This document shows, piece after piece, positions 1-64,000 of a stretch of DNA of 64,000 bases. The stretch is from Bacteroidia bacterium (GTDB taxonomy: Bacteria > Bacteroidota > Bacteroidia > 2-12-FULL-35-15). The notes below the pieces were generated by a model. It ran no database searches. It was not told the DNA's origin and saw only the letters and a program-made list of their open reading frames with translations. Each line of letters starts with the position of its first letter. Position 1 is the first letter of the stretch. The stretch is from contig JAEUTU010000124.1 in assembly GCA_016786925.1 (NCBI GenBank), forward strand, positions 800 through 64,799. The letters are read 5' to 3'. Both the position numbers and the translations under genes were made by a program.

Positions 1-462
1 TTTGCATTAGGCGGTGGCTTGGAATTGGCGATGAGTTGCCACATCCGTGTTGCTTCCGACAATGCTAAAATGGGATTACCGGAGGTTTCACTGGGAGTTA
101 TTCCCGGATATGGTGGAACACAGCGTTTAGCACAATTAGTTGGAAAAGGGAAAGCGATGGAAATGATCATGACAGCAGACATGATCAGTGCCAACGATGC
201 ACTAAGCTGGGGCTTGGTAAACCATGTTGTAACACAGGAAGAGCTTTTAGCAAAATGTAATGAGATCGCGAATAAGATCCTTTCCAAATCTTCTGTTGCC
301 ATTGCAAGCGCTATTCGTGCTGTAAATGCGAATTACACTGACGGAGTAAACGGCTACGCAGTAGAGATCGATGAATTTGGAAAATGTTTTGGAACAGAAG
401 ATTTCAAAGAAGGTACAAGCGCTTTCTTAGAAAAGCGCAAAGCCAATTTTCCTGGAAAATAG
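1..462 (+). CDS. Enoyl-CoA hydratase/isomerase family protein (3' portion; 5' end lies outside the window)
   Basis: The reading frame is open to the window start. The translation LGGGLELAMSCHIRVASDNAKMGLPEVSLGVIPGYGGTQRL matches the crotonase-fold oxyanion-hole region. Confidence 0.8.
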   Translation, partial: FALGGGLELAMSCHIRVASDNAKMGLPEVSLGVIPGYGGTQRLAQLVGKGKAMEMIMTADMISANDALSWGLVNHVVTQEELLAKCNEIANKILSKSSVAIASAIRAVNANYTDGVNGYAVEIDEFGKCFGTEDFKEGTSAFLEKRKANFPGK

Positions 463-542
463 AAGCAGTTAAAAGTTGTTAAGTGGGACTTGCCCCGCAA
501 GTATTCTCATTAATTTTAAAAACCAAAACTTTAAACTGAATT

Positions 543-2015
543 TTGAATCCTTTAAGAAAACTTGCCTCACAAACCGCTATTTATGGTTTACCTACAATTG
601 TGGGCAGGCTCTTAAATTATTTCTTAACTCCGCTTTATACTTACAATTATTCTACTGAAGAGTTTGGTGTTGTTACATCGGCCTATGCATACGTCTCTTT
701 TCTATTGGTCTTTCTAACCTATGGTATGGAAACCGCATTGTTCAAGTTCTCTCAATCGGAGAATGACAAAGAAAAAGTGTACACAACTGCTTTTATCTCT
801 GTTTTTGTGTCGAGTGCTTCTTTTATTATTCTTGCCAGTACATTCTCCCACTCCATCTCTGAAAGCTTACGCTTCAACGGCCACCCCGAATATGTTACCT
901 GGTTTGCGATCATCATTGCTACCGATGCACTAACAGCAGTGCCGTTTGCGCGACTACGTGAACAAGCAAAAGCGAAACGTTTTGCGATCATCAAAACGCT
1001 AAATATTGCTATTAACATTGGTTTGAACTTGTTTTTTATTCTGTTCTGCAAATCGGTTTATGAGGCCGAAGAATCGTCCTACAAAGGCTTTGTAGATCTT
1101 TTTTATAAACCGGAAATTGGTGTTGGCTACATTTTTATCTCCAACCTGATCGCTAGTCTTTCAACACTTGTATTGCTGTCGCCCGAGATCATCAAACCAA
1201 AGTATATTTTTGATTCAGTTCTGTGGAAACAGATGATGCGCTATGCACTTCCACTTCTTGTTGCAGGTTTGGCAGGAATGATCAATGAAACATTAGATAG
1301 AGTGTTGTTGATCCATTTGCTTCCCGAAGATCAAGCGCTGCATCAAACGGGTATCTATGGTGCATGCTACAAGGTATCGATCATCATGACCATTTTCATT
1401 CAAACCTTCAGATTTGCAGCAGAGCCCTTCTTTTTTAAGCAATCGAAAGAAAAAGATTCCAAGCAGGTATATGCTGCCATCATGAAGTATTTTGTGATCG
1501 TTTGTTCCATCATCTTTTTGGGCACCATGTCGAATATCGACTGGATACAGTTTTTTGTGGGTGAGAAATTCCGTGAAGGAATGGGCGTAGTTCCCATTTT
1601 GCTGCTGGCTAACCTATGTTTAGGGATATTTATTAATCAGTCCATTTGGTATAAACTAACCGGTCAAACCCATTTTGGGGCGCTCTTAACCATTTTTGGA
1701 GCCATTATTACCATTTCTCTTAACTTCTACTGGATCCCACGTATCGGCTATATGGGTTCTGCCTGGGCAACACTTATCTGTTATGCAGGAATGATGATAC
1801 TCTCCTATTTCCTCGGTAATAAACATTACCCTGTTAATTATGATTTGAAACGCATACTGGGCTACTTAGGTTTATCTTTAATTTTGTATGCTATCTGTTT
1901 CTTTTTAAAAACAGAATCTGCACTCATAAACCTATTGGTTGGCAATACCTTTTTGCTGGCTTTTGTAGCATTTATTTGGAAGGCAGAAAAAAAACAGATC
2001 AGAAAATTAGCTTAA
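543..2015 (+). CDS. Polysaccharide biosynthesis protein / MOP-family (Wzx-like) flippase, multi-pass membrane
   Basis: 490 aa with about 12 predicted hydrophobic helices. The N-terminal [27 protein letters not shown] motif is typical of MATE-like oligosaccharide flippases. The candidate start at 543 is TTG. Confidence 0.65.
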
Positions 2016-2016
2016 C

Positions 2017-2451
2017 ATGAAGATCAAAATTATAAACAAATCCAAACACGAATTGCCAAGCTATGCGACACAAGCAGCAGCAGGAATGGACCTTCGTGCC
2101 AATTTAGATGCACCCATCATTCTGGGATCACTTGAAAGAACATTGGTTCCTACCGGTCTGTTCATGGAGATTCCCGTGGGTTACGAAGCACAAGTACGAC
2201 CAAGAAGTGGATTGGCTTTTAAAAACGGATTAACTGTACTAAACTCTCCGGGCACAATTGATGCCGATTACAGAGGAGAAGTAAAAGTGATCCTGGTGAA
2301 TTTATCAAAAGAAACATTTACAATAAATGATGGTGAACGTGTTGCACAAATGGTGATCGCCAAACACGAACAAGCCGAATGGATAGAAGTAGAACAGCTC
2401 GAAGAAACCGCTAGAGGCGAAGGTGGTTTTGGAAGCACAGGAAAAAAATAA
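2017..2451 (+). CDS. dut: dUTP diphosphatase
   Basis: 144 aa carrying dUTPase motifs ([26 protein letters not shown]-terminal [10 protein letters not shown]). Confidence 0.9.
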
Positions 2452-2461
2452 AACACATTTT

Positions 2462-3466
2462 ATGAAAATAATTATCCCAATGGCCGGCATGGGCAAACGC
2501 ATGCGCCCACACACACTAACAACTCCAAAACCACTGATCCCTATTGCTGGAAAACCAATGGTGCAAAGAATTGTAGAAGACATTACAAAAGTATGTGATG
2601 AAAAAGTAGATGAGATCGCATTCGTGGTTGGCCGCTTTGGAAAAGAAGCAGAGAACAACCTTGTGAAAGTGGCAGAAAGCTTAGGCGCAAAAGGAAGTAT
2701 CTTTTATCAGGATGAACCATTAGGCACTGCACATGCCATCATGTGCGCGAAAGAATGTGTAACAGGTAAAGTGGTTGTGGCTTTCGCTGATACCTTGTTC
2801 AAAGCCGATTTTAAAATGGATTCTTCTCAGGAAGGGATCATTTGGGTACAAAAGGTAGAAGACCCAAAACCTTTTGGTGTTGTAAAAATAGATGCCAACA
2901 ATGTGATCACCGACTTTGTAGAAAAACCTCAGGAATTTGTTTCTGACCTTGCGATCATTGGAATTTATTATTTCAAGGATGGAGACTATTTACGTAACGA
3001 ACTTCAGTACTTGCTGGATAACGACATCAAAGAAAAAGGGGAATACCAGCTTACAAATGCCTTAGAGAACATGAAAGCAAAAGGTACAAAATTCAGTCCC
3101 GGAAAAGTTACAGAGTGGCTGGATTGCGGAAACAAAGATGCAACCGTATATACCAACTCCCGCATTTTGGAGTTTATAAAAGGAAAAGAAACATTGGTGC
3201 ATAGTAGTGTAAAGAACAACAACTCACAAATTATTGAACCATGCTTCATTGGTGAAGGTGTTCAACTCATCAACGCTGTTGTTGGGCCACACGCCTCTAT
3301 TGGAGCGAATACAATAATAGAAAACTCTACTGTTAAAAACAGCATCATTCAAACAAACAGCAAGATCAAAAATGCTGAATTAAGCAATTCCATGATCGGA
3401 AATTATGCTGAATTCACCGGCAAATCAAACGATGTAAGTTTAAGTGATTACAGCACGATCCGATAA
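2462..3466 (+). CDS. Sugar-phosphate nucleotidyltransferase with C-terminal left-handed beta-helix (GlmU/RmlA-like)
   Basis: The N-terminus MKIIIPMAGMGKRMRP is an NTP_transferase G-loop, and hexapeptide-like repeats occupy the C-terminal third. The ATG at 2462 is preferred over the upstream in-frame start at 2423, which overlaps dut. Confidence 0.7.
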   Translation: MKIIIPMAGMGKRMRPHTLTTPKPLIPIAGKPMVQRIVEDITKVCDEKVDEIAFVVGRFGKEAENNLVKVAESLGAKGSIFYQDEPLGTAHAIMCAKECVTGKVVVAFADTLFKADFKMDSSQEGIIWVQKVEDPKPFGVVKIDANNVITDFVEKPQEFVSDLAIIGIYYFKDGDYLRNELQYLLDNDIKEKGEYQLTNALENMKAKGTKFSPGKVTEWLDCGNKDATVYTNSRILEFIKGKETLVHSSVKNNNSQIIEPCFIGEGVQLINAVVGPHASIGANTIIENSTVKNSIIQTNSKIKNAELSNSMIGNYAEFTGKSNDVSLSDYSTIR

Positions 3467-3469
3467 AAA

Positions 3470-5230
3470 TTGAAAAACAAGAGCACTACATATTTTTTTA
3501 TACTCACATTAGCATTAGCTCTTGTTGGCGGATTGACATCCTGCAAAACCAGTAGTGGTGCATCTGGTGGCGGTGGCGACAAAAAGAACACCGCAACATT
3601 GGATGACAAAGACCGTGTCAATTTTGAATATCTTTTTTTTAATGCAAACAAAGAAAAGGTGCTTGGAAACTATGAGCTAGCAGAAACCTATTACAGTCAG
3701 GCTCTAAGGATCAATCCGAATAGCGCGGCTACCATGTATGAGTTGGCCAACATCTACTCTTTTCAAAACAATAAGAACCAAGCCTTATTTTACAGCAAAA
3801 AAGCAGCAACACTTGATCCTGATAACATCTGGTATCAGCAACTGTATGCCGACTGTTTAAAAGAGAACAAAAACATTGCTGAATACGCGAAAGTGTACGA
3901 AACACTGGTTAAAAAATTTCCCGATAAACCGGAATTATATTACGAGTTAGCCAATGCTTACCTATATCAAGGAAAAACAAGTGATGCGCTAAAAGTGTAT
4001 GATCGTGTGGAAGCGCGCACAGGAATAACCGAAGAGGTTTCCATGCAAAAACTAAAGATCTACCGTGCTACTAAAAATTATGATAAAGCAATTGATGAAG
4101 CAAACAAGCTGATCAAAGCATTTCCAAAAGATGCTAAATACTTTGGAATGTTAGGTGAATTATATCAGGACAAAGGACAGCCCGAAAAAGCATTTGATGC
4201 TTATAATGACCTTTTAAAGGTAGATCCTACAAATGCTTATGTACACTTGTCTTTAGCAGATTACTACCGTTCACAAAAACAAAACGAAAAAGCATTTGAA
4301 GAGATCAAGTTGGCATTTAAAAGTCCGGACCTCGACATTGACACAAAGGTAAAGATCTTACTTTCCTACTACTCCATTACGGAAGTATATCCCGAACTGA
4401 AGACCGATGCAGATGAATTATGCAAGTTGATAGTAGAGGTTCACCCTACAGAAGCAAAAGCATTCTCTATCTATGGCGATTTTTTATACCGTGATAAAAA
4501 GAATGAAGAAGCAAGAGAACAATTCAGAAAAGCAATTGCACTGGATAAAGAAAAATACGCCATCTGGAATCAGCTATTGGTCATTGATTCGGAACTGAAT
4601 GATTACACGTCATTGCAAAAAGACAGCAAAGAGGCGATGGAGCTTTTTCCTAACCAGCCCATTCCCTACTTCTTTAATGGCGCAGCCAATATTCAACTAA
4701 AAAAATACCAGGAAGCAATAGATGCATTAACCGAAGGCAAAGAATTTGTTTTTGGTAACGACATTCTTTTAGCACAATTTTATGCGAATATCGGTGATGC
4801 ACAAAATCAATTAAAAAATCACACCGCATCGGATGAGGCTTATGAAAAAGCATTGGAGATCGACCCTAACAGTGCTTATGTATTAAACAATTACTCCTAT
4901 TATTTGTCATTACGGAAAGTAAACCTTGAAAGAGCTGAAGCGCTGTCGAAAAAATGCAACCAAGTAGAGCCCAACAACAGTTCTTACCAAGATACATACG
5001 GCTGGATCCTTTATCAAATGGGAAAATACGAGGATGCTAAAATCTGGATCGGGAAAGCGATCGATAATGGAGGCAAGAACAATGGCACTTTATTGGAGCA
5101 TTATGGCGACACGTTATATCAACTAGGAAACAAAGACGAAGCATTAAAATACTGGAAAGATGCTCAAAAAGCGGGGGGCGCAGGTTCATTGATCGATAAA
5201 AAGATCAACGACAAAAAATTATATGAATAA
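3470..5230 (+). CDS. TPR-repeat lipoprotein
   Basis: A signal peptide plus lipobox (LTSC) is followed by many 34-residue A/Y/L-rich TPR-like repeats. The candidate start at 3470 is TTG. Confidence 0.75.
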   Translation: MKNKSTTYFFILTLALALVGGLTSCKTSSGASGGGGDKKNTATLDDKDRVNFEYLFFNANKEKVLGNYELAETYYSQALRINPNSAATMYELANIYSFQNNKNQALFYSKKAATLDPDNIWYQQLYADCLKENKNIAEYAKVYETLVKKFPDKPELYYELANAYLYQGKTSDALKVYDRVEARTGITEEVSMQKLKIYRATKNYDKAIDEANKLIKAFPKDAKYFGMLGELYQDKGQPEKAFDAYNDLLKVDPTNAYVHLSLADYYRSQKQNEKAFEEIKLAFKSPDLDIDTKVKILLSYYSITEVYPELKTDADELCKLIVEVHPTEAKAFSIYGDFLYRDKKNEEAREQFRKAIALDKEKYAIWNQLLVIDSELNDYTSLQKDSKEAMELFPNQPIPYFFNGAANIQLKKYQEAIDALTEGKEFVFGNDILLAQFYANIGDAQNQLKNHTASDEAYEKALEIDPNSAYVLNNYSYYLSLRKVNLERAEALSKKCNQVEPNNSSYQDTYGWILYQMGKYEDAKIWIGKAIDNGGKNNGTLLEHYGDTLYQLGNKDEALKYWKDAQKAGGAGSLIDKKINDKKLYE

Positions 5231-6101
5231 AACAAGACAAACATACATTTCTCAAAAAAGAGACTCCTCTGTTTTTTCCATCATAGGAATACTTTTTATT
5301 TTTTGGGTTTTCAGCTCCTGTAAAAATCAGCAGCAGATCGCCCTGAATAACGGTAAATGTCTGTTGGAGTTAAAATCAAGTCGCGTACTCACAAAAAACT
5401 TGAAAGAGAACGAATTTAAGTTCGACAGATTGAACGCCAAGCTAAATGTAGAATCAACCATCGACAGCTCATCGAATTCATTCACGGTAACCATGCGTCT
5501 AAAAAAGGACAGTATCCTTTGGTTGTCCATTTCAAAGCTGGGAATAGAGGGTGCGCGAGTATTGATCACAAAAGACACTGTCAAGTTTTTAAATAGATTA
5601 AAAAATCAATATTTTAAAGGGGATTATGCCTATATCAGCAAATTGTTGAATACCGAATTAGATTTTGAAATGCTGCAATCTTTGTTGGTTGGAAACAGTG
5701 TTGAGTTTTATGATGAGGATGAAAAGATCAAATCGGGCGTGGATAATTGTCAGTACACATTAGGAACTATCCGTAAGTACAAACTGAGAAAAGTAATGGA
5801 AAAGGGGAAAGATCTGAAGGAGCCGGCACAAAGTATTTACATGCTTCCCGACAATTATAAGATCTCCCGGATTCTTTTCTATGAGTTTAATCCCGACAGA
5901 AGTTTTGATGCACAATTCACAGATTATACCAATACTGTTGACACAACACAGCAATTTCCTCAAAAAATAAAATATACTATTATCGCTAAGAAATCCGTTC
6001 TGATAGACATCAATTACACAAAGATCGTACTTAACGAAGAGCAATCCTTTCCATTTAAAATTCCGGATAATTATGAGCAAGTTGTTTATAAAGAAAAATA
6101 G
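5223..6101 (+). CDS. DUF4292-family (LolB-like) outer-membrane lipoprotein
   Basis: The N-terminus is a lipoprotein signal ending in SSC. Gene order TPR, DUF4292, M23 peptidase is a conserved Bacteroidota arrangement. The start overlaps the upstream stop by 8 nt. Confidence 0.6.
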   Translation: MNKTRQTYISQKRDSSVFSIIGILFIFWVFSSCKNQQQIALNNGKCLLELKSSRVLTKNLKENEFKFDRLNAKLNVESTIDSSSNSFTVTMRLKKDSILWLSISKLGIEGARVLITKDTVKFLNRLKNQYFKGDYAYISKLLNTELDFEMLQSLLVGNSVEFYDEDEKIKSGVDNCQYTLGTIRKYKLRKVMEKGKDLKEPAQSIYMLPDNYKISRILFYEFNPDRSFDAQFTDYTNTVDTTQQFPQKIKYTIIAKKSVLIDINYTKIVLNEEQSFPFKIPDNYEQVVYKEK

Positions 6102-7326
6102 ATCTGTTTTATCCGCAATCCTTATCATGTGCTTCTTCATGCTGAGCACACTGCCCTCACATGCGCAAAAGCAAACTAAAAAAGATCTCGAGAACAAGAA
6201 AAAACAACTTCAGAAAGAGATTGAAAAAACGAATCAGCTTTTAGCGGAAACCAAGAAAAATAAAAAGCTTTCCTTAAATCAGCTGGTGATCCTTAATAAA
6301 AAGATCAGCGCCCGCGAAGAGCTTATTGCTACGATAAACAACGAGATCCATGTGCTAAATAAAAACATAGAAGAAAACAACAAAAGCATTTATAAACTTC
6401 AAACCGATCTTGACAAACTGAAATCCGAATATGCGAAAATGGTCTATTATGCCTATAAAAACCAAGATGCATATAGTCGCTTGATGTTTGTTTTTGCTGC
6501 TAAAGATTTTCAACAAGCGTATATGCGTTTAAAGTATTTGCAGCAATATAGTGACTACCGCAAGAAACAAGCTGAAATGATCGTTGGCACACAAAAAGAT
6601 CTGAATCAAAAAGTACAAGAATTAGAAACAAAAAAAGCTGATAAACGCGACCTCTTGAGCAACGAGGTAGAAGAAAAGAAAAATCTGACCACCGAAAAAA
6701 CGGAAAAAGAACAAGTATTCTCATCGCTTCAACAGCAGGAAAACAAGCTGAAAAAGGACTTGGAGAAGAAGAAAGAAGATGCAAAAAAATTACAACAGGC
6801 CATTCAACGGATCATTGAAAAGGAATTGGAAAAACAAGTGAGTGAAGCGCCAAAAGGCAAGCCGAAACCAACCAAACTAGTTTTAACACCGGAAGCACAA
6901 CAATTGTCCAACAACTTCTCCAGCAACAAAGCCAAATTGCCTTGGCCGGTGGCAAAAGGCATCATTAGCGAGAAATTCGGAGTGCATCCACACCCTTTAA
7001 TGCCAAACATTGATATCAATAACAACGGGGTGGATATTACCACCAACAACGGATCTGTTGCCCGTGCTGTTTTTGATGGAGAAGTGAAAGGAGTCGTAAG
7101 TATGCCTGGTGCAGGGCAATTCATTTTGGTTCGCCATGGTGAGTTTTTAACCGTTTATTCCAACCTGAAAGAGGTGTATGTGAAAGTGGGAGACAAGGTG
7201 AATACCAAACAAAACATTGGCTCTATTCTCTATGATGATGACGATGCCAAAACAGTGTTGCATTTCGAGATCTGGAAGGGTCAAACAAAACTTAATCCGG
7301 AAGATTGGTTATACAAGAACAATTAA
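6073..7326 (+). CDS. Peptidase M23 family protein with long N-terminal coiled coil (EnvC-like murein hydrolase activator)
   Basis: A K/E/Q-rich coiled-coil N-terminal half is followed by a C-terminal LytM/M23 domain (GVDITTNNGSVARAVFDGEV ... ILVRHG ... LHFEIW). Confidence 0.8.
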   Translation: MSKLFIKKNRSVLSAILIMCFFMLSTLPSHAQKQTKKDLENKKKQLQKEIEKTNQLLAETKKNKKLSLNQLVILNKKISAREELIATINNEIHVLNKNIEENNKSIYKLQTDLDKLKSEYAKMVYYAYKNQDAYSRLMFVFAAKDFQQAYMRLKYLQQYSDYRKKQAEMIVGTQKDLNQKVQELETKKADKRDLLSNEVEEKKNLTTEKTEKEQVFSSLQQQENKLKKDLEKKKEDAKKLQQAIQRIIEKELEKQVSEAPKGKPKPTKLVLTPEAQQLSNNFSSNKAKLPWPVAKGIISEKFGVHPHPLMPNIDINNNGVDITTNNGSVARAVFDGEVKGVVSMPGAGQFILVRHGEFLTVYSNLKEVYVKVGDKVNTKQNIGSILYDDDDAKTVLHFEIWKGQTKLNPEDWLYKNN

Positions 7327-7370
7327 TAGATATTTTCTTATCTTTGTGCTGCATTTAAAAAACATACATC

Positions 7371-7571
7371 ATGTTAAATAGTATTTTATTGGGTCTTTTT
7401 GGTCTTGGTGGTTCTGAAATGATCATCATTTTGATCATTGTTTTATTACTTTTTGGTGGTCGTAAGATCCCTGAATTAATGAAAGGCTTAGGAAAAGGCG
7501 TTAAAGAATTTAAGGACGCATCAAAAGGCACAAGCACCGAAGAAAACGGTACTCCTGAGAAAAAAGACTAA
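7371..7571 (+). CDS. tatA: Twin-arginine translocase subunit TatA/E
   Basis: 66 aa with a single TM helix followed by an amphipathic helix ([36 protein letters not shown]). Confidence 0.85.
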
Positions 7572-7590
7572 TCGTTTTATACCTGTCAAG

Positions 7591-7620
7591 ATCCCCTTTG
7601 ATGGGGGTTTTGCGTTTTAT
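7591..7620 (+). terminator. Rho-independent terminator downstream of tatA
   Basis: The hairpin TCCCC-TTTGAT-GGGGG is followed by TTTTGCGTTTT. Confidence 0.45.
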
Positions 7621-7643
7621 AACATTCCATCCATCTGTTTTTT

Positions 7644-9068
7644 GTGAAGACCTACAATTCATTTGCTGAAGTTAAATCCGACCTTCAAAAGGGTTCGATC
7701 TCTTGTGTTGAGCTTACTCAATCTTACATTCAAAATATTAAAGATAAAGCCTCTTTAAATATTTTTTTGGAGGTATTTGAACAGTCTGCACTAGAAAAAG
7801 CAAAAGAAGTAGATGCGAAGATCAAAAACGGTACAGCAGGAAAATTAGCCGGGATGGTGATTGCCCTAAAAGACAATATCTGTTATAAAGGGCACAAAGT
7901 TTCTGCTTCCTCAAAAATATTAGAAAATTTCGAGTCGCTTTACAACGCAACTGTTGTAGAACGATTATTAGCCGAAGATGCGATCATTATTGGCCGTTGC
8001 AATTGTGATGAATTCGCCATGGGAAGCTCCAATGAAAATTCAGCATTCGGAAATGTCTTGAATCCGCTGAACCCCAAATGTGTTCCCGGAGGATCATCCG
8101 GTGGCTCTGCAGCAGCGGTTGCTGCCGATCTGTGCATTGCTGCACTTGGAACCGACACAGGAGGCTCCATCCGCCAACCAGCATCATTCTGTGGTGTGGT
8201 GGGTTTAAAACCAACCTATGGTCGTGTGTCACGTTACGGAGCCATTGCTTATGCTTCATCCTTCGACCAGATCGGACCAATTACAAAGACTGTTGAGGAT
8301 GCAGCGTTGATCATGGAAGTAATGTCGGGCAAAGATGAATACGATAGCACCTGCTCTTCAAAGCCTGTTCCTGAATACTCTAAGAAGAACGATACCTCTA
8401 AAAAATACAAGATCGCTTATCTGAAAGAATGTATTGAAGCAAAGGGTTTAGATCCTGAAATCAAAAAGAAAATAGAAGATATCATTTCGAAATTAAAAGC
8501 AGCCGGCCATACCGTTGAAGCAGTTGATTTCCCTTACCTTGATTTTTTAGTGCCGACCTATTACGTTTTAACCACAGCCGAAGCTTCTTCTAACCTTGCC
8601 CGTTTTGACGGCATCAACTTCGGTTATAGAAGTCCGAATGCCACCGACCTGGAATCGACCTACAAAAAGTCGCGTAGCAAAGGTTTTGGAAAAGAAGTGA
8701 AACGCAGGATCATGCTGGGAACATTTGTACTAAGTGCCGGCTATTACGATGCATACTATTCAAAAGGACAAAAGGTTCGTAAATTGATCCAAAACAAAAC
8801 AAATGAAGTTTTAAGCAAATACGATTTTATCATTCTACCTTCTACTCCGGGAACTGCGTTTGAATTCGGACAAAAAGGAGCCGACCCGATTGCCATGTAT
8901 CTGGAAGATATTTTCACTGTACAGGCCAATATTACCGGTGTTCCGGCCATTTCTCTGCCACTAGGCAAGCATAGCAATGGTTTACCTTTTGGAATACAGT
9001 TAATGGGTAATATGTTTGATGAAAGCGGCTTGTTTGCTTTTTCTCAACAACTTACAAGCTTAAGTTAA
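7644..9068 (+). CDS. gatA: Glutamyl-tRNA(Gln) amidotransferase subunit A
   Basis: 474 aa with the amidase signature (GGSSGGSAAAVAA ... GTDTGGSIRQPASFCG). The start at 7644 is GTG. Confidence 0.9.
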   Translation: MKTYNSFAEVKSDLQKGSISCVELTQSYIQNIKDKASLNIFLEVFEQSALEKAKEVDAKIKNGTAGKLAGMVIALKDNICYKGHKVSASSKILENFESLYNATVVERLLAEDAIIIGRCNCDEFAMGSSNENSAFGNVLNPLNPKCVPGGSSGGSAAAVAADLCIAALGTDTGGSIRQPASFCGVVGLKPTYGRVSRYGAIAYASSFDQIGPITKTVEDAALIMEVMSGKDEYDSTCSSKPVPEYSKKNDTSKKYKIAYLKECIEAKGLDPEIKKKIEDIISKLKAAGHTVEAVDFPYLDFLVPTYYVLTTAEASSNLARFDGINFGYRSPNATDLESTYKKSRSKGFGKEVKRRIMLGTFVLSAGYYDAYYSKGQKVRKLIQNKTNEVLSKYDFIILPSTPGTAFEFGQKGADPIAMYLEDIFTVQANITGVPAISLPLGKHSNGLPFGIQLMGNMFDESGLFAFSQQLTSLS

Positions 9069-9257
9069 TTTCCTGCTTTTTTCATTAACATTTTTTCGTG
9101 TATAAAAATAAGACACTCGTCTAATCGTTTGTGATATTTTAGAGTATCATTGTGATATTTGTATTTCAAACGATTATAGTACATTATTCTGAAAGCAGTT
9201 AGATACATAGTTTTTTTATTTCTGTTCTCCTTCCTAAAGGTTGAAGCACAAGCGCCT

Positions 9258-10673
9258 GTGGGCTATGCTGTGGATCAATTTCAGGATGATCCGATAGCAG
9301 CAGCATTAGACAGTTTGCATTCCTTAAACTTATTTGAAAAAGGATATGCAAAGATCGTTTATCCCAAAAATCCGAAATATCAATTTCCTCCCGATTCAGT
9401 TCCAAAATATGATGATGGTGTTTATGAAGCCCGTTTAGCTAAGTTGGATGCCGCTTCTCCATTCGACCTTCAGTATAATCCTGTGGTAAAAGGATACATT
9501 CAAATGTACACCTTGCGCAGAAGAGAGCTTGTATCCAGAATGATGGCACTTTCTCAATTCTATTTTCCGATGTTTGAAGAACAGTTGGATAAATACAATC
9601 TTCCACTCGAGTTAAAATATCTGGCCATTTGTGAATCGGCATTAAATCCTTTAGCAAAGAGCAAAGCGGGAGCTATGGGTTTGTGGCAATTCATGTATCC
9701 AACGGGAAAGATCTATGGATTGAAAGTATCATCGTATGTAGATGAGCGTTGTGATCCCTACAAATCAACCATTGCAGCGTGTGAATATTTTAAGTATCTG
9801 TATGGCTTGTTTGGCGACTGGCAAATGGTGTTGGCGGCCTACAATGGCGGTCCGGGAACAGTGAATAGAGCGATCAGAAAAAGCGGTGGTAAAAAAACCT
9901 ATTGGGAGATCCGTCCGTTCCTACCAAAAGAAACACAAGGATATGTGCCGGCCTTTATTGCTGTGAATTATGTAATGAACTACACAGCAGAGCATAATCT
10001 GCATTCTGCTATTCCTAAAAAAACATTTTTAGAGGTGGATACTGTTATCGTAAAAAAACAGATCTCTTTTGAGCAAATCTCGGCTGTGCTTGATATTCCT
10101 GCCGATGAATTGATGTACTTAAATCCGGTTTACAAAAAAAGGATCATTCCCGTTTTACCTGATGAAGTAAGTATTCTGACGCTGCCTGCCAATAAAATGG
10201 GAGCATTCATAACAAATGAAGACAAGATCTATAATCTGTTAAACAACGATTCGCTCAATAGTCAAACGATCCTTGCTGCTCAGGAAACAATGAAAATTCA
10301 CACTGTTAGGAGCGGAGAGCACCTCAGCACTATAGCTAAGCGATATGGTTGTACGGTAGCCGATATAAAACAGTGGAATGGAATTACCGGTAGCACCGTT
10401 AAACCCGGCAGAAAACTAACCATTTATATTTATGGTAAAAAGGGTGGCAGCACAACAGCAAACACTTCTACTGCTAACGACACAAAAGTTTCTCAAGGAG
10501 GCAAAACAACTACGCAAGGAGGATTTAAATACTATGTGGTAAAGAAGGGTGACACATTATTCAAGATCGCACAACAAAACAAAACCACCGTTGATGAGCT
10601 TAAGAAATTAAATAAGTTCGGCACCAAATACACACTGATGCCGGGACAAAAAATAAAGGTCGGCACCAACTAA
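9258..10673 (+). CDS. Membrane-bound lytic murein transglycosylase (MltD-like) with two C-terminal LysM domains
   Basis: The SLT domain carries ES..NP, AGAMGLWQFM and AYNGG motifs. Two LysM repeats (HTVRSGEHLSTIAKRYG, YVVKKGDTLFKIAQ) follow. A signal-peptide-like stretch lies in frame upstream at 9180-9257 but has no ATG, so the true start is uncertain. Confidence 0.8.
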   Translation: MGYAVDQFQDDPIAAALDSLHSLNLFEKGYAKIVYPKNPKYQFPPDSVPKYDDGVYEARLAKLDAASPFDLQYNPVVKGYIQMYTLRRRELVSRMMALSQFYFPMFEEQLDKYNLPLELKYLAICESALNPLAKSKAGAMGLWQFMYPTGKIYGLKVSSYVDERCDPYKSTIAACEYFKYLYGLFGDWQMVLAAYNGGPGTVNRAIRKSGGKKTYWEIRPFLPKETQGYVPAFIAVNYVMNYTAEHNLHSAIPKKTFLEVDTVIVKKQISFEQISAVLDIPADELMYLNPVYKKRIIPVLPDEVSILTLPANKMGAFITNEDKIYNLLNNDSLNSQTILAAQETMKIHTVRSGEHLSTIAKRYGCTVADIKQWNGITGSTVKPGRKLTIYIYGKKGGSTTANTSTANDTKVSQGGKTTTQGGFKYYVVKKGDTLFKIAQQNKTTVDELKKLNKFGTKYTLMPGQKIKVGTN

Positions 10674-11179
10674 TCTTTCACTTTTTTATTCGCCCTGATC
10701 ATTTCGGGATATCCCCAACCTTTTGATAGCGCATCCAAAGCCTGAACAATTCTTTTTGATTTTGTTTCTTCTGTTTTTGCGCTGGCGATCCATTTCGAAA
10801 AATAATTCTGATGCGATCTCGTAAGTTTATCAAAATGTTTTTGCGCTTGTTCATCATCCTCTAAACACATTACTAGATCCGGATCCAACAATATTGGTGA
10901 TGTGTCCTCCTGAAGCTTTAAAGACAGCTTATCGCCTTCTTTTTTCTTTGTTGCTTTTCGCATGGTTTGATTCAGAGGCAGAATAAAGCTGCCATCACCC
11001 ATCGGAATAAGTGCGACCTGGGCTATGGAGTGTTTATCTAAAAAGCCTTTTACCCGAAAGGCCTTTTTATTGGAGGGTTTCAACTTCTGTGCCTGCTCCT
11101 CTGTAATTTCAACAAAGGTCCAACCGGTCTTCTCGCCTTTTTTATCAAAACGCTGTATCAAGGACTGAAATTCGATCAT
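10670..11179 (-). CDS. YdeI/OmpD-associated family protein (DUF1905 + YdeI domains)
   Basis: 169 aa. I recognise a pattern typical of the DUF1905/YdeI pair (TGWTFVEI ... GDGSFILPL). Confidence 0.5.
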   Translation of the reverse strand: MIEFQSLIQRFDKKGEKTGWTFVEITEEQAQKLKPSNKKAFRVKGFLDKHSIAQVALIPMGDGSFILPLNQTMRKATKKKEGDKLSLKLQEDTSPILLDPDLVMCLEDDEQAQKHFDKLTRSHQNYFSKWIASAKTEETKSKRIVQALDALSKGWGYPEMIRANKKVKD

Positions 11180-11180
11180 T

Positions 11181-12665
11181 TTATCTCATTTTTTCGTGGA
11201 TCATCTTTAACTCGATCCATTGTTCAAAATCAAATTGCGGGTTAAGTGATTCTACGCCTATCTTTTTCTCCATCTGTTTCATTGCCGATAAAATTTGTGT
11301 TAAGCGAGTTTTCTTTGTGCCGGATCTTCTCTGCTCCGAAAGGATCTTGATCGCTTCTAACACCAAGGCTTGTTTTTTAAACTCCTTTTCATTGGCCATA
11401 AATCGTTTGGTAGAATTGTACTGATTTTCAAAGAAAAGATCTTCTTTCTCCAACAGTACGATCAAATAAAATAAACGTGTATTGATCTGTAGCTCTTTTC
11501 GCAAGTTGACGTCTTTCTCGTGGTTAAGAATTTTGTTCAACCACCTAATAGAAGCTTTAAAATCTTCGTTGCCCCAGAAAATAACAGACATCACAAAGAA
11601 TAGATCAAACAGCGAAGGGCTAAATTTAATATCCACTTTTTTAAGTTCCGGCTCCAATCGTTTTATTGTCAGGACTCCTTGTTCAAATTGCTCTGTTTTG
11701 TAGTATAGATACAGTTCGCTCTCGAATGTATTTAAGAAAACCTTTAAAGACAGTGCTGGATTTTTAATTTTATAGATCCCCGTAAATGCTTTCTGATGTT
11801 GGATCAAAGGCAAAATTCTATCATAATTCTCCAGAACAAACATCAGGTTAACCATGTTGTTGTTGTTTGTATGATAAATGTGCGGAAGGTCAACAATAAA
11901 CTGTTTTTCACTTTGCATAAGCACATTGATATCCTTATAGCAATTAAAACATTGTAAATATTTTTTCTGAACAGAATAAATGAGCCCCATCGCTGAGTGA
12001 TAATAATATTGTGCCCAAAAGCTATTATATTCTTTTTGCGGGGGATAATAATTGCTGATCTCTTTCAGTTGCTTTTCGATGTAGGCGTTGGTAACCTTTC
12101 CGTTGTAGATCTCAATTTGAATATTAAATGCGATCTGCATCAAAGCAGTTTGAATTCTTATTACTTCTAATATTCGAAGTTCTTCCGCAAAACTTTTGCG
12201 CAAGCCTTTTATGTCCTCGTCTTTAACATATACCAGGGTTTCCCAACGAATGATCAAAAAGAGAATAGAAAATTTTTCTAGTGCGTATGCTTCTTTTTTG
12301 GCCTTTTGGATCACTTTTCTACATTGCTCATAAAGGCCTTTGTTATAAAGCACTTCAATGCTCATTAATATATTGGAATACCTGGTCAGAAAGGTTCTGT
12401 CCTTATGAAAAGCATTGAGGCTTTCAAGAATATGGCTGTAGAGATAATTCTTTTCTGATGGCAAATGCTTCACAAACGTTTCGTGACTGAATACGCTTTT
12501 GATCTTTGCCTCATCATATTCCTTCTGCTTGTCAATTTCATCAAACAAATGAATGTAATTGTTGTTATGCCCGATCACATGCCGGGAAGAATATATTTTA
12601 AAATATCTCTTCTCGGACATGCTCAAATTTTTGATCAATTGATGGAGGTCGTCAGACGGTTTCAT
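11181..12665 (-). CDS. Hypothetical protein (494 aa, helical, no recognisable domain)
   Basis: Long ORF with ordinary coding composition and no family recognised. Confidence 0.5.
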   Translation of the reverse strand: MKPSDDLHQLIKNLSMSEKRYFKIYSSRHVIGHNNNYIHLFDEIDKQKEYDEAKIKSVFSHETFVKHLPSEKNYLYSHILESLNAFHKDRTFLTRYSNILMSIEVLYNKGLYEQCRKVIQKAKKEAYALEKFSILFLIIRWETLVYVKDEDIKGLRKSFAEELRILEVIRIQTALMQIAFNIQIEIYNGKVTNAYIEKQLKEISNYYPPQKEYNSFWAQYYYHSAMGLIYSVQKKYLQCFNCYKDINVLMQSEKQFIVDLPHIYHTNNNNMVNLMFVLENYDRILPLIQHQKAFTGIYKIKNPALSLKVFLNTFESELYLYYKTEQFEQGVLTIKRLEPELKKVDIKFSPSLFDLFFVMSVIFWGNEDFKASIRWLNKILNHEKDVNLRKELQINTRLFYLIVLLEKEDLFFENQYNSTKRFMANEKEFKKQALVLEAIKILSEQRRSGTKKTRLTQILSAMKQMEKKIGVESLNPQFDFEQWIELKMIHEKMR

Positions 12666-12841
12666 GCAACTAAAATATAAGAATAAACTGTTTTTTTGTT
12701 TCTAAAAAGCTTGATAAATATAGTTTTTATTTTAATAAAATCCAAATCAGACTTCCAATAATAAACGGTTTTTTGTCTGGTATAACATTTTTTGTGCGTT
12801 ATTTTTGATTTGGAAAAACACTTACACTCAACATAAAAACA

Positions 12842-15800
12842 ATGGGACTACGACCAAATTTTTTATTCAAACTACTTTTTCTTCTTGCCTTTTCTACTAG
12901 TGCAATTGCCCAAAACAGTGCATTAGCAAAGTGGACAGCCAAGTACGATAAAACCAAAGCGTTCATTGAAAATAAGGGGCAGTTTCAGGTAAACGGTCTG
13001 GAAAACTACAACACTCCAGTTTTGTATGCAATGGATCATGGTGCTACAAAGATCTATTTCACCCAAAAAGGTTTAGTGTATAGCTTCTTAAAAGTTTGGC
13101 AAAAAGAAAATGATAAAGAAGAAAGAGAGCTACGCAAACAAAAGGGATTTGCTAGCGCTGAAGAGTTTAAAGCTTTTGAAGACGAGGGAAGAAAAGTAGA
13201 GCATGAAACAGATGTTATACCCATGTTTTTTGACGGAGCCAATGCTGGTGCACAAATTGTTGCAGAACAAGAAACAAAGGAATACCACTCCTACTCTTAC
13301 AAGGAAAACGGAAAAAGCAAAGATGTTTCCAATGTAAAAGCATTCAAAAAGATCACTTACAAGAACATTTATCCGAACATTGACATTGAATATACTTTCC
13401 ACCCTGAGTCGGGTATCAAATATGCTATTATCCTTCATCCGGGTGCTGACGCATCCATGATCAAGATGAAGTATGACAAAAGTATTTCTATCAACAAAAA
13501 CAACTTGCTTGTTCCAACTAAATTTGGTGACATCATTGACCATGCACCTCTAACTTTTTATGCCGACAATCACAATCAAGTTGTGAAATCATCTTTTATC
13601 ATTAAAGGAAAAACAGCAAGTTTTAAACTTGGAAAATACGATCATACAAAAACATTAATCATTGACCCTTGGACACAAACCCCTGCCTTTGCTACTGCTT
13701 GGGACTGTGTTTGGGAGTGCGAAAAAGACGGGGCGGGCAACGTGTATATCATTGGTGGTGTTACACCAATGCAACTGATTAAATATAATTCAACAGGTGT
13801 ATTACAATGGACCTACAACACCCCTTATGACACATCTGCTTGGCTCGGAACGTTCGCAACAGATAACCTGGGGAACTCATATGTTACTCAAGGCTCGGTT
13901 GCCGCAATTGTTAAAGTAAACAATGCCGGAGGTGTTGTTTGGAATAATGGTAGTCCCGGTGGAATTTTCACCTCCACAGAATTCTGGAATATTTCATTCA
14001 ACTGTGACCAATCTAAATTGGTTATTGGAGGAACTGGCGGCTTCCTCCCTCCTCTACCCTATATTTACGATGTTGATGTAAACAGTGGAAACATCACCGC
14101 AAGTGTTCAGGTAACTGGCGGACAGCTTTTCCCAACTCAGGAGGTTCGGTCGATCACAGCCTGCGGTAACGGAAAGTTTGCCTATCTGACACATGACTCG
14201 ATCGGCTATATTTCTCAGAATTTTACATTGTGTCCTAATGGACAAACAGCAGCATTTCATACGACTAACTCCTATGGCCTTAGCTATAAATGTGAAAATT
14301 GGAGAAAGGACAACTCCGGGATCATGGCTATCAGATATTACAATGGCTTTTTATACACTCACAAGGGTAACCAATTGCACAAACGCGATTTCGCTACCGG
14401 AGCAATTATAGCTACAGCAACAATTACCGGTGGTGGATTTGGAACAGGACAAGTGCAAAATAGCGGATTAGACATTGATGCATCCGGTAATGTGTATGCC
14501 GGATCGGGTAATGCAGTTATTAAATTCGACTCTAATCTAAACCAGCTAACATCCGTTGCTACAACCTATAAAGTATATGATGTGCATGTTTTAAGTGGAG
14601 GCGATGTTGTGATCTGTGGAACAACGGGAACATCAGGAACAACAGGCGCAAGAACAGGAACGGTACAAGTTGTAAATATGACCGCAGCTGCACCACTTTC
14701 ATTAACTTGTTGTGATGCTACCATTTGTAACCCAGGTGTTTTATGTTCGAGCGCTGCACCGGTTACATTAACCGTTGCAACTCCCGGTGGAACGTTCAGT
14801 GGTCCTGGCGTTAACCCATCAACCGGTGTATTTAACCCTGCAACAGCTGGCGTTGGAACCCATACGATCACTTACACACTTGCGTGTGGAAACGAAAGTA
14901 TTTCAATTGTTGTTTCTCCCTGTGCTACCCTAAATGTTTGTCAAGAAACAAATGGGACATTAACTGTTTCAAATGGTGTTGCACCTTACACTTGGCAGTA
15001 TTTTACTCCTGCATCAAGTTCTCCAATAACAAATTCTGCAACGTGTACTGCTTGCGGTGGAAGTTGGACACCAATAGTGAACATCTGTTTAGTGGGTGGT
15101 TTGCCTGCTACAACTTGCAACACTCCGGCATCGTGGACAACTTTCTCTACAAACACAAACTCAGGAACCCTGCCTCCGTCATTCCCTTCACAACCAATTC
15201 AAGTGACCGACAACGCAGGAACAGTAACAACAATAACAACCCTAACGGGTATTCAACCTTGTAACGCAACAGTTTGTCCTACGATCACCGTTACCGGAAC
15301 ACCAACAAACATTCAATGTGTTGGCCAAACCGGTTCAGCAACGGTTAGCGCCAGCGGCAGCACCACTTCTTACACCTACAATTGGATGCCGGGAAGTTTA
15401 ACCGGGGCTTCACAAACGGGATTGGCAGCAGGAACATACACCGTTACTGCTACAGATGGCAATAGCTGTACCGGAACAACAACAATAACCATTACTCAGC
15501 CCGCAAGTGCTGTTTCTGTTTCTATATCAAGTACCACCCCAACAGCGTGTTCAAGCGCAACGGGTGCAGCAACAGCTTCTGGTTCGGGCGGAACAGGCGC
15601 CATCACCTATAACTGGATGCCAGGAAATATTTCTGGAGCAACGATCAGCAATCAGGCAGCAGGAACGTATACGGTTACTGCTACCGATGCAAACGGATGT
15701 ACCGCAACAACAACAGCAACGATCACTCAAGCAGCAAATACTCTTGCCGCTTCTATTTCAGGAACAACACCTGCTACTTGCGGATCAAACAATGGATCAG

Positions 15801-17392
15801 CCACCGCCACCTCAACCGGTGGAGTTGGTACTGTTACTTATTCCTGGATGCCGGGAAGTTTAACAGGAGCAACCATCAGCAATCAAGCAGCAGGAACATA
15901 TACGGTTACGGCCACAGATGGTAATGGTTGTACATCAACAGCCACCGCTACAATTGCTAACAGTGGCGGACCAACAGCAAGCATTGCTTCACAAACAAAT
16001 ATCCTTTGCTTCGGCCAAAACACCGGAGGAGCAACAGCCGCCTCAACAGGGGGAACAGGAACAGTAACCTACACCTGGATGCCGGGAAGCTTGACGGGAG
16101 CAACACAAACAGGGCTGGCTGCAGGAACATATACCGTTACAGCATCTGATGGAGGAAGCTGTCCGGGCACAACAACTGTAACGATCACACAACCAACAAG
16201 TGCGGTTTCTGTTTCCATTACAGCAACCACACCAACAGCCTGCGGAAGTAACAATGGTGCTGCAACAGCAAGCGCTAGTGGTGGCACAGGAACAATCACG
16301 TATAATTGGATGCCGGGAAGTTTATCTGGTGCAAGCATTAGCAACCAGGCTGCAGGAACATATACCGTTACGGCAACTGACGCAAACGGATGCACTGCAA
16401 CAACAACCGCGACAATTGCTAGTAGTGGTGGACCAAGTGTTTCTATTACATCCCAAACAAATATTTTATGTAACGGAGGAAACAACGGAAGCGCAACTGC
16501 AAATGCTACGGGTGGAACGGGAACAATTACCTACTCTTGGAGTGGTGGCGCAGGAAGCAACCCTACGGCAAGTAATTTATCTGCCGGAACCTATACGGTA
16601 ACCGCTACCGATGGAACAGGCTGCTCTAACTCAACCACCGTAACGATCACCCAACCGTCCGCAATTGTTGTTTCTGTAAGCACCACACCTGCAACGTGTG
16701 GCAATAGCGATGGAACAGCAACGGTTAATGCCAGTGGCGGAAATGGGGTATTAAGTCCGGTTTGGAATACAAGCGCTACCAATAGCTCTATTACCGGTCT
16801 TTCTGCAGGAACATATTCTGTTACAATAACCGATGCAAGCGGTTGTACCGCAACAAGTAGTGGAAGTGTTGGAGTAACGGGAAGTTTAAGTGGTGTAAGC
16901 GCAGGAACAGATGTAACTATCCTTTCCGGAACAAACACGGTTTTAAATGGAACTGTGCCAACTGGAGCTACGATCTTATGGACGCCTTCAACAGGATTAA
17001 GTTGTACTACATGTGAGGACCCTACGGCTTCTCCGACACAAACAACAGTGTATGTAATTACTGCAAATCAAAACGGTTGTAGTGGTAGCGACACCGTAAT
17101 CGTTTTTGTGGATGTTGTTTGCGGAGAACTTTTTGTGCCGAATGCATTTTCTCCAAACGAAGATGGGCAGAATGATTTCCTATATGTAATGGGGAATTGC
17201 ATCACCAATTTAGAGTTCTTCGTTTACGACCGCTGGGGCGAAAAAGTGTTTGAAACAAAAGATGCTGCTTATGGCTGGGATGGAACATACAGAGGAAAGA
17301 AAATGGATGCTGCTGTTTTTGTTTATTATTTAACAGCAACAGTTAATGGACAAGAAGTAACAAAACAAGGAAACATTACATTAATTAAATAA
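12842..17392 (+). CDS. SprB-repeat cell-surface adhesin with T9SS type-B (gliding-motility, CHU_C) C-terminal sorting domain
   Basis: 1516 aa with a signal peptide. About 7 tandem 77-aa SprB-type repeats are present (W/N-W-M-P-G-S-L-T-G-A ... AAGTYTVTATD ... C). The C-terminus VPNAFSPNEDGQNDFLYV ... WDRWGEKVFE matches the type-B CTD. A PorP/SprF gene follows immediately. Confidence 0.85.
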   Translation: MGLRPNFLFKLLFLLAFSTSAIAQNSALAKWTAKYDKTKAFIENKGQFQVNGLENYNTPVLYAMDHGATKIYFTQKGLVYSFLKVWQKENDKEERELRKQKGFASAEEFKAFEDEGRKVEHETDVIPMFFDGANAGAQIVAEQETKEYHSYSYKENGKSKDVSNVKAFKKITYKNIYPNIDIEYTFHPESGIKYAIILHPGADASMIKMKYDKSISINKNNLLVPTKFGDIIDHAPLTFYADNHNQVVKSSFIIKGKTASFKLGKYDHTKTLIIDPWTQTPAFATAWDCVWECEKDGAGNVYIIGGVTPMQLIKYNSTGVLQWTYNTPYDTSAWLGTFATDNLGNSYVTQGSVAAIVKVNNAGGVVWNNGSPGGIFTSTEFWNISFNCDQSKLVIGGTGGFLPPLPYIYDVDVNSGNITASVQVTGGQLFPTQEVRSITACGNGKFAYLTHDSIGYISQNFTLCPNGQTAAFHTTNSYGLSYKCENWRKDNSGIMAIRYYNGFLYTHKGNQLHKRDFATGAIIATATITGGGFGTGQVQNSGLDIDASGNVYAGSGNAVIKFDSNLNQLTSVATTYKVYDVHVLSGGDVVICGTTGTSGTTGARTGTVQVVNMTAAAPLSLTCCDATICNPGVLCSSAAPVTLTVATPGGTFSGPGVNPSTGVFNPATAGVGTHTITYTLACGNESISIVVSPCATLNVCQETNGTLTVSNGVAPYTWQYFTPASSSPITNSATCTACGGSWTPIVNICLVGGLPATTCNTPASWTTFSTNTNSGTLPPSFPSQPIQVTDNAGTVTTITTLTGIQPCNATVCPTITVTGTPTNIQCVGQTGSATVSASGSTTSYTYNWMPGSLTGASQTGLAAGTYTVTATDGNSCTGTTTITITQPASAVSVSISSTTPTACSSATGAATASGSGGTGAITYNWMPGNISGATISNQAAGTYTVTATDANGCTATTTATITQAANTLAASISGTTPATCGSNNGSATATSTGGVGTVTYSWMPGSLTGATISNQAAGTYTVTATDGNGCTSTATATIANSGGPTASIASQTNILCFGQNTGGATAASTGGTGTVTYTWMPGSLTGATQTGLAAGTYTVTASDGGSCPGTTTVTITQPTSAVSVSITATTPTACGSNNGAATASASGGTGTITYNWMPGSLSGASISNQAAGTYTVTATDANGCTATTTATIASSGGPSVSITSQTNILCNGGNNGSATANATGGTGTITYSWSGGAGSNPTASNLSAGTYTVTATDGTGCSNSTTVTITQPSAIVVSVSTTPATCGNSDGTATVNASGGNGVLSPVWNTSATNSSITGLSAGTYSVTITDASGCTATSSGSVGVTGSLSGVSAGTDVTILSGTNTVLNGTVPTGATILWTPSTGLSCTTCEDPTASPTQTTVYVITANQNGCSGSDTVIVFVDVVCGELFVPNAFSPNEDGQNDFLYVMGNCITNLEFFVYDRWGEKVFETKDAAYGWDGTYRGKKMDAAVFVYYLTATVNGQEVTKQGNITLIK
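15290..16930 (+). repeat. Tandem array of ~231-bp (77-codon) in-frame repeats inside the SprB-like gene
   Basis: The NWMPGSL-encoding motif recurs at 15378, 15609, 15842, 16074, 16303 and 16535, a period of 229-233 bp. Confidence 0.85.
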
Positions 17393-17525
17393 TCATTTAA
17401 AACTTACACTCAACATGAAAACTACACAAATGATCTGCGTTGTTATTTTTTAATCAACGCTGAAAAGAAAAACTACTACTAAACTTTTTAAGATGTACAA
17501 TTTACACCTTGCAAATTTTTCAACG

Positions 17526-18551
17526 ATGAAACGGCTGACCTTTGCCATTGCGCTTTCTGCGATCTTTTTTTCAGCGGGAGCTCAGGACATTCACTTTTCT
17601 CAATTTGACGAAACGCCCGTGCAGTTAAACCCTGCTAACGTTGGTGTTCATCATGAATTAAGAGGGATTTTGAATTTTAAAAATCAATGGCAAAGTATTG
17701 GTTCTCCCTACAGAACATATGCCTTCTCTTTTGATACAAGATTGTTAAAAGAGAAAAAACACCACTTGGGTATTGGCATTGATTTTTTTAGTGACAAAGC
17801 CGGAGATGCGGCACTCGGTTCTAATCAAGTGAATCTTTCTGTTTCGGGAATTATTAATGTGAACGACAAAAGCATTTTCTCTGGAGGCATCATGGCCGGT
17901 TTCGGACAAAGAAGCATGAATGCATCAAAACTTACCTGGGGCAACCAGTATAACGGCATGACCTATGATGCCAATGCACCGACAGGAGAAAACAATTTAC
18001 CCGGAAGCTTCACCATGTTTGATTTAGGTGCCGGATTACAATACAGCTACGGAACAGACGAAGCATATATTTCTGCAAACAATGCGCGCAAAGTAAACAT
18101 TGGTGTTGCCATTTTTCATCCTCACCGCCCAGCTTACTCTTTTTATGGTGCTCCCGAAAGATTAAATATGAAGGTCGTTTTAAACGGTAACGCGTCTATT
18201 GGTATGCCTAACAGCAACCTCGTATTAAAACCTTCTTACATCGTTTTCATGCAAGGTGCTGCTACGGAAGTTAATCCCGGAATGACCTTTCAATATATTC
18301 TTCAAGAAGGATCAAAATATACGGGATTAAAAAAGTCCTCCGCATTTTCTTTGGGGGCATATTATCGTTTTCAAGATGCCTTTATTGCTATCGCAAAATT
18401 TGAATATTCAAACTATTCTATTGGATTTAGTTATGATGTCAATCTATCTAAATTACGTGTTGCTTCCTCTTCAAGAGGAGGCTTTGAGATCTCATTACGA
18501 TGGGTGTATCCATCCATGTTTGGGAACAAGCACTTTAAATCTCGTATTTAA
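17526..18551 (+). CDS. PorP/SprF family type IX secretion system membrane protein
   Basis: A signal peptide is followed by the QDIHFSQFDETPVQLNPANVG signature of PorP/SprF. The gene lies directly downstream of a type-B CTD cargo. The MKRL start at 17526 is preferred over 17493. Confidence 0.8.
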   Translation: MKRLTFAIALSAIFFSAGAQDIHFSQFDETPVQLNPANVGVHHELRGILNFKNQWQSIGSPYRTYAFSFDTRLLKEKKHHLGIGIDFFSDKAGDAALGSNQVNLSVSGIINVNDKSIFSGGIMAGFGQRSMNASKLTWGNQYNGMTYDANAPTGENNLPGSFTMFDLGAGLQYSYGTDEAYISANNARKVNIGVAIFHPHRPAYSFYGAPERLNMKVVLNGNASIGMPNSNLVLKPSYIVFMQGAATEVNPGMTFQYILQEGSKYTGLKKSSAFSLGAYYRFQDAFIAIAKFEYSNYSIGFSYDVNLSKLRVASSSRGGFEISLRWVYPSMFGNKHFKSRI

Positions 18552-18590
18552 GACTGTTTAGTGCGGTTGGGGGTTTAGTTTAATTGCAAA

Positions 18591-18630
18591 AAGCCCTCCG
18601 AAGGGGTTCGGGGGGCTTTCCCTTTTTTCT
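18591..18630 (+). terminator. Rho-independent terminator after PorP/SprF gene
   Basis: AAGCCCTCC..GGGGGGCTT forms a 9-bp stem and is followed by TTTCCCTTTTTTCT. Confidence 0.7.
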
Positions 18631-18717
18631 GAGATTTATCAGTTTTAAACACTTAGCTTCATTTTGCGTTTGTATTTTATTACATTTGTTTGTAAGTACA
18701 TTCTTTTTTATAACAAA

Positions 18718-20661
18718 ATGAGCATCAAAAAAATATCAATCATAACTGTTGTTATTGCTTTTGCAACAGGTTTTTATTTCCTGAATACAGCAACATCCAA
18801 AACAAGAAAAGACATGTTTCACACCGAAGAAGAAATAGCAGCCTTAAAAGACCGCTTTAAAAGAGCGCCTATTGAGGCTGGTGAATACTTCTTACACTCT
18901 TCTCATTGTTCCGGATGTCATGGATACGACTCTATTCAACAAGCAAATATTCTTGAAGATGGTAGCGATGTTAATTTAGTAGATCGCTGGCAAACGTCCA
19001 TGATGGCGTTGAGCGCAAAAGATCCACTATGGAGAGCAAAGGTAAGTCACGAGATAACTATTAATCCTGGTCATGCCGGTGAATTACAAAACAAATGTAC
19101 ATCCTGTCATGCGCCAATGGGTAGATATACAGCCATGTTCCATGGTCAGCAATACTATGGCATTAGTGATCTTGAAAATGACTCCCTTGGTTTAGACGGT
19201 GTTGCGTGTGGTTCTTGTCATGCCATTTCTCCTTCTGTTGGATCTACGTTTTCCGGTGAAATCCCATACGACACCAACCATGTTGAATATGGTCCATTTG
19301 GAAGTCCATTTACAGGGCCAATGGAGTTGTATGAAGGAATTACTCCTGTATTCAGCAACCATGTTAGTCAAGCCAGAATGTGCTCGTCTTGTCACACGCT
19401 GATCACCCAAACAGCAGACCTTTCAGGAAATCTAACCGGTGGTGAATTTGTTGAACAGGCAACTTATCACGAATATTTAAACTCCAGTTACAACGGGACA
19501 TCAACCAAATGCCAAAGCTGCCACATGCCAAAACTTTCTGAGCCTGTTGTTATTGCCAATGGAATTTTATCATTACAAGGCCGCTTTCCCTTTAACCAAC
19601 ACACTTTTGCCGGTGCCAATTATTTTATGCTGAATCTGATCAAAAACAACAAAACGGCTTTGGGTATTAATGCGGATGATGCAAAATTTGATTCAACACT
19701 TTTAGCAACATCAAACATGTTGAAATTTCAAAGCTTAGATATAAATCTCTTTTTAGACAGTACGATCAATGACACGGCATACTTTAGAGTAAAATTAAAA
19801 AACAAAACGGGTCACAAATTCCCTTCCGGCTACCCTTCAAGAAGAGCTGTTGTGCAATTTGTTGTAACAGGCTCTTCTAATGATACCATTTTTAGATCGG
19901 GGCTATTCAGCAATGATTACCGTGTGATTGGAGAAAGCAATCAGTTTGAGGTTCACCATGATGTCATCAACCAAAACAATGTTCCACAGATCTATGAAAT
20001 GGTAATGGGTGATGTCAACTCTAATGTTACAACCGTATTAGAAAGAGCAGCAAACCAATTAAAAGATAATCGTATTCCTCCCCTTGGCTTCACCACATCA
20101 CATAGCACGTACGATACAGTGAAGATCGTTGGAAGCGCTTACGCTGACCCTGATTTCAATAAGACAAATTCTGTTGAGGGCTCGGGAGAAGACTATGTTC
20201 ACTATCACGTTCCTTTAAATGGATTCAATGGGTCCATCATGGCAAAAACCAAAGTTTATTACCAATCTGTTCCGCCAAAATATTTGGATGAGATGTTTGC
20301 ATTAAACACAACGCCAATCAATACATTCAAAACAATGTTCCAGAATGCCGACCAAACCCCTTTCCTTGTTGGCGCAGATAGTTTAAGCAATCTAATCACA
20401 GGAGTTGCGAACCAAAATTCATCCGGAATAAATGTTTGGCCAACGATCTCAATGGATGGAAAAATCTTTGTTTCTGCGCCTTATGGCGAACTTATCAAAA
20501 ACATTGAAGTGTTTTCATCTTCAGGCGCAAAGGTAAATGCTATATACAACACAGCTTACCAGTCGGAATTCAACTTCTTCCTACCAAATGCAAGGGGGGT
20601 TTATTACATAAAAATTCGAACAGGAAACAAAATAATTACGAAAAAAGTTGTTAAATCATAA
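18718..20661 (+). CDS. Secreted multiheme (5x CxxCH) c-type cytochrome with T9SS type-A C-terminal sorting domain
   Basis: The five haem-binding motifs are HCSGCH, CTSCH, CGSCH, CSSCH and CQSCH. The C-terminal 75 aa (VWPTIS ... GVYYIKIRTGNKIITKKVVKS) match the Por secretion tail. The start at M 18718 follows the N-terminal TM/signal region. Confidence 0.75.
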   Translation: MSIKKISIITVVIAFATGFYFLNTATSKTRKDMFHTEEEIAALKDRFKRAPIEAGEYFLHSSHCSGCHGYDSIQQANILEDGSDVNLVDRWQTSMMALSAKDPLWRAKVSHEITINPGHAGELQNKCTSCHAPMGRYTAMFHGQQYYGISDLENDSLGLDGVACGSCHAISPSVGSTFSGEIPYDTNHVEYGPFGSPFTGPMELYEGITPVFSNHVSQARMCSSCHTLITQTADLSGNLTGGEFVEQATYHEYLNSSYNGTSTKCQSCHMPKLSEPVVIANGILSLQGRFPFNQHTFAGANYFMLNLIKNNKTALGINADDAKFDSTLLATSNMLKFQSLDINLFLDSTINDTAYFRVKLKNKTGHKFPSGYPSRRAVVQFVVTGSSNDTIFRSGLFSNDYRVIGESNQFEVHHDVINQNNVPQIYEMVMGDVNSNVTTVLERAANQLKDNRIPPLGFTTSHSTYDTVKIVGSAYADPDFNKTNSVEGSGEDYVHYHVPLNGFNGSIMAKTKVYYQSVPPKYLDEMFALNTTPINTFKTMFQNADQTPFLVGADSLSNLITGVANQNSSGINVWPTISMDGKIFVSAPYGELIKNIEVFSSSGAKVNAIYNTAYQSEFNFFLPNARGVYYIKIRTGNKIITKKVVKS

Positions 20662-20731
20662 TTTTTTCATTTCCTTTATAACTCTCTAAACAATTGAAAA
20701 CTAATTATTAACCTTTTTATTTATCCCCAAC

Positions 20732-23700
20732 ATGAATAAATTTACTTTTATGCGTTCTATTGCATTAGGCTCCGGGCTTGTGTTTGGAGTTGTTAATGCA
20801 AACGCACAATTTGGGTTTACCAACTCAAATTCCAGATTAACTCCCACTACTATGCGTAGTGGAAATTGTATAACAGTTGTTGATGTTAACAACGATGGGC
20901 TTGACGATATCGTTCGTATGGACGACTCCAGAGACCTATGGGTTGATCTTCAACAAAGAAATGGAAATTTCACTTCTTACAATGTAGGAAATGTTTCAGG
21001 CTCTAATGTTTGGGGTATGGCTGTTGCCGACTTTGACCACAATGGATGGAAAGATGTTGTAACCGGACCAAATGGCTCTGTTTATTTAGCAAAACTTTCC
21101 TGGAACGGTTCTGCCGTTGTCAAAACACAATCTACGCTTTCTAATTCTAACTTCTTTACTCAAAACATCACTTGTGGTGACTTTAATAATGATGGTTGGG
21201 ATGATGTGTATGTTTGTGATGATAACGCATATGCTAAAGTATACATGAATGATGGTGCAGGAAACCTACAATTCTTGGCACACTCTACAACATCCATGAC
21301 TATTGGAACGGGATCAAAAAGCTTTACTATTCAAACGGGCCTAGCCTTCACTGTTGGTCAAACCGTTAAAGTTGGTTACGATGGAACAAAATACATGACA
21401 GGAACGGTTACTTCCTACAACTCCGGAACAGGAGCAATGGTGGTGAATGTAACTTCAGTTGTGGGGTCCGGAACATTCCCAACATGGTCTGTTCATTCAA
21501 ATATTGTATTTAACCACCAACTGAGCACAACAACCTATGGTGGCGACCCTGCCGACTCTGGTAATTACGGAAGTGCTTGGGTTGATTTTGACAATGATGG
21601 CGACTTAGATTTTTATGTGGCTCATTGTCGTCAGGCATCTACAAGTGTTACCGACCTAAGAAGAAAAGACCGTTTGTTTGTAAATGATGGGAACGGAAAC
21701 TTCACAGACATGGCTTCTGCACATGGAATTGAGGCTGGTGACTACAATCAGACCTGGACAGGAAGCTTTGGTGATATTGACAATGATGGCGACTTTGATC
21801 TTTTGGTTACTAACCATGATATTGCCAGCCAGATCTTTGAAAATGATGGAACAGGGAACTATACCGACATTACTCCTACAACCGGATTCTCAACAACCGG
21901 AGCGGGAACTCAACCAATCGAGTCCTATTTTGAAGACTTTGATAACGATGGTTTTGTAGACATCTTTGTTACCGGCTCTAATTTTGTTCTTTACAAAAAC
22001 AACGGAAACAAAACATTCTCTTTGGTAGGAAATGCAGGAATGTCACAAACCGGAGGAATGGTTTCATTTGCTGTTGGCGATTTGAACCATGATGGTTTCT
22101 CTGATATATTTGCTTCTTATGGCGATATCTACAACAGTCCTTCAGCCTCTACTAATGATGTTCTTTATTTGAACAACAAAAACGCAAATCACTTTATTAC
22201 ATTTGCTTTAACAGGAACCGTTAGTAATCACGATGCTATTGGAGCGCGCGTTACCATCTTTGGTGCTTTTGGAACCCAAATTCGTGAAGTTCGTGCCGGA
22301 GAAAGCTATGGTACCGTTAACTCATTCAACCTACACTTTGGTTTAGGAGCAAACACAACAATTGACTCTGCACGAATCGATTGGCCATCAGGCAATACAA
22401 CCAACTTCGGTTCTTTAAATGCTGATCAATTTGTATCTGTTGTTGAGGGCACTTGCAGCATCACAAACAATACAATTCCCGGCCCATACAATTTATGTAC
22501 AGGTCAGTCATTAACATTAACTGCTAATGGCGGCTTTGCTTCTTACAACTGGAATACAGGGGCTACAACACAGTCTGTTACAACAAGCACAACAGGAAAC
22601 TTTAATGTTATGGTAACAAACGGTGCTTGTTCAAATGTTTCTCCTTCAGTTAGTGTTCAGCTAAACCCTGACGAAACACCAAGCGTAACACAATCGGGCA
22701 GCAACTCTTGTCAAGGAACAATTACACTTACAAGCTCTACTGCTGCTGGATATACTTGGTCCGGACCGGGTGGATTCACTTCAACATCACAATCTATTAA
22801 TCCTCCTGTTTCAGGTAATTATTCCGTTACAATTCAAGGGTTTTGTGCTACATTCACTTCTCCGGCATACAATGCTGTAGTTAGCGCAGCTCCGGCACCA
22901 ACAGGTGTTGACCAATCTAGCCCAACACCAACATCATTCAACCTAAACGCTACCGGCACCAACTCATCAAACATTTCTTGGTACGACCAAGCAACAGGTG
23001 GAACATTATTAGGAACCGGTGCAAACTATACTACTCCTGTGATCAGCACAACAACAAATTATTTTGTTGAAGAAAGCTTCACTTATGCAAGCGCTCCACA
23101 AACAACTGGACAGCTGTACCACACAGGAGCAAGCAACTATAACACCAGTTTGAATGGCGGTGTTGATTTTACCGTAATAGCACCATGTACATTAAACACT
23201 GTTAAGGTTTATTCTTCAACTGCTGGAGCACGTAAAATTTTACTTAAAAATTCAGTTGGGGCTAATATTGACTCGGTTATTGTTAATATTCCTATAGACA
23301 CAAGCGTTGTTACTTTAAATCTTGCTTTAACTCCAGGAACAGGCTACCGCTTAACAACAGACCAAACAACCAATCAAACTAATTTTGGTGGTATTTCGCC
23401 TGCTCTAAGAAGAAGTCAATCTGGGGCTGCTTATCCATACTCTTTAAGTGGTTTAATTAACATCACAAATGGTTGGACAGGATCCGCTTCTACAACCAAC
23501 GCTTACTATTACTTCTACGACTGGAAAGTACAAGGAGCACCAATGACATGTATCAGCGATAGAGATACTGTAACTGCTGCTATCAACACTGCAACAGGAA
23601 TAGACAATGCATCATTAAACAACGCAATCGCTATTTATCCTAACCCGGCAAATGCTTCCGTTAATGTTAAATTTGAGTCTGCACTTGCTGCCGGTGCTCA

Positions 23701-23872
23701 GATCAACATTACTGATATTGCTGGTAGAGTGATCTTGGCAAACAATGTTCAAAATGTGAACCAAGGACAAATTGTTTCATTAAACATTGAAAACATTAAT
23801 GCAGGAACTTACTTCATAACTGTAAGATCTGAAAACAAAAACACGGTTCAAAAACTGATCATTACCAAATAA
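20732..23872 (+). CDS. CRTAC1-family protein (FG-GAP/VCBS repeats + ASPIC/UnbV domain) with T9SS C-terminal sorting domain
   Basis: Repeated D.DGD.D motifs are present (VDFDNDGDLDFYVAH, GDIDNDGDFDLLVTNH). An UnbV_ASPIC-like segment (IGARVTIFGAFGTQIREVRAGESYGT) follows, and the C-terminus AIYPNPANASVNV ... GTYFITVRS is a Por CTD. Confidence 0.75.
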   Translation: MNKFTFMRSIALGSGLVFGVVNANAQFGFTNSNSRLTPTTMRSGNCITVVDVNNDGLDDIVRMDDSRDLWVDLQQRNGNFTSYNVGNVSGSNVWGMAVADFDHNGWKDVVTGPNGSVYLAKLSWNGSAVVKTQSTLSNSNFFTQNITCGDFNNDGWDDVYVCDDNAYAKVYMNDGAGNLQFLAHSTTSMTIGTGSKSFTIQTGLAFTVGQTVKVGYDGTKYMTGTVTSYNSGTGAMVVNVTSVVGSGTFPTWSVHSNIVFNHQLSTTTYGGDPADSGNYGSAWVDFDNDGDLDFYVAHCRQASTSVTDLRRKDRLFVNDGNGNFTDMASAHGIEAGDYNQTWTGSFGDIDNDGDFDLLVTNHDIASQIFENDGTGNYTDITPTTGFSTTGAGTQPIESYFEDFDNDGFVDIFVTGSNFVLYKNNGNKTFSLVGNAGMSQTGGMVSFAVGDLNHDGFSDIFASYGDIYNSPSASTNDVLYLNNKNANHFITFALTGTVSNHDAIGARVTIFGAFGTQIREVRAGESYGTVNSFNLHFGLGANTTIDSARIDWPSGNTTNFGSLNADQFVSVVEGTCSITNNTIPGPYNLCTGQSLTLTANGGFASYNWNTGATTQSVTTSTTGNFNVMVTNGACSNVSPSVSVQLNPDETPSVTQSGSNSCQGTITLTSSTAAGYTWSGPGGFTSTSQSINPPVSGNYSVTIQGFCATFTSPAYNAVVSAAPAPTGVDQSSPTPTSFNLNATGTNSSNISWYDQATGGTLLGTGANYTTPVISTTTNYFVEESFTYASAPQTTGQLYHTGASNYNTSLNGGVDFTVIAPCTLNTVKVYSSTAGARKILLKNSVGANIDSVIVNIPIDTSVVTLNLALTPGTGYRLTTDQTTNQTNFGGISPALRRSQSGAAYPYSLSGLINITNGWTGSASTTNAYYYFYDWKVQGAPMTCISDRDTVTAAINTATGIDNASLNNAIAIYPNPANASVNVKFESALAAGAQINITDIAGRVILANNVQNVNQGQIVSLNIENINAGTYFITVRSENKNTVQKLIITK

Positions 23873-23890
23873 TCTGTTTTTAAAACAAAC

Positions 23891-23929
23891 AAAAACGCTC
23901 TGACAAAACTGTTAGAGCGTTTTTGTTTC
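23891..23929 (+). terminator. Bidirectional rho-independent terminator
   Basis: AAAAACGCTCTGACAAAACTGTTAGAGCGTTTTTG forms a stem flanked by an A-run and a T-run. Confidence 0.7.
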
Positions 23930-23975
23930 TACCATTCCGATATTTCACTTATTTTTGATCTATAAATCCATAATT

Positions 23976-25139
23976 ATGAAAACGCTTAAAAAAATTGGCA
24001 AATGGTTTTTGATCATGCTAGTTGTGCTAAACCTTGCTATTCTCATTTCCGGGAAAACCTATTTATACAAGGGTATTGCCAACACCTATTTAAAGGGGCG
24101 ATCTGGTCCAAGCATTGATGAATTTGGTATTTTCGAGAATAGAGATGTGGCCGCTGGAAACCACCAAGCTTGGAAAAAATCAACAAAATATAACAGCGCC
24201 AAAATACCAGCCTCACTTGAAAAAAATTTTTCTGATCTAGGAACCGTTGCTTTTGTGGTGATCAAAAACGACTCTCTTATCCACGAACAATATTGGGATG
24301 GATATAACGAAGACTCTCATAGCAACTCCTTTTCAATGGCAAAAACATTTGTTGGAATTTTGATCGGTGCAGCAATTGACGAAGGAAAGATCAAAAGCTT
24401 AGACCAACCCATAGGCGATTTTCTGCCCGAGTTTCGAGAAGGAAACAATAGCAAAATAACGATCAAACATCTTCTTACAATGAGCTCCGGGATCAATTTT
24501 GACGAAGATTATGTAAACCCTCTTGCTTATCCCGCACAGGCGTATTATGGAACAGAGATCAAAGAACTAACATTGGGTTACGAAGCGCTAGAGGAACCGG
24601 GAAAAACATTTAAATACCTTAGTGGTAATTCTGAACTATTAGGAATGATCATAGAAAAGGCTACAGGAAAAACGCTAAGCGAATATATGTCCGAAAAGCT
24701 GTGGAAGCCGCTCGGAGCAAAAAACGCAGCAAAATGGAGCCTTGATCATAAAGATGGAATGGAAAAGGCCTATTGTTGTTTTAACTCCAATGCGCCCGAC
24801 TTTGCAAGAATTGGGCAGTTGTATTTGGATTCCGGCAAATGGAATGGAAATCAATTGATCAACCAAGAATTTGTAATGAACTCCATTATTCCAGCTGATC
24901 TGGCAGATGAAGGCGGAAGAAATCAACGCTACGGTTATGCGTGGTGGCTGATCCCTGATTACAAAATAAAAGGCATTTACTATGCACGAGGCATTCTTGG
25001 CCAATATATTCTGTGTATTCCGGAAAAAGATATGGTGGTTGTACGTTTAGGCAAAAAGAGAGAAAAGCCAAGCGGCAACGAAACGCCAAAAGATGTAATG
25101 TATTATTTGGATGCAGCCATCGAAATGTATGGCAAATAA
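23976..25139 (+). CDS. Serine hydrolase, beta-lactamase (class C / PBP-like) family
   Basis: An N-terminal TM helix is followed by the S-x-x-K motif (FSMAKTF) and downstream YxN / KTG-like elements. Confidence 0.65.
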   Translation: MKTLKKIGKWFLIMLVVLNLAILISGKTYLYKGIANTYLKGRSGPSIDEFGIFENRDVAAGNHQAWKKSTKYNSAKIPASLEKNFSDLGTVAFVVIKNDSLIHEQYWDGYNEDSHSNSFSMAKTFVGILIGAAIDEGKIKSLDQPIGDFLPEFREGNNSKITIKHLLTMSSGINFDEDYVNPLAYPAQAYYGTEIKELTLGYEALEEPGKTFKYLSGNSELLGMIIEKATGKTLSEYMSEKLWKPLGAKNAAKWSLDHKDGMEKAYCCFNSNAPDFARIGQLYLDSGKWNGNQLINQEFVMNSIIPADLADEGGRNQRYGYAWWLIPDYKIKGIYYARGILGQYILCIPEKDMVVVRLGKKREKPSGNETPKDVMYYLDAAIEMYGK

Positions 25140-25159
25140 GCCATTAGAATGATTTTTTT

Positions 25160-25564
25160 ATGAAAAAGGACATTGCCCCTCCCACAGTAGAAGATGTTGC
25201 TGTAGCGGTTGTTAAAGAAGAAAATGAATTAGCTGAACCCGTTTGGAATGTTTATCTGATCAATTTGAAAAAACAGGACATTGAAGGCGTTTTGGCTACC
25301 TCCCACGGATATGGTCAGCACAATGGCGAAGAGGTTAAAACATCCACGCTTCGTCATTTTTTGGATATTGTGAAGTCAAAAAGCTTTTCGAAAATAGAGC
25401 CGATCGATGAATCCGTTTTTGGGTTAAATAACGAGTACTGGGTTAGTTTTTTTCAGAACAGCATAATGTATGATAAAAAATACATCTTTCTACCGGAAAC
25501 GATCAAAGAAGAAAACTTTATCCTTATCCCCTACATCAACAAAAAGGGCGTTTTGATAAAATAA
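25160..25564 (+). CDS. Hypothetical protein
   Basis: 134-aa ORF with no family recognised. Confidence 0.4.
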   Translation: MKKDIAPPTVEDVAVAVVKEENELAEPVWNVYLINLKKQDIEGVLATSHGYGQHNGEEVKTSTLRHFLDIVKSKSFSKIEPIDESVFGLNNEYWVSFFQNSIMYDKKYIFLPETIKEENFILIPYINKKGVLIK

Positions 25565-25610
25565 ACGAAAGGCAACTTCCGTTCCCAGTGAATATCAAAA
25601 ACAAACGCAC

Positions 25611-26066
25611 ATGAAATCAACCTTGATCCTTCTTATCGCTCTTTTCGTTTGGCCACAGACTCAAGAAACACCAGAAGTCAACAAAAAAATTATTGCCTTT
25701 TGTGATAAGTACATGGGAAAGAAAGTTGGTAAGGGCGAATGCTGGGATCTTGCAGCAGAAGCGCTGAACAGCTCCGGAGCAAAATGGACGTCTCCCTATG
25801 GGTTTGGACAAGAGCTGAATGCCAACAAAGACGCTGTTCTTCCCGGAGACATTATTCAATTTGAAAAAGTTAAACTGGTATATCCTGATGGTAGTTGGAA
25901 AGAATTTCCACAACACACCGCTGTTATTTACAAGGTGACAGGCAAGAATCACTATACAATAGCCGAACAAAACTCGAACAGAAAACGGTTTGTGATCCTT
26001 TCGGATGTGGATATGAATCATCTTAAAAAGGGGAAATATTCTATCTTTCGACCCCAGACCAATTAA
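25611..26066 (+). CDS. Secreted CHAP-like (Cys/His amidohydrolase/peptidase) domain protein, tentative
   Basis: A signal peptide is followed by GECWDLAAEAL (candidate nucleophile Cys) and HTAVIYKV (candidate His), with spacing compatible with a CHAP/NlpC-like fold. Confidence 0.35.
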   Translation: MKSTLILLIALFVWPQTQETPEVNKKIIAFCDKYMGKKVGKGECWDLAAEALNSSGAKWTSPYGFGQELNANKDAVLPGDIIQFEKVKLVYPDGSWKEFPQHTAVIYKVTGKNHYTIAEQNSNRKRFVILSDVDMNHLKKGKYSIFRPQTN

Positions 26067-26135
26067 ACCTTTTTATCCCGATATAGTCGTTATGGCCAGT
26101 GTTTTTTTTAGTTTCTTTTTTGAACAAAAACAAAT

Positions 26136-26684
26136 TTGAATTTCGAAGAGATATATACTGCTCATAGCAAAATGGTTTTTAACCTTGCGCTTCAATATGT
26201 ACAAAACATTGAAGATGCGGAGGAAATAACACAAGATGTTTTTGTTTCTATTCATCAATCTTATTCCGGCTTCAAAGAAGAGTCCTCCATCAAAACCTGG
26301 ATATACCGGATAACGATCAATAAATCGCTTGATCATATCCGCTCCAAAAAAAGGAAAAAAAGATTCGCCTTCTTTACCAGTCTTTTTTTTGAAGATAACA
26401 ATACGCTAAAGCACGAGCCCTCCTCGTTCGACCACCCGGGTGTTCTGATGGAAGACAAAGAGTCTATCAAGGCTATTTTTCAAAAAATAAATGAGCTGCC
26501 CGACAATCAGAAAACAGCGCTCATCTTACACAAAATAGAACAAAAAACACAGGCCGAAGTGGGAGAGATAATGAACCTAAGCACCAAAGCGGTTGAATCG
26601 CTTATTCAACGAGCAAAGGCTGGTCTATTAAAAAAAATAGACAACACCGAGGGGAATGATTCAAAAAATCGTCTAAACCAATAA
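26136..26684 (+). CDS. RNA polymerase ECF-type sigma-70 factor
   Basis: Sigma70 region 2 (FNLALQYVQNIEDAEEITQDVFV, WIYRITIN) and region 4 (ELPDNQKTALILHKIEQKTQAEVGEIMNLSTKAVESLIQRA) are recognisable. The candidate start at 26136 is TTG. An anti-sigma gene follows. Confidence 0.85.
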   Translation: MNFEEIYTAHSKMVFNLALQYVQNIEDAEEITQDVFVSIHQSYSGFKEESSIKTWIYRITINKSLDHIRSKKRKKRFAFFTSLFFEDNNTLKHEPSSFDHPGVLMEDKESIKAIFQKINELPDNQKTALILHKIEQKTQAEVGEIMNLSTKAVESLIQRAKAGLLKKIDNTEGNDSKNRLNQ

Positions 26685-26691
26685 TTGAGAC

Positions 26692-26946
26692 ATGAATATA
26701 GATGATCTACATAAAATAAAAGCCGTTGACGTTTCTCCTTTTTTATATACGAGAATACAACAACGCATAAAGGACAGCGCAACAGACCTTGTCCCAAAAA
26801 AGCTTGTTTGGACCGTTAGCCTTTCTATGTTTGCAATTCTTTTTGTTAATGCCGGAGCCATTGTTTGGGTGGCAAAAAAGAATCATAAAACAAATACTGT
26901 TGTTGAATCAATGGGTTTGATGCCCGACAATGAATTATACAAATGA
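26692..26946 (+). CDS. Putative anti-sigma factor (small single-pass membrane protein)
   Basis: 84 aa with one TM helix (VWTVSLSMFAILFVNAGAIVWVA), lying directly after the ECF sigma and overlapping the next gene by 4 nt. Confidence 0.5.
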   Translation: MNIDDLHKIKAVDVSPFLYTRIQQRIKDSATDLVPKKLVWTVSLSMFAILFVNAGAIVWVAKKNHKTNTVVESMGLMPDNELYK

Positions 26947-27407
26947 ACTCTAAAAACCTATTAACAATAACCACCATCGGCCTTTTCATAACAAATATTG
27001 TTTTGTTGTGGTTCCTGGTATCGGGCCGTCCACAGCATCATGGGCCGGCAGGAGGCGGAGGACCCAGAAATATCATTATTGAAAAACTGAAGTTTGACAA
27101 GGCACAACAAGTCGCGTTTGAGTCTTTGATTCAGAAACACAGACAAGATATCGATCGTTCGCAAGCAAAAATGATCGAAATAAAAAACAAGCTTTATACA
27201 ACACTTACCAATACCGACAATGTTGTTAAAGACTCTTTGGTTATTAAGCTTGGTAACCTTCAAAAAGAAATTGAAACGATCCACTACAATCACTTTGTAG
27301 ATATCAAAAACCTTTGTAAACCGGAACAAAAGCCACTTTTCGAGGAGCTTAGTCATGAAATAGCAAGGCTGTTTGCGCCTCCACATCCACCTAAACACAA
27401 ACCCTAG
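26943..27407 (+). CDS. Periplasmic Spy/CpxP-like (LTxxQ-motif) heavy-metal/envelope-stress protein
   Basis: An N-terminal TM/signal region is followed by a helical protein with repeated xxxQ motifs (KFDKAQQ, ESLIQKHRQ) and a His/Pro-rich tail (PPHPPKHKP). Confidence 0.5.
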   Translation: MNSKNLLTITTIGLFITNIVLLWFLVSGRPQHHGPAGGGGPRNIIIEKLKFDKAQQVAFESLIQKHRQDIDRSQAKMIEIKNKLYTTLTNTDNVVKDSLVIKLGNLQKEIETIHYNHFVDIKNLCKPEQKPLFEELSHEIARLFAPPHPPKHKP

Positions 27408-27409
27408 TC

Positions 27410-28108
27410 TTGTTAAGGCTCTTTTTTGCTTTCATAAACGTCATTGCTTTTATCTCCTTTGCTTCTGCTCAAAAGGGGGGCGCAGTTTCTATTACCTTCC
27501 AGCACCAGTATAATGGTAAAATGTTTAACGTATCAGACTCCGGGGCAACAATAAACACAACAAGCGATCTCAAGATAAACGTTTTAAAATATTATGTCTC
27601 TCACATTCGATTGTATTCCAATGGAACGTTAGTGGCTCAGGATCCCGCTTTAGCACACCTGATCGATGCCTCAGACACCAGCTCTAGCACCTGCATAATT
27701 CCCGTTCACAAAAATGTTGTTTATGATGAAATCCGGTTTGATCTTGGAATAGATAGTACAACCAATGTTTCCGGGGTTCTTGGTGGCGACCTGGATCCGA
27801 CAAAAGGCATGTATTGGACCTGGCAAAGTGGATATATTAATTTCAAGCTGGAAGGAAATGCCCAACAATGTACAAACTCAAAGAAAGAATTCATTTTTCA
27901 CATTGGCGGTTACGCCCATCCATACGGCTGTATCCGTGAGGTCTCATTGAAAACAGGTGGGGCCTCAAAAGCCATTGTTGTGCTGGAGCTTAAAACCCTT
28001 TTCGACCACATTCAACTCGACAAAGAAGCAAACATTATGTCACCTTCTCAAAGTGCTGTTTCCTTTTCAAAACTTCTACAAAAGAGCTTTATTGTTAAAG
28101 AACCATGA
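27410..28108 (+). CDS. MbnP-family periplasmic copper-binding protein
   Basis: A signal peptide is followed by the pattern KYYVSHIRLY ... MYWTWQSGYINFKLEG ... HIGGY, which I recognise as MbnP. It is immediately followed by, and overlaps, a di-haem peroxidase gene, the usual MbnH partner. Confidence 0.6.
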   Translation: MLRLFFAFINVIAFISFASAQKGGAVSITFQHQYNGKMFNVSDSGATINTTSDLKINVLKYYVSHIRLYSNGTLVAQDPALAHLIDASDTSSSTCIIPVHKNVVYDEIRFDLGIDSTTNVSGVLGGDLDPTKGMYWTWQSGYINFKLEGNAQQCTNSKKEFIFHIGGYAHPYGCIREVSLKTGGASKAIVVLELKTLFDHIQLDKEANIMSPSQSAVSFSKLLQKSFIVKEP

Positions 28109-29139
28109 AAACCAAAGTCTTTGTGTTCCTTTTTTTATTGATCGTTTTAGCGGGGTTTCACACCGTTAACGACTCTCTTTTTGAAGTACCGAAAGGCTGG
28201 CCCAAACCTCAGCATGACTTTCTAAAAAAACCTTTGTTAAAAGAAACTGTTGAGCTTGGAAGGGCTTTGTTTTATGATCAAATTCTATCCAGAAATAATA
28301 GCGTTTCCTGCGCCAGCTGTCACTCTCAATATACAGCATTCACACATGTTGACCATGCACTAAGCCACGGTATAGACGACCGGATCGGGAAAAGAAATTC
28401 TCCGGCTCTTATGAACCTTGCTTGGCAGAAGTCATTCATGTGGGACGGGGCTGTCAACCATATTGAGGTACAAGCCCTTGCTCCCATTAGCAATCCACTA
28501 GAAATGGATGAGAACATTTCCTCGGTAGTAAAAAAATTAAACGCTACTGTTCAATATCAAAAGCTTTTCTACAAAGCCTTTGGCGACTCAGCCATCACAG
28601 GAGAAAGAACGTTAAAGGCGATCTCACAATTCATGCTAACGCTTGTGTCATCCAATTCGAAATACGATAGCGTTATGAGAAAAGAAACTCATTTCAACGC
28701 TCAAGAAAACAGAGGCTACAACTTATTCAAAAAACACTGTTCTTCTTGTCATACAGAACCGTTATTTACAAATGATCGTTTTGAAAACAACGGACTCCCT
28801 GTTGATACAAGCCTTATGGATAAAGGGCGGTATGCGATCACACAAAATCCCAAAGACTCTCTTTTGTTTAAAGTGCCGACACTTCGAAACATTGAATTCT
28901 CTTATCCCTATATGCATGATGGGAGATTTAAAAAATTATCGGATGTACTAAAACACTATAGCAACGGGATAACACACAGCCCAACGCTTTCTAAAGAGCT
29001 GTTGGGCCCAATAGTTATGACATCCGAAGAACGCGTAGATATCATTGCTTTTCTGTTAACATTAACAGACAAAACATTTCTTTTTGACAAGCGCTTTTCA
29101 TACCCCAAAACTTTTTTCTCTGATCCTGCGAAGGATTAA
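28105..29139 (+). CDS. Di-haem cytochrome c peroxidase (MbnH-like)
   Basis: Two CxxCH motifs (CASCH, CSSCH) sit in the CCP/MauG family arrangement, with the conserved PTLRNI and Y.HDG motifs. Confidence 0.8.
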   Translation: MKTKVFVFLFLLIVLAGFHTVNDSLFEVPKGWPKPQHDFLKKPLLKETVELGRALFYDQILSRNNSVSCASCHSQYTAFTHVDHALSHGIDDRIGKRNSPALMNLAWQKSFMWDGAVNHIEVQALAPISNPLEMDENISSVVKKLNATVQYQKLFYKAFGDSAITGERTLKAISQFMLTLVSSNSKYDSVMRKETHFNAQENRGYNLFKKHCSSCHTEPLFTNDRFENNGLPVDTSLMDKGRYAITQNPKDSLLFKVPTLRNIEFSYPYMHDGRFKKLSDVLKHYSNGITHSPTLSKELLGPIVMTSEERVDIIAFLLTLTDKTFLFDKRFSYPKTFFSDPAKD

Positions 29140-29180
29140 TAAAAGAGAATCGTCTATACACTAAAACCAACATTATAAAA

Positions 29181-30536
29181 ATGAAATTAAAAGGACTTTT
29201 CTTGGCTGCCATGATCACGAACGCTTTGGCTCAGGCGCAAACCAACCCCGCAATTACCGGGTGGATGCAAAACACCACCAATATCATGGGTCGCCACTAT
29301 GTAAGCGGCAACTCCACACCAATCAACGACAATGTATTGGCGAATGTTCAAACCGTTCAATATTCAACAAGCTGGGTATATGTTTCAACGAAGGGAATTC
29401 CGGCTTATATAACAGGGCCTTTTTTAGATGGAAACCCATCTTTGGCAAGCAACCAGAATGCGATCTTTAAGTTTCCTTTGAATCCGGTTCAAAACACAGG
29501 AACGCCAACAGCAACAACAATGGGCAACATTGGTGTTTTTGTGAATGGTGTTGCTCTTTTTGATTATCGTGATGGTGTTTCCTGGAAAAACTCAACCGGT
29601 GCACTTGCCGGAGGACCGCTTGGTGGAACCGGTGATGGGGTTTGGAATAGAGATGCTGTGGTAGCAGAAAAACCGGGATTTGACTGTTCAAAGGGTCATC
29701 CGGCAATGGGAAATTACCATCATCACCAAAATCCAAGCGCTTACAAGCTGGATCAGAACGTGATTTCCACCATTTGTAATCTATACGATTCTGATGGACT
29801 TTACGTGATCGATAGCACTCAACACTCGCCACTTATTGGATTTGCCTATGATGGATTTCCGATATATGGTGCCTATGGATACAAGAATGCAGACGGAACC
29901 GGTGGGATCGTGAGGATGAAATCGAGCTACAGTTTAAGAAGCATATCTGTTAGAACACACTATTTTGATGGCACAGATGTAACCGATGGACCAGCTGTTA
30001 ATGGCACATACCCACTGGGGTATTTCAAAGAAGATTATCAATTCACTTCGCCAACTGCCTCTGATTATTTAGATGAGCACAACGGTCGTTTTTGTGTTAC
30101 TCCCGAGTATCCAGCAGGTATCTATTGCTATTTTGCTACGGTTGATGCCAATTGGAATTCTGCATATCCGTATGCTGTCGGGCCAACATTTTATGGCGTA
30201 AAAACAGCTGCTAAGGTCACATCTATTTCGGAAAGCACAACAACCTACACCGCTCCTGCAACGAGTATTTCTGAGGCTACAAACGATTCATTTGAAGTAA
30301 ATGTTTATCCTAATCCGGCCAATGATTTTATTGCAGTTCAGATCAACGGAATGAACAAAGAAAATTTACTTGTTGAACTTTTTGATGTTACAGGAAAATT
30401 GGTTCAAAGCAATTATTTGTATCAAGGTACAACCATTGCTTTCTTTGATACACAGCGACTTTACAGCGGAGTTTATTTTATTAAACTACATGGATCGGCA
30501 GGAGTTTGCAGCCGGAAAGTAATTATCCAAAAATAA
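29181..30536 (+). CDS. YHYH-domain protein with T9SS C-terminal sorting domain
   Basis: The HPAMGNYHHHQNPSAY and YDGFPIYGAYGY motifs indicate a YHYH family protein. The C-terminus VYPNPANDFIAVQ ... GVYFIKL matches the Por CTD. Confidence 0.7.
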   Translation: MKLKGLFLAAMITNALAQAQTNPAITGWMQNTTNIMGRHYVSGNSTPINDNVLANVQTVQYSTSWVYVSTKGIPAYITGPFLDGNPSLASNQNAIFKFPLNPVQNTGTPTATTMGNIGVFVNGVALFDYRDGVSWKNSTGALAGGPLGGTGDGVWNRDAVVAEKPGFDCSKGHPAMGNYHHHQNPSAYKLDQNVISTICNLYDSDGLYVIDSTQHSPLIGFAYDGFPIYGAYGYKNADGTGGIVRMKSSYSLRSISVRTHYFDGTDVTDGPAVNGTYPLGYFKEDYQFTSPTASDYLDEHNGRFCVTPEYPAGIYCYFATVDANWNSAYPYAVGPTFYGVKTAAKVTSISESTTTYTAPATSISEATNDSFEVNVYPNPANDFIAVQINGMNKENLLVELFDVTGKLVQSNYLYQGTTIAFFDTQRLYSGVYFIKLHGSAGVCSRKVIIQK

Positions 30537-30550
30537 AGCAAGATCAAAAA

Positions 30551-30580
30551 CAAAAGAGCGTCAAATGACGCTCTTTTTTA
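30551..30580. terminator. Bidirectional rho-independent terminator between convergent genes
   Basis: AGAGCGTC-AAAT-GACGCTCT forms a hairpin flanked by A-rich 5' and TTTTTT 3' tracts. Confidence 0.7.
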
Positions 30581-31303
30581 TATCCAGCCTTTTACCCAGT
30601 AATACGCAATGGCGGTGTATTCGCGCAAAACAAGCAGTTCATAATTGAGATAACTCCACATGTTATAGCGTAAGGAAAGGTTTTTTACTTCTATGTTTCC
30701 TTCATTTCCTTTTTGCTTTATCTTTTCTTCATCAGGCGGAATTTCAAATGTTGCCTCCCCTCCTACTTCTTTAAACCCTTGCTTTTGAAAGGTTTTGAGC
30801 GCCCTGAACATGTGTTCGGGCGATGTAACAAGTAAAACCGACAAATTGCTTTTGTTTTGTTCCCAATCATGTGCAATGTTCTCTGCCTGGGAATGCGTGT
30901 TAAAACCCTTTGGTTCGAAGCTTATTCTCGAAGAGTCAACGCCATGTAAGATCAATTCATTTGCCATCATTTTCAGTTGTCTGAGGCTGTCCATCTCGTT
31001 GAAAGGCAAAGCAATAACCAGCTTGGCGTTTACATGTTTTTTCGCTGCTTTGGAGGCATAATAACAACGCATGAATCCATCCGGACTTGGCATTCCGCTA
31101 CCGCCAAGCAATACAATAAGGCCCGGTTCTTTCTGTAATTTTTTCCCGGCCGTACCAAGCGAATGGTAGGCGTAATAAGGGATATCGGTGAACGACAGGA
31201 TCCAAAGAAATAGAAAAACAGCACCCAAAAAGATCATGATTCTTTTCAGAATGGCTTTTAATGCCGCTTGTATTTGTTGGCGATCCGGAAGATTCATGAG
31301 CAT
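30578..31303 (-). CDS. YdcF/ElyC/SanA (DUF218) family protein
   Basis: An N-terminal TM helix is followed by the DUF218 core (LIVLLGGSGMPS ... LLVTSPEHMFRA). Confidence 0.65.
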   Translation of the reverse strand: MLMNLPDRQQIQAALKAILKRIMIFLGAVFLFLWILSFTDIPYYAYHSLGTAGKKLQKEPGLIVLLGGSGMPSPDGFMRCYYASKAAKKHVNAKLVIALPFNEMDSLRQLKMMANELILHGVDSSRISFEPKGFNTHSQAENIAHDWEQNKSNLSVLLVTSPEHMFRALKTFQKQGFKEVGGEATFEIPPDEEKIKQKGNEGNIEVKNLSLRYNMWSYLNYELLVLREYTAIAYYWVKGWI

Positions 31304-32460
31304 TAGATCTTATCCAGCGCTTGTTTTAGATCAGCGATCAAAAGATCCGGATCTTCCAATCCGATGTATAATCGCACCATGTTCCATGGCAATGGATTTT
31401 CGAAGCTTTTGCTGGCCGCTAAAGCACAAAGAGGAAATACGAGTGATTCGTATCCACCCCATGACGTAGCCATGAGGAAACGCTTTAAATTGTCGCAAAA
31501 CACCTCCATTTGTTTTTCTTCCTTCACATCCAGAACAATGGACAAGAGCCCGCCACCCTGCTTCATTTGTTTTTTTACCAAGCCCAATTGTGGATTTTTT
31601 GAGGAGAATGGATAGTAAACGGATTTGATTTTAGGGTGGTTTTCTGCGAAATCAGCCACTTTTTTTGCTGAGTCGGCACTTTTGTTCACCCTAAGCTCAA
31701 GTGTTCTTAAACCGCGTAAAATTAAGGCGGCATCATTGGGCGAAATAATACTACCAATGGTCATGTATTCTTCTGCAAACATTTTCATGATGCGTTCGTG
31801 TGTGCCGCACACCACACCGCACACCACATCGCTATGTCCGCTAATGTATTTTGTTCCCGAATGCACCACCATGTCAATTCCCATTTTAATCGGGTTTTGG
31901 TTCAATGGCGAATTATAGCTGTTGTCAATGATCGTGGTGATGCCTTTCGCCTTTGCTATTTTGGCAACCGCTTCAATGTCTTGCATTTCAAATGTCAATG
32001 AATTCGGGCTTTCCAAATAGATCAACTTAGTGTTTTCCTGAATCGCTTTTTCAAAATTTGATGCCTCTCCCCCATCTACGAATGTGTGTGTAACGCCATA
32101 TTTTGCAAGGTATTTGCTGATCAGGTTATTGGTCCAGCTATATGGTTTTTTAACAGAAACAACATGGTCGCCCGCCTTTACAACACTCATCACAGCTGCT
32201 GCTACAGCAGCACTACCGCTTGAAAAAACGAGTGCGTCCTCAGCGCCTTCCAGGGCTGCTAACTTCTTTCTAAGACTTGCTACTGTTGGATTATAGCCTC
32301 TTGTATAAAAAGGGTTTTCCAGCTCTTTCGTGAGTTTTTCTCTCATTTCTGCTACCGAACGGAAAGCAAAGTTGGAGGTTTGGAATACCGGTGGGGCTAC
32401 TGCTCCGTAGTACTGTTCGCGGTCTTCTCCGAGGTGATTCAGGATGTGTGAAATGTCCAT
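31303..32460 (-). CDS. PLP-dependent trans-sulfuration enzyme (cystathionine gamma-synthase/beta-lyase / O-acetylhomoserine sulfhydrylase family)
   Basis: The Cys/Met metabolism PLP fold carries a lysine motif (HSGTKYISGHSDV) and an N-terminal YTRGYNPT motif. Confidence 0.8.
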   Translation of the reverse strand: MDISHILNHLGEDREQYYGAVAPPVFQTSNFAFRSVAEMREKLTKELENPFYTRGYNPTVASLRKKLAALEGAEDALVFSSGSAAVAAAVMSVVKAGDHVVSVKKPYSWTNNLISKYLAKYGVTHTFVDGGEASNFEKAIQENTKLIYLESPNSLTFEMQDIEAVAKIAKAKGITTIIDNSYNSPLNQNPIKMGIDMVVHSGTKYISGHSDVVCGVVCGTHERIMKMFAEEYMTIGSIISPNDAALILRGLRTLELRVNKSADSAKKVADFAENHPKIKSVYYPFSSKNPQLGLVKKQMKQGGGLLSIVLDVKEEKQMEVFCDNLKRFLMATSWGGYESLVFPLCALAASKSFENPLPWNMVRLYIGLEDPDLLIADLKQALDKI

Positions 32461-32474
32461 AATGATCTGATTTT

Positions 32475-32843
32475 TTATTTTTTAAATATGAAATAAACGG
32501 CTAGAATGAGGAAAACAAAACCAAGCAAGTGGTTCCACTTCAGCTCTTCATTCTTGAAAAAAACAAGTGTAAATGCCACAAAAACAACAAGTGTAATCGC
32601 TTCTTGGATCACCTTCAGTTCTACCAGACTGAAGGGCCCTCCATTCTCCCGAAAGCCTAGTCTGTTTGCCGGTACCTGGAAAAAATATTCAAAAAGTGCT
32701 ATTCCCCAGCTGATCAAAACAACGGAAATAAGTCCGAGGTTTTCAAACCATTTCATTTCTTTGAATTTCAAATGCCCATACCAAGCGAATGTCATAAAAG
32801 TGTTCGATAAAATTAGCAGAACGATGGTCCAAAGTCCTCTCAT
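32475..32843 (-). CDS. DMT-superfamily small membrane protein (DUF486-like)
   Basis: Four predicted TM helices. The start at M (MRGLWTIVLLI) is preferred over the longer upstream ORF start at 32942. Confidence 0.5.
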   Translation of the reverse strand: MRGLWTIVLLILSNTFMTFAWYGHLKFKEMKWFENLGLISVVLISWGIALFEYFFQVPANRLGFRENGGPFSLVELKVIQEAITLVVFVAFTLVFFKNEELKWNHLLGFVFLILAVYFIFKK

Positions 32844-33556
32844 ACGTTTTTCAAGATTTTCCCCAAAATTAACAGTCGTTCCGAAAAAAACATTTTTTTT
32901 CTCAAAATTTTGATCAAAAAGTAGAAGAAAAGCCCGAATCAAGCACTGTTATTGCGCTTCAGGGCGTGTGTTTTTTATTTGATTTGAGCCGTTTTTTCTG
33001 CTTTTTAATGTCACAACACTACAGAGGGGTGTTTGTTCGTTAAATCGACCGAAAACGCGTTTCGCCTACCGTTTTTCGAACGAAATGATCAATTTAGATT
33101 TCCGAAGAGTATTTTTGGTTTTTCCTCTTTGAAAATTCCTTTTTTGAGAAAGAATAATTTCCCGGATAAAAGATCCTGCTTGTTCGCTTTTTCGAAAATC
33201 AAAAACCCGGGGTGCTTAAGATCTTCATTTTTTGCGAAAATTTTTATGTAAGAAATTAATTTCGGGTAATGTTTTTTCACTCCTTTTTTCGCCCTTTTTT
33301 ACTTTTAAAATTTTGCCTGATAACAAACAAAATATTCTATGCTTAATTTTGTCTATAATTTTTTTATCCAATTTACCGGAATTATTCTCCCCGTTTTCTT
33401 GTTCTGAACATTAAATTGGGAATTATATTTTCATGCTTTCTTTTTGATCAATAAAAATCTGCTGAAATAAATTCTGCAATATTTGATCCTGAAGTGAAGT
33501 ATAGAAATATTTATTCGGGATATTATTTAATCAGTTTTAATTCCAAATTTTTAAAT

Positions 33557-33572
33557 TGTTCCATGTGGAACA
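33557..33572. promoter_or_regulatory. Palindromic motif tGTTCCATGTGGAACa (copy 1 of 4)
   Basis: This is a 14-bp dyad, GTTCCAYRTGGAAC. The other copies are at 33737-33750, 34558-34571 and 34612-34625. Confidence 0.5.
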
Positions 33573-33610
33573 TTCAAGTTGAATATTCAAATTCTTACCA
33601 AAAATTAGTC

Positions 33611-33656
33611 AATAAAAAAGCCGGTAGAAAATTCTACCGGCTCCAATTATTTTTTG
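33611..33656. terminator. Bidirectional rho-independent terminator 3' of the methyltransferase gene
   Basis: AATAAAAAA-GCCGGTAGAAAATTCTACCGGC-TCCAATTATTTTTT forms a hairpin flanked by A- and T-runs. Confidence 0.7.
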
Positions 33657-33661
33657 ATTTT

Positions 33662-34543
33662 CTATTTTCGAATTAAATAGATCTGGCTGGAATATGTTTT
33701 ACCGGATCTCATTGCAGACATATTAGATCGAAGTCCGTTCCACGTGGAACGTATAATATTAGTCTTCCCGGTTTTGATCTTTTCGCTGAGCATTGAAACA
33801 TAAAACGAATCGAATATCATTGGCAATATTCTAAAAACTTTCATTTCATACTTCTTAAATAATGAGTCAATGTCTTTGGGAATAAAATGGTATAAGTGAC
33901 GAGGAACATCATAAGCTGCCCAATGCTCTTTATATATTTTCGCATCCAAAGAAGAACAGTTAGGTACCGCAATAATGATCACCCCATTCGGTTTAATTAA
34001 TCTCTTTAATTCCTGAACTCGTTCATTTAAATTAGGTACATGTTCTAAAACATGCCACATAGAAATAATATCAAAACTCTCATCTTTTAAGTTGGCCAAT
34101 TCCGATTCTTCCAAAACATTTAAACCATAATTATCGATCGCCATTTTTCTTGCATCAGCATCCGGTTCAATTCCGGTTGTATTCCATTTAGCATTTTTAC
34201 ATGTATTCAAGAACTCACCTGTTCCACATCCAATATCCAAAATAGATCCTGTTTTATAAAACTTAGAAATCAGTTGAAGCTTCTTTAATAAAGTATATTT
34301 TCGAACGGTTTGATAGGTTGAATTAATAAATCCTTTTTTGGTGTTAGAGTGAGAAACATATTCCTCCGACTTATAATACTTTCCTAATTGGTTTGATTCC
34401 GGTCTAGGGTTTGTAAACTTAAATCCACACGAACCACATTCGACAATGTTAAATGTTTCACGTGAAACAGTATGGTCGGTGCAGACCATAAATGGTTTCA
34501 ATTGAATAGAATTACAAATAGGACAATTTTCTAATTTTTCCAT
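33662..34543 (-). CDS. Class I SAM-dependent methyltransferase with N-terminal zinc-ribbon
   Basis: The N-terminus has CPICNS ... CGSCGF, and the SAM motif I is LDIGCGTGEF. Confidence 0.75.
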   Translation of the reverse strand: MEKLENCPICNSIQLKPFMVCTDHTVSRETFNIVECGSCGFKFTNPRPESNQLGKYYKSEEYVSHSNTKKGFINSTYQTVRKYTLLKKLQLISKFYKTGSILDIGCGTGEFLNTCKNAKWNTTGIEPDADARKMAIDNYGLNVLEESELANLKDESFDIISMWHVLEHVPNLNERVQELKRLIKPNGVIIIAVPNCSSLDAKIYKEHWAAYDVPRHLYHFIPKDIDSLFKKYEMKVFRILPMIFDSFYVSMLSEKIKTGKTNIIRSTWNGLRSNMSAMRSGKTYSSQIYLIRK

Positions 34544-34557
34544 TTTACTTAAATATG

Positions 34558-34571
34558 TTCCACATGGAACA
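34558..34571. promoter_or_regulatory. Palindromic motif GTTCCACATGGAAC (copy 3), 14 bp upstream of the methyltransferase start codon
   Basis: This is the exact reverse complement of copy 1. The position fits an operator or promoter-proximal site. Confidence 0.5.
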
Positions 34572-34624
34572 TTATATATATGTATACCATTTTATTTATT
34601 CCAACGTATTTGTTTCACGTGGAA

Positions 34625-36529
34625 CTATCTACCCAGATAAACCATTAATATAGAAATATCCGAAGGAGTAATTCCGGAGATTCTAGATGCTTGACCAATT
34701 GTTCTTGGTTTGATCTTAGTCAACTTTTCTCTGGCTTCAGCTGATAAAGATGTTAGTCGTTTGTAATCAAAATCATCATGTAGAACGATGTCTTCTAAAC
34801 GAGTTAACTTATCTGCCATCTCATTCTCTTTAGAAATGTATCCCTCATACTTCATTAATATCTCTGCCTGTTCAATGCTCTCCATATCATAGTTAGAAAT
34901 AAATTCTTTTACTTTAGGTGAGTTCAAAGCAAAGTCTAATAATGTAATCGTGGGACGTGTTAACACTCCAAACATTTTTACCTTTTGAGTAATAGGAGAG
35001 GAGCCAATAATTTCTAAAGCAGGATTTATTTCAGAAGGATCGATACTCTCATTCTTGAAGTACTTAATAATGTCCTGGGCATTCTTTTGCTTTTGATTAA
35101 CTCTTTCCAATCTTTCTTTTGAAGCAAGTCCTAATTCATACGACTTAGGAGTTAGACGGATATCTGCATTATCCTGGCGTAATAAAATTCTATATTCAGC
35201 TCTTGAAGTAAACATACGATATGGTTCTTCTGTACCCTTTGTTACAAGATCGTCAATTAAAACTCCAATGTATGCTTCTGAACGTTGTAGAATAAATGGC
35301 TCCTTTTTATTGATCTTTAAGTGTGCATTGATGCCCGCCATTAATCCCTGACAAGCTGCTTCTTCATATCCTGTTGTTCCATTTATCTGGCCGGCAAAAT
35401 ATAAATTCTCCACCAACTTTGTTTCTAATGTTAGATCTAATTGTTGAGGAGGAAAATAATCGTATTCAATAGCATAGCCAGGACGAAACATTTTTACATT
35501 CTCAAATCCCGGAACTTTTTTCAATGCCATATATTGAACATCTTCAGGTAAAGAAGTACTGAATCCATTCACATAAATTTCTACCGTATTCCAACCTTCC
35601 GGTTCAACAAAAATTTGATGTCTGTTACGTTCAGAAAAACGGGTAATCTTATCTTCAATACTTGGACAATATCTCGGACCTAATCCTTGAATTCTTCCGG
35701 TAAACATCGGAGACTTTTCAAAACCGGTTCTTAAAATATCATGAACTTCATCATTGGTGTAAGTAATGTAGCAAGGCAACTGTCCATGCGGACCGTTCAC
35801 AAATGCATCCGATCTTTTCTTTCTAAATTCAAATTGTTCAACATCCAGGTAAGAAAATTTATATGGATTTTCATCACCATGTTGAACTTCCATTTTAGAA
35901 TAATCTAATGATCTTCCATCCACACGGGGAGGAGTTCCCGTTTTCATTCTGCCGGCTTCAAATCCTAACTGAATTAATTGTTCAGTAATTCCGGTTGCAG
36001 CCTTTTCACCTGCACGTCCACCACCATATTGTTTTTCACCTAAGTGAATAACACCATTTAAAAAAGTACCATTGGTTAAAACAACTGCCTTGGCTCTTAT
36101 CTCGATATCCATTCCGGTAATAACACCGCAAACTTTTCCATTCTCTACAATAAGTCCTTTCACCATATCCTGCCAAAAGTCAAGATTAGGAGTATTCTCT
36201 AACATCACTCTCCATTCCTCAGCAAAACGATGACGGTCACTTTGAGCGCGTGGACTCCACATAGCTGGACCCTTTGACATATTCAACATACGGAATTGTA
36301 CTGCAGTACGATCTGTTACAATACCGGAATAACCACCAATAGCATCTATTTCACGAACGATCTGTCCTTTTGCAATGCCTCCCATAGCTGGATTACAACT
36401 CATTTGAGCGATCGTCTGCATATTCATAGTGATCAATAGGGTAGAAGATCCCATGTTAGCAGCAGCAGCAGCAGCTTCACAACCGGCATGACCGGCACCA
36501 ACAACAATTACATCGTATTCTTTAAACAT
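34625..36529 (-). CDS. mnmG: tRNA uridine-5-carboxymethylaminomethyl(34) synthesis enzyme MnmG (GidA)
   Basis: 634 aa with an N-terminal FAD-binding [10 protein letters not shown] motif, and recognisably MnmG throughout. Confidence 0.9.
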
Positions 36530-36723
36530 TTCTAAGCAAACAAAAAGTAATAAATACCTATCCAGATTATACTAAAAAAAGCAGTAAATCCTAGAACACC
36601 TTTAACAAGTTTCACATCTTTCTTAATGAAAAATGCATAGCATGACCAAACAAGTGCTGCTAATAACAATAAAAGAGGGATAAATAATCTAAACATATAT
36701 ATAAAATATTGATAATCAATTAA

Positions 36724-37710
36724 TTATAATCCAAATTGAGCCGATAATTCTAACATTTTCTCAATTGGTCTACGAGCATCCTTAATTAACTTTTCATCCA
36801 TAATAATCTCCGGTTGCTCGTATTTTAAACAGTTATATAACTTTTCCAGTGTGTTTAACTTCATGTGTGGACAATCATTACAAGCACAGGTATTATTTGG
36901 TGGTGCAGGAATAAAAGTCTTTCCTGGATTCTTCAATTGCATTTGATGAATAATACCCGCTTCGGTAGCAACAATAAATTCAGTAGCATCCGATTTAGTA
37001 GCAAAATTCAATATACCTGTTGTACTACCTATATAATCTGCGATATCCAGTAAATTCGCTTCACATTCGGGATGAGCTAATAAAAGAGCTTTAGGATGTT
37101 TATTCTTCAATTGAATGATCTTTTCCAAAGAGAAGATCTCATGAACCATACAGGCACCATCCCACAATACCATATCACGACCCGTTTTTTTCTTGATATA
37201 AGCACCCAAGTTCTTATCAGGAGCAAATATGATCTTTTGTTCCTTAGGAAGGCTCTCAACGATCTGTAATGCGTTTGTTGAAGTACAAACAATATCGGTA
37301 TGAACTTTTAATTCAGCCGTACAATTAATGTAAGAGATCACTAAATGATCGGGATATTGTTTTTTAAATTCAGCAAATTTATCGGCCGGACAAGAATCAG
37401 CCAATGAACATCCTGCTTTAAGATCGGGTAAAAGAACTTTTTTATTAGGAGAAAGGATCTTCGCTGTTTCAGCCATAAAATGCACTCCGGCAAAAACAAT
37501 GATATCCGCATCGGTTTTAGCAGCCTGTTGCGATAAACCTAAACTATCACCAATATAATCAGCAATATCCTGAATATCGGCATCCTGATAATAGTGGGCA
37601 AGTATGATCGCATTTTTTTCCTTTTTTAATTTATTGATCTCAGCGAACAAATCTAGTGATAAATCAATTGGAATATCCAAAAAACCTTTTGTCTGCAAGT
37701 CGTTAACCAT
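36724..37710 (-). CDS. nadA: Quinolinate synthase NadA
   Basis: 328 aa containing ILAHYYQ, the cysteine ligands and the threefold NadA repeat pattern. Confidence 0.85.
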
Positions 37711-38250
37711 ATCAATAAATAATAAATATTTTAATTTAAAATAAAATTGTTGTTGTTATTGGTCTGTTAGTCTGTTGTAAAAAATGTTCATTAAAAACTT
37801 GTTCTATTCAGTTATAAAAGTTCATTAACAAGTATTCAAACTTTATTATTTTATAAACGATTGAATAATAGATAATTCATACTTTATCAACACATTGTTG
37901 ATAGTGTTATTATCTAATAAATTTTTTGCAAAAGTACGTTTAATTCTGTTATAAAACTGTTGATTGATTGTATAAAATACTGATAAGTTTAAATAGGAAG
38001 TATCAAAAATTAATACAAGCAACATTATAATTTAACAAAGCAAGAAAAATCTTCTACACATTTATAACAAAAGCTTTTATTTTCAACAGGTTTCATGTTA
38101 ATAAAATAAAAACTAGAGCCTTAATTATCAGCGCTTTATTTTTGAACTTTACAAACGTGTTAATTGTGGTTAATAACCCTGGTTTGACACAGCTAAAAAT
38201 AAAAATTTTCGCGGGCTACGCCCGATATTAACATTTATATATAAGGAACT

Positions 38251-38685
38251 ATGAAAATAGCTATTGGATGTGATCATGCAGCATTTCATTTAAAAGAAAA
38301 ATTAAAGGTCTATCTACAATCAAAAGGACACGAGATTAAAGATTTCGGATGTTATTCCGAGGAGCGGGCCGACTATCCCGATTTTGCTCATCCGGTTGCC
38401 AATGCAGTAGAAAGCAAAGAATTCGATGCGGGATTATTAATGTGTGGTAGCGGCAATGGCATCAACATGACAGCAAACAAACACAAGGGAATTCGTTCTG
38501 CACTTTGCTGGAATGCTGAAATAGCTGAATTGGCCCGTTTACATAATGACGCTAATATATTAACCCTTCCTGCGCGCTATATCAGTGAGGAAGAAGCAAA
38601 AAAATGCGTGGATATTTTTTATGCTACTGCATTTGAAGGCGGAAGACATACGGACAGAGTAAAAAAAATAAGCGAAGGATGTTAG
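38251..38685 (+). CDS. rpiB: Ribose-5-phosphate isomerase B
   Basis: 144 aa with the RpiB/LacAB motifs MKIAIGCDHAA, LMCGSGNGI and RSAL. Confidence 0.85.
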   Translation: MKIAIGCDHAAFHLKEKLKVYLQSKGHEIKDFGCYSEERADYPDFAHPVANAVESKEFDAGLLMCGSGNGINMTANKHKGIRSALCWNAEIAELARLHNDANILTLPARYISEEEAKKCVDIFYATAFEGGRHTDRVKKISEGC

Positions 38686-40247
38686 GCAAGAACTCATTTT
38701 CAGGTATTTTACAATTACTGACAAGTGCCTGCTTGTTCATTTCTTTAAACGCTTTTTCTCAGAAGGACACTGCGGCCATCCGCTTTTCCAATACCATTAC
38801 AGCCGATGCCCTGGAAACACACCTGACCATTTTAGCCTCAGACAGCTTTGAAGGCCGCGAAACCGGCAAAAAGGGACAGAAAATGGCGGCTGATTATATT
38901 CAGGCCCAGTTTAAATCGTTTGGCATTCCTCCTTATAAAGAAGACACTTATTATCAAACATACCCATTAGAGCTCGTGCTTCCAAAAGCCGCAGAAATAA
39001 AGCTGAAAGGAAAATTATTGGAGCCTAAAAAAGATTTTTATCACTTCCCGGGATTAAGCGAACAGACGATCCAAGCGAAAGAGATCTTGTTTTTGGGCTA
39101 TGGTATCGATGATACAAAGTATAGCGATTATACAGGAAATGATGTAAAAGACAAAGCAGTAATGATATTGAGCGGAGAGCCGTATGGAACAGATGGAAAC
39201 TCTTTGTTAACTGGCAAAAAGGAGGCTTCGCTATGGAGCAGTTATTATAAGAACAAGGTGCAGAAAGCACGCGAACAAGGCGCTAAAATGCTGTTGGTAG
39301 TAGTAGAAGACATGGCGAAAAGTCTGGAGCAAAACAAACACCGTCTGGAGTCAAGCTCGCTAAGACTTAACAAATCAGGCACAGAGATGCCGGTGATCTA
39401 TATTTCTAAAGATGTAGCGAATGCTATTCTAAAAAAATCAAATACCGAAGAGATCAAAAAGAAGATCAGCGAATCACAAAAACCGGTTTCTATAATGGCC
39501 AAAGCGCCCATGAGCATTACGGTTAAGAACTTAACAGAGAAAGTGATCGCGGAGAATGTGTTGGGTTATGTAGAAGGAACCGACAAAAAAGACGAGTTGA
39601 TCGTGATCACCGCACACTACGATCATTTAGGAAAAGAGGGCGATGTGGTATATAACGGTGCAGATGATGATGGCTCGGGAACCGTTGCTGTTATTCAGTT
39701 GGCAGAAGCATTTGCAAAAGCAAAAAAAGAAGGAAAAGGACCACGCAGAAGTATGTTATTTATGGCTGTTTCGGGTGAAGAGAAGGGCCTGTTGGGTTCA
39801 TCGTATTATGTAGAGAATCCGGAATTTCCTTTGAAGAATACGGTTTGCGACCTGAATATAGATATGATCGGGCGATTGGATGAAAAACACAGCAACAACT
39901 CGAATTACATCTACTTGATCGGTTCGGACAAACTTAGCTCGGAACTTCATCAGATCAGCGAAAACGCCAACAAAACATATAGCAATTTGGAATTGGATTA
40001 TACATTCAACGATGAGAATGACAAGAACCGTTTTTACTACCGTTCCGATCATTACAATTTTGCAAGAAAAGGCATTCCTGTGATCTTTTATTTTAACGGT
40101 GTTCATGCCGACTATCACAAGGAAACAGATGAAGTGAGCAAGATCGATTTTAATAAAATGGAAAAGATCACCCGTCTGGTGTTCTTTACGGCCTGGGAGC
40201 TTGCTAACAGAAACGAAAGAATAAAGGTGGATAGCAATAAAAAGTAA
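38679..40247 (+). CDS. M28-family zinc aminopeptidase (PA domain-containing), secreted
   Basis: A signal peptide is followed by the M28 metal-ligand motifs (HYDHLG, DDGSG, EEKGLLGS, DMIG) and a C-terminal H.E. Confidence 0.75.
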   Translation: MLGKNSFSGILQLLTSACLFISLNAFSQKDTAAIRFSNTITADALETHLTILASDSFEGRETGKKGQKMAADYIQAQFKSFGIPPYKEDTYYQTYPLELVLPKAAEIKLKGKLLEPKKDFYHFPGLSEQTIQAKEILFLGYGIDDTKYSDYTGNDVKDKAVMILSGEPYGTDGNSLLTGKKEASLWSSYYKNKVQKAREQGAKMLLVVVEDMAKSLEQNKHRLESSSLRLNKSGTEMPVIYISKDVANAILKKSNTEEIKKKISESQKPVSIMAKAPMSITVKNLTEKVIAENVLGYVEGTDKKDELIVITAHYDHLGKEGDVVYNGADDDGSGTVAVIQLAEAFAKAKKEGKGPRRSMLFMAVSGEEKGLLGSSYYVENPEFPLKNTVCDLNIDMIGRLDEKHSNNSNYIYLIGSDKLSSELHQISENANKTYSNLELDYTFNDENDKNRFYYRSDHYNFARKGIPVIFYFNGVHADYHKETDEVSKIDFNKMEKITRLVFFTAWELANRNERIKVDSNKK

Positions 40248-40263
40248 AGACCTCTCCCCTTAA

Positions 40264-40366
40264 TCCCCTCTCCATAAGAGAGGGGGCGAGACGCAAGAGG
40301 ATTTAAGAAAAAAATAAAACACCCTTTGCTTTTACCCCTCTCCCATGGAGAGGGGCTGGGGAGAGG
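40264..40366. repeat. Pair of GC-rich palindromic stem-loops (CCCCTCTCC..GAGAGGGG) in an otherwise AT-rich spacer
   Basis: Hairpins lie at 40264-40287 and 40335-40355. The second has an alternative downstream pairing partner, GGGGAGAGG, at 40358-40366. Confidence 0.6.
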
Positions 40367-40381
40367 TAGAAAAATAAAAAT

Positions 40382-41764
40382 ATGTCAAAGGCACTAGAAG
40401 CATTTTTAGAAGCATCCGAAAAAAAAGCGTTTGATGTAGCACATCGTCAAACGATCGGGTTTAATATTGCTCAATACGATAAAAAGGTTTTGGAGGGGAA
40501 AGAACAATTCTCAAACCTTGAATTGGCGCGCACAAGAGCGGCAGAACGTAAGCAGAAGGCTGTTGACAATCTTGAAAAATATTTGATAGAGTTTGAAGCG
40601 AATTTTCTTCGTAGAGGCGGAAAGGTAATATGGGCGCAGGATGCAGAAGAGGCCATAAAAGAAAGTCTGGCCATTATGAAAAAGGCCAACACCAAAACGG
40701 TGGTAAAAGCCAAATCGATGACCACCGAAGAGATCGATTTTAACGAAGAGCTGAAAGACGCAGGAATACAGAGTATTGAGACCGACCTGGGCGAATACAT
40801 TGTACAATTAAGAAACGAACCGCCTTATCATATTGTAACACCGGCTATGCATCTTTCAAAAGAAGATGTGGCGAAGACCTTTCACGAGAAAAAACAAACA
40901 CCATTAGAGTGGACACCGGAACAGATCACCACCTACGTTCGTCTTCAATTGCGCCAGGAATACAGCAAAGCAGAGGTTGGAGTAAGTGGAGCGAATTTTA
41001 TTATTGCTGATGCCGGAGCTGTTGCAGTTACCGAGAATGAAGGAAATGGTGTGTTGTCCATGTCATTTCCGAAGATCCAGATCGTGATCGTGGGGATAGA
41101 AAAGGTAGTGCCTTCTATTAACGATATGGAGCTGTTTTGGCCGCTTTTGGCTACGCATGGTACCGGACAGCAAATGACGGTGTATAACACCATTTACAGC
41201 GGTCCTAAACAAGCGGGCGAGAACGATGGTCCGGATGAGATGTACGTGATCCTGCTGGATAATGGAAGAAGCAATGTGTTGGCAGAAACAGAGCAACGCA
41301 GAGCGATGTCGTGCATCCGTTGTGGCGCTTGTTTGAATGCCTGTCCGGTTTATCAAACGGTAGGTGGACATAGCTACGGAACAACGTATAGCGGCCCGAT
41401 CGGATCGATCATTACTCCGTATATGAAGGATACCAACGAGTACAAACATTTGAGTTTTGCATCAACATTGTGTGGAAAGTGTACCGATGTCTGCCCAGTA
41501 AAGATCGATATTCACAAGCTTTTATTGCTGAACCGTTCCGATTTTCAAAAGAAAGGCTTGAGTACCAAAACAGAGAACTGGGTATGGTTCTTCTGGAAAG
41601 GCGCCATGCTAAAACGCAGCAAAATGGACAAAGGCGGAGCGAAGTTGAAAAACTTTATGCTAAAACAATTCTTCAAAAAACAATGGGGCGAGCGCAGAGA
41701 TCTTCCGCAAGTTGCCGCCAAATCATTCAATCAGATCTGGAGAGAACGCAAGGGAATAAAATAG
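40382..41764 (+). CDS. LutB-like iron-sulfur lactate-utilisation protein (LUD domain + 2x 4Fe-4S)
   Basis: Two ferredoxin-like cysteine clusters are present (CIRCGACLNACPVYQ, CGKCTDVCPV) in the DUF162/LUD context. Confidence 0.7.
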   Translation: MSKALEAFLEASEKKAFDVAHRQTIGFNIAQYDKKVLEGKEQFSNLELARTRAAERKQKAVDNLEKYLIEFEANFLRRGGKVIWAQDAEEAIKESLAIMKKANTKTVVKAKSMTTEEIDFNEELKDAGIQSIETDLGEYIVQLRNEPPYHIVTPAMHLSKEDVAKTFHEKKQTPLEWTPEQITTYVRLQLRQEYSKAEVGVSGANFIIADAGAVAVTENEGNGVLSMSFPKIQIVIVGIEKVVPSINDMELFWPLLATHGTGQQMTVYNTIYSGPKQAGENDGPDEMYVILLDNGRSNVLAETEQRRAMSCIRCGACLNACPVYQTVGGHSYGTTYSGPIGSIITPYMKDTNEYKHLSFASTLCGKCTDVCPVKIDIHKLLLLNRSDFQKKGLSTKTENWVWFFWKGAMLKRSKMDKGGAKLKNFMLKQFFKKQWGERRDLPQVAAKSFNQIWRERKGIK

Positions 41765-41815
41765 AAGGACGATTGATGATGGATGAAGGACGATTGGTGG
41801 AGTGTTGAAGGGTGA

Positions 41816-42187
41816 TTATCTAGAGCCCTTCGATAGAATATAACCGCTTCTTTTAAAGCGCTTTTTTTCAGTATGAATGTACATTGTATAGTTTGCTCTT
41901 TTTGTACGATACTTTTCTAAATAATAAGTTTCGTTATTGAACTTTCCTTTAGAATCTTTTGAAGAACGAAATGTTATTTGTTTCTTGTTTAATACATAGC
42001 TTCCAGAATCAATCGTAGAGAGACCGGAAAACCCAGACCAGTGAGTATATACAAAAGAGTTGTCTCTTTTTAAATGTAGCATCCACAGATTGTCCACAGT
42101 TGAATTAACAACAAATGTTTTTTGAATATTTTGAGCAAAAACAAAAACAGAATTGATGCATAGCAAAAGAGCAAAAACGATCTTCAT
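41816..42187 (-). CDS. Hypothetical secreted protein
   Basis: 123 aa with an N-terminal signal peptide. Confidence 0.45.
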   Translation of the reverse strand: MKIVFALLLCINSVFVFAQNIQKTFVVNSTVDNLWMLHLKRDNSFVYTHWSGFSGLSTIDSGSYVLNKKQITFRSSKDSKGKFNNETYYLEKYRTKRANYTMYIHTEKKRFKRSGYILSKGSR

Positions 42188-42208
42188 TTATTGTTGATTT
42201 TAAAGTGT

Positions 42209-42285
42209 TCATGTTTGAGCAAGGAATAACAAACAGAATCTTCCATTTTACCACCTACAAGATAATCCTCTCGCAGAACGCTTTA
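42209..42285 (-). pseudogene. Remnant of a GNAT acetyltransferase 3' end (duplicate of 43289-43365)
   Basis: The translation SVLREDYLVGGKMEDSVCYSLLKHEH nearly matches the C-terminus of the GNAT gene at 43269..43817 (VLREDYLVDGKMEDSVCYSLLKHEWESGT). Confidence 0.5.
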
Positions 42286-43203
42286 TTGTTTAATGAATTT
42301 AAGCGTGTTTTTTTCTTTATTATCAAAAACGATTTCGAGATAATACATCCCTTGTGGACCATCAATGTCTAGATCAATTTTTGAAGTGTTTGAATAAGTT
42401 TTTCTGTCAATCTCCCGGCCTAAAACAGTATAAATGACAACAGAAACAGACGGATGTGTTTTTTCAAAAGAAACCCATGTAGAACCGGAAGATGGATTAG
42501 GAAAGACCTGTATTTTTTCTCCCTTTTTCTTTTCAGTAATACCAACATTTAAAAGACAATTGCCTCCCAAGCCTTGAGAATCCCAAAAGGCAGTACTTCC
42601 AAAACCAAAGCAAGAAATGGTATAGTCAAAACCAACACCCTGGCAAAGCGGCATAATAAACTCGCCAAGCGAACTATTTGTTTGTAACTGATGACCAACG
42701 CCCTCTGTAAACAAAGGTCCGGAGACAGAGTCTAAATAAAAAACTTTTCTGTAAGAGGAGTTTATTAGTACCGAGTCAATTTTTTGGATGGTTGATTGTT
42801 GGAAACCGCAAGCCTGAAAAACAGAGCCCCTAACCGTGTCGCCAAGGCTATAATCATAGCTCACCAGCAAACTCTCTGTTGTGTCTGTATAAGAATAAAT
42901 GTCTTTATTTTCCTGCCTTAGGTAATACCCGGTAAAGGCATCAAAATTCAAAGCGGGAATTGGACCCGAATAAACGGTTTCGCCTCTTGAAAACAAGCGA
43001 TGAAATACATTTCCATTGATTGTTGTGTCGCCATTTAAATAATAAACATAGGTTGATGTTGAAGCAATGTATGGCGGGTTCCATTGGTTAGAGTTCCAAA
43101 GCCCACAAAGCCATTTGGGGTCATTGGCAAAATAATCGGGAGTCTGTCCAAGCGAAGACAGAGAAAGATAAAACGGGGCGATAAAAAAAAAGAATGATCG
43201 CAT
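42283..43203 (-). CDS. Hypothetical secreted protein with T9SS C-terminal sorting domain
   Basis: A signal peptide opens the protein. The C-terminal ~80 aa (IQVFPNPSSGSTWVSF ... GMYYLEIVF) match the Por CTD. Confidence 0.65.
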   Translation of the reverse strand: MRSFFFFIAPFYLSLSSLGQTPDYFANDPKWLCGLWNSNQWNPPYIASTSTYVYYLNGDTTINGNVFHRLFSRGETVYSGPIPALNFDAFTGYYLRQENKDIYSYTDTTESLLVSYDYSLGDTVRGSVFQACGFQQSTIQKIDSVLINSSYRKVFYLDSVSGPLFTEGVGHQLQTNSSLGEFIMPLCQGVGFDYTISCFGFGSTAFWDSQGLGGNCLLNVGITEKKKGEKIQVFPNPSSGSTWVSFEKTHPSVSVVIYTVLGREIDRKTYSNTSKIDLDIDGPQGMYYLEIVFDNKEKNTLKFIKQ

Positions 43204-43268
43204 TTCTTATAAGTAAATATATTAAAAAAACGGAATTCTTCAAAGTCCTCTTATGGCATCTAGAATAT

Positions 43269-43817
43269 TTATGTGCCTGATTCCCACTCATGTTTGAGTA
43301 AAGAATAACAAACAGAATCTTCCATTTTACCATCTACCAGATAATCTTCGCGTAAAACACCTTCTTTTTTGAATTTAAAGCGTTCTAATAGTTTAATGGA
43401 GGCAATGTTCTCTCTGGCAACCAAAGCTTGCACACGGTGTAATTTCAGCTCATTATAAGCATAATTCAGAACCTCTTTTACCGTTTCGGTCATGAATCCT
43501 TTTCTTTTATCAGAATCATTTTTCAGATGATAATACAGTTCGGCACGGTGATGTGCTTTGTTCCAAGAATGAAAACCACATTCACCTATCACTTTTCCGT
43601 TTGTTTTATCGATCAGCAAAAAGTAGAACAATGCTACTCTAAAACTCTCCATTCCCGCCTCATTCATTTCTTTTAAACGTTCATATCCGGCTTCATCCAT
43701 GTTAAAGAACGACATCAACTCTTCTTTGCTTTTGTTTTGAAAGAGTTCGTGTATGATATCAGGAGTGATGCTTTTCAGCAACAAACGCGGTGTATTTAAT
43801 TCGATTGACTTGTTCAT
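43269..43817 (-). CDS. GNAT family N-acetyltransferase (RimJ/RimL-like)
   Basis: An acetyl-CoA binding fold is recognisable (IGECGFHSWNKAHHRAELYYHL ... RVQALVARENIASIKLLERFKF). Confidence 0.75.
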   Translation of the reverse strand: MNKSIELNTPRLLLKSITPDIIHELFQNKSKEELMSFFNMDEAGYERLKEMNEAGMESFRVALFYFLLIDKTNGKVIGECGFHSWNKAHHRAELYYHLKNDSDKRKGFMTETVKEVLNYAYNELKLHRVQALVARENIASIKLLERFKFKKEGVLREDYLVDGKMEDSVCYSLLKHEWESGT

Positions 43818-43822
43818 AAAGA

Positions 43823-44353
43823 TTAAATAGAAGATCTAACAGCAGCAAGTTCTTTTAAGAAAGACGTATTTAATTCTTCATTCAAAATGCCCTTTTCTGC
43901 ATTAAAGTTTTCGTTGAATTTTGGTAAAGAGAATTGTCCGATGATCTGTGCACCATGGCGCGGAAAACGACTAACAGCAGCCTCTAATGAGGACATGCCG
44001 CCACGTCCACCAGGCGATGTAGCAAGCAAGAACAGTTTTTTATTTTCAAACATGTTGGCCTTTACACGCGATGTCCAATCAAACAAATTTTTAAAAGCGG
44101 CTGTAAATCCACCATTGTGTTCTGCCATGGAAATGATGATCAGATCAGCACTTTCGAGCTTTTGAATAAAATCGTTAATGATTGCAGGGTGTCCGCTCTC
44201 AGCCTCCAGATCAACCGAAAACAGGGGCAAAGGGAAGTCGTTCAGGTCTAACACATCAATGGTGTTTCCTTCAAATTGATTGGCAACAAATGTTGCAAAC
44301 TGTTTGTTTATCGATTTTTTACTTGTTGATGCTCCAAATGCGATGATGTTCAT
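43823..44353 (-). CDS. NADPH-dependent FMN reductase
   Basis: The flavodoxin-like N-terminus is MNIIAFGASTSKKSINKQ, and an internal SPGGRGG motif is present. Confidence 0.75.
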   Translation of the reverse strand: MNIIAFGASTSKKSINKQFATFVANQFEGNTIDVLDLNDFPLPLFSVDLEAESGHPAIINDFIQKLESADLIIISMAEHNGGFTAAFKNLFDWTSRVKANMFENKKLFLLATSPGGRGGMSSLEAAVSRFPRHGAQIIGQFSLPKFNENFNAEKGILNEELNTSFLKELAAVRSSI

Positions 44354-44434
44354 GATCTAATTTTTTATAAAGATATTTTAATTTTCTTAAAAGCATGTTT
44401 GATATCAAAGCCAATGATTTATACACCATGTCAG

Positions 44435-44959
44435 TTAAGTGCCGCCATTTGATTTATCAAACTTTTGTTTATGATACGCCTGGTGGAATTTCTGTAAGTC
44501 ATGCAACAGTTTTGTTGTTTTACATTTTATTGAATTCTGCGGAATTCTAATTTTACTTTGTGTGTCTCTTAATGTCACAGAGATATAACCACCGGGAGGC
44601 GCCCTAAATCCAGTATGGGGCTCGTAGGAAATTGATTTAATATCATTCCAACAATAAACGTTTCCGTCAGCATTGTTTATTAAAGACTCGTTATTTAGCA
44701 CAAGAGCAGGTTTTTTTATTATTGCACAGTACATAAACCGGAGATAGTCAGGAAGCCCGATTAATAAAACAATTAGAGGCAAGGAAAAGGCTATTGCTAC
44801 CAGTAAATTTTCTTTGTAAAACGCAAAAAAAAGATAAGACGGTCCGACCGTAAAAATGATCACGAATATTGTAGCAAAAAACAAAACGATTGGCGAAAAA
44901 TAATATTCAGTTTGCTTGTGATTCATTTTTTTTCTATGTTGGGGCTTGTGCGCTGGCAC
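44435..44959 (-). CDS. Hypothetical membrane protein
   Basis: Two TM helices precede a soluble domain. An alternative start at M12 (44926) is possible. Confidence 0.4.
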   Translation of the reverse strand: MPAHKPQHRKKMNHKQTEYYFSPIVLFFATIFVIIFTVGPSYLFFAFYKENLLVAIAFSLPLIVLLIGLPDYLRFMYCAIIKKPALVLNNESLINNADGNVYCWNDIKSISYEPHTGFRAPPGGYISVTLRDTQSKIRIPQNSIKCKTTKLLHDLQKFHQAYHKQKFDKSNGGT

Positions 44960-45137
44960 TCGATCAGGCTTTTTAAATAAATAGTGGGTTCGAAGTTAGA
45001 ATTATTTTGTTTAAACAGATTTGTTGTTTCGAAACGAGATTTAAGGGTTGGCGGTTGTATTAATTAATTGATTAAATATTTTTTTTGTTGTAATATTTGT
45101 TGTAAATTTACGTTTAATTAATTGTATAAATACAATC

Positions 45138-45647
45138 ATGAGAACAAAATCAACATCAGAACGCACAAACAAGACAACCTCAAGACGAGGCGTAAAACTT
45201 GCTGTAACTAAATCTGTTAAAAGCGAGGCGCGATTAGTTAAGTTTTCTCCATCTTGGGTAGTCGTAAATGCCAAGGATGCCCCGGGATATCAGATGGAAT
45301 TGATTGATCGAATAAGAGAAGGTGTCAAAAAAGCTGATTGGAAACAATTGATTATAAATATTGGCGCCACCGAAAAGGAATTTGAATTAATTCTACCGAC
45401 TTCTATCAGCAGCATGCAGAAGAAAACAGTTTATAGTAGAGAAACATCTGAAAGAATCTATGAATTGGCAAGGCTGTTTGGTTTAGGCTATGAGGTTTTT
45501 GATACAAAGGAAGACTTTAGACGATGGCTTGTTACTCCTTCCAGAGCACTTGGGAATAAAAAACCTTTCGAATTATTGGATAGTAGTTTCGGGTTTGAAA
45601 TGGTAGAAAATGAAATTGTCAGAATTCAATATAATGTTTACAGCTAA
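45138..45647 (+). CDS. Type II antitoxin, Xre/ParS/MbcA family (DUF2384 toxin-binding domain) with basic N-terminal extension
   Basis: The C-terminal domain ERIYELARLFGLGYEVFDTKEDFRRWLVTPSRALGNKKPFELLDS matches the RES-toxin antitoxin fold. The stop overlaps the RES gene start (ATGA). Confidence 0.65.
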   Translation: MRTKSTSERTNKTTSRRGVKLAVTKSVKSEARLVKFSPSWVVVNAKDAPGYQMELIDRIREGVKKADWKQLIINIGATEKEFELILPTSISSMQKKTVYSRETSERIYELARLFGLGYEVFDTKEDFRRWLVTPSRALGNKKPFELLDSSFGFEMVENEIVRIQYNVYS

Positions 45648-46114
45648 TGATAGTTTACAGGGTTGCAAACGTTAAATACAAAGATCAAACGTTATCGGGT
45701 ATTGGAGCTGAAAAAGTTGGGGGTAGGTGGAATAAAGTTGGAACCAGAGCTGTTTATTGTTCTGAAAATATTTCATTAGCGCTTTTGGAATACTATGTAC
45801 ATTCGGAGAACATAGCCAATTTGCCCCAAGCCATTTTAATAGCAAAAATTAAAATTCCTGAAGAATTTGAGATTAAAGAATTGAATGATTTACCAGAGAG
45901 ATGGAGCCAATATCCTTATTCCTCTAAAACAACAGAGGTTTTCTCCAATTTCGCTAAAAGCAGAGATTTTTTTGCATTAAAAGTACCATCTACCATAGTT
46001 GGATTGGAATCTAATTACATATTAAATCCTTTATTCAAAGATTTTGGTCAAGTTGAAATTTTAGAGTTTATTGAACTACCAATTGATGAGAGATTAAAAT
46101 CTCCCAATCATTAG
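45647..46114 (+). CDS. RES-domain toxin (NAD+-targeting ParT/MbcT family)
   Basis: The N-terminus is MIVYRVANVKY. The GGRWN (Arg), Y..E ... ALLEY (Glu) and Ser residues fit the R-E-S pattern. Translational coupling with the upstream antitoxin supports the call. Confidence 0.7.
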   Translation: MIVYRVANVKYKDQTLSGIGAEKVGGRWNKVGTRAVYCSENISLALLEYYVHSENIANLPQAILIAKIKIPEEFEIKELNDLPERWSQYPYSSKTTEVFSNFAKSRDFFALKVPSTIVGLESNYILNPLFKDFGQVEILEFIELPIDERLKSPNH

Positions 46115-46294
46115 TAAATTATGATATTAGGAACTCATATTAGCGCTAACGTTTTGCAGATTTGCGATGGGCGGGCTTTTCACCACAAATGTTTATGCGG
46201 AGAACTGAACTTTCTGTAACCACAAAACTGTCTGCGGAGCACGAAACTCCGCCTATTGCAAATGTGCTGTTACCTGCCGTTTTTCTTTGTGTCG

Positions 46295-47461
46295 TCATTT
46301 CAAATTTACTATACAAAGAAACGAATACCCGTCAAATCCTTTCGGGATAAGTTTAGTTTCAAATGTTTGTTCCTTTACCCATTTGTTTAGTTTTTCCGTC
46401 ATCTCTTTGTTCAATGATTCAGGTGAGAAAAACTCTGAAATTCTTTCGTCATTAACAGTTCCATAGAAGTCCACACATTTTCCATTACGGTCAAGAACTA
46501 AGTAATTAATAAAAACACAGAACGTTTCTTTTTCCTTGCTCTCTGGAACAGACAAACCAAAAAGGTCGGCTATTCCTTTTTCAAAACTTCTTCCGTCTTT
46601 CATATTTGGTTGGTCAAACTTGTCAGGAAGTTTTACTTTTTTGTATTTACGATTGAGTTTGGGCGGATTAAAAGTTTTCTTGTCTGCAACTATCTTGTCA
46701 AAAGGTATTTGTTGAACGGACAATGTTGCAAAGTCAAGTTTTACAACAACATTCTGATTGGTCAAAACGAAAAGTGAATTGTCTTGAACATAAATGGAGT
46801 TAGTATAAACAAATTTTTCCTGCTCAAAAATTTTCAAAGAGTCGCAACCTTGTATCCACTCTCTGCAATATGAAGTCGTGTCACCGTTTAAACATTCTTT
46901 CTTATCACTTCTTGTTAAATCCTTTCGCCAATAGTTACAATTCCAAATCGCTTTATCAAATGCTTCAAAGTCCACATTGTAACCCCAATAAAAAAATCGT
47001 CCATTGTTCGCAAGTATTGTTGTGTCAACTATATCTTTTAGCGTAAATGTTTTGAAAGGTTGTCCGTTTTTAAACACCTCAATAGCAGGTTGATTAAAAT
47101 TTAATTTTTCTATTCCGAATGAAGTATAGCTTGCAATACCAGCAGAATTTGACGTGTGAACTACAACCAAATATTGTCCGTCATTACTTGTGAATATTCT
47201 CTCTCTATAATATTTATCGATGGTGTAAAGCAGCTTTTTGTTGAGATAAACTTTTGTAACTCCAATCATAGGACTTCCCGAATATGGGTCGAAAGGAAAT
47301 GCTTTGATTACAACATTTTGACCGTCTATTTTCTGTGCGTAAGGATAGGCTGCACTCCAAGTTGTCCCGAAAGCAGTTTGGGATAAAACTGTCAGCAGGA
47401 TTGTTATAATTATGTTTTTTAAGTATGTCAATGTTGTCTGTTTAAATCTAAAATGTTTCAA
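46295..47461 (-). CDS. Hypothetical secreted protein (388 aa)
   Basis: A signal peptide is present, several Cys pairs occur, and no domain is recognised. Confidence 0.45.
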   Translation of the reverse strand: MKHFRFKQTTLTYLKNIIITILLTVLSQTAFGTTWSAAYPYAQKIDGQNVVIKAFPFDPYSGSPMIGVTKVYLNKKLLYTIDKYYRERIFTSNDGQYLVVVHTSNSAGIASYTSFGIEKLNFNQPAIEVFKNGQPFKTFTLKDIVDTTILANNGRFFYWGYNVDFEAFDKAIWNCNYWRKDLTRSDKKECLNGDTTSYCREWIQGCDSLKIFEQEKFVYTNSIYVQDNSLFVLTNQNVVVKLDFATLSVQQIPFDKIVADKKTFNPPKLNRKYKKVKLPDKFDQPNMKDGRSFEKGIADLFGLSVPESKEKETFCVFINYLVLDRNGKCVDFYGTVNDERISEFFSPESLNKEMTEKLNKWVKEQTFETKLIPKGFDGYSFLCIVNLK

Positions 47462-47616
47462 GTTTGCAGGTCGCCCTAAAATGGCAGGTAACTAGTTTAT
47501 ACCCGCCCTACCATAGCGCCAATCTACCCTAATTGTGGCGGATATGCGCTATTAAGTAGCGGATTATTTTTATCAAATCTAAGCCAAACAAAGCGAAAAG
47601 CAAAGGACCTATCAAG

Positions 47617-48255
47617 CTATTTTTTAAACGATAGCCCTTTTTCTTTCAGCGCTTTTTTCAATGCCGGCAAGTAGGATTTTCCGAATCCGTGCAAAGCCAA
47701 TAATTCTGCTTCGCTGTATTTTGAAACTTGTTGTATCGTTTTAATTCCTTTGTTCTCCAACGCTCTGCGTGCGGGCGCTGCCAATGATGACAAAAATCCG
47801 CTTGATGGCTTTTTCTCTTTTTCACATATAGGACAAACAGGACAATCGCTGCTTTTCAGAAAGGAGTGCCCGTTCTCGCATGTGCGGTAATTCTTTTTTG
47901 TTTTGGCTTTTTCAAGGCTTTCTTTTACTCTGAATTTAGTGATCTTCGTTACTAAAGTCAAAGGCAATTTTTTATCAATTGGAAATTGAATAGCGCCTTT
48001 GGATGTAACGTATCCCGCTAATTCTTTTTTAAATGCAATGATGCCCGATGGAGCAGGGTAGAAGCCAATATGGTTTTTATAAGCTGCAAAATGAACCAGG
48101 TTACCCATTAACTCAAAGGTAGGCATGCCATATTTCATGCTTTCTTTTGCATGAGGAGCCGCTTTTTGTATGGTTATGCGCATCTGTTCCAAAAGCGCTT
48201 GTGTGTCTTTAGGAAAGCTTAAAATGTATTCGGTGATATGAGCGAAGGTTTTCAT
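47617..48255 (-). CDS. DUF1801 (YdhG-like) domain protein with C-terminal zinc-ribbon and helix-hairpin-helix
   Basis: The C-x-x-C ... C-x-x-C ribbon is CENGH ... CPVCPIC, followed by LHGFGKSY. Confidence 0.5.
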   Translation of the reverse strand: MKTFAHITEYILSFPKDTQALLEQMRITIQKAAPHAKESMKYGMPTFELMGNLVHFAAYKNHIGFYPAPSGIIAFKKELAGYVTSKGAIQFPIDKKLPLTLVTKITKFRVKESLEKAKTKKNYRTCENGHSFLKSSDCPVCPICEKEKKPSSGFLSSLAAPARRALENKGIKTIQQVSKYSEAELLALHGFGKSYLPALKKALKEKGLSFKK

Positions 48256-48259
48256 GCGT

Positions 48260-48796
48260 TTACTTTTCTAAGATCCGTTTCAAATTGTTCAGACTCTCTT
48301 CCATGTCGGGACCTAACATTTTATCAGCAGTAAAGAACAACAGCATTGCATTCATGGGGTAATTCACGGCACTGTGCATTTCCCATTTAATAAGAGTTTG
48401 TCCATTTCCTTTGTCTTCCAGAATGAATGGTGTTTTTGCAATGGCTTTGAACGGACGGATAAAATGAACTTCCATATTCAATCGCGTTGGTCTTTCAAGG
48501 CTTACTAATATTTGCTCTCCTGCACCGGCTCTTTTTTTGCTATCCCATACATACACAAATCCCGGTTCGCCATCTGTGCCCTTGAATTCCTTTTTCATAT
48601 CAGGATCGGCCATTACCCATTTGCTGAATTTTTCCTGTTTACGTAAAAAACGCAGGTATTCAAACACATCGTCAATAGAGGTATTTACAAGGATCTCGCG
48701 TTGAACGAAATAATCTTTCTTGACAAAAAGTGCCAGCAAAAGCAGGAGTGCCACAATAGACACAACAACCAGAATAATGATCAATAGAATTTTCAT
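48260..48796 (-). CDS. SRPBCC (START/Bet v1-like) family protein with N-terminal TM anchor
   Basis: 178 aa in which a TM helix precedes an SRPBCC-like fold. Confidence 0.5.
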   Translation of the reverse strand: MKILLIIILVVVSIVALLLLLALFVKKDYFVQREILVNTSIDDVFEYLRFLRKQEKFSKWVMADPDMKKEFKGTDGEPGFVYVWDSKKRAGAGEQILVSLERPTRLNMEVHFIRPFKAIAKTPFILEDKGNGQTLIKWEMHSAVNYPMNAMLLFFTADKMLGPDMEESLNNLKRILEK

Positions 48797-48805
48797 GTTT
48801 TAAAA

Positions 48806-49222
48806 TTAAATAGATTCCACGTATTTCTTGAAATTATTCAATATGGCTTGCCAGCCTGCTTGCTGCATCTCCACAGGGTTTTCGCTTTCTGCTTCAAAGG
48901 TCTCGGTTACTTTGGTGCTTTTATCATCACCGTCAAATGTGATGCTTACTTTGCGTGTATCTTCCATGGTATAGGAAATGTGTTCGTGGGTTGTAAGGCC
49001 ATCGTACACACCACCAAAATCAAAACCGAAGCTACCGTCTTTTGCTTCCATGCGCGACATGAAACTACCGCCCACGCGCAGATCATTTTCTGCTACAGGC
49101 GCATGCCAGTCGTCAGATGCAAAACACCACTTGGTAATATGTTTAGGCTCCGTCCAGCATTTCCACACTTTTTGTACAGAAGCATTGATGGTTGCCTCCA
49201 CAGTAATTTTAGTTTTTTCCAT
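48806..49222 (-). CDS. SRPBCC / AHSA1 (activator of Hsp90 ATPase homologue)-like protein
   Basis: 138 aa. The stretch ATINASVQKVWKCWTEPKHITKW is typical of the AHSA1/START family. Confidence 0.6.
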   Translation of the reverse strand: MEKTKITVEATINASVQKVWKCWTEPKHITKWCFASDDWHAPVAENDLRVGGSFMSRMEAKDGSFGFDFGGVYDGLTTHEHISYTMEDTRKVSITFDGDDKSTKVTETFEAESENPVEMQQAGWQAILNNFKKYVESI

Positions 49223-49400
49223 AATATTTTAAGGTTTAGAGAAACAAATCTAATCTAAAAAAATAAAATCGACACTCTCCGTAGAGAAATGCAGCGGTCT
49301 GATGTTTAGACATATTTCGTAAAAAATTCAAAGAATAGAAAACAAATGAAATAGTATATTTGTCTTCAAGATAGATTAAATCTAAATAAACAAAAAGAGT

Positions 49401-52400
49401 ATGAAACAAACTACCCGATCAGTATTTTTTTTAATTGGCCTTTTGATCAGTGGCTCAGCGTTTTCTCAATGGACAACACAAGGAGCAGGCTTAACAACAG
49501 CTAACCGCAGAATTGTTGACATTGTTGCTATAGATCAAAGCACAGCATGGGCTGTAGCAAAAGACAATGCAAGCGCTTCTCCTTGTCGCGACTTTACCAG
49601 AACCACCGATGGTGGGGTAACCTGGACTCCGGGGATTGTGAATGCAGCGCCAACTACTTATGATTTTTCTAATATTACAGCAATTGATGCCAACACAGCC
49701 TGGGTGGCCATGTACAACTCTGCAGGATCGGGTGGCGGAATATTTAAAACTACTGATGGAGGAGCCAACTGGACGCAACAAGCGGCCGGACTTATTTTTA
49801 ACGGAGCAACCTCTTTTCCAAACATTATTCACTTTTGGAATGCGAATAATGGAATAGCTATTGGTGATCCTAGCGGTGGTTATTACGAAATTTATACAAC
49901 CAACAATGGCGGGACCACCTGGACAAGAACACCGTCTATAAACATTCCTGCACCGCAAGCCAGCGAGTATGGTATTGTAGACAAGTTTTCTGTTTATGGA
50001 AACACTATTTGGTTTCCAAGCTCTTTAGGCCGTGTTTTTAAATCAACAGATGCCGGATTAACCTGGACCGCCTCTGCGGCAGTAGCAGCAAATGCGCGTG
50101 ACCTTGATTTTATAAATGCAAACAACGGCTTTTTTACCGACACGAATGGTGCACTTTATAAAACAACCAATGGAGGATCTACCTGGTCGCAGGTAACACC
50201 TAACGGCACATTTCAGTTCGGTGATATAGAACACATTCCATATACTACAACCCTTGTTAGTCACGGAGCTTTAGGCTCTATTTATTCTAACGACAATGGG
50301 ATCAATTGGAGCAACATCGACAATCTAGCACATTATGCCATGACCTGGTATAATGGATCAACAGCATGGTCGGGTTCCATCAGCACCGGAGCCATCAATG
50401 GGATCAGAAAATACAATGGATCAACATTCATCAACAACATTCAAGGTGCAAGTTCTCAGGTGATCGGATACACTACCTATCAATTGCAGACCAACGCTTC
50501 CATTCCTAATGCTTTTGTGAAAAATTCAGATGGTTCTCTTTCTGCAGCATGGAACTTTTCATTAACAACTAATGCTGCTTATCCCGACAGAGGAGCCGGT
50601 TATAATTATTATGATGGTTCTACATGGCAACCAACCCCAACAGCTAGAATTGAAACAAACAGAACCGGATTCCCTTCTATTGCTGTAACCGCTAGTGGGG
50701 CAGAGGTGGTTGCAGCCCACGCAAGTGGTTTAACAATAACAAGACGCCCAACAAAAGGTACCGGTGCCTGGATAGAAACAAATTTAGGTTTTGCCGATTA
50801 TTGGCCACGATTGGTTGCAGGAGGAGCTGATGGAAACTCCATTCACATGATCTCCCATGCCGGTGGACCAACAAACATTCCTTTTATGGGACAAACAAGT
50901 CCCGTTACTTATTCCCGTTCATTGGACGGAGGTGTTACCTGGGATAAAATAAGAACTATCATTCCACAGATCGACTCTACTCAATACAAAGGCTTTTGGG
51001 GGGATTCGTATGCCATTGATGCCAGAGGAAACAACATCGCGATTGCAATTGCAGGCTTTGTAACCGATGTGATCTTATTAAAATCAACAGACAATGGAAA
51101 CACCTGGACAAAAACGATTGTAAAACAATTCCCGATTCCTTTTTACAATGAAGCAACCATGAATACCGACCTGAACACGGATGGTACCGGGGATCTAATT
51201 GAAACAAGCGACCGTACCATTTCAGTTTTATTAGACAATTCAAATGTGGCGCATGTTTGGTACGGAAGGGGATATGTGTCTCAAAACCCTTCTACAACAA
51301 ACGTTTCTTATAATGTAACGGGTGATGCCATCATGTATTGGAAAGAAGGGATGACACCCAACAACCCGGTGGCAATTGCCAGCCATAAAGAGATCAACAC
51401 CGATGGTGTTTTAGGCTCTATTACATCCGGCTTTTATACACAAGCGATCACATCTCATCCTAGTCCGGGAATAGATGCCAGCGGAAACTTATACTTGGCT
51501 TATTCCAGTTTATATGATGGCAAAACAGAAAGCGGAAGTGTTCTCACAGGAAAAAGATACAGACACACGCTTTTAACAAGATCAACCAACGGGGGAACAA
51601 CATGGTGTCCACCATTGGATGTGATCTCACCGGAAGATGTTTCGGGTGCTTATGATTATACCGAAGGTGCTTTTGCTGCTATGGCGAAAAATGTAGATGC
51701 CAACGTTCACCTAACTGTTTTAAGAGACGCTTCAACCGGTCATGGGGTTGGTGTTCCGTCAGATGCACAGGCGGACACACTTGCAGAGGTGGTTTACCAC
51801 AAGATCCCTGTAACATCTATTTGTTCGAACAACCCTATTTCAATGATGGTTGGAACAACAACTCAAACCGATGTTTCCTGTTTTGGAGGTAGCAATGGCC
51901 AAATAACAGTTTCTGTAGTTGGTGGAGTTCCTCCATATACCTATAGCTGGAATACCAACCCTGTTCAAACGGGCGCAACAGCAAGTAATTTAACACAGGG
52001 AACGTATATGTGTACGGTGACCGATAATTCCGGACAAACCTATTCTGCTATTGCTACGATCACTCAACCAAGTGCGCCACTTTCGGTTTCTTTGTCTAAA
52101 ACAAATACCAATTGTGCAGCTACTGACGGATCGATCACAGCCACAGTAAGCGGTGGTAGCGCTCCTTATACTTACTTATGGAGCAACGGTTTTACAGGCG
52201 GAAACACAGCGTCTAATTTAGGTGTTGGAACCTATTCGGTTATTGTTACTGATGCCAGAGGATGCTCTGTTACTTCTGTTTCAACAACCATTGGTATTAT
52301 CCCTGCAAATTATGGATTAGACTTCTCTGCAAGTCCGCAAACAGGCGCAGCTCCATTGGCAACTGCTTTCAACAACAACACACCGAATTTATCACAATAC

Positions 52401-53870
52401 AACTTCACCTGGTATTATGGTGATGGTTCTTCAGCGAATAACAACAACACAACCTCTTTCTACACATACAACTTTTCCGGTTTGTATGATGTAACCTTGT
52501 TGGCAACCAACATTGCAAACGGTTGTAAAGACACGCTGGTAAAAACAGGTTATGTTTTTGCAACAGGTACCGGTTGTTCACATACTGCTACCATCGACCT
52601 TGCCGGTCCGGTTCAAGCTTGTGCGGGTGATTCTGTTCTGTTAGTTGCTTCAACGAACGCTGCAGCCCCTTATTCATTTGTTTGGAACATCAACGGAATT
52701 GCAATTGGTGGTGCAACAGATGATTCTATCTACGTTACTTCCAGCGGTTATTATTCTGTCACCATTTTGAAGAATGGTTGTCCAAAAACATCAACCGCAA
52801 CGCAGGTAATATTTAACACACCGCCTCCAACACCGATCATTAGTGCTGCTGGATCGATCCAAACATGTATTGGTGGAACCGTTACCTTAACAGCTTCTAC
52901 TATCCCGGGCGTTACTTATTCCTGGAACAGTGGACAAACCACACAAACGATAACAACATCAACAGCCGGAACATTTACGGTAACGGTTACTAATTCGGTT
53001 TCAGGCTGTAGCACACCTTCAGCAGCCTATACTGTTAACAACTCAACACCATACGTTCCTGTGTGTTTAGTAACGGTTGATACACTTTCTACACACAACA
53101 TTGTTGTTTGGGAAAAACCGGTTACCACACAGATCGATAGTTTCTATATCTACCGTGAAGTAACAACAGGTGTGTTCCAGCAAATAGGCGCTGTGGGCTA
53201 CGATTCATTAAGCGAGTATCACGACTATGGGGCGAACCCGAATACAACGGCATTTAGCTATAAAATAGCAGCATTGGATACTTGCGGAGGTGTTGGTGCC
53301 ATGAGCGATTTCCACAAAACGATCCACTTACAAAATTTAGGAAGCGGTAACTTACAATGGACCTTGTATGATATTGAGAATGCATCTAACCCCGTAACAT
53401 TCTACAGAGTGTATCGCGATGATCTGGGTACAGGAAACTTCCTGCCGATCACAACCACTATCCCGGGAGGCAACACCACTTACACCGATGTTGATTTTGC
53501 ATCCTTCCCGAATGCGGATTACAGAGTGGATGTAGCTTGGTCATATTCATGTACACCAACAAGAACAACCATCAACACAACACGCTCTAACATTAAATCA
53601 GCATCCTTGATCGGGATCAATGAAAATGTGAACAACAGCCAGTATGTAGTGTATCCAAATCCTGCAACGAATAACATTACTGTTAAATCATTGATGGGTA
53701 ACGAAAAGATGGTGTTGACCATTTACAATGCGATCGGTCAGCTTGTGTACATCAAAGCACAGGTAACAGGTTCTGAAACCATCAGCACCGAAAACATGCC
53801 GAGAGGTGTTTATACTATAACGATCCAAACGGAGAAAGGTGTAGCCTACAAACGCATCGTTCTTCAATAA
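49401..53870 (+). CDS. Very large secreted protein: N-terminal BNR/beta-propeller-like region, SprB-type and PKD/Fn3-like Ig repeats, T9SS C-terminal sorting domain
   Basis: 1489 aa with a signal peptide. Repeated GG.TW segments occur at the N-terminus. Two SprB-like repeats (CFGGSNGQITVSVVGGVPPYTYSWN ... ; CAATDGSITATVSGGSAPYTYLWSN ... ) sit mid-protein. The C-terminus VVYPNPATNNITV ... GVYTITIQT is a Por CTD. Confidence 0.75.
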   Translation: MKQTTRSVFFLIGLLISGSAFSQWTTQGAGLTTANRRIVDIVAIDQSTAWAVAKDNASASPCRDFTRTTDGGVTWTPGIVNAAPTTYDFSNITAIDANTAWVAMYNSAGSGGGIFKTTDGGANWTQQAAGLIFNGATSFPNIIHFWNANNGIAIGDPSGGYYEIYTTNNGGTTWTRTPSINIPAPQASEYGIVDKFSVYGNTIWFPSSLGRVFKSTDAGLTWTASAAVAANARDLDFINANNGFFTDTNGALYKTTNGGSTWSQVTPNGTFQFGDIEHIPYTTTLVSHGALGSIYSNDNGINWSNIDNLAHYAMTWYNGSTAWSGSISTGAINGIRKYNGSTFINNIQGASSQVIGYTTYQLQTNASIPNAFVKNSDGSLSAAWNFSLTTNAAYPDRGAGYNYYDGSTWQPTPTARIETNRTGFPSIAVTASGAEVVAAHASGLTITRRPTKGTGAWIETNLGFADYWPRLVAGGADGNSIHMISHAGGPTNIPFMGQTSPVTYSRSLDGGVTWDKIRTIIPQIDSTQYKGFWGDSYAIDARGNNIAIAIAGFVTDVILLKSTDNGNTWTKTIVKQFPIPFYNEATMNTDLNTDGTGDLIETSDRTISVLLDNSNVAHVWYGRGYVSQNPSTTNVSYNVTGDAIMYWKEGMTPNNPVAIASHKEINTDGVLGSITSGFYTQAITSHPSPGIDASGNLYLAYSSLYDGKTESGSVLTGKRYRHTLLTRSTNGGTTWCPPLDVISPEDVSGAYDYTEGAFAAMAKNVDANVHLTVLRDASTGHGVGVPSDAQADTLAEVVYHKIPVTSICSNNPISMMVGTTTQTDVSCFGGSNGQITVSVVGGVPPYTYSWNTNPVQTGATASNLTQGTYMCTVTDNSGQTYSAIATITQPSAPLSVSLSKTNTNCAATDGSITATVSGGSAPYTYLWSNGFTGGNTASNLGVGTYSVIVTDARGCSVTSVSTTIGIIPANYGLDFSASPQTGAAPLATAFNNNTPNLSQYNFTWYYGDGSSANNNNTTSFYTYNFSGLYDVTLLATNIANGCKDTLVKTGYVFATGTGCSHTATIDLAGPVQACAGDSVLLVASTNAAAPYSFVWNINGIAIGGATDDSIYVTSSGYYSVTILKNGCPKTSTATQVIFNTPPPTPIISAAGSIQTCIGGTVTLTASTIPGVTYSWNSGQTTQTITTSTAGTFTVTVTNSVSGCSTPSAAYTVNNSTPYVPVCLVTVDTLSTHNIVVWEKPVTTQIDSFYIYREVTTGVFQQIGAVGYDSLSEYHDYGANPNTTAFSYKIAALDTCGGVGAMSDFHKTIHLQNLGSGNLQWTLYDIENASNPVTFYRVYRDDLGTGNFLPITTTIPGGNTTYTDVDFASFPNADYRVDVAWSYSCTPTRTTINTTRSNIKSASLIGINENVNNSQYVVYPNPATNNITVKSLMGNEKMVLTIYNAIGQLVYIKAQVTGSETISTENMPRGVYTITIQTEKGVAYKRIVLQ

Positions 53871-53970
53871 GAATAAAAAGATCAAAAACAAGAAAGGAGC
53901 CATTCGGCTCCTTTTTTTGTCAATTGTATGGAGGATAATCTTCCGTTCAGAACAGCGTGAATATCCTGTA

Positions 53971-54498
53971 TTATTTGGTGGTAGGACTATTCATTTGTTT
54001 GCCCATTTTTTCGTATTCGATATCATTCGGTTCCCAGAGCTCTATTTTGTTTCCTTCAACATCCAGGATGTGTACAAATTTACCATAATCGTAAGTCTCG
54101 ATGGTATCTTGAATGCTAACACCCTCTTTTTTGAGTTGGCTGACCAGGGCTACCAGATCATTAACACGGTAATTGATCATAAAATCCTTGGTGGAAGGTT
54201 CGAAGTATTTGGTTGTTTCTTTGAATGGGCTCCATTGTGTAAAACCCTTTTTGGTGGAATCGGCACCCTGATGCCATTCAAAAACAGCACCGTAGGAATT
54301 GGTGTTTAAGCCCAGGTGTGTTTGATACCATTCACGTACTTTTTTAGGATCCTTGCATTTAAAAAAGATGCCGCCAATACCGGTGACGCGCTTTAAAGGC
54401 GTTTCAGCATTTTCATTTTTATTGATGACCGATTTAAAAGCAAAGCCCGATAAAAAGGAGGCAGCAATGATCAATATGATGGTTGTTTTGTTTTTCAT
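53971..54498 (-). CDS. VOC (glyoxalase/bleomycin-resistance/dioxygenase) family protein, secreted
   Basis: A signal peptide is followed by the VOC fold (GIGGIFFKCKDPKKVREWYQTHLGL ... VHILDVEGNKIELWE). Confidence 0.7.
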   Translation of the reverse strand: MKNKTTIILIIAASFLSGFAFKSVINKNENAETPLKRVTGIGGIFFKCKDPKKVREWYQTHLGLNTNSYGAVFEWHQGADSTKKGFTQWSPFKETTKYFEPSTKDFMINYRVNDLVALVSQLKKEGVSIQDTIETYDYGKFVHILDVEGNKIELWEPNDIEYEKMGKQMNSPTTK

Positions 54499-54548
54499 GA
54501 ATGAAGAATGGTGGTTGAATTTAGAGTTTCCCTTGCTTATTGAAACAC

Positions 54549-54821
54549 TTAAAATTGCTTATTTAAATTGTGATATTCAATTTTTGACATGTAGGGGAAA
54601 TACGGCAATGTTTCTATCAGCTCTTTTGTTTTAGCTTCATCTACATTTTGAAAAATTAGTACCGCATCCTTTTTTGAAACAGAAATAAAAAAGCTTTCCA
54701 AGATATTTTCATCTTTCCATTTGTTAACGAATTCCATTTCTTTTTTAGGTAGTTCAGGAGTGCTTTTGATGGTTTCTATTCCACTGTCTGACAGTGTAAT
54801 TAATGCGAGGATTCTGTTCAT
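54549..54821 (-). CDS. Hypothetical protein (90 aa)
   Basis: Short ORF with ordinary composition. Confidence 0.35.
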   Translation of the reverse strand: MNRILALITLSDSGIETIKSTPELPKKEMEFVNKWKDENILESFFISVSKKDAVLIFQNVDEAKTKELIETLPYFPYMSKIEYHNLNKQF

Positions 54822-54879
54822 GAGTTTTTATGGTTTTATTTTTAACGTTTTGGGGCTTGGCGAAGTGCGGGATTTTTAG

Positions 54880-55175
54880 CACTACACTTCAATCGAAGCA
54901 CCAAAGTTCAAATTTAGCACAAATGTTCATACGAAGCACTTCACCCCGCATTTCGCCAAACCCTTGTTATCGGCTGCCCTTCTGTCTGTCGTGGTCGGGT
55001 GTCTGCCGTGAGTTGTCGTGTCGGTTGTGCGGTCGGTGTATTTTTATTTTTTCAAAAAGAGGGGAAGAAAAAAAATGAAGTTTTAATCAGTCGGGAAAGG
55101 GCAAGCTCTTTTGCAAGTTTGGGTTTGAGTGTCGGCTTTGTGCGACTTGCAAATGTGCTTGCCTGTGTGATGGTT
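54880..55175 (+). repeat. GT-rich non-coding repeat, copy A (~300 bp)
   Basis: It shares ordered blocks with 60770-61090: AAATTTAGC, TACGAAGCAC, AAACCCTTG, GTCGG-rich tract, T-rich tract, CTCTTTTGCAAG..GGTTTG.GTGTCGGCTT ... TTGCAAATGTG. Confidence 0.7.
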
Positions 55176-55590
55176 ATTTTACAATCATTACCAAAGTTCC
55201 TGCAATAATCAAACCTGCACCAATGGCGGTTTTCAATGTCAATGTTTCGCCTAAAAAAATCATTGCCAAAATGATTGTCAAAGCTACGCTTAGTTTGTCA
55301 ATGGGTGCAACTTGTGATACGTTTCCTAACTGCAATGCTTTGAAATAAAACAACCACGACAAACCTGTCGCAATGCCCGAAATAACAAGAAAAATGATGT
55401 TTTGTTTTGACAACGTGTTAATTCCTTTCGCTTCGCCTCTCGTCAAAATAATTGTCCAAATCATTACCAAAATTACAACTGTTCTTATGCCTGTTGCAAG
55501 GTTTGAATTGATATTTGCCACGCCTAATTTCCCGAATATCGCTGTAAGCGAAGCAAACAAAGCTGATAGTATTGCGTAAATCCACCACAT
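55174..55590 (-). CDS. EamA-family (DMT) small transporter
   Basis: 138 aa with four TM helices forming one EamA domain. Confidence 0.65.
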   Translation of the reverse strand: MWWIYAILSALFASLTAIFGKLGVANINSNLATGIRTVVILVMIWTIILTRGEAKGINTLSKQNIIFLVISGIATGLSWLFYFKALQLGNVSQVAPIDKLSVALTIILAMIFLGETLTLKTAIGAGLIIAGTLVMIVK

Positions 55591-55594
55591 AGTT

Positions 55595-58018
55595 TTAAAA
55601 TTTATAGCTGTAACCCAAACGGATTACTTGTGTTTCGTAATAGTCGGCACTTGTATAAGAAAATCCGTTGCCTTGAATTTCTTTTTTGATAACCATTGTA
55701 TTTAACAGGTCGTTGGCGTTTAAAAACAATTCGCCTTTTCCTTTTTGTATAGATTTTTTAAGTCCTAAATCCAACGAAAAACGCTGTCCGATTTTTCCTT
55801 GCGGAATAATGTCGGGTGCTAAATAAACTGCCGTTACTTGCAATTCAAAGTTTTTCGGCAGATGAAAATTGTTGTTCAGTTTTACGTTGCCCGAAAAAAT
55901 GGTTTGCTTGTTTGCCGAAAAAGTATGCGGAACAGGATACAAATTTTCAACCGTGAAAGCATCAATTTGATTGTAATAAGCATTTGCGTTGATGTTGAAC
56001 GAATACCATTTTGCTATGTCTTGATTCAACACAATTTCCAAACCTGTATTGTGGCTTTTACCTGCATTTTGAAATATGGCGTAAATCAAATTGCTATTAG
56101 GCACAATGGTTGAAATTCGTGTGATTGTTGCATTTGCAAAACGATAATAGGCTGCCGAATAAAAATAACCGCTTTTCCAACTTGTTTTGTAACCTAATTC
56201 AAATGAGTTTGTAAACTGTGGTCGCAATGCAGGGTTGCCGACTTTAATAATTTCTGCATCATCGTATTTCGGGAAAATGCGAATGTCCACTTCGTTTGGT
56301 CTGTCCACTCTGCGGTTGTAAAACAATGACAATTTATTTCTGTCATTGATTTTGTAAGCCAAACGAAAATTTGGAAACGGTTGTATGTAATCATATCCGT
56401 CACTTGTGTAAGTGTTGTGATTTGGATTTACTTTGTAATCTATTTTTACATATTCTACTCGCAAACCTAATTCGGCTTCCCACTTTTCATTTTCAAAAAC
56501 GTAGTTTCCGTATAATGCAGGAATAACTTCGTTGTAAGTTGCCCAGCCGCCTGCATTGGTGTCTAACACCGAATTTGCACCTGCTTGAAAATCCATATTC
56601 GTTGGAATGTTTCTGTATCGGAATTTCACGCCTGTTTCAATTCGCCCGTATTTCAAAGGTTTGATGTAATCAACATTGAAATCATAAACCTGTTCGTCTG
56701 ACAACAATTTAAAAGCGTCCGTTCCTGTTGAAGTCGGCAAATAATTATCGTAAAAATATTTTTCATCTTCTCTGTGAAATGTATAATTGAAACCAACATT
56801 CAACAAATGTCCTGCTTGCTTGAATTTGTGCTGATACATTGCCGAAGCCATTGCCGTTGTTTTCAATTCGTCTTCCAAAAACTGCCACAAACGAAGTCGG
56901 GTTGATAAATCCGAATTGAAAAAAGGTTGGTCGCCTCTGTCAATTATTTTTTCGCTTCCGAATAAACCCGAAACGGTTAATGTATTTTTTTCATTAATAT
57001 ACCAATCAATTCCCGCTTTTGAAGTGAAATAATTGGTGTTGCGGTTTCGCTTTAATTGTTGTCTGATAATAGTTCCGTCATCGTAAGTTCGGGTTACAAA
57101 TTCGTTTTTGTCAAGTGTGTGTTTGTATAAATTATCGGCTTGAAAAAACGCATTTACTTTTCCTTTTCTGTAATTGAAAGAAATGGACGGATTGACTTTT
57201 GGCGTAAAAGTGTATTGCGGTCTTATCGTAGGCAAATTTTCTTTACGCACCCACAAAGCCCCTAAACCTGTTGTAAAACTAACCTTTCCGTTAAATCCCT
57301 CTTGTTTGTTTTTCTTCATTATGATATTGATAATTCCTGCGTTGCCGTTAGCATCGTATTTTGAGGACGGATTATTTATGATTTCAATGCGTTCAATAGA
57401 AGATGCAGGAATGTTGTCTAAACCTGTTTGATTGCCGAAACCTGTCATTGCCGTTTGTTTGCCGTCAATCAGTATAGTTACTTTATCGTTGCCACGAAGT
57501 TGCACTTTATTATCCTGCACCGTAACACCGGGCAGGTTTTGCATTGTTTGCAAAACAGAGCCTCCGCCTTGACTAATATTGTCTTCAACGGAATACGTTT
57601 TTTTATCCATTTTTCCACTTACATTATCAACTTTTGCAGTAACCACAACTTCGTTCAGTGTTTGTGTTTCCTCTTCCAATTCAATAGTTGCCACATTCAG
57701 AAATTCTGAAAGATTACCAACAAAAAGTGTTTGCTTTTTTGTAACGTAACCGATGTAAGAAATTTCCAAAAAATAATTGTTGGGTTTAATGCCCGCAAGC
57801 GTAAATCTTCCCTCATCATCTGTAACCGTTCCTGTTACAAATGCACTGTCTTTTTCTGTTTTCAAAACAATATTTACAAACGGCAAAGCCGATTTGTCTT
57901 TCTTGTCTTTTACAATGCCCGAAAGTGTAACCGATGATGTTTGAGCAAAAGAAACGCTGATTGAAAGTAAGAGCAACGCTTTGATTAAAAGCGTTGCTCT
58001 TAAAAAATTATTAGTCAT
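55595..58018 (-). CDS. TonB-dependent outer-membrane receptor with N-terminal carboxypeptidase-regulatory-like domain
   Basis: A signal peptide is followed by a CarbopepD_reg-like beta-sandwich (LSGIVKDKKDKSALPFVNIVL), a plug domain and a long beta-barrel ending in the aromatic residue F. Confidence 0.85.
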   Translation of the reverse strand: MTNNFLRATLLIKALLLLSISVSFAQTSSVTLSGIVKDKKDKSALPFVNIVLKTEKDSAFVTGTVTDDEGRFTLAGIKPNNYFLEISYIGYVTKKQTLFVGNLSEFLNVATIELEEETQTLNEVVVTAKVDNVSGKMDKKTYSVEDNISQGGGSVLQTMQNLPGVTVQDNKVQLRGNDKVTILIDGKQTAMTGFGNQTGLDNIPASSIERIEIINNPSSKYDANGNAGIINIIMKKNKQEGFNGKVSFTTGLGALWVRKENLPTIRPQYTFTPKVNPSISFNYRKGKVNAFFQADNLYKHTLDKNEFVTRTYDDGTIIRQQLKRNRNTNYFTSKAGIDWYINEKNTLTVSGLFGSEKIIDRGDQPFFNSDLSTRLRLWQFLEDELKTTAMASAMYQHKFKQAGHLLNVGFNYTFHREDEKYFYDNYLPTSTGTDAFKLLSDEQVYDFNVDYIKPLKYGRIETGVKFRYRNIPTNMDFQAGANSVLDTNAGGWATYNEVIPALYGNYVFENEKWEAELGLRVEYVKIDYKVNPNHNTYTSDGYDYIQPFPNFRLAYKINDRNKLSLFYNRRVDRPNEVDIRIFPKYDDAEIIKVGNPALRPQFTNSFELGYKTSWKSGYFYSAAYYRFANATITRISTIVPNSNLIYAIFQNAGKSHNTGLEIVLNQDIAKWYSFNINANAYYNQIDAFTVENLYPVPHTFSANKQTIFSGNVKLNNNFHLPKNFELQVTAVYLAPDIIPQGKIGQRFSLDLGLKKSIQKGKGELFLNANDLLNTMVIKKEIQGNGFSYTSADYYETQVIRLGYSYKF

Positions 58019-58446
58019 TACTCTTTTACTTCTTTAATGAAATTTCCGTTGCTGTCAAAAATCAGGTCTTTGCCTTTGATTTCTGCTTCGTAAGTAACAA
58101 CGCCTTTGCTGTCGGTAATTTTTGCAGTTTCTTTGATTTTTTGCCCTGCATAGTTTTTAGAAACATACTCTTTCGCTTTTGCAGGAAGTTCATCAATTTT
58201 GATTTCCACTTCTGTTTCAAGAATGTTTCCCGAAACGTCAATCAAAAGTGAATAATCCGTTTCATTAACTTCAAATTCCGCTTCGTAGTTGGCTTTTTCT
58301 TTTTCCCACTTAATTTCTTTTGCGTTAGGATAACTTTTTTGCAAAGTGTTTTTTACAACTGTCGGAACTTCTTTGTCCGAAACTTTTTGTGCGTTGGCGA
58401 ATGATACTGCGAACATTGCACCTAACAAGATTGCTGATTTCTTCAT
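58018..58446 (-). CDS. PepSY-like domain periplasmic protein
   Basis: A signal peptide is followed by two PepSY-like half-domains. This family commonly accompanies Bacteroidota two-component systems. Confidence 0.55.
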   Translation of the reverse strand: MKKSAILLGAMFAVSFANAQKVSDKEVPTVVKNTLQKSYPNAKEIKWEKEKANYEAEFEVNETDYSLLIDVSGNILETEVEIKIDELPAKAKEYVSKNYAGQKIKETAKITDSKGVVTYEAEIKGKDLIFDSNGNFIKEVKE

Positions 58447-58502
58447 TGCTTTTGTATTTTAAAATTTACAAGGGCAAAGGTGAAAACCGAATTAGAAGAA
58501 AA

Positions 58503-59798
58503 TTAGAATTTTACAGCAAACGAATGAAAATTGTTTTCAAAAGCGTAATTTATTTTCCATTGATAGCGGTTGCAAATTTCTTTTACGATTGCTAAACCTA
58601 AACCGCTGTTGGTGGTTTGTGAAGATGAAACAGCAAAGCGTTCAAATAGTTTTTCGTTGTTCAATGGTGTTTTTCCTGTGTTGGAAACGGTTAGTGTTTT
58701 GTCCGAAAAACTGATTTGTATTTTTCCTTGTTCGGTGTTGTGAATAATAGCATTGATAAGCAAATTATTGACAAGAATTTCAAGCAAAGTTTTGTTGCAA
58801 GTAAGGGTTAGTTTTTCGGAAAGGTTTTTATCAATGGTAATTTGTTTTGTTGTGGTGTAATCAATCAACAATTCAAGCGTTTCGTTTATTATTTCGGTCA
58901 ATTCAATGGTCTCAATTTCTGCAAATTGGTTGTTTTCAATTTTTGCCAACAGCAACAAGTTTTTATTTATTCTTGTCATTCGGGAAAGCGGTAAATCAAT
59001 CGCAGTCAATAATTCCGCTTGTTCGCTTGTAATGTTTTTGTTTTGCAACAACAAATTCAACTTTGATTTTAGAACTGCCAAAGGTGTTTGTAATTCGTGA
59101 GAAGCATTTTCAATAAATGTTTTTTGTTGGCTGTAAACAGAAATGTTTTTATCAATCAATTTTTGCAACGACTGATTGAGTTCCGCAAATTCTTCAATAT
59201 CTGTCTTGTCAAATGAAACGGTTTGCTGTGTAGTCAAATCAAACGATTTTAATTTTTCAAGTGTGTTGCGGAAAGGTCGCCAAATTTGTTTGGCTATCTG
59301 TCTGTTTAGAAGTATAAAACCGATAACCAACAATGCAAAAAATAAAAGTGTTACAACCGCAATCGCAAACATTGTTTCGTCTGTTTCTTCTACATTGGTT
59401 TCAATTTGTAAATGATATAGTTTTCCGTTAATGTTGATGTAAGATGAAAGCACCCTAAAACGGTCAATCTCGTTATGTTCAACATATCTGTTTTGTTTTG
59501 TAATAGTATAGGTGCTGTCAGGCTTTGGAACGGATAAATCGATTGGTGTTAGTATGGTGCTGGGTTGTAACTTGTCCCAATTTTTAATCAAACTATTCAA
59601 TTCGCTTTCTTCTATTTGAGTATTATTAAAACTGTTTTCAATTCGTTCCTTAACAATTTGGTTGTGTTCGTCCAATTCATCAAGCCAAATAAAATCTACT
59701 ACCAAATAATAAACAGGTATGCTACACGCTAAAATAATTAAGGCATAAATCGTAAATGCTTTGAATGGTTTGTGTAACAGCTTGCTCATATTTCCCAT
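58503..59798 (-). CDS. Sensor histidine kinase
   Basis: Two TM helices flank a periplasmic loop. The H-box is ASHELQTPL, and the HATPase G2 box is NTGKTP ... GLGLAIVKEI. Confidence 0.85.
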   Translation of the reverse strand: MGNMSKLLHKPFKAFTIYALIILACSIPVYYLVVDFIWLDELDEHNQIVKERIENSFNNTQIEESELNSLIKNWDKLQPSTILTPIDLSVPKPDSTYTITKQNRYVEHNEIDRFRVLSSYININGKLYHLQIETNVEETDETMFAIAVVTLLFFALLVIGFILLNRQIAKQIWRPFRNTLEKLKSFDLTTQQTVSFDKTDIEEFAELNQSLQKLIDKNISVYSQQKTFIENASHELQTPLAVLKSKLNLLLQNKNITSEQAELLTAIDLPLSRMTRINKNLLLLAKIENNQFAEIETIELTEIINETLELLIDYTTTKQITIDKNLSEKLTLTCNKTLLEILVNNLLINAIIHNTEQGKIQISFSDKTLTVSNTGKTPLNNEKLFERFAVSSSQTTNSGLGLAIVKEICNRYQWKINYAFENNFHSFAVKF

Positions 59799-60460
59799 TT
59801 GTAACCTGTTCCGTAAATTGTTTTTATGTAGTTGTTGTAACCCGCTTCTGTCAATTTCTTTTTCAGGTTTTTAACGTGAGCATAAACGAAATCGTGATTG
59901 TCAAACATATCGGCAATGTCGCCCGACAAATGCTCTGCCAATGCACTTTTTGAAATAACACGATTTTTGTTTCCGATGAAAAAAAGCAATAAATCAATTT
60001 CCTTTTTTGTCAATGAAATTTCAATGTCATTCACTTTTACGGTCTTGCCTAACAAGTCAATCGTTATTTCGTTTTGTTGAACAATGTTTGAACTGTTGAA
60101 TTGTTTCCTGCGAATAAGAGAATGTATTCTTGCCGAAAGTTCCGAATGATGAAAAGGCTTTGCCAAATAATCGTCCGCACCAATTTGTAAACCTTTTACT
60201 TTGTCCTCAATAGAATTTTTTGCGGAAATAATAATTACTCCGTCTTGCTTGTTTTCTCGTTTTAACTGTTCTAACAAAGCAAGTCCGTTTCCGTCAGGAA
60301 GCATTAAATCCAATAAAATACAGTCGTATTGATAAACAGCAATTTTATCAGTTGCTTGATTGTAGTTTTCAGCAACTTCACACACATAGTTTTGTCCCGA
60401 CAAGTATTTTACAATGTCCTGTGCAAGTTCTTTTTCATCTTCTACAATCAAGATTTTCAT
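59786..60460 (-). CDS. OmpR-family response regulator (receiver + winged-helix)
   Basis: The receiver domain is MKILIVEDE ... LLDLMLPDGNG, and the C-terminal trans-reg winged helix ends YGTGYKW. It overlaps the HK gene. Confidence 0.85.
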   Translation of the reverse strand: MKILIVEDEKELAQDIVKYLSGQNYVCEVAENYNQATDKIAVYQYDCILLDLMLPDGNGLALLEQLKRENKQDGVIIISAKNSIEDKVKGLQIGADDYLAKPFHHSELSARIHSLIRRKQFNSSNIVQQNEITIDLLGKTVKVNDIEISLTKKEIDLLLFFIGNKNRVISKSALAEHLSGDIADMFDNHDFVYAHVKNLKKKLTEAGYNNYIKTIYGTGYKWEI

Positions 60461-61090
60461 TCGCCAAATTTACAATTTGAATTTTGAAGAAATTTAGAAT
60501 GTCCGTAAAAGTTGCGTTGGGATTGGCTCTTTTGCAAACTTTGGGTGGTGGGTGGGCTTGGTGCGGTTTGCAAATGTGCCAATGTGCGTTGGCTTAAAAC
60601 TTCATTTTTTTTGTGCGTTGGGAAAAATAAAAATACAAAAGTGTCGGTTGTCGTGTCGGAAATGTCGGTCGGTGTGTTGTCGGGTTTTGGTCGGTCGGTT
60701 GATGTCTGCACGGTGGTCGGTTAGGGTTGCCGATAACGGTTCTCAGCTATACGCAGGCAGGGCATTTTACCACTAAACTTCCTACGAAGAACTGAACTTT
60801 AAATTTAGCGCTTTTCTGTCCTACGAAGCACGAAACCCCTGCTTGCGTATAGGTGATGTTATGCCCTGGCGTTCCTGTCGTCCGTGTCTCAAAACCCTTG
60901 TCAATATTGAGCTTTGCAACCAACTGTCCGAATGTTTTTGTGTCGGTTTGTGTGTTGGCGTTTTTAAAATTTTTAGAAGGGAAGGGGATTTTTAATTTTT
61001 TCTTTTCAGCGTGGAACAGGCATACTCTTTGGCAAGCTTTGGTTTGCGTGTCGGCTTGCGGGGCTTGCCAATGTGTATGACTGTAGAGGG
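60461..61090 (+). repeat. GT-rich non-coding repeat, copy B (about 1.5 units; 630 bp with no credible ORF)
   Basis: 60770-61090 aligns block-for-block with copy A. 60500-60760 contains an extra TTGCAAATGTGCC block and a long GTCGG-rich tract (GTGTCGGTTGTCGTGTCGGAAATGTCGGTCGGTG ... ). Confidence 0.7.
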
Positions 61091-61096
61091 TTGGCA

Positions 61097-61711
61097 TTAG
61101 AACAAACTTCGTTGATTGTATTCAATCCAATTTAAAGGTTCTCCCTGTACACCATATTGGTATTTGTTAGTAATCATTTCCACAAACTCTTCTGCCAACT
61201 CATTATCTTTTATAGTTATGTAGTTTCGCTGTTTAGAGTTAGGACACAAACTCAAGTATTTTTCTGGAACTTTCATGTGGTTATTTCCTAAATAAATAAA
61301 ACAATCAGAAATTAAAACAAATTTACCGCTCAAATCTTGTTTTAGATTTGCTTCGTTCAATCCACCATCATAGAAACTATGGTGAGAATCCATTTGACAC
61401 CAATGGTCATTTTCTATGTAGTAAATATTATCTCCATGAATTTGCTTTAAACTACCATTCATAATAGGTTTCTTTCTCACAAATCTTTTATCGTTCCAAT
61501 AATCTTCAAAACTTATTTTTTCAGAAACTTTCATTACGAAAATCAGATTGTAAAGCAAGTGGTTTTCTATTGAACCAGTTCCAATAATCCAGTCACCCAC
61601 TTCCGCTTTAGCTCGGATATGTGGTTTGCAACAAGCTAAAGTACAAAACCCAAAAAATGGGTTAGGAGCGAAGCCATAGTCACGAGTTATTTTATATGAA
61701 TAAAAAGCCAT
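61097..61711 (-). CDS. Nmad2-like (nucleotide-modification-associated domain 2) protein, tentative
   Basis: The N-terminal YSYKITRDYGFAPNPFFGFCTLACCKPHIRAKAEVGDWIIGTGS closely resembles the signature I associate with the Nmad2 family. Its start overlaps the TIR gene stop (ATG/TAA sharing 1 nt). Confidence 0.45.
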   Translation of the reverse strand: MAFYSYKITRDYGFAPNPFFGFCTLACCKPHIRAKAEVGDWIIGTGSIENHLLYNLIFVMKVSEKISFEDYWNDKRFVRKKPIMNGSLKQIHGDNIYYIENDHWCQMDSHHSFYDGGLNEANLKQDLSGKFVLISDCFIYLGNNHMKVPEKYLSLCPNSKQRNYITIKDNELAEEFVEMITNKYQYGVQGEPLNWIEYNQRSLF

Positions 61712-62202
61712 TATTGACAGCCGATTCTTTTTACATTGTTTGTAGGTGTTCTCGGCTGTCCTCCTGAATTACACCAACCTACGTCCTCTCCTTCTAGTCC
61801 TGCAATTATTTTTTCAGAATTCCAACCAACTAATCCGTCACCAAATTTTTCAAGTGCTTCTGGAATATCCGAGTCTTTTGCTCCCTGCATAAAAACGCCT
61901 AAGATTCTTTTGCCTTGTCTTTCTGCTTCTTCTATTTCCCAGTTCACCCATTCTCTTGAATGAGTTTGTGAACCTACAAGGACAACTACCGTCCCAGCAA
62001 ATTTCATCTTCATTCTTAATAAACGTTCCAGTGTTTTTCTTGGTATTTGCTTTTTTTCTAAGCGGTCTTTGTTTTTGTCATTTACCCTTATAGAGCTGTT
62101 TCTAATATTATAGTCTTTGCCAGCTAAAAGGTTGGTAAAATCAGATACTGCTTTATCATCTTTGTGATGGTGGCTTATAAAAACATTTTTTGATGTGCTC
62201 AT
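61711..62202 (-). CDS. TIR-like domain protein (DUF1863 / ThsB-type)
   Basis: The N-terminus is NVFISHHHKDD, and the conserved catalytic-region motif is SREWVNWEIEEAERQGKRILGVF. At 163 aa the size is typical of stand-alone ThsB-like TIR proteins. Confidence 0.75.
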   Translation of the reverse strand: MSTSKNVFISHHHKDDKAVSDFTNLLAGKDYNIRNSSIRVNDKNKDRLEKKQIPRKTLERLLRMKMKFAGTVVVLVGSQTHSREWVNWEIEEAERQGKRILGVFMQGAKDSDIPEALEKFGDGLVGWNSEKIIAGLEGEDVGWCNSGGQPRTPTNNVKRIGCQ

Positions 62203-62205
62203 AAT

Positions 62206-63228
62206 CTATTTAATTAAGTTATTAATGTTCCACTTTGGCGGAAAATATAATTCGATTGATTCTTTTTCTTTGCCAGTAAATTTTTGTTTAATCCTTGTTC
62301 TATGTGAATAGTCGTCTATTTCAGGGTGTGCGACCCTTGCATATTTACCTACCTCACAAAAAATATTTTGACAATCTATTAATTGCAAATTTCTACCCCA
62401 TAAATTTTTAAAGTCAAGGTTCAATCTTTCAAATTCTGTTTCCTGATTGTCTGCCATAAATTTTATTATATCTTCAAACGAATAGCCGCCAAAATCTTTA
62501 AAGCATTTTAAAATTCCATCCCTTGCTCCAGGACCAGCTTTTACAAATTCCATTTCACTAAAATTTGTGAGTGTGCTGTAATTGATGTCTGTTACAAATT
62601 GATAAGCTAAAAAATCCCCAATTGTAGAGTAAGAATGCAAAAGAGTATATGCCTCATTCATGCTTTTACAATGTTGAAGTTTGTAAGGCACTTTATCTTT
62701 TATCATCAATTCTATTAGTCGTAAATGGTTTTGATGTTTTCTTTCATAACCAAAACTTGACCTGCCTGACGCCATAATGTATGCAGCAGAGTAAATCGGA
62801 ATTCTGTTTTGCATCACTTCTGAAAGAACCTTGTCATACCGTTTGAATGAATAATCTTTGAAACTTATTTTTCCTAACTCGTATTCTAAAACTTCCCATG
62901 TGGAAATACGATTGAAGATTTTAAAAAGTAATAACCGAAAAAAAACTTCTTCAGGTTTTTGACTGCCTTTGTATATAACGTTCTTAATGAGATACTGGCT
63001 AACTCTATCAGTTGCTCGGTATACATTGGTGAACTTGTATTGGCCAAGAATTTTGTCTTTTGTCCAAGGAGAATCTTCTCTATTGAATCGTTTGAAAAAA
63101 ATATTCTGTCTCTCTGCTGCAAACTTCCAGTAAGTGTTGTAAACCACACTCAATTTTGGTTTGGTTTTCTTTGTCAGTATGAGAACTGATTTTTGCTTGT
63201 CATATTTATTTTGTGCTACTCTTTGCAT
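62206..63228 (-). CDS. Putative DNA-base-hypermodification family protein (aGPT-Pplase-like), tentative
   Basis: The N-terminal WKFAAERQNIFFKR ... SPWTKDKILGQYKFTNVYRATDRVSQYL matches the W.F..ER..I ... PWT.D.IL..YKFTNVYR..DR signature I recall for alpha-glutamyl/putrescinyl-thymine pyrophosphorylase-type proteins. It lies 3 bp from the downstream gene and 2 bp from the upstream gene. Confidence 0.4.
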   Translation of the reverse strand: MQRVAQNKYDKQKSVLILTKKTKPKLSVVYNTYWKFAAERQNIFFKRFNREDSPWTKDKILGQYKFTNVYRATDRVSQYLIKNVIYKGSQKPEEVFFRLLLFKIFNRISTWEVLEYELGKISFKDYSFKRYDKVLSEVMQNRIPIYSAAYIMASGRSSFGYERKHQNHLRLIELMIKDKVPYKLQHCKSMNEAYTLLHSYSTIGDFLAYQFVTDINYSTLTNFSEMEFVKAGPGARDGILKCFKDFGGYSFEDIIKFMADNQETEFERLNLDFKNLWGRNLQLIDCQNIFCEVGKYARVAHPEIDDYSHRTRIKQKFTGKEKESIELYFPPKWNINNLIK

Positions 63229-63230
63229 AA

Positions 63231-64000
63231 TTATTTCGTGAAGCAGTTTGTAAGTCCTTTTAAAATCAGATAAACCACTTCGCTTATATGTGGGGTAATT
63301 GTTAATCGTAAGTTTTCTTCTTCGGAAAGTCCATTTTGATCTGCTATTCCTTTTAGTCCGATTGATTGTAATTTTATAAGGTATTTTTTGTAGTCAATGG
63401 AATTATCAGGATGTTTATCGTTATAAATATCAGTCATGTTTTTGTAGTCAGCATTTCCAAAATAAAATTCTTCTGAAAAACTTTCGGGTTGATTTCCTTT
63501 CAATGCTTCAATTGCTTCTCTTGTTATTCCACCAAAAGCACCAACTAAATAAACAGGATGCTTTTGTTCTAGTGCAATTAAGAGTTCTTCTAAAACTCCT
63601 GGGCATTTTCCTTTGAACTTTCGCATAGCACCTCCAATGAAAATTCTTGCATCACAAGTGATTTCCATTTCTTCTCTCATTTTTGTCAAGCATCTTGACC
63701 ATTGATAAAGATTTTCAGGAGTAGTTTTCTCAAACAGCTCTTTTGCTTCACTAATTTTTATATCAGATGGTGGAGATACTTTAATAAAAGAAACATTTTG
63801 AATTAATGCGGCTTGCTGTTTGTCTTCCAATGTTGTTGAAATCGGATAAGCTAAGTAGCTATAAAATCTTTCATTTGGTTGAAGAGTTTTATCGGCTTTG
63901 TAATAAGCTAATAAATCAAATATCAACTCTGTAAACCCTCTTGATCGCATATCTCCTCCATAAACCAATTTTCCTCCTGTAGCTACAATGTATCTTGCAA
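63231..64000 (-). CDS. SLOG/LOG-like Rossmann-fold domain protein (5' end beyond window edge)
   Basis: The ORF is open to the window end. The translation KLVYGGDMRSRGF ... IFIGGAMRK ... CPGVLEELLIALEQKHPVYLVGAFGGITREAIEAL follows the LOG/SLOG order (VyGGg..G.Mg ... PGG.GTLEEL ... KPVvl). Family assignment is by motif only. Confidence 0.5.
   Translation of the reverse strand, partial: ARYIVATGGKLVYGGDMRSRGFTELIFDLLAYYKADKTLQPNERFYSYLAYPISTTLEDKQQAALIQNVSFIKVSPPSDIKISEAKELFEKTTPENLYQWSRCLTKMREEMEITCDARIFIGGAMRKFKGKCPGVLEELLIALEQKHPVYLVGAFGGITREAIEALKGNQPESFSEEFYFGNADYKNMTDIYNDKHPDNSIDYKKYLIKLQSIGLKGIADQNGLSEEENLRLTITPHISEVVYLILKGLTNCFTK

Follow-up and report, generated by a model that had tools for sequence, protein, structure and literature searches.

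[quoted passage not shown] Its architecture is best explained as that of cytochrome c552 (LPC) and MccSep, in which a helical five-haem cap is followed by an Ig-like domain with a conserved loop reaching the haem domain. Our data suggest, with a probability of roughly 55%, that the holo-cytochrome is exported through the T9SS and constitutes an extracellular redox module together with a propeller partner.

The open reading frame (ORF) starts with the ATG at 18718, ends with the stop codon at 20659-20661 and encodes 647 amino acids; the boundaries 18718-20661 (+) are exact, and the product is identical to NCBI MBL7890653.1, which is named just "T9SS type A sorting domain-containing protein". 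A longer ORF starting with TTG (18664) is unlikely because the methionine of MSIKK/MKIKK is the start in the orthologues. Upstream, 3' of a PorP/SprF gene, there is a strong terminator-like hairpin (18590..18628, +; 13-bp stem and T-run), which divides the cytochrome gene from the SprB-like/PorP pair, and this adhesin/PorP pair is not conserved beside the cytochrome. A candidate Bacteroidota-type -7 promoter box, TACATTTG (18681..18688, +; consensus TAnnTTTG), is located 30 nt 5' of the ATG; the motif is not enriched across the whole window (52 found vs 83 expected), which makes the box weak evidence for a promoter. The N-terminal signal sequence (aa 1-27; 18718..18798, +), read directly from the sequence, comprises a basic start (MSIKK) and a hydrophobic helix (aa 3-25); its site of small residues, LN(S/T)A(x)S|K, is conserved, and inspection of the N-terminus revealed no lipobox cysteine.

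The sequence-only reading, which had described a pentaheme c-type cytochrome with a Por-type sorting domain, was confirmed with respect to the haem motifs. Specifically, five CxxCH motifs start at aa 64, 127, 164, 222 and 265 (nt 18907-18921, 19096-19110, 19207-19221, 19381-19395 and 19510-19524, +) within an alpha-helical domain that spans aa ~50-300 (18865..19617, +) as judged from motif positions, alignments and the AlphaFold model, and all ten cysteines of the protein belong to these motifs. Given the composition of the protein 0.005 CxxCH motifs would be expected, and two or more appeared in 0/20,000 shuffles. All five are retained without exception when 29, 45 or 147 homologues are aligned (147/147 in the last case); the only other ORF in the 64-kb window having CxxCH encodes an MbnH-like di-haem enzyme with two motifs. 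Moreover, in the haem domain His295 and Glu246-Gln247 are invariant while Met95/96, Met202 and Met270 are near-invariant. Alignments, profiles and the AlphaFold model further identify an Ig-like beta-sandwich domain with insertions at aa ~335-560 (19720..20397, +), and the two motifs most conserved in the family belong to it, namely GHKFPSGYPSRR at aa 365-376 (nt 19810-19845, +) and, at aa 449-455 (nt 20062-20082, +), KDNRIPP. In the 147-sequence alignment His366, Lys367, Arg375, Arg376, Glu246 and Gln247 are each present in 147/147 sequences.

The fold was assigned using profiles and structure models; with the whole protein, as well as with the Ig-like region alone, single-sequence searches of the PDB gave nothing relevant. 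Using hmmsearch with family profiles the best match was c552 from Thermochromatium tepidum (5ZE8; E 1.6e-12), and MccSep (9WT8) matched with E 3e-8. A first AlphaFold model, based on 29 close orthologues, rendered the haem domain poorly (pLDDT 55) and its whole-protein matches were therefore mostly generic Ig/FN3 tandems; from this model only the CTD match and the 5ZE8 match were used. A second model was computed from the 147-sequence alignment, which covers several phyla (pLDDT 92.2, pTM 0.91), and its sole significant PDB match using Foldseek was again 5ZE8 (E 2e-17; TM 0.69 over the target, 385 residues, and 0.50 over the query; identity ~14%). The features shared with the c552 (LPC)/MccSep type are the N-terminal helical domain that holds the five CxxCH motifs and the Ig-like domain, with its beta-sandwich predicted at aa ~340-560, carrying a G/P-H-x-x-P-x-G-x-P-x-R loop. 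In this loop GHKFPSGYPSRR aligns with PHAMPTGAPFR of c552 and GHSIPDGUPTPNR of MccSep, and the family version, GH-x-[FL]-P-x-G-x-P-x-R, thus aligns with the MccSep loop that bears Sec325 at the haem-2 active site.

The T9SS type A CTD covers aa ~572-647 (20431..20658, +) and ends with GVYYIKIRTGNKIITKKVVKS; it was assigned on the basis of TIGR04183, the fold and the terminal motifs. Running TIGR04183, which was the HMM check suggested by the sequence-only reading, gave 33.6 bits against a cut-off of 23 (aa 588-646), and 29/29 aligned orthologues matched at E<=1e-3; the Pfam model Por_Secre_tail (PF18962) scored below its cut-off (19.5 vs 27). The CTD ends with typical terminal motifs, GxY...K-x-x-K, and is kept across Bacteroidota, Ignavibacteriota and Calditrichota. 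In the first AlphaFold model this part has a pLDDT of ~80-87, and its predicted fold, a compact Ig-like beta-sandwich as in the CTDs of RgpB, RemA or NucA, matched, using Foldseek, translocon-bound CTDs of T9SS substrates (8GL8_D, TM 0.81, rmsd 2.0; 8GL6_D and 8GLK_D, both TM 0.80) and the RgpB CTD (7PQ4, TM 0.61). The presence of a Por-type sorting domain was thereby upheld. Given a signal sequence and a bona fide type A CTD, export across the outer membrane is the most likely fate of the protein; the earlier proposal of an exported and surface-anchored cytochrome consequently holds for export, while anchoring does not follow, since a type A CTD cannot distinguish between anchoring and release.

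In the 64-kb window we identified a PorP/SprF-family gene, one type B cargo gene and four further type A cargo genes, and no core T9SS gene (sprA/sov, porV, gldKLMN). The PorP/SprF gene together with five more CTD-bearing cargo genes suggests that the host uses the T9SS, and the MbnH-like protein, as a second c-type haem protein in the window, implies a cytochrome c maturation system. A GldH-like gene is also present near a cytochrome orthologue in another locus (L001).

The gene had been described as standing alone, which turned out to be wrong since it has a conserved downstream neighbour. This partner gene (20732..23872, +; 1046 aa) starts 70 nt 3' of the cytochrome gene, and the gap contains neither a terminator-like site nor a TAnnTTTG box. 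The product has a signal peptide, an FG-GAP/VCBS propeller (FG-GAP_3, E 1.4e-41 in 6 stretches), UnbV_ASPIC (E 7.6e-19), Ig_7 and a T9SS type A CTD (Por_Secre_tail; 47.5 bits with TIGR04183), and the order of FG-GAP/VCBS repeats followed by UnbV_ASPIC is that of CRTAC1-like proteins. An FG-GAP/ASPIC gene is the single recurrent neighbour of the cytochrome, being found in 38/85 loci compared to 9 for the next cluster, and it adjoins the cytochrome gene in 37/84 loci, lying downstream on the same strand in 30, in convergent orientation in 4 and upstream in 3. Of the Bacteroidota loci with room on both sides about half (26/50) have no such gene within 7 kb, and the non-Bacteroidota relatives that were examined, Ignavibacterium and Deferrisomatales among them, lack it as a neighbour. 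The pairing is thus confined to certain clades, and evidently the cytochrome does not need a partner gene beside it in order to function. We know of no redox cofactor in FG-GAP/ASPIC proteins. Near the 85 Bacteroidota loci and six loci of distant relatives no quinol dehydrogenase, porin or periplasmic cytochrome gene was recurrent, and the remaining neighbour clusters, judged by eye from the sequences, resemble lineage-specific housekeeping genes or further secreted proteins. In the same window, 6 kb from the cytochrome gene, MbnP and MbnH are encoded as a pair together with a T9SS cargo protein. CRTAC1-family genes have independently been tied to haem c genes in HZS-like clusters of Planctomycetota (PMC12758564).

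A cytochrome of this kind had been considered uncommon for Bacteroidota. The family is in fact very large: 3401 clusters at 90% identity match the cytochrome at E<=1e-3, species-representative GTDB genomes contain at least 595 confirmed loci, and in a library reduced to clusters of 50% identity the representatives that match with E<=1e-30 number 821. Orthologues of ~650 aa number in the thousands in Bacteroidota MAGs, CTD-bearing relatives are also present in Ignavibacteriota and Calditrichota, and many members in other phyla lack the CTD and have plain or lipoprotein signal peptides. The hosts of the GTDB loci are Bacteroidota of oxic lakes, soil and sludge. Among the best 120 matches of each of three protein searches and the best 80 GTDB loci essentially all are MAGs, and therefore no isolate can be named as host. 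Some members are fused to PQQ-type GSDH beta-propeller dehydrogenases (P0183, P0233 and P0238) or to a class I cytochrome c (P0193); these fusions may point to an electron-relay role elsewhere in the family, and we count them in favour of a redox module.

We envisage that the cytochrome would be exported by the Sec system through its N-terminal signal sequence, and that the periplasmic cytochrome c maturation system would link the five haems covalently. The T9SS would then recognise the type A CTD on the folded holo-protein and transport it across the outer membrane, after which the CTD would be cleaved off and the cytochrome either released or bound to the surface. There it would form an extracellular redox module with the co-encoded and co-secreted CRTAC1-like FG-GAP/ASPIC beta-propeller protein, the coupling being presumably physical or functional. 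By analogy with MccSep, electrons may pass, in one direction or the other, along a branched haem chain that connects a haem exposed to solvent with the haem-2 pocket at the Ig-like interface; this interface would be the seat of the most conserved residues, i.e. His366, Lys367, Arg375, Arg376, Glu246 and Gln247. Nothing in the locus indicates where a protein beyond the outer membrane would obtain its electrons.

The properties of the haems bear on which chemistry is to be expected. The distal His of 'W..S.HA.S' in c552 and MccSep is replaced by methionine (SMMA) in the cytochrome family, and Met202 is a second near-invariant methionine; therefore one or two His/Met haems are expected. The potentials at which the cytochrome works are accordingly predicted, from its sequence, to be more positive than those of a respiratory wire with bis-His haems. 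This fits a terminal reductase of mineral respiration less well than it fits an electron relay or oxidoreductase of oxic habitats. The conserved residues His295, His366, His413, Met96 and Met202 could provide all five distal ligands, in which case the protein would be a pure electron carrier without an open catalytic haem.

The sequence-only reading had hinted at extracellular electron transfer and at metal or mineral redox chemistry. In its respiratory form this would make the cytochrome a terminal reductase, or oxidase, on the cell surface that acts on Fe/Mn minerals, humics or electrodes and resembles MtrC/OmcA, and such a role keeps some probability; it is not the best supported, given the c552/MccSep fold and the lack of conduit genes. 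A multihaem cytochrome with an export tag is what it would predict, CTD-bearing relatives do occur in Ignavibacteriota and Calditrichota, and Ignavibacteria have been tied to metal reduction and anode biofilms (PMC7399161); there is also a weak match to Pfam MtrC/MtrF domain II/IV (30.9 bits vs a cut-off of 30). However, neither a porin-cytochrome conduit, a periplasmic shuttle nor a quinol dehydrogenase was found beside the gene in the window or in the loci for which genes were read, and the protein has five haems and not ten. Moreover, the OmcA/MtrC model (TIGR03507) gave 13.5 bits against a cut-off of 209.3, and MtrC (6QYC) appeared in the fold search with E 0.02-0.07 and TM 0.16-0.18, i.e. 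below 0.2. Probable His/Met haems and hosts in oxic lakes, sludge and soil also speak against a low-potential respiratory wire, and taken together we regard this role as unlikely.

A surface peroxidase/oxidoreductase had also been named by the sequence-only reading as an alternative. We judge it to be about equally improbable that the protein is an extracellular haem peroxidase or protein-modifying enzyme, in which the haem-2 pocket, with Glu246/Gln247 and the basic residues of the Ig loop, would activate H2O2 or O2 while the other haems store or relay oxidising equivalents. Its target would be an extracellular small or polymeric substrate or the FG-GAP/ASPIC protein, and the latter would parallel MauG and MbnH, which modify adjacently encoded partners. 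The pairing with one specific partner gene is in keeping with such an enzyme, as is the MbnP/MbnH pair, which indicates that the organism already uses the logic of partner modification, and an oxidant-driven enzyme would solve the topology problem since it requires no cellular electron supply. Bacterial di-haem peroxidases and MauG employ Glu and Gln as distal residues, and the invariant Glu-Gln is situated in the segment that supplies the distal Cys239 in MccSep and aligns with Gln-His of the NrfA active-site/Ca2+ region. Against this, the likeness to CCP/MauG in sequence and fold is limited to generic haem motifs (E 0.25-0.64), the similarity to NrfA is weak (E 0.01-0.05), the five conserved candidate distal ligands may leave no haem open, and the adjacent partner is missing in many family members.

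It is considerably less probable that the cytochrome is a released soluble electron shuttle or ferric reductase that serves iron acquisition by reducing chelated Fe(III) or other metals in the vicinity of the cell. In Flavobacterium, cargo with a type A CTD is frequently released and not anchored, and the gene is self-contained, monocistronic or bicistronic, in most lineages; but iron-regulated, TonB-dependent or siderophore genes do not recur beside the cytochrome, and a released protein would have no obvious route for re-reduction. Least probable of all is a periplasmic cytochrome in which the CTD is a vestigial or non-functional Ig-like module, as could be argued from the periplasmic MccSep, from the many CTD-less relatives in other phyla with plain or lipoprotein signal peptides, which presumably are periplasmic too, and from the sub-threshold Por_Secre_tail score, since TIGR04183 is above its curated cut-off and matches 29/29 orthologues, the terminal motifs are typical, three phyla have kept the CTD and its fold is close to that of functional CTDs (TM ~0.8).

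For the T9SS-exported redox module that we favour, to our knowledge no c-type cytochrome is known as T9SS cargo, and among open papers and preprints we found none that combines type IX secretion with multihaem cytochromes, or with cytochrome c and extracellular electron as terms. The usual pairing with a co-secreted propeller suggests redox chemistry outside the cell in a very large, unstudied family of environmental Bacteroidota. If the protein is exported with its haems, the T9SS would be able to carry large cofactor-loaded redox proteins, and abundant Saprospiraceae, Chitinophagales and Flavobacteriales of freshwater, soil and wastewater would have an unrecognised extracellular redox capacity, with metals, humics, reactive oxygen or polymers as targets; the enigmatic bacterial CRTAC1-like propellers would also obtain a first functional context. 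More tentatively, and with clearly less confidence than for the module itself, the Fibrobacterota-Chlorobiota-Bacteroidota may export folded, haem-loaded multihaem cytochromes via the T9SS as conduit-free extracellular oxidoreductases or relays, in many Bacteroidota with a dedicated CRTAC1-like partner. Were this true, CRTAC1-family propellers would be general partners of c-type haem enzymes, as they are found beside hydrazine-synthase-like genes.

Comparison with known systems places the cytochrome apart from those best known for multihaem chemistry. The likeness to MtrC/OmcA of Shewanella is one of concept alone, i.e. multihaem cytochromes on the outside of a Gram-negative cell. MtrC and OmcA are lipoproteins with ten haems in a staggered cross, are exported by the type II system and are wired to MtrAB, whereas the present cytochrome has five haems, another fold, a T9SS tag, no lipobox and no MtrAB-like genes nearby. 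Matches to the MtrC/OmcA, NrfH, DmsE and nanowire families were weak and far under the cut-offs, and these assignments were rejected. MauG/preMADH and MbnH/MbnP likewise have the gene of a c-type haem protein beside one specific non-haem partner gene; there is no homology between MauG/MbnH and the cytochrome. As for NrfA and the related catalytic multihaem cytochromes MccA, ONR and OTR, the NrfA stretch 'QHPEYETW...CxDCHMP' aligns weakly with '(E)Q..Y.EW....CxxCHMP' in the haem 4-5 segment of the cytochrome (E 0.01-0.05). We take this NrfA stretch, 'QHP...CHMP', to be the active-site/Ca2+ region, with the His of QHP as the catalytic His; this His is not conserved in the cytochrome, the CxxCK active-site haem is absent and the folds are otherwise unrelated overall. 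The NrfA model PF02335 gave no match to the cytochrome itself at E<=1, while some of its relatives exceed the cut-off over the NrfA-like stretch.

MccSep/ExtKL (GSU2937-2936) of Geobacter sulfurreducens also has five haems and a C-terminal Ig-like domain. Its Y-shaped five-haem core has been reported to be superimposable on the core haems of catalytic multihaem cytochromes, as shown for c552 and MccA. It is a multihaem selenoprotein polysulfide reductase in which Sec325 is placed at the distal pocket of haem 2, the haem of the active site, and it is periplasmic and tetrameric (bioRxiv 10.1101/2025.11.18.688581), while the present cytochrome has a T9SS CTD instead. The loop 'GHSIPDG-U-PTPNR' of MccSep is homologous to 'GHKFPSG-Y-PSRR' of the cytochrome; the Sec325 position is occupied by Tyr372, and among the 147 relatives by I, Y, F or L and never by C. 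The distal Cys239 at haem 2 has no counterpart, the cytochrome having no Cys outside CxxCH, and the aligned segment holds the invariant Glu246-Gln247. With both catalytic residues (Sec and Cys) missing, a polysulfide reductase of the MccSep type was rejected, and NF040886 scored far under its cut-off (19.8 bits vs 250).

The closest solved relative is c552 (LPC), for which we know of no function. It shares the five-haem N-terminal helical domain followed by the Ig-like domain with an H-x-x-P-T-G-x-P-x-R loop, but it comes from a purple sulphur bacterium and has no T9SS domain, and the core of the present cytochrome is ~150 aa larger, with the KDNR[IL]xP region being extra relative to c552. At single positions, Met96 corresponds to the distal His of 'SMHAKS' in c552 and Lys367 to an Ala. 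Finally, the family thus adds to the orphan c552/MccSep fold a third branch, which is very large and differs in the composition of its active site.

The cytochrome is encoded at 18718-20661 on the forward strand (exact coordinates, ATG to TAA, 647 aa), and we read it, with a probability of roughly 0.55, as a T9SS-exported protein with an extracellular redox action exerted together with a propeller partner. An alternative TTG start at 18664 would give a longer reading of the ORF, against which the alignment has the orthologues starting at an MSIKK/MKIKK methionine. All ten cysteines lie within five CxxCH motifs (at aa 64, 127, 164, 222 and 265), which are invariant across alignments of 29, 45 and 147 homologues; the number expected from the protein's own composition is 0.005, and none of 20,000 shuffles gave two or more. 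Only one other ORF in the whole window carries CxxCH, that of an MbnH-like di-haem enzyme. At the N-terminus a basic start leads into a hydrophobic helix (aa 3-25) and then a conserved small-residue site, with no lipobox cysteine, which we read from the sequence as a Sec signal. The protein is identical to NCBI MBL7890653.1, where its sole name is 'T9SS type A sorting domain-containing protein'.

The C-terminus matches TIGR04183 (T9SS type A sorting domain) at 33.6 bits (curated cut-off 23), as do 29 of 29 aligned orthologues. The first structure model folds the final ~75 residues into a beta-sandwich, and this predicted C-terminal domain (CTD) superposes on translocon-solved T9SS substrate CTDs (8GL8_D, TM 0.81, rmsd 2.0 A; also 8GL6_D and 8GLK_D) and on the RgpB CTD. 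The five CxxCH sites, far above the composition expectation and conserved in all 147 homologues, and the sorting domain, with score and fold in agreement, thus bear out the pentahaem motifs and the sorting domain that the sequence-only reading had noticed, and we are highly confident of the identity and export parts of the overall reading.

A profile of close orthologues matched 5ZE8, the pentahaem cytochrome c552(LPC) of Thermochromatium tepidum, and weakly MccSep, the multihaem selenoprotein polysulfide reductase of Geobacter sulfurreducens; with 45 diverse relatives the E-values were 1.6e-12 and 3e-8, respectively. The first AlphaFold model, for which 29 close orthologues were aligned, gave a haem domain of low confidence (pLDDT 55), and the second, covering aa 30-570 with 147 sequences from several phyla, reached a pLDDT of 92.2 and a pTM of 0.91. 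Its sole significant PDB match was 5ZE8 (E 2e-17, TM 0.69 over the 385-residue target); MtrC gave E ~0.02-0.07 and a TM below 0.2. MccSep has an N-terminal helical cap with five haems followed by an Ig-like domain (bioRxiv 10.1101/2025.11.18.688581), and because of the profile and fold matches the predicted architecture of the cytochrome is of this c552(LPC)/MccSep type. Generic cytochrome models were only marginal (Cytochrome_C7, 31.4 bits; MtrC/MtrF domain II/IV, 30.9 vs cut-off 30), and the OmcA/MtrC family was rejected, its model scoring far under threshold (13.5 vs 209).

In MccSep the Ig-like loop G-H-S-I-P-D-G-U325-P-T-P-N-R reaches the distal side of haem 2, which Cys239 ligates, and both U325 and Cys239 are essential for polysulfide reduction (bioRxiv 10.1101/2025.11.18.688581). 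The homologous loop is the most conserved motif of the cytochrome's family: among the 150 representatives listed, GHK[FL]P[ST]G is present in most and KDNR[IL]xP in nearly all, and His366, Lys367, Arg375 and Arg376 are each found in 147/147 aligned sequences. However, the selenocysteine position is Tyr372 in the cytochrome (Ile, Tyr, Phe or Leu elsewhere in the family) and no free cysteine remains beyond the ten used by CxxCH, so an MccSep-type enzyme was rejected. The segment that provides Cys239 in MccSep instead holds an invariant Glu246-Gln247; a sub-profile of this stretch aligned weakly (E 0.01-0.05) with 'QHPEYETW...CxDCHMP' of NrfA, which in NrfA forms the active-site/Ca2+ region, and a few relatives exceed the Pfam NrfA-family cut-off across it, a likeness that we regard as a lead rather than a result. 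The 'W..S.HA.S' histidine of c552(LPC) and MccSep is replaced by methionine (SMMA; Met96 in 146/147). Adding the near-invariant Met202 and three histidines present in 147/147 (His295, His366 and His413) brings the conserved candidate distal ligands to five, and the cytochrome may therefore have two haems of the His/Met type, with none left permanently open.

The family comprises 3401 clusters at 90% identity (E<=1e-3), nearly all of ~645-655 aa; a library clustered at 50% identity gave 4023 matching representative proteins at E<=1e-3, of which 821 also pass E<=1e-30. One peptide pattern found at least 599 stretches in species-representative GTDB genomes, at least 595 of which were confirmed as family members, and the best 80 of these loci are all from Bacteroidota MAGs of lakes, activated sludge, soil and groundwater (Bacteroidia, Chitinophagales, Saprospiraceae, Lewinellaceae, Flavobacteriales, Crocinitomicaceae); a second search seeded with a Lewinellaceae member gave the same picture. 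Relatives with a CTD, ~42-48% identical to a Deferrisomatales member, come from Ignavibacteriota, Kapaibacteria and Calditrichota; elsewhere, e.g. in Deferrisomatales and Desulfobacterales among the other phyla, a ~500-aa core is found without the CTD, preceded by a signal peptide of plain or lipoprotein type. With a family of this size, the view that such a protein is uncommon for Bacteroidota is genomically wrong, and for this clade the gene does not stand alone, as the same sequence-only reading had it, because a CRTAC1-like gene is its sole recurrent neighbour (38/85 loci vs 9 for the next cluster). The two are direct neighbours in 37 of 84 loci, with the CRTAC1-like gene downstream and co-directional in 30, convergent in 4 and upstream in 3; where at least 3 kb were available on both sides (n=50) it lies within the flank in 24, adjacent in 23 of those. 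Orthologues of at least ~50% identity nearly all show the pairing, which is patchy in Flavobacteriales and Saprospiraceae; beside six more distant relatives (Ignavibacterium, Deferrisomatales and others) the CRTAC1-like gene is absent and the cytochrome gene is an orphan among unrelated genes.

In the window the partner (20732-23872, +; 1046 aa) has FG-GAP/VCBS repeats, UnbV_ASPIC, Ig_7 and a type A CTD, and the 70-nt gap before it holds neither a terminator-like site nor a -7 box. Upstream, as a separate unit, lie a 1516-aa SprB-repeat protein with DUF7948 and a type B CTD (12842-17392, +) and its partner of the PorP/SprF family (17493-18551, +), followed by a terminator-like hairpin with a 13-bp stem (18590-18628) and, before the cytochrome ATG, a candidate Bacteroidota-type -7 box (18681-18688). 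In three other genomes a CRTAC1-like gene is again directly 3' of the cytochrome, and the upstream genes differ in all.

'Rosetta stone' fusions suggest electron-relay roles. Three relatives outside the window (P0183, P0233 and P0238) fuse an N-terminal PQQ-type glucose/sorbosone dehydrogenase beta-propeller to the pentahaem core, and one of the three also carries an F5/8 type C domain of the carbohydrate-binding type; P0193 adds a C-terminal class I cytochrome c, and P0259 a metallo-beta-lactamase-fold domain. Most simply, the core in the propeller and cytochrome c fusions would accept or relay electrons for a propeller dehydrogenase, or be the partner of the high-potential cytochrome c pool. 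Independently, CRTAC1-family FG-GAP genes were reported from Planctomycetota and others, where they are flanked by haem c genes related to those of hydrazine synthase subunits (PMC12758564). We propose that the cytochrome would be matured in the periplasm, exported folded via the T9SS and, outside the cell, act jointly with its CRTAC1-like partner as an oxidoreductase or electron relay, whose business end would be the haem-2/Ig-loop interface and in which one or two haems would be His/Met; this partner-coupled role is put forward tentatively, at somewhat less than even odds.

A respiratory terminal reductase for minerals is an unlikely alternative; beside the marginal MtrC/MtrF domain score, no respiratory partner genes recur at any locus examined. 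The window does encode a c-type haem enzyme beside the protein acted upon, namely an MbnP-like protein (27410-28108, +) and an MbnH-family di-haem CCP/MauG enzyme (28105-29139, +; 4-nt overlap), followed by a YHYH-domain protein with a type A CTD (29181-30536, +) and preceded by an ECF sigma factor (26136-26684, +) and a 154-aa ORF without family (26943-27407, +); the cluster (26136-30536) resembles an MbnPH module for copper handling, the third member of which would leave the cell by the T9SS. That the cytochrome, with its five candidate distal ligands, is itself an oxidant-driven peroxidase or MauG-like protein modifier is equally doubtful. A released shuttle or ferric reductase is very improbable. 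On the Pfam counterpart of the CTD model the protein stays under the cut-off (19.5 vs 27), and a periplasmic protein with a dead CTD, beside the TIGR04183 matches, is the least probable reading.

Judged from the window, the host is rich in T9SS cargo (six genes in 64 kb, a high density), which includes a 306-aa protein with little beyond a CTD (42283-43203, -) and a 1489-aa SprB/PKD/BNR protein with a type A CTD (49401-53870, +). A type II toxin-antitoxin pair, an Xre/MbcA/ParS-type antitoxin and then a RES-domain toxin, lies at 45138-46114 (+). Four tightly packed genes at 61097-63968 (-), the last of them reaching close to the window end, encode Nmad2 (nucleotide modification associated domain 2), a ThsB-like TIR, HMUDK_hel (5-hmdU DNA kinase helical domain) and SLOG cluster2, and their domains resemble those of a nucleotide-modification or conflict (defence) island. 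Proteins of 494 aa (11181-12665, -) and 388 aa (46295-47461, -) matched no Pfam family at the thresholds used.

To our knowledge the cytochrome family has no characterised member; no paper treating T9SS and multihaem cytochromes together was found in the open literature searched, and the family seems untouched there. It provides a concrete, testable lead on redox chemistry outside the cell in Bacteroidota that abound in the environment. Neither the fold nor the secretion tag is new in itself, and databases already list the sequence, generically named. The novelty lies in finding these together in one huge, conserved family of multihaem cytochromes that has a T9SS tag, an active-site signature of its own and a dedicated propeller partner. 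Compared with c552(LPC) and MccSep, the core of the cytochrome is ~150 residues larger and has the T9SS CTD added behind it.

Follow-up and report, generated by a model that had tools for sequence, protein, structure and literature searches.

Gene content and organization of the operon

The window analysed here is a stretch of 64,000 nt from a Bacteroidia bacterium (GCA_016786925.1, contig JAEUTU010000124.1), and six genes at positions 26136-30536 on its plus strand form one operon. These genes and their flanking features are the following:

26067..26135, plus strand: presumed promoter region, 5' of the sigma factor gene (69-nt gap after the preceding gene)
26136..26684, plus strand: ECF-type sigma-70 factor, 182 aa, TTG start (Sigma70_r2 60.9 bits, Sigma70_r4_2 48.7 bits)
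26692..26946, plus strand: single-pass membrane protein, 84 aa, presumed anti-sigma factor of CnrY-like architecture (hydrophobic segment, residues 38-62)
26943..27407, plus strand: protein with a CnrX/NccX-like fold, 154 aa, presumed metal sensor (membrane-anchored, periplasmic, all-helical)
27410..28108, plus strand: MbnP-family periplasmic protein, 232 aa, TTG start, signal peptide (PF20243 136.3 bits)
28105..29139, plus strand: MauG-type di-haem enzyme, MbnH-like, 344 aa, signal peptide (CCP_MauG 188.5 bits)
29181..30536, plus strand: YHYH protein with a C-terminal type-A T9SS sorting domain, 451 aa (PF14240 198.8 bits); signal peptide and YHYH region at about 29181-30260, sorting domain at about 30303-30533
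30552..30577, no strand assigned: bidirectional intrinsic-terminator-like hairpin (AAAAGAGCGTCAaatGACGCTCTTTT; perfect 11-bp stem, T runs on both sides)

A preliminary description of this DNA had listed six co-directional genes with overlapping or near-zero spacing, and the coordinates confirm it: all six ORFs lie on the plus strand at the positions stated, and the intergenic gaps are, in gene order, 7, -4 (ATGA overlap), 2, -4 (ATGA overlap) and 41 nt. The hairpin closes the operon, separating the YHYH gene from a convergent DUF218 gene. Upstream of the sigma factor gene, an ECF-promoter-like element, AAACC-N(14-18)-GTC/CGT, is common to close relatives only (it occurs in 4-5 of 38 upstream regions, where about 1 would be expected) and is not regarded as an established ECF promoter. 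According to the topology predicted from sequence, every product but the sigma factor is an envelope protein. Dozens of species-level genomes with differing flanking genes carry these genes in an identical order, at protein identities of 25-95%, so that the arrangement is far beyond chance; the operon is conserved in hundreds of Bacteroidota species.

Regulatory genes

The identification of the first product as an ECF sigma factor holds, both sigma-70 domains being found and TIGR02937 (sigma70-ECF) giving 96.5 bits for a cutoff of 42.9. Its TTG start gives the N-terminus MNFEEIY, in agreement with the homologue consensus, and no hydrophobic segment was found in it. The nearest PDB sequences are generic ECF sigma factors (SigW, RpoE), CnrH ranking 9th. 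The 84-aa protein has no match in Pfam or NCBIfam; its conserved motifs are PPFLxTRIQQKI in the cytoplasmic N-terminus and MNLxxxNxLY in the periplasmic C-terminus. In 35 related loci its gene holds the same place, flanked by that of the sigma factor and that of the sensor, and the 84-aa protein is presumed, from its position and topology, to be the anti-sigma factor.

The third product had been described as a CpxP/Spy-like LTxxQ protein, an assignment that has to be replaced. Indeed, (i) no match to the LTXXQ family of Pfam was obtained, (ii) the protein carries an N-terminal hydrophobic anchor (residues 5-29), followed in its AlphaFold model (pLDDT 85.9) by four helices in the periplasm, and (iii) the best 16 Foldseek matches of this model in the PDB are all CnrX/NccX (probability 1.00, target TM-score 0.61-0.75, E about 1e-2), with neither Spy nor CpxP among the best 50. 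The Pfam family Metal_resist gives 20.5 bits, below the threshold of 29.2, and is matched by 5 of 22 sensor homologues (best E 4e-6), strongly so at locus L087. Residues Q55, H66, Q107, H117, F118, C125 and Q129 are invariant among the homologues, all of which occur inside this MbnP/MbnH module in every context examined. The third product is therefore presumed to be a CnrX-like metal sensor. Given the anchored, CnrX-like third protein without a Spy, CpxP or LTXXQ match, the first three genes look like a CnrYXH-type metal-signalling unit rather than a sigma factor with a chaperone.

Like the CnrYXH/NccYXH systems of Cupriavidus metallidurans, this unit encodes together an ECF sigma factor, a tiny single-pass protein presumed to be the anti-sigma factor and an anchored helical sensor, and adjoins the genes that it presumably controls. 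It differs from them in that the sigma gene comes first, the sigma factor is not nearest to CnrH, the lineage is Bacteroidota, and the genes controlled do not form an RND efflux pump. The residue set of CnrX is His42, His46, Glu63, His119 and Met123, whereas the conserved residues of the operon's sensor are His66, His114, His117 and Cys125, the positions of His42 and His46 not being conserved.

MbnP and the MbnH-like enzyme

The MbnP identity of the fourth product is confirmed by HMM (PF20243, 136.3 bits for a cutoff of 27, spanning profile positions 2-189 of 189), and a match to TIGR04052 reached only 37.9 bits (cutoff 140). The protein has a signal-peptide-like N-terminus and two tryptophans in total, both within GMYW136TW138QSGY, a motif that all 77 homologues retain unchanged; H164 and M134 are likewise kept in 77/77 and M210 in 75/77. 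In Methylosinus, the modified Trp of MbnP lies in a WxW motif, and copper binding by MbnP depends on kynurenine (PMC11951088).

According to the HMMs, the fifth product is a MauG-type di-haem enzyme closest to MbnH, in keeping with the preliminary assignment. It reaches 218 bits with TIGR04039 (MbnH family, under the cutoff of 362.85) and 196.6 bits with TIGR03791 (MauG), and aligns over its full length with MbnH (PDB 6e1c, E 3e-38). The haem motifs C69xxCH73 and C212xxCH216 do not vary, an inter-haem Trp (W113) is found, and Y285, invariant in 76/76, is the counterpart in the alignment of the Tyr in IYSEG of MbnH; the MauG-type assignment, by His-Tyr at the E haem, follows PMC11892367.

This pair resembles MbnP/MbnH of Methylosinus trichosporium OB3b (7L6G, 6E1C), in which a WxW MbnP gene likewise directly precedes and overlaps the gene of the MauG-type enzyme (here, the MbnP stop codon overlaps the MbnH start), and the operon's enzyme shares with MbnH of methanobactin operons the two haem motifs as well as the Tyr at the E haem and the Trp between the haems. 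Unlike in those operons, MbnP and MbnH both fall under the NCBIfam equivalog cutoffs, MbnP has only two Trp, neither methanobactin genes nor a consistent MbnT TonB-dependent transporter is present, and the partners are a T9SS-exported YHYH protein and a CnrX-type trio. A profile of the Bacteroidota MbnP clade detects no PDB sequence and thus misses the crystallised MbnP (7L6G); owing to this and to the sub-equivalog scores, the copper ligands of MbnP are candidates only.

Conservation of the gene neighbourhood

A survey of 80 species-representative genomes showed that MbnH adjoins MbnP in 76/77 loci and that a YHYH orthologue is present in 51/60, being adjacent in 46 of them, either directly 3' of MbnH (40 loci) or directly 5' of MbnP (6 loci). 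The closeness of YHYH to MbnPH is thus retained despite a changed gene order, and what had been called an unusual arrangement is the norm for this MbnP clade. The regulatory trio is found in about half of the loci. Apart from these, each gene family is limited to at most 10 of the 80 loci. In 8 related genomes the cluster includes a multicopper oxidase with a T9SS tail, which lends independent support to the copper link, and a T9SS sulfatase occurs in 9 related loci. The related loci have no transporter in common, whether for uptake or for efflux, that is encoded with any consistency, which disfavours a simple import or export system. As far as can be judged from the sequences, MbnP-MbnH-YHYH(T9SS) is the core of a conserved envelope operon found in Bacteroidota that have a T9SS and in their relatives.

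The YHYH-T9SS protein

The HMM searches upheld the proposed combination of a YHYH domain with a T9SS tail (Por_Secre_tail PF18962, 53.8 bits; TIGR04183, 53.7 bits). The protein had also been called His/Tyr-rich; it is rich in Tyr (6.9%) and not in His (2.0%), five invariant His being found instead. Among operon-linked orthologues, H173, H180, H182 and H215 are each kept in 54/54 and H300 in 53/54; C169, C199, C305, D224 and D298 are also invariant or nearly so, and two Trp (W135, W155) and many Tyr are invariant. The AlphaFold model (pLDDT 92.6, pTM 0.90) has no fold match in the PDB at E <= 0.001, MopE and CorA included, and matches cyanophage and giant-virus YHYH proteins (Foldseek E 1e-19 for cyanophage). 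The protein shares the PF14240 domain, the His cluster and the conserved acidic residues with the YHYH proteins of phage tails and baseplates and of giant viruses, but it is cellular, stands alone and ends in a T9SS tail, and it belongs to a tight, MbnPH-linked orthologue group (at least 56% identical) in which five His and three Cys are invariant. Identity among the orthologues is 56-73% in cases where that of MbnP is only 36-47%, and 128/451 positions are at least 97% identical to the residue of the window, a pattern of conservation that is enzyme-like. For this secreted protein of unknown function, the operon is a first functional lead.

MauG-type enzymes modify partner proteins (PMC11892367, PMC11951088), and YHYH itself could be the substrate, a protein-derived cofactor being installed in the periplasm before export, as by MauG in pre-methylamine dehydrogenase, with MbnP perhaps acting as a copper donor or as an adaptor for MbnH. 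The invariant Trp and Tyr and the tight linkage of the three genes in variable order would fit, but this seems improbable, as W155 is also invariant in YHYH relatives without MbnPH linkage, and the WxW target of MbnP itself, together with MbnP-MbnH translational coupling, suffices to explain MbnH.

On the basis of phage domains, a prediction in the literature makes YHYH a Zn hydrolase with a site of three His and one Asp and a tail-associated activity (PMC7824862). YHYH is repeatedly fused or adjacent to sulfatases and arylsulfotransferases and also fused to beta-lactamase-fold and adhesin-type domains. It might accordingly be a Zn-dependent extracellular hydrolase of polysaccharide- or peptidoglycan-like substrates, loosely linked to an MbnPH pair that is merely co-regulated for envelope redox or metal homeostasis; a fold common to phage baseplate and structural proteins agrees with this. 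Little credence is given to this explanation, since the 85% YHYH adjacency, independent of order and limited to one orthologue group, suggests a specific functional dependence. Indeed, distant YHYH-T9SS paralogues (47-54% identity) do not adjoin MbnPH, so the link is specific to that group.

Possible role in copper handling

The copper theme of the preliminary description is plausible in view of the intact WxW of MbnP, the MauG-type Tyr and the multicopper oxidases. The reading that we tentatively prefer, while holding it somewhat short of probable, is that the module responds to metal and that MbnP, once matured by MbnH, handles copper in the periplasm on behalf of T9SS cargo. The CnrX-like sensor would bind a periplasmic metal, most likely copper, with the invariant His66, His117 and Cys125 as candidate ligands, and would signal through the 84-aa anti-sigma factor, so that the sigma factor is released and the operon transcribed, as fold and architecture suggest. 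MbnH would oxidise one Trp of the MbnP WTW to kynurenine, giving a Cu(I) site; we infer this step by analogy from the intact motifs and the translational coupling, Methylosinus MbnPH being the only pair for which it has been shown experimentally. MbnP would then bind periplasmic copper and serve the neighbouring T9SS cargo, namely YHYH throughout, joined in certain genomes by a multicopper oxidase. If T9SS cargo of this kind folds within the periplasm prior to export, MbnP could metallate it there; the net effect would be that Cu(I) is cleared from the periplasm and cell-surface metalloproteins are equipped.

The linkage of YHYH, MbnP and MbnH, the copper motifs, the multicopper oxidases, the sensor fold and the envelope topology all count in favour of this reading. 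Against it stand the sub-equivalog scores of MbnP and MbnH, a clade profile that misses 7L6G, a sensor in which the His42 and His46 positions of CnrX are not conserved, a sigma factor that is not specifically CnrH-like in a gene order unlike cnrYXH, the half of the loci without the regulatory trio, the Zn-hydrolase prediction for YHYH (PMC7824862), and the sulfatase and arylsulfotransferase associations, which a copper role leaves unexplained.

Multicopper oxidases are also classic detoxification enzymes and cannot separate copper supply from detoxification. In a pure, Pco/Cop-like detoxification or sequestration system, excess copper would be sensed, Cu(I) held by MbnP, copper bound outside by YHYH and oxidised by the multicopper oxidase, if present, with no metal transfer to an enzyme. 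CnrX and NccX, whose structures the sensor fold matches, are parts of the cnr and ncc determinants of metal resistance, and binding of metal activates them. No importer is encoded, and a binder in the periplasm, combined with an oxidase and with a protein on the outer surface, resembles the architecture of CopA/CopC/CopB. Such a function is possible but rather doubtful: no P1B ATPase, RND or CusF efflux component was found linked at the loci, the sensor is missing from half of them, and the enzyme-like conservation of YHYH and its many non-copper contexts (phage baseplates, sulfatase fusions) speak against it.

Surface copper capture had been suggested in the preliminary description; for uptake, YHYH would scavenge copper and hand it inward to MbnP. 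The T9SS sorting domain and the known surface or secreted copper binders co-transcribed with MauG-like di-haem enzymes, CorA/CorB (PMC3912023) and MopE (PMC3423442; reviewed in PMC3621798), would agree with it. However, a TonB-dependent-like barrel occurs in just 6/80 loci and no outer-membrane transporter is consistently linked, whereas isolated Methylosinus MbnPH pairs lie near MbnT-like TonB-dependent transporters (PMC3621798). In addition, the WxW of the modified Trp sits in MbnP in this clade, the YHYH fold is unlike MopE or CorA, and a CnrX-type, metal-activated switch ill suits a system expected to be copper-repressed, all of which makes capture very unlikely.

MopE/SACCP of Methylococcus capsulatus and CorA/CorB of Methylomicrobium album offer a comparison, being copper-related operons with kynurenine-based copper sites (PMC3912023, PMC3423442, PMC3621798), in which a protein that is secreted or sits at the cell surface shares its operon with a MauG-like di-haem peroxidase, as is predicted here. 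The present operon differs in its putatively metal-activated rather than copper-repressed regulation, in the unrelated fold of YHYH and its export by T9SS, and in its candidate kynurenine carrier, which is the periplasmic MbnP.

Operon organisation

Six ORFs, all on the + strand, are encoded between positions 26136 and 30536 of the window, and a check of the ORF coordinates returned exactly the block of co-directional, tightly spaced genes reported in the preliminary description:

26136-26684, + strand: ECF sigma factor (182 aa)
26692-26946, + strand: 84-aa protein, putative anti-sigma factor
26943-27407, + strand: 154-aa sensor, predicted to be CnrX-like
27410-28108, + strand: MbnP (232 aa)
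28105-29139, + strand: MbnH-like di-haem enzyme (344 aa)
29181-30536, + strand: YHYH protein with a T9SS sorting domain (451 aa)
30552-30577: hairpin with a perfect 11-bp stem and T runs on either side, between the YHYH gene and the convergent DUF218 gene

Adjacent genes are 7, 2 and 41 nt apart at the first, third and fifth junctions, and share a 4-nt ATGA overlap at the second and at the fourth (MbnP/MbnH). Neither Rfam families nor tRNAs were found in the operon region or in the whole window. A TTG start codon is used for both the sigma gene (26136) and the MbnP gene (27410, the stretch concerned being 27410-27520); the public annotation of an identical MbnP (P0001, 195 aa) begins at an internal ATG and thereby loses the signal peptide, and the longer TTG-started form predicted here is supported by homologue lengths. 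A conserved ECF promoter 5' of the sigma gene was considered and rejected: an AAACC-N14-18-GTC/CGT element occurs in 4-5 of 38 upstream regions where about 1 would be expected, but this enrichment comes from close relatives only.

MbnP and the MbnH-like di-haem enzyme

The product of 27410-28108 matches PF20243 with 136.3 bits (cutoff 27) over profile positions 2-189 of 189, which bears out its initial assignment to MbnP, and the same family is present in 120/120 homologues among the matches listed. It misses the equivalog cutoff of TIGR04052 (MbnP_like_WxW), scoring 37.9 bits against 140 (profile positions 2-162 of 257), and is a family member, but not of the equivalog of methanotroph MbnP. 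A search of the PDB with the single MbnP sequence and with a profile returned nothing even at E <= 10, and so did not detect the crystallised MbnP (7L6G), the intended reference for its His and Met copper ligands. The protein contains two Trp only, both within GMYW136TW138QSGY, and W136-T-W138 is kept in 77/77 MbnP homologues, as are H164 and M134, while M210 is kept in 75/77. The WxW motif is defined as holding the Trp that turns into kynurenine; indeed, in Methylosinus MbnP a Trp of this motif is converted to kynurenine, a His, a Met and a water complete the copper site, and it is this MbnH-dependent kynurenine formation that enables copper binding (PMC11951088).

The 344-aa di-haem protein matches PF03150 (CCP_MauG) with 188.5 bits and aligns over its full length with MbnH (PDB 6e1c; E 3e-38). 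Its best NCBIfam match is TIGR04039 (MbnH family; 218.3 bits, cutoff 362.85), ahead of the MauG family TIGR03791 (196.6 bits); the MbnH-like identity proposed from the first reading is thus retained at sub-cutoff level, and neither protein of the window pair, MbnP or MbnH, reaches the cutoff that NCBIfam sets for the methanotroph equivalog. The haem motifs C69ASCH73 and C212SSCH216 are kept in 76/76 MbnH-like proteins. Y285 of KHYSNG, aligned with the Tyr of the 6e1c motif IYSEG, is likewise invariant (76/76) and is the putative axial ligand of the E haem. Such His-Tyr ligation distinguishes MauG-type enzymes from peroxide-scavenging bCcPs (PMC11892367). Furthermore, W113 (FMWDG; window about 28441-28443) aligns with the conserved inter-haem Trp of Nitrosomonas bCcP and MbnH. 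The position is occupied by Trp in 62/76 relatives and by Arg in 14/76, and Tyr285 is invariant. The inter-haem Trp is thought to pass electrons between the two haems.

The regulatory genes

The first gene encodes an ECF sigma factor according to Sigma70_r2, Sigma70_r4_2 and TIGR02937. By sequence it is generic: its closest PDB sequences are of the SigW and RpoE types, and it does not group with CnrH (4cxf), which is only the ninth match (6.5e-9). The 84-aa protein, whose gene lies between those of the sigma factor and the sensor, matches no family HMM in Pfam or NCBIfam; it has a single transmembrane segment (residues 38-62) and motifs kept on both the cytoplasmic and the periplasmic side, a layout expected of a minimal anti-sigma factor, a role that is assigned to it only putatively.

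The preliminary description had taken the third product for a Spy/CpxP-like metal-stress protein. This candidate was rejected: Pfam LTXXQ is matched by 0/22 homologues, no Spy or CpxP occurs among the top 50 Foldseek matches (ZraP stands at rank 35), and the protein is membrane-anchored by a hydrophobic N-terminal segment (residues 5-29). Mere echoes of LTxxQ are seen in LxFDxxQ and LCxPxQ. Pfam Metal_resist reaches 20.5 bits, under its threshold of 29.2, and is matched by 5/22 sensor homologues (best E 4e-6), the homologue of the related locus L087 giving a strong match. A sequence search of the PDB retrieved no CnrX, Spy or ZraP, and the CnrX-like assignment comes from a fold search only. 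The AlphaFold model, predicted with database homologue sequences (pLDDT 85.9), has four periplasmic helices, and CnrX or NccX accounts for each of its 16 best Foldseek matches in the PDB (target TM-score 0.61-0.75 at a probability of 1.00), with an rmsd of about 3-5 A to the CnrX chains and 12.4 A to the NccX chain. The E values reach no better than about 1e-2, a level common with small helical proteins. CnrX and NccX are the periplasmic metal sensors of the CnrYXH and NccYXH ECF systems, and sensors of the CnrX type release the ECF sigma factor on metal binding. Since the sensor model matches CnrX/NccX and carries a membrane anchor, the first three genes are read as a CnrYXH-like signalling unit, on the basis of architecture and predicted sensor fold, not of sigma orthology. 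By sequence, the conserved residues of the sensor form another set than the metal ligands of CnrX (His42, His46, Glu63, His119 and Met123): H66, H117 and C125 are among the invariant positions, H114 is conserved at 90% or more, and no His lies in the first periplasmic helix.

The YHYH protein

The last gene encodes a protein that matches PF14240 (YHYH) with 198.8 bits and carries a Por_Secre_tail (PF18962; residues 375-449; 53.8 bits), also recognised by TIGR04183 (53.7 bits, cutoff 23), so that profiles bear out both the YHYH and the T9SS assignments first made from the sequence alone. Its N-terminus is signal-like (MKLKGLFLAAMITNALAQAQ), and by sorting domain and Sec-like N-terminus it is a predicted T9SS type-A cargo. 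Such cargo crosses the inner membrane via Sec and is then exported from the periplasm. The original suggestion of copper capture at the cell surface, which would resemble MopE/CorA, is now considered very unlikely.

The Y179-H180-H181-H182 motif is conserved, along with H173, H215 and D224. Among the operon-linked orthologues, H173, H180, H182 and H215 are present in 54/54, H300 in 53/54 and H181 in 52/54, and three Cys, D224 and D298 are also kept. The predicted model is confident (pLDDT 92.6, pTM 0.90); its fold matches are cyanophage structural/baseplate and giant-virus YHYH proteins (E down to 3.5e-19), and no solved relative of the fold was found. Clustered at 50% identity, the family falls into about 2,300 groups, which are distributed over bacteria, phages and giant viruses. 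Of the 37 YHYH representatives with several domains, four contain sulfatase domains (P0310, P0324, P0382, P0390), two are fused to an arylsulfotransferase (P0281, P0318), six have FG-GAP repeats and one has a beta-lactamase-fold hydrolase; in P0304, YHYH is combined with FG-GAP and beta-lactamase/BTRD1. These partners echo the sulfatase neighbours in related loci and the FG-GAP/ASPIC and beta-lactamase-family genes upstream of the operon in the window. In the related locus L085, a YHYH paralogue lies beside an FG-GAP T9SS protein.

In the literature searched, a single functional proposal has been published for YHYH, namely a zinc hydrolase with a site of three His and one Asp (PMC7824862). A zinc hydrolase only loosely coupled to the MbnP and MbnH genes is a very unlikely explanation here, given the linkage described below.

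Conservation of the module

When each species was represented by one genome, at least 505 loci were found to encode relatives of the window MbnP clade. The best 80 of these belong to Bacteroidota (Chitinophagales, Saprospiraceae, Flavobacteriales, Sphingobacteriales and Cytophagales), Kapaibacteria and Ignavibacteria. MbnH adjoins MbnP in 76/77 related loci, and a YHYH orthologue (56-73% identity) is encoded in 51 of the 60 loci with adequate flanks, directly after MbnH in 40 and directly before MbnP in 6. The presence of a T9SS-exported YHYH protein beside MbnPH, initially regarded as unusual, is therefore the norm of the clade, and the linkage of the three genes is conserved independently of gene order. 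A sigma factor lies upstream in 37/72 loci and a sensor in 38/72; sensor homologues retrieved independently also fall in the MbnP-MbnH-YHYH module. When all ORFs were clustered, every other gene family was confined to 10 or fewer of the 80 loci: the flanks change and the module stays. YHYH diverges much less than MbnP (56-73% and 36-47% identity, respectively), and its more distant T9SS-tailed paralogues (47-54%) lie away from MbnPH. That MbnH acts on YHYH itself is an alternative that we regard as very unlikely.

Several variants were observed. A metagenomic contig (L087:3276-6057) has a seven-gene operon with two tandem YHYH-T9SS paralogues, the second 57% identical to the window protein. 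In L004:9775-11134 (a record shared with L006), an uncalled YHYH gene is split into two overlapping ORFs, perhaps as a pseudogene or through a frameshift or an assembly error. L090:2554-4311 is a degenerate module: after a sigma factor, an 83-aa protein, a sensor and an MbnP truncated to 143 aa, neither MbnH nor YHYH follows.

Additional cargo in related loci

Two further types of gene occur within the cluster in other genomes, as in these examples:

L016:8710-10455: T9SS-tailed multicopper oxidase within the MbnP-MbnH-YHYH cluster
L011:3440-5053: sulfatase homologue next to YHYH
L016:10452-12035: sulfatase homologue next to YHYH

The T9SS-tailed multicopper oxidase is present in eight species-level genomes (L016, L008, L050, L051, L022, L039, L082, L079), at varying positions relative to the other genes, and combines Cu-oxidase_3/_2 domains with a HWHG motif and a Por_Secre_tail. 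It is an independent indication both of the copper link and of T9SS cargo as clients of the module. A sulfatase homologue is encoded at nine loci (L011, L016, L008, L039, L066, L082, L079, L020, L081); five of the nine have the Cys-type CxPxR motif, and the representative from L011 carries a Por_Secre_tail (Pfam). The gene order is MbnP-MbnH-multicopper oxidase-sulfatase-YHYH in L016 and L008, and multicopper oxidase-sulfatase-YHYH-YHYH-MbnP-MbnH in L079.

A general rule by which MbnPH would serve any T9SS cargo was rejected. Indeed, in nine loci without adjacent YHYH that were scanned with Pfam, none of the genes following MbnH has a T9SS tail (0/9); these genes are miscellaneous, their products being P-type ATPase, pentapeptide-repeat, PPIase, GH30 and CotH proteins. 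At a tenth such locus, L020, the sulfatase homologue directly follows MbnH.

Proposed function

In the proposed mechanism, the CnrX-like sensor would respond to periplasmic metal, probably copper, and switch the operon on, MbnH would mature MbnP, and MbnP, jointly with the T9SS cargo of the neighbouring genes, would handle Cu(I) in the periplasm. A hand-off of copper from MbnP to this cargo before export is the reading we favour, if tentatively, because YHYH is conserved like an enzyme, because a cuproenzyme with a T9SS signal has been repeatedly recruited to the cluster, and because the cluster has neither an importer nor an efflux pump linked to it. A Cop/Pco-like system that sequesters copper is a less likely explanation. 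In a bolder reading, YHYH, with its five invariant His and a confidently predicted fold without a solved relative, would be a hitherto unnoticed family of extracellular enzymes that depend on copper, supplied with metal in the periplasm by the kynurenine-bearing MbnP before T9SS export. This reading is unlikely. If true, MbnPH would be a metallochaperone system for secreted cuproproteins and not a methanobactin accessory, and the fusions to, or adjacency of, sulfatases, arylsulfotransferases and laccase-like multicopper oxidases would point to the oxidative processing of sulfated or phenolic surface substrates.

MbnP/MbnH pairs are found far beyond methanobactin operons, where their biological role is unresolved (PMC3621798, PMC11951088). 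The MbnPH pair, the CnrX-type sensor with its ECF sigma factor and T9SS cargo are known parts; the literature searched contains no description of these parts combined with YHYH or of the MbnP-MbnH-YHYH arrangement, nor any paper that connects YHYH or PF14240 with copper, MbnP or T9SS. Should the link prove functional, it would offer a testable role for MbnPH in copper handling for exported proteins, a first experimental handle on YHYH, and an illustration of a way in which T9SS cargo may gain metal cofactors.

Genomic surroundings

Just upstream of the operon, the window encodes a T9SS-tailed FG-GAP/ASPIC protein of 1046 aa (20732-23872) and a beta-lactamase-family protein (23955-25139); both types are also fused to YHYH in other organisms. 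The G+C content is 0.44-0.46 at positions 14001-18000 and about 0.34-0.41 in the rest of the window. Two database homologues, P0001 and P0391, are 100% identical to window proteins. Cultured carriers of the module include Aurantibacillus circumpalustris (CP121197.1, around 3.296-3.313 Mb) and Parasediminibacterium sp. JCM 36343.

Follow-up and report, generated by a model that had tools for sequence, protein, structure and literature searches.

A mobile bacterial operon that joins TIR and SLOG proteins to deoxypyrimidine-nucleotide enzymes, a probable relative of the anti-phage system DS-4

Towards the end of a 64,000-nt stretch of DNA from a Bacteroidia bacterium (the whole of which is called the window here), a TIR protein and a SLOG protein are encoded together with two proteins from families of nucleotide and DNA-base modification, which raises the question of what such a combination might do and whether it has been described before. 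An earlier note, made from the letters alone, had seen in it the joining of TIR and SLOG parts to thymidine-hypermodification families, and this holds; the operon family ties TIR immune signalling to enzymes that act on modified building blocks of DNA. The most probable reading is a defence system built on TIR signalling whose effector works on deoxypyrimidine nucleotides; the chemistry of that effector we infer.

The operon and its borders

The visible part of the locus consists of the following features; the four reading frames proposed in the earlier note were all found in place.

61014..61096, minus strand: hairpin element just 3′ of the Nmad2 stop codon, delimited by the similarity limit and RNA folding
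61097..61711, minus strand: Nmad2 gene, 204 aa
61711..62202, minus strand: ThsB-type TIR gene, 163 aa
62206..63228, minus strand: HMUDK_hel gene, 340 aa
63231..64000, minus strand: SLOG cluster-2 gene, 3′ part, coding for the last 256 of about 321 residues

The genes are as tightly coupled as had been noted (2 bp, 3 bp and −1 bp), the measured junctions being gaps of 2 nt and 3 nt and a 1-nt overlap (TAATG) of the ThsB stop and the Nmad2 start. The GC content, said before to be several points low, is 0.332 for the operon versus 0.387 for the window, with only 0.8 % of equal-sized windows being as low; the flank visible within the window encodes a two-component system and a TonB-dependent receptor. 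On inspection, the SLOG frame runs to the window end without a stop, and because the match to Pfam PF18163 begins at profile position 45, the N-terminus of the protein is missing; when the fragment is aligned to the 321-aa orthologue of the related locus L094, its first residue falls on A67.

The missing part of the operon was deduced from 11 related loci of Bacteroidota and Leptospira in which the order (ThsB)–MazG·MazG_C–TIR_2–SLOG2–HMUDK_hel–ThsB–Nmad2 is kept, L094 being the closest of them. Judging from these, about 66 SLOG residues and two or three genes (TIR_2, MazG–MazG_C and often another ThsB) probably lie beyond the edge, and the four genes in the window are the final ones of a conserved mobile operon of six to seven genes, not the four-gene operon first proposed. 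Nucleotide identity to L094 is 86.5 % over 61014–63998 and the flank differs; similarity to both L094 and a further locus, L003, stops at 61014, and the element at 61014..61096 lies at the border of this mobile block. The other genomic context of the L094 operon and this limit bear out the earlier hint of horizontal acquisition. The arms of the hairpin (61016–61037 and 61063–61084) form a 22-nt inverted repeat with 86 % complementarity, the RNAalifold consensus of which has 20 base pairs at −23 kcal/mol, and in L003 one compensatory change (G–C to U–A) leaves the pairing fully intact; a T-tract terminator was searched for at this hairpin and not detected.

The proteins of the visible part

Pfam profiles upheld all four domain calls made earlier (Nmad2, TIR, aGPT-Pplase, SLOG). 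The TIR protein matches ThsB_TIR (PF08937, E = 1.5e-21), the PADLOC ThsB model PDLC00418 over its full length (E = 9.6e-52) and ThsB1 in the PDB (9b7d, E = 6e-7); the motif W85-V-x-x-E89, whose E89 is, going by the TIR motif, presumably the catalytic glutamate, is shared by 95 % or more of the 27 ThsBs from such operons. Conserved predicted catalytic residues are, besides E89, TIR_2 E256 and MazG E35/E62/E63/D66. Nmad2 (PF18753, E = 2.7e-64) has D11, G13, A15-P-N-P-F19, C23, C28, R33 and H111 as invariant residues. Its AF2 model (pLDDT 89, pTM 0.86) places it in a predicted PUA-like fold (EVE/ASCH/YTH) as found in modified-base readers, these families being ranked top by Foldseek, though with E ≥ 0.02; among 50,697 phage records no Nmad2 was found.

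The SLOG protein matches SLOG cluster 2 (LD_cluster2, PF18163, E = 4.7e-63, profile positions 45–264 of 264) and, more weakly, STALD (E = 2.7e-5), and it has conserved Gly-rich loops (YGGD.R..G, GG, GxxxG..EE and G..GG). Full-length orthologues are 321 aa long, with LD_cluster2 over residues 34–298, and contain neither SIR2 nor another effector domain; the SIR2 domain that was not visible in the window is missing from the N-terminal part of these orthologues as well.

The fourth protein matches HMUDK_hel (PF18723, E = 5.5e-113, residues 28–305) and is a stand-alone helical domain without a P-loop kinase domain. In JGI annotations the family still goes by the name [quoted passage not shown], so the label aGPT-Pplase is an older name of HMUDK_hel (aGPT-Pplase1). 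More than 8000 homologues exist, the best 120 of which are 73–100 % identical; identity between phyla is 47–60 %, unusually high for an immune gene. D285-C286-Q-N-x-F-C291-E292 and C242 are invariant across 92 members of the family, kinase fusions among them; the predicted structure is a low-confidence model. Homologues of HMUDK_hel are present in 456 phage records, among them ViI-, M6- and SP10-type phages, from groups reported to have hypermodified thymidine (PMC8989533); these homologues are only 23–33 % identical. The phage 5-HMUDK phosphorylates 5-hmdU in DNA (PMC8989533), and phosphorylation of 5hmU in template DNA is reported to turn off transcription in vitro (PMC6457204).

Three modules with separate histories

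As far as sequences can tell, three modules are defined by gene fusions and co-inheritance. Module A comprises HMUDK_hel and an NTP-processing or predicted-kinase partner, which is MazG·MazG_C in the window's operon, dCTP-deaminase/dUTPase-like plus MazG_C in some relatives and thymidylate-synthase-like plus dNMP kinase in DS-4; it is a deoxypyrimidine-nucleotide module. All HMUDK_hel partners over 36 loci are nucleotide enzymes (MazG, DCD/dUTPase-like, thymidylate-synthase-like, dNMP/thymidylate kinase, radical SAM), and one-protein fusions are known of HMUDK_hel with MazG and MazG_C (L020, L077) and with Thymidylate_kin (L032, L043 and the viral contig L084). Module B is the translationally coupled pair of ThsB-type TIR and Nmad2, which is exchanged as a cassette, and module C consists of a 393-aa TIR protein (TIR_2) and the SLOG cluster-2 protein, the two being fused in L074.

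The identities of ThsB and Nmad2 co-vary (Spearman 0.77) and are uncoupled from those of HMUDK_hel (ThsB −0.13, Nmad2 0.06), which fits a swappable sensor pair. Across the 36 loci, ThsB–Nmad2 is present in 17 and HTH-ImmA/IrrE in 13; because the two never co-occur, they may be alternative control modules on the same HMUDK_hel core. SLOG2 identity rises and falls with that of HMUDK_hel (rho 0.82) and runs counter to that of ThsB (rho −0.59), and thus carries no signature of a ThsB-signal/SLOG-receptor pair. The reading first given, that the TIR protein makes a signal sensed by SLOG, finds no backing in these correlations, and a whole subgroup of operons, group B (MazG_C–HMUDK_hel–ThsB–Nmad2), is devoid of TIR_2–SLOG2; there the ThsB output must have another target, or there is no signalling.

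The operon is carried on chromosomes or plasmids of bacteria with a patchy distribution, and integrase or transposase remnants and conjugative plasmids are signs of its mobility. Neighbours in related loci include extra ThsB/TIR genes (ThsB paralogues may form arrays of two to four), ThsA, a retron RT with PRTase, pAgo, GmrSD and a ScoMcrA-like HNH protein. Some loci lie amid housekeeping genes, L096 being placed between rpoZ and rpsL.

Relation to DS-4

DS-4 (“NTTI”) of E. coli, shown by experiment to act against phage (DeWeirdt et al., DefensePredictor, Science 2026, PMC13092281), has the gene order TS–dNMP kinase–HMUDK_hel–TIR–Nmad2, and it protects E. coli MG1655 on its own. The only phenotype found in the part of that source available was a weak one on lambda (−log EOP 0.93, about 9-fold fewer and small plaques), and searches of its main text turned up no discussion of the mechanism. 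The window protein and its DS-4 counterpart are 31 % identical for HMUDK_hel (DS-4 gene 3, E = 6e-33), 51 % for TIR (E = 5e-52) and 54 % for the NMAD protein (E = 5e-53). To our knowledge lambda DNA has no hypermodified bases, and a “modified-base sensor” is therefore not required by the DS-4 data.

The HMUDK_hel–TIR–Nmad2 tail (DS-4 genes 3–5) has the same order in both, with proteins of nearly equal size (HMUDK_hel 340 aa, TIR 163 aa, Nmad2 220 versus 204 aa), and in both it is joined to deoxypyrimidine-nucleotide enzymes. The first DS-4 genes encode a thymidylate-synthase-like protein and a dNMP kinase; the window family begins with MazG·MazG_C (or DCD plus MazG_C) and has, unlike DS-4, an inserted TIR_2–SLOG2 pair and often an additional ThsB; experimental protection is known for DS-4 only, the MazG/SLOG variant being known from sequence. 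That the operon is a defence system and a relative of DS-4 we regard as very probable.

Possible mode of action

As a whole, the locus is best explained as a mobile anti-phage operon of the DS-4 family in which modules A, B and C act together, a reading to which we give an even chance; the specific signalling wiring and effector chemistry are put forward only tentatively. Nmad2 would bind a base, nucleotide or nucleic-acid cue arising on infection and then license ThsB to turn NAD+ into a signal derived from ADP-ribose; SLOG2 would bind this or a related ligand and activate TIR_2 as an NADase, mirroring the SIR2–SLOG protein ThsA; and module A may alter the deoxypyrimidine pool, or phosphorylate or modify 5-substituted uracil in DNA, whereby phage DNA synthesis or expression would be blocked. 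In favour of this explanation are the conserved interleaved gene order, the fusions, the homology to DS-4, the defence-gene neighbours and signs of mobility, and the conserved catalytic residues; precedents are the effector proposed for type VIII Thoeris and the action of phage 5-HMUDK on 5-hmdU. The conservation of HMUDK_hel across phyla, the housekeeping surroundings of some loci, the weak DS-4 phenotype, the lack of co-variation of ThsB with SLOG2 and the make-up of group B speak against it.

It is also conceivable, if unlikely, that no second messenger is involved and that all six proteins work one after another on a pyrimidine (deoxy)nucleotide: a (d)NTP would be converted to the monophosphate by MazG or DCD, HMUDK_hel and MazG_C would modify or phosphorylate the base, Nmad2 would bind or process the modified base, and TIR and SLOG would be N-glycosidases on the nucleotide (like LOG and DNPH1-type enzymes) and not on NAD+; a toxic or signalling base or nucleotide would be made, or a phage-specific nucleotide such as 5-hm-dUTP destroyed. 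The uniform nature of the HMUDK_hel partners would suit such a pathway, as would the high sequence conservation, which is expected of small-molecule enzymes, the absence of SLOG2 from group B and the family names (“nucleotide modification associated domain”), which echo an earlier prediction; TIR, SLOG and deoxyribosyltransferase-like folds also form one clade of domains that bind nucleotides or cleave N-glycosidic bonds (PMC9503650). Further, a thymidylate-synthase-like gene and ThsB–Nmad2 are almost mutually exclusive (together in 2 of 36 loci), and ThsB–Nmad2 could therefore stand in for a chemical step rather than be a regulator. However, ThsB is a TIR protein of the usual Thoeris type (with a full-length PADLOC match, and listed as Thoeris__ThsB_Global in the table on DS-4), its paralogue arrays resemble Thoeris sensor TIRs, and the ThsB–Nmad2 cassette shuffles apart from the enzymes it would feed, which is unusual for consecutive steps. 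We know of no bacterial TIR protein acting on non-NAD nucleotides.

Less probable still are two adjacent, independent systems, a DS-4-like core (MazG_C–HMUDK_hel–ThsB–Nmad2) and a Thoeris-like unit (ThsB(s)–TIR_2–SLOG2), with island and promoter in common. Clustering of defence systems is common, group B and DS-4 exist or function without TIR_2–SLOG2, and in five loci (L014, L015, L090, L093, L095) this pair forms its own block with extra ThsBs beside the core; yet in the window lineage it sits between MazG_C and HMUDK_hel, which are fused elsewhere, the interleaved order is preserved from Bacteroidota to Leptospira, SLOG2 is co-inherited with HMUDK_hel, and no TIR_2–SLOG2 pair without HMUDK_hel was seen in searches not anchored on SLOG2. 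There is only a slight chance that the role of the operon is to place or read a hypermodified pyrimidine in host DNA (epigenetic or R-M-like, with Nmad2 as reader) or to clean up non-canonical dNTPs as a housekeeping function, as the phage HMUDK_hel homologues from thymidine-hypermodification clusters, the NCBI label “putative DNA base hypermodification protein” on some members and the position of L096 amid ribosomal genes might suggest; MazG-type enzymes are classic house-cleaning pyrophosphatases. But operons of the window type lack a hydroxymethylase, an aGPT-Pplase2 transferase and a P-loop kinase, their distribution is patchy and mobile with low GC and defence-gene neighbours, and the DS-4 relative protects against phage when moved alone into E. 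coli MG1655; nor do we know of a role of TIR proteins in DNA marking.

Comparison with known systems

With type I Thoeris (ThsB TIR plus the SIR2–SLOG protein ThsA), the window and its family have in common a ThsB-family TIR with the presumed catalytic Glu, a SLOG protein that weakly matches STALD, several ThsB paralogues at some loci and defence-island neighbours. The SLOG protein differs from ThsA in lacking SIR2 and belonging to cluster 2 (the PADLOC ThsA model gives only E = 4e-4 to 1e-5); its partner is a TIR and not a sirtuin protein, three more nucleotide-handling proteins are present, and ThsB and SLOG2 do not co-vary. Type III Thoeris, consisting of the SLOG protein ThcA and several ThcB TIR proteins (van den Berg et al. 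2024), resembles the family in its small SLOG-only protein and several TIR proteins; the NCBIfam equivalog scores are 19.7 bits for ThcA (cut-off 110) and 35.4 for ThcB4 (cut-off 220), and the part of the type III description available mentions no HMUDK_hel, MazG or Nmad2. Identity with type I or type III was rejected on these grounds: SIR2 is absent, the SLOG is of cluster 2 and not STALD, and the ThcA and ThcB4 models stay far below cut-off. For type VIII Thoeris a nucleotide-hydrolase effector has been proposed.

Phage thymidine hypermodification employs a 5-hmdU DNA kinase and the aGPT-Pplase2 amino-acid:DNA transferase (Lee et al. 2018 and 2021, PMC8989533). The HMUDK_hel/aGPT-Pplase1 family is common to both, the kinase-fused form occurs in relatives, and TS-like, dUTPase/MazG-like and radical-SAM enzymes are associated likewise; the HMUDK_hel protein of the window has no kinase domain, and its operon, unlike the phage pathway, has no aGPT-Pplase2, PLP enzyme or hydroxymethylase; it is bacterial and joined to TIR, SLOG and Nmad2, the last being absent from phages. 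Modification-dependent (type IV) restriction enzymes (VcaM4I, McrB-N, PD-T4-3) also have PUA-like reader domains, and Nmad2 neighbours include GmrSD and ScoMcrA-like SBD-HNH proteins; there the reader is fused to a nuclease, whereas Nmad2 is a separate protein coupled to TIR, with no sequence-level membership in the type IV reader families of Pfam and with Cys23, Cys28 and His111 as invariant residues.

Finally, citing Burroughs et al. 2015 (NAR 43:10633), DeWeirdt 2026 (Fig. 6F, S12) lists MazG, MazG-C (“predicted nucleotide kinase”), dUTPase, aGPT-Pplase and NMAD combinations as predicted defence systems of which “none have been experimentally validated” (PMC13092281); these computational predictions use the same domain vocabulary as the window operon and its relatives. 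The earlier view that the combination is undescribed thus does not stand for the HMUDK_hel–TIR–Nmad2 triad, which is homologous to DS-4, nor for the MazG/aGPT-Pplase/NMAD variants already predicted; what may be new is the arrangement bearing both MazG and SLOG2.

Genes of the window operon

The part of the operon that lies in the window comprises four genes:

61097–61711, minus strand, Nmad2 gene (Pfam E = 2.7e-64)
61711–62202, minus strand, ThsB-type TIR gene (Pfam ThsB_TIR, PF08937, E = 1.5e-21; PADLOC ThsB E = 9.6e-52)
62206–63228, minus strand, HMUDK_hel gene (Pfam PF18723, E = 5.5e-113)
63231 to past the window end, frame open, minus strand, 3′ part of a SLOG cluster 2 gene (SLOG2; Pfam E = 4.7e-63, profile positions 45–264 of 264)

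ORF calls bear out the four co-oriented, tightly joined frames that an earlier note had read from the sequence: ThsB and Nmad2 overlap by 1 nt (TAATG), HMUDK_hel and ThsB are separated by 3 nt, SLOG2 and HMUDK_hel by 2 nt. All four domain readings made there were right, as the HMM search gave strong single-family assignments and no unrelated families; the label aGPT-Pplase is the older name of the HMUDK_hel family, since PF18723 members are still called [quoted passage not shown] elsewhere. The Pfam match of the window HMUDK_hel protein is confined to HMUDK_hel (residues 28–305 of 340). Proteins of the window are 100 % identical to JNL24_14160 and JNL24_14170 of the MAG “Bacteroidia bacterium”. 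The suspected low GC content is real (0.332 for the operon vs 0.387 for the window; 0.8 % of same-size windows are equally low). Further low-GC stretches (0.31–0.34) occur in the composition profile at 33001–35000, 37001–38000 and 58001–60000, the last of which spans the histidine-kinase and response-regulator genes adjoining the operon.

The full operon in relatives and its mobility

L094, the nearest accessible relative, is 86.5 % identical in nucleotide sequence to window positions 61014–63998, and gene lengths and spacings agree.

Gene order in L094
ThsB, 180 aa
MazG·MazG_C, 294 aa
TIR_2 (a second TIR protein), 393 aa
SLOG2, 321 aa
HMUDK_hel, 340 aa
ThsB, 163 aa
Nmad2, 204 aa

The “four-gene operon” thus stands as four coupled genes; as an operon it is cut by the window edge and is larger, with six or seven genes, in relatives. 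The upstream genes of the window copy (SLOG2 N-terminus, TIR_2, MazG·MazG_C) are presumably those of L094 and other relatives; against the 321-aa orthologue, the window SLOG2 lacks the first ~66 residues. The order MazG_C-TIR_2-SLOG2-HMUDK_hel-ThsB-Nmad2 is also found in Flavobacterium sp. SUN046 (L001), in Leptospira santarosai (L091) and in eight more genome or metagenome loci (L002–L005, L007, L008, L010, L070), and the gene neighbourhood is accordingly conserved in Bacteroidota and Leptospira. In L002, L003 and L005, the MazG domain has apparently given way to a dCTP-deaminase/dUTPase-like (DCD) protein encoded on its own, after which comes a protein with MazG_C only (the four DCD matches were ascribed to ORFs of these loci by deduction); the annotation of Myroides odoratus has the same arrangement. 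The full SLOG2 orthologue consists of LD_cluster2 alone (residues 34–298 of 321); the domain search found no SIR2, TM, macro or nuclease domain in it, so the statement that no SIR2 is visible in the window holds and extends to the complete protein.

Similarity of the window to L094 and to L003 ends at 61014, past which the flanks are unrelated. Relatives are located beside integrase or transposase remnants and on plasmids, conjugative ones included; one in Mucilaginibacter is placed between rpoZ and rpsL. The similarity break, the varied contexts and the low GC support the earlier hint that the operon was acquired horizontally. Among 144 flanking ORFs from 14 loci are extra ThsB/TIR genes, a bona fide ThsA, a retron RT with PRTase, and pAgo, and the Pedobacter locus L090 is flanked by GmrSD; the genes around the operon show a mobile and often defence-island context. 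In L001, four co-oriented genes (4313–6665) lie directly upstream of the six-gene operon; two encode ThsB_TIR proteins, and the other two encode proteins of 221 and 182 aa without family match. Downstream of the operon are a SLFN-g3-helicase/AAA protein and a MazG-like gene.

Modules and cassette exchange

HMUDK_hel, MazG and MazG_C form a single polypeptide in L020 and L077, as do TIR_2 and SLOG2 in L074; because they are fused in relatives, these proteins are functional partners. Together with the ThsB-Nmad2 pair, this shows a three-module build: HMUDK_hel with MazG·MazG_C, ThsB with Nmad2, and TIR_2 with SLOG2.

ThsB and Nmad2 are always neighbours and translationally coupled. Across 24 loci, which are related by kinship so that the statistics are descriptive only, ThsB and Nmad2 identities to the window correlate (Spearman 0.77), those of ThsB and HMUDK_hel do not (−0.13). 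SLOG2 identity tracks that of HMUDK_hel (Spearman 0.82, likewise descriptive only, the loci not being phylogenetically independent). Two loci illustrate this: L003 is 87 % identical to the window in HMUDK_hel and 83 % in SLOG2, and 35 % in ThsB and 47 % in Nmad2; the Pedobacter locus L090 has 60 % in HMUDK_hel and 30 % in SLOG2, and 80 % in ThsB and 63 % in Nmad2. Since ThsB and Nmad2 co-vary and are uncoupled from HMUDK_hel, they form a cassette that is exchanged while the backbone around it is more stable.

The wider HMUDK_hel family

A survey of metagenomes anchored on HMUDK_hel was grouped by HMUDK_hel identity to the window. Group A (at least ~72 %) has the interleaved six-gene form; Group B (66–70 %) has MazG_C-HMUDK_hel-ThsB-Nmad2, with TIR_2-SLOG2 missing or downstream; Group C (55–62 %) is without TIR in most loci and has the order HTH, ImmA/IrrE peptidase, thymidylate-synthase (TS)-like protein, (DCD), (P-loop kinase), HMUDK_hel, then MazG·MazG_C or a second TS-like protein. 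Co-occurrence was counted in 36 non-redundant loci that extend 3.5 kb or more to each side: ThsB-Nmad2 is present in 17 and ImmA in 13, never both (0/36); TS-like genes are present in 20, together with ThsB-Nmad2 in only two. Comparison of the variants yields testable modules: the constant core would be HMUDK_hel together with a kinase or NTPase, ThsB-Nmad2 would be an interchangeable cassette for sensing or control, one that does not occur with HTH-ImmA/IrrE, and TIR_2-SLOG2 would be an optional add-on.

There are additional variants, some of them on plasmids. A TIR-less sister operon (HTH, ImmA/IrrE metallopeptidase, TS-like protein, HMUDK_hel, MazG-like pyrophosphohydrolase) is found on conjugative plasmids of Allocoleopsis (L098, 5819–9914) and Sinorhizobium fredii (L099, 5775–10074), with VapBC, an integrase and an “ABC-three component system” as neighbours; its HTH-ImmA pair resembles switches of the CapH/CapP type, by which some defence operons are controlled. 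A Parabacteroides distasonis plasmid (L100, 6835–11477) has TIR-Nmad2-HMUDK_hel-radical SAM and a 521-aa hypothetical protein, adjoined by an integrase; radical SAM enzymes are also present in phage thymidine hypermodification clusters. The extended form in Runella limosa (L095, 445–10357) reads MazG_C-HMUDK_hel-ThsB-Nmad2-ThsB-TIR_2-SLOG2-TIR_2, followed by an 884-aa protein without Pfam matches and a patatin-like phospholipase, which could be an additional effector; an rve_3 transposase fragment lies alongside. Judged by the gene neighbours across Groups A–C and the plasmid variants, HMUDK_hel is always found among deoxypyrimidine-nucleotide enzymes.

HMUDK_hel identity is 73–100 % among the best 120 of >8000 matches, those with a named source being from Bacteroidota, and still 47–60 % between Bacteroidota and Cyanobacteria, Alphaproteobacteria (Rhizobia) and Actinobacteria. 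Such extreme conservation in a mobile or defence setting suggests that the substrate, a small molecule or DNA, is under tight constraint. Phage homologues of HMUDK_hel (456 records, 23–33 % identity) include those of ViI-like, M6-like and SP10-like phages; Nmad2 had no match in 50,697 phage records.

Structures and conserved residues

The Nmad2 model (pLDDT 89) is a beta-barrel of the PUA-like superfamily (EVE/ASCH/YTH), and Foldseek again placed PUA-like families on top, at E of at least 0.02.

Fold comparison of the Nmad2 model (structure, score)
YTHDC1, 7.8
EVE protein 2ar1, 7.6
VcaM4I, 6.5
ASCH, 6.4
McrB N-domain with m5C DNA, 6.0
THYN1 with 5mC DNA, 5.6
PD-T4-3 (5hmC-specific), 4.2

The PUA-like fold, moderately supported by these comparisons, suggests a concrete ligand class, and Nmad2 is a putative binder of a (modified) base or nucleotide; this reading gains some support from the modification-dependent nucleases that neighbour it, namely GmrSD and a ScoMcrA-like SBD-HNH protein. 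Invariant aromatic and Cys/His residues are present in Nmad2. In Adhaeribacter arboris (L097, 8697–10612), Nmad2 is accompanied neither by HMUDK_hel nor by a recognisable TIR; it lies directly 3′ of a gene for a ScoMcrA-like DNA-SBD plus HNH nuclease and a 102-aa ORF, and HigB-like and Zeta-toxin-like genes are nearby.

ThsB E89, which we take from the TIR motif to be the catalytic Glu, is conserved in no less than 95 % of the 27 operon ThsB proteins compared; E256 of TIR_2 and the MazG metal ligands E35, E62, E63 and D66 are conserved as well. LOG-type catalytic SLOG enzymes have GGGxGxMG and PGGxGTxxE motifs with catalytic Arg and Glu; the invariant loops of SLOG2 (Y-G-G-D-x-R-x-x-G and G-x-x-G-G-x-T, plus E203-E204, L094 numbering) are akin to these motifs and yet unlike them. 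In HMUDK_hel, C242 and D285-C-Q-N-x-F-C291-E292 are invariant among 92 clade-1 sequences, C286 included; C291-E292 and C286 may be set beside the essential active-site Cys, with neighbouring Glu, of the aGPT-Pplase clade 2 amino-acid:DNA transferases (PMC8989533). The HMUDK_hel model has a pLDDT of 64, coming from a shallow alignment (73–100 % identity), and its matches to HhH glycosylases (EndoIII/MutY/AlkA-type), whose fold has been predicted for aGPT-Pplases, are enriched but weak. Sequence searches of the PDB gave no match for HMUDK_hel and Nmad2 (single sequences and profile) and marginal ThsA matches or none for SLOG2.

The 3′ hairpin and the adjoining spacer

The 83 bp past the Nmad2 stop codon (61014–61096) form a long hairpin which is kept in L094 and L003, one pair with a fully kept compensatory change; in L003, with its other type of ThsB-Nmad2 cassette, the hairpin is better conserved than the adjoining Nmad2 gene. 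It could be a terminator without T-tract, or a boundary for cassette exchange. Between it and the response-regulator gene lies a GC-rich spacer of 0.55 kb (60461–61013; GC 0.45 over 60461–61096 vs 0.39 in the window) with GTCGG/TGTCGG-rich direct repeats and two long inverted repeats (60743–60762/60837–60856, 20 nt, 90 % complementary; 60522–60539/60566–60583, 18 nt). The spacer has no convincing coding frame, and the 0.64 kb between the response-regulator gene and Nmad2 contain no significant Rfam match and no pattern of a sigma-70 promoter or of a T-tract terminator. The spacer could represent an ncRNA, a MITE-like element or a gene in decay.

Possible function

The model we prefer, by inference, is one of sensor, NADase and nucleotide effector. 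ThsB and Nmad2 would be a pair for sensing and signal generation, SLOG2 with TIR_2 would be a ligand-gated, ThsA-like NADase, and HMUDK_hel with MazG·MazG_C (TS and kinase in DS-4, an anti-phage system of E. coli) would be an effector with deoxypyrimidine nucleotides or, within DNA, 5-substituted uracil as its target. The mutual exclusion of ThsB-Nmad2 and HTH-ImmA/IrrE fits alternative control modules for the same HMUDK_hel core. Base phosphorylation is a concrete candidate chemistry because a kinase, real or predicted, is the constant partner of HMUDK_hel and because 5hmU phosphorylation in template DNA is reported to turn transcription off in vitro (PMC6457204). As a tentative proposal, on balance a doubtful one, Nmad2, with its PUA-like fold, might read a base or nucleotide that is modified or unusual and might gate ThsB, TIR-SLOG might amplify, and HMUDK_hel with MazG·MazG_C might rewrite the deoxypyrimidine pool or DNA bases. 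The output would in that reading go beyond membrane or NAD+ killing, for example to the phosphorylation or destruction of 5-substituted dU.

Several findings speak against the signalling part: SLOG2 and ThsB do not co-vary, Group B is without SLOG2, HMUDK_hel is unusually conserved for an immune gene, and the DS-4 target is lambda, whose DNA to our knowledge has no hypermodified bases. A defence aimed only at hmU phages was considered and downgraded, lambda being the recorded target of DS-4. The main rival to the signalling model is a pathway of enzymes alone, with TIR and SLOG as nucleotide N-glycosidases; the common ancestry of TIR, SLOG and deoxyribosyltransferase-like folds speaks for it (PMC9503650), and we consider this pathway possible, if somewhat improbable. 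A second rival, in which a DS-4-like operon would house TIR_2-SLOG2 as a Thoeris-like unit in its own right, appears decidedly unlikely; Group B, where the pair is missing or downstream, speaks for it, and the tracking of HMUDK_hel by SLOG2 speaks against it.

Should the tentative proposal with Nmad2 as reader be true, the operon would be an immune pathway based on TIR signalling and of a hitherto undescribed kind, phage-hypermodification-type nucleobase chemistry would join the effector repertoire of bacterial immunity, and the Nmad2, MazG_C and aGPT-Pplase clade 1 families would obtain a first function. If pyrimidine nucleotides or DNA bases are indeed what the effector acts on, bacteria would turn the phages' own hypermodification chemistry against them, through a TIR pathway with a nucleotide-chemistry output.

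Comparison with known systems

Type I Thoeris shares with the window operon a ThsB-family TIR with conserved E89; however, the operon is without the ThsA-type SIR2-STALD fusion, its SLOG protein being LD_cluster2 alone. Type I was rejected because no SIR2 was found in the operon, in the window or in full-length relatives, and because full-length SLOG2 scores weakly against STALD (27.6 bits) and ThsA (PADLOC E = 1.3e-5, over ~90 residues). Type III was rejected on NCBIfam scores far below cut-off (NF058525, ThcA, 19.7 bits vs 110; NF058526, ThcB4, 35.4 vs 220). PADLOC has no models for Nmad2, HMUDK_hel, MazG_C and DCD; the check proposed earlier gave a full match for ThsB and only weak ThsA/TIR matches for SLOG2 and TIR_2. 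The families of the operon are unmentioned in the text and supplements of a large survey of Thoeris and TIR systems (Yirmiya et al. 2025). Unlike the phage 5-hmdU DNA kinase (5-HMUDK), the window HMUDK_hel has no P-loop thymidylate-kinase-like domain; the fusion, which is the architecture behind the Pfam family name, is found in L032, L043 and L084.

As judged from sequence, the closest known system is DS-4 (“NTTI”), an E. coli operon for thymidylate synthase, adenylate/dNMP kinase, HMUDK_hel (340 aa), TIR (163 aa) and Nmad2 (220 aa), which was cloned in MG1655 and is counted among the validated systems (DeWeirdt et al. 2026, PMC13092281); Table S7 of that paper gives a phenotype for it with lambda (−log10 EOP = 0.93, smaller plaques). 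The window HMUDK_hel, ThsB and Nmad2 are 31 % (6e-33), 51 % (5e-52) and 54 % (5e-53) identical to genes 3–5 of DS-4 in BLASTP, and are adjacent, co-oriented and in the same order, which places the window operon in the DS-4 family; the combination, which the earlier note did not recognise as a described system, is not unknown as far as this triad goes. DS-4 differs upstream, where it has the TS-like and dNMP-kinase genes, whereas L094 and ten other window-type loci have SLOG2, TIR_2 and MazG·MazG_C, and no TS or P-loop kinase upstream. The same paper also depicts, among its predicted systems, some with aGPT-Pplase, MazG, MazG-C (“predicted nucleotide kinase”), dUTPase and NMAD, several of which it credits to predictions by Burroughs et al. 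(PMC13092281).

The present analysis adds the full architecture with its variants, the fusion-based module map, the exchange of the ThsB-Nmad2 cassette, its exclusion pattern with ImmA and TS, the PUA-like Nmad2 fold and the conserved 3′ hairpin. The earlier observation is real and its domain reading right; the combination is a truncated copy of a MazG/TIR-SLOG variant, itself a putative defence system, of a recently validated defence family, which is among the few such systems made of enzymes otherwise known from phage DNA hypermodification. This variant, widespread in Bacteroidota and present in Leptospira, adds a TIR-SLOG pair to DS-4 and has MazG·MazG_C in place of TS and kinase.
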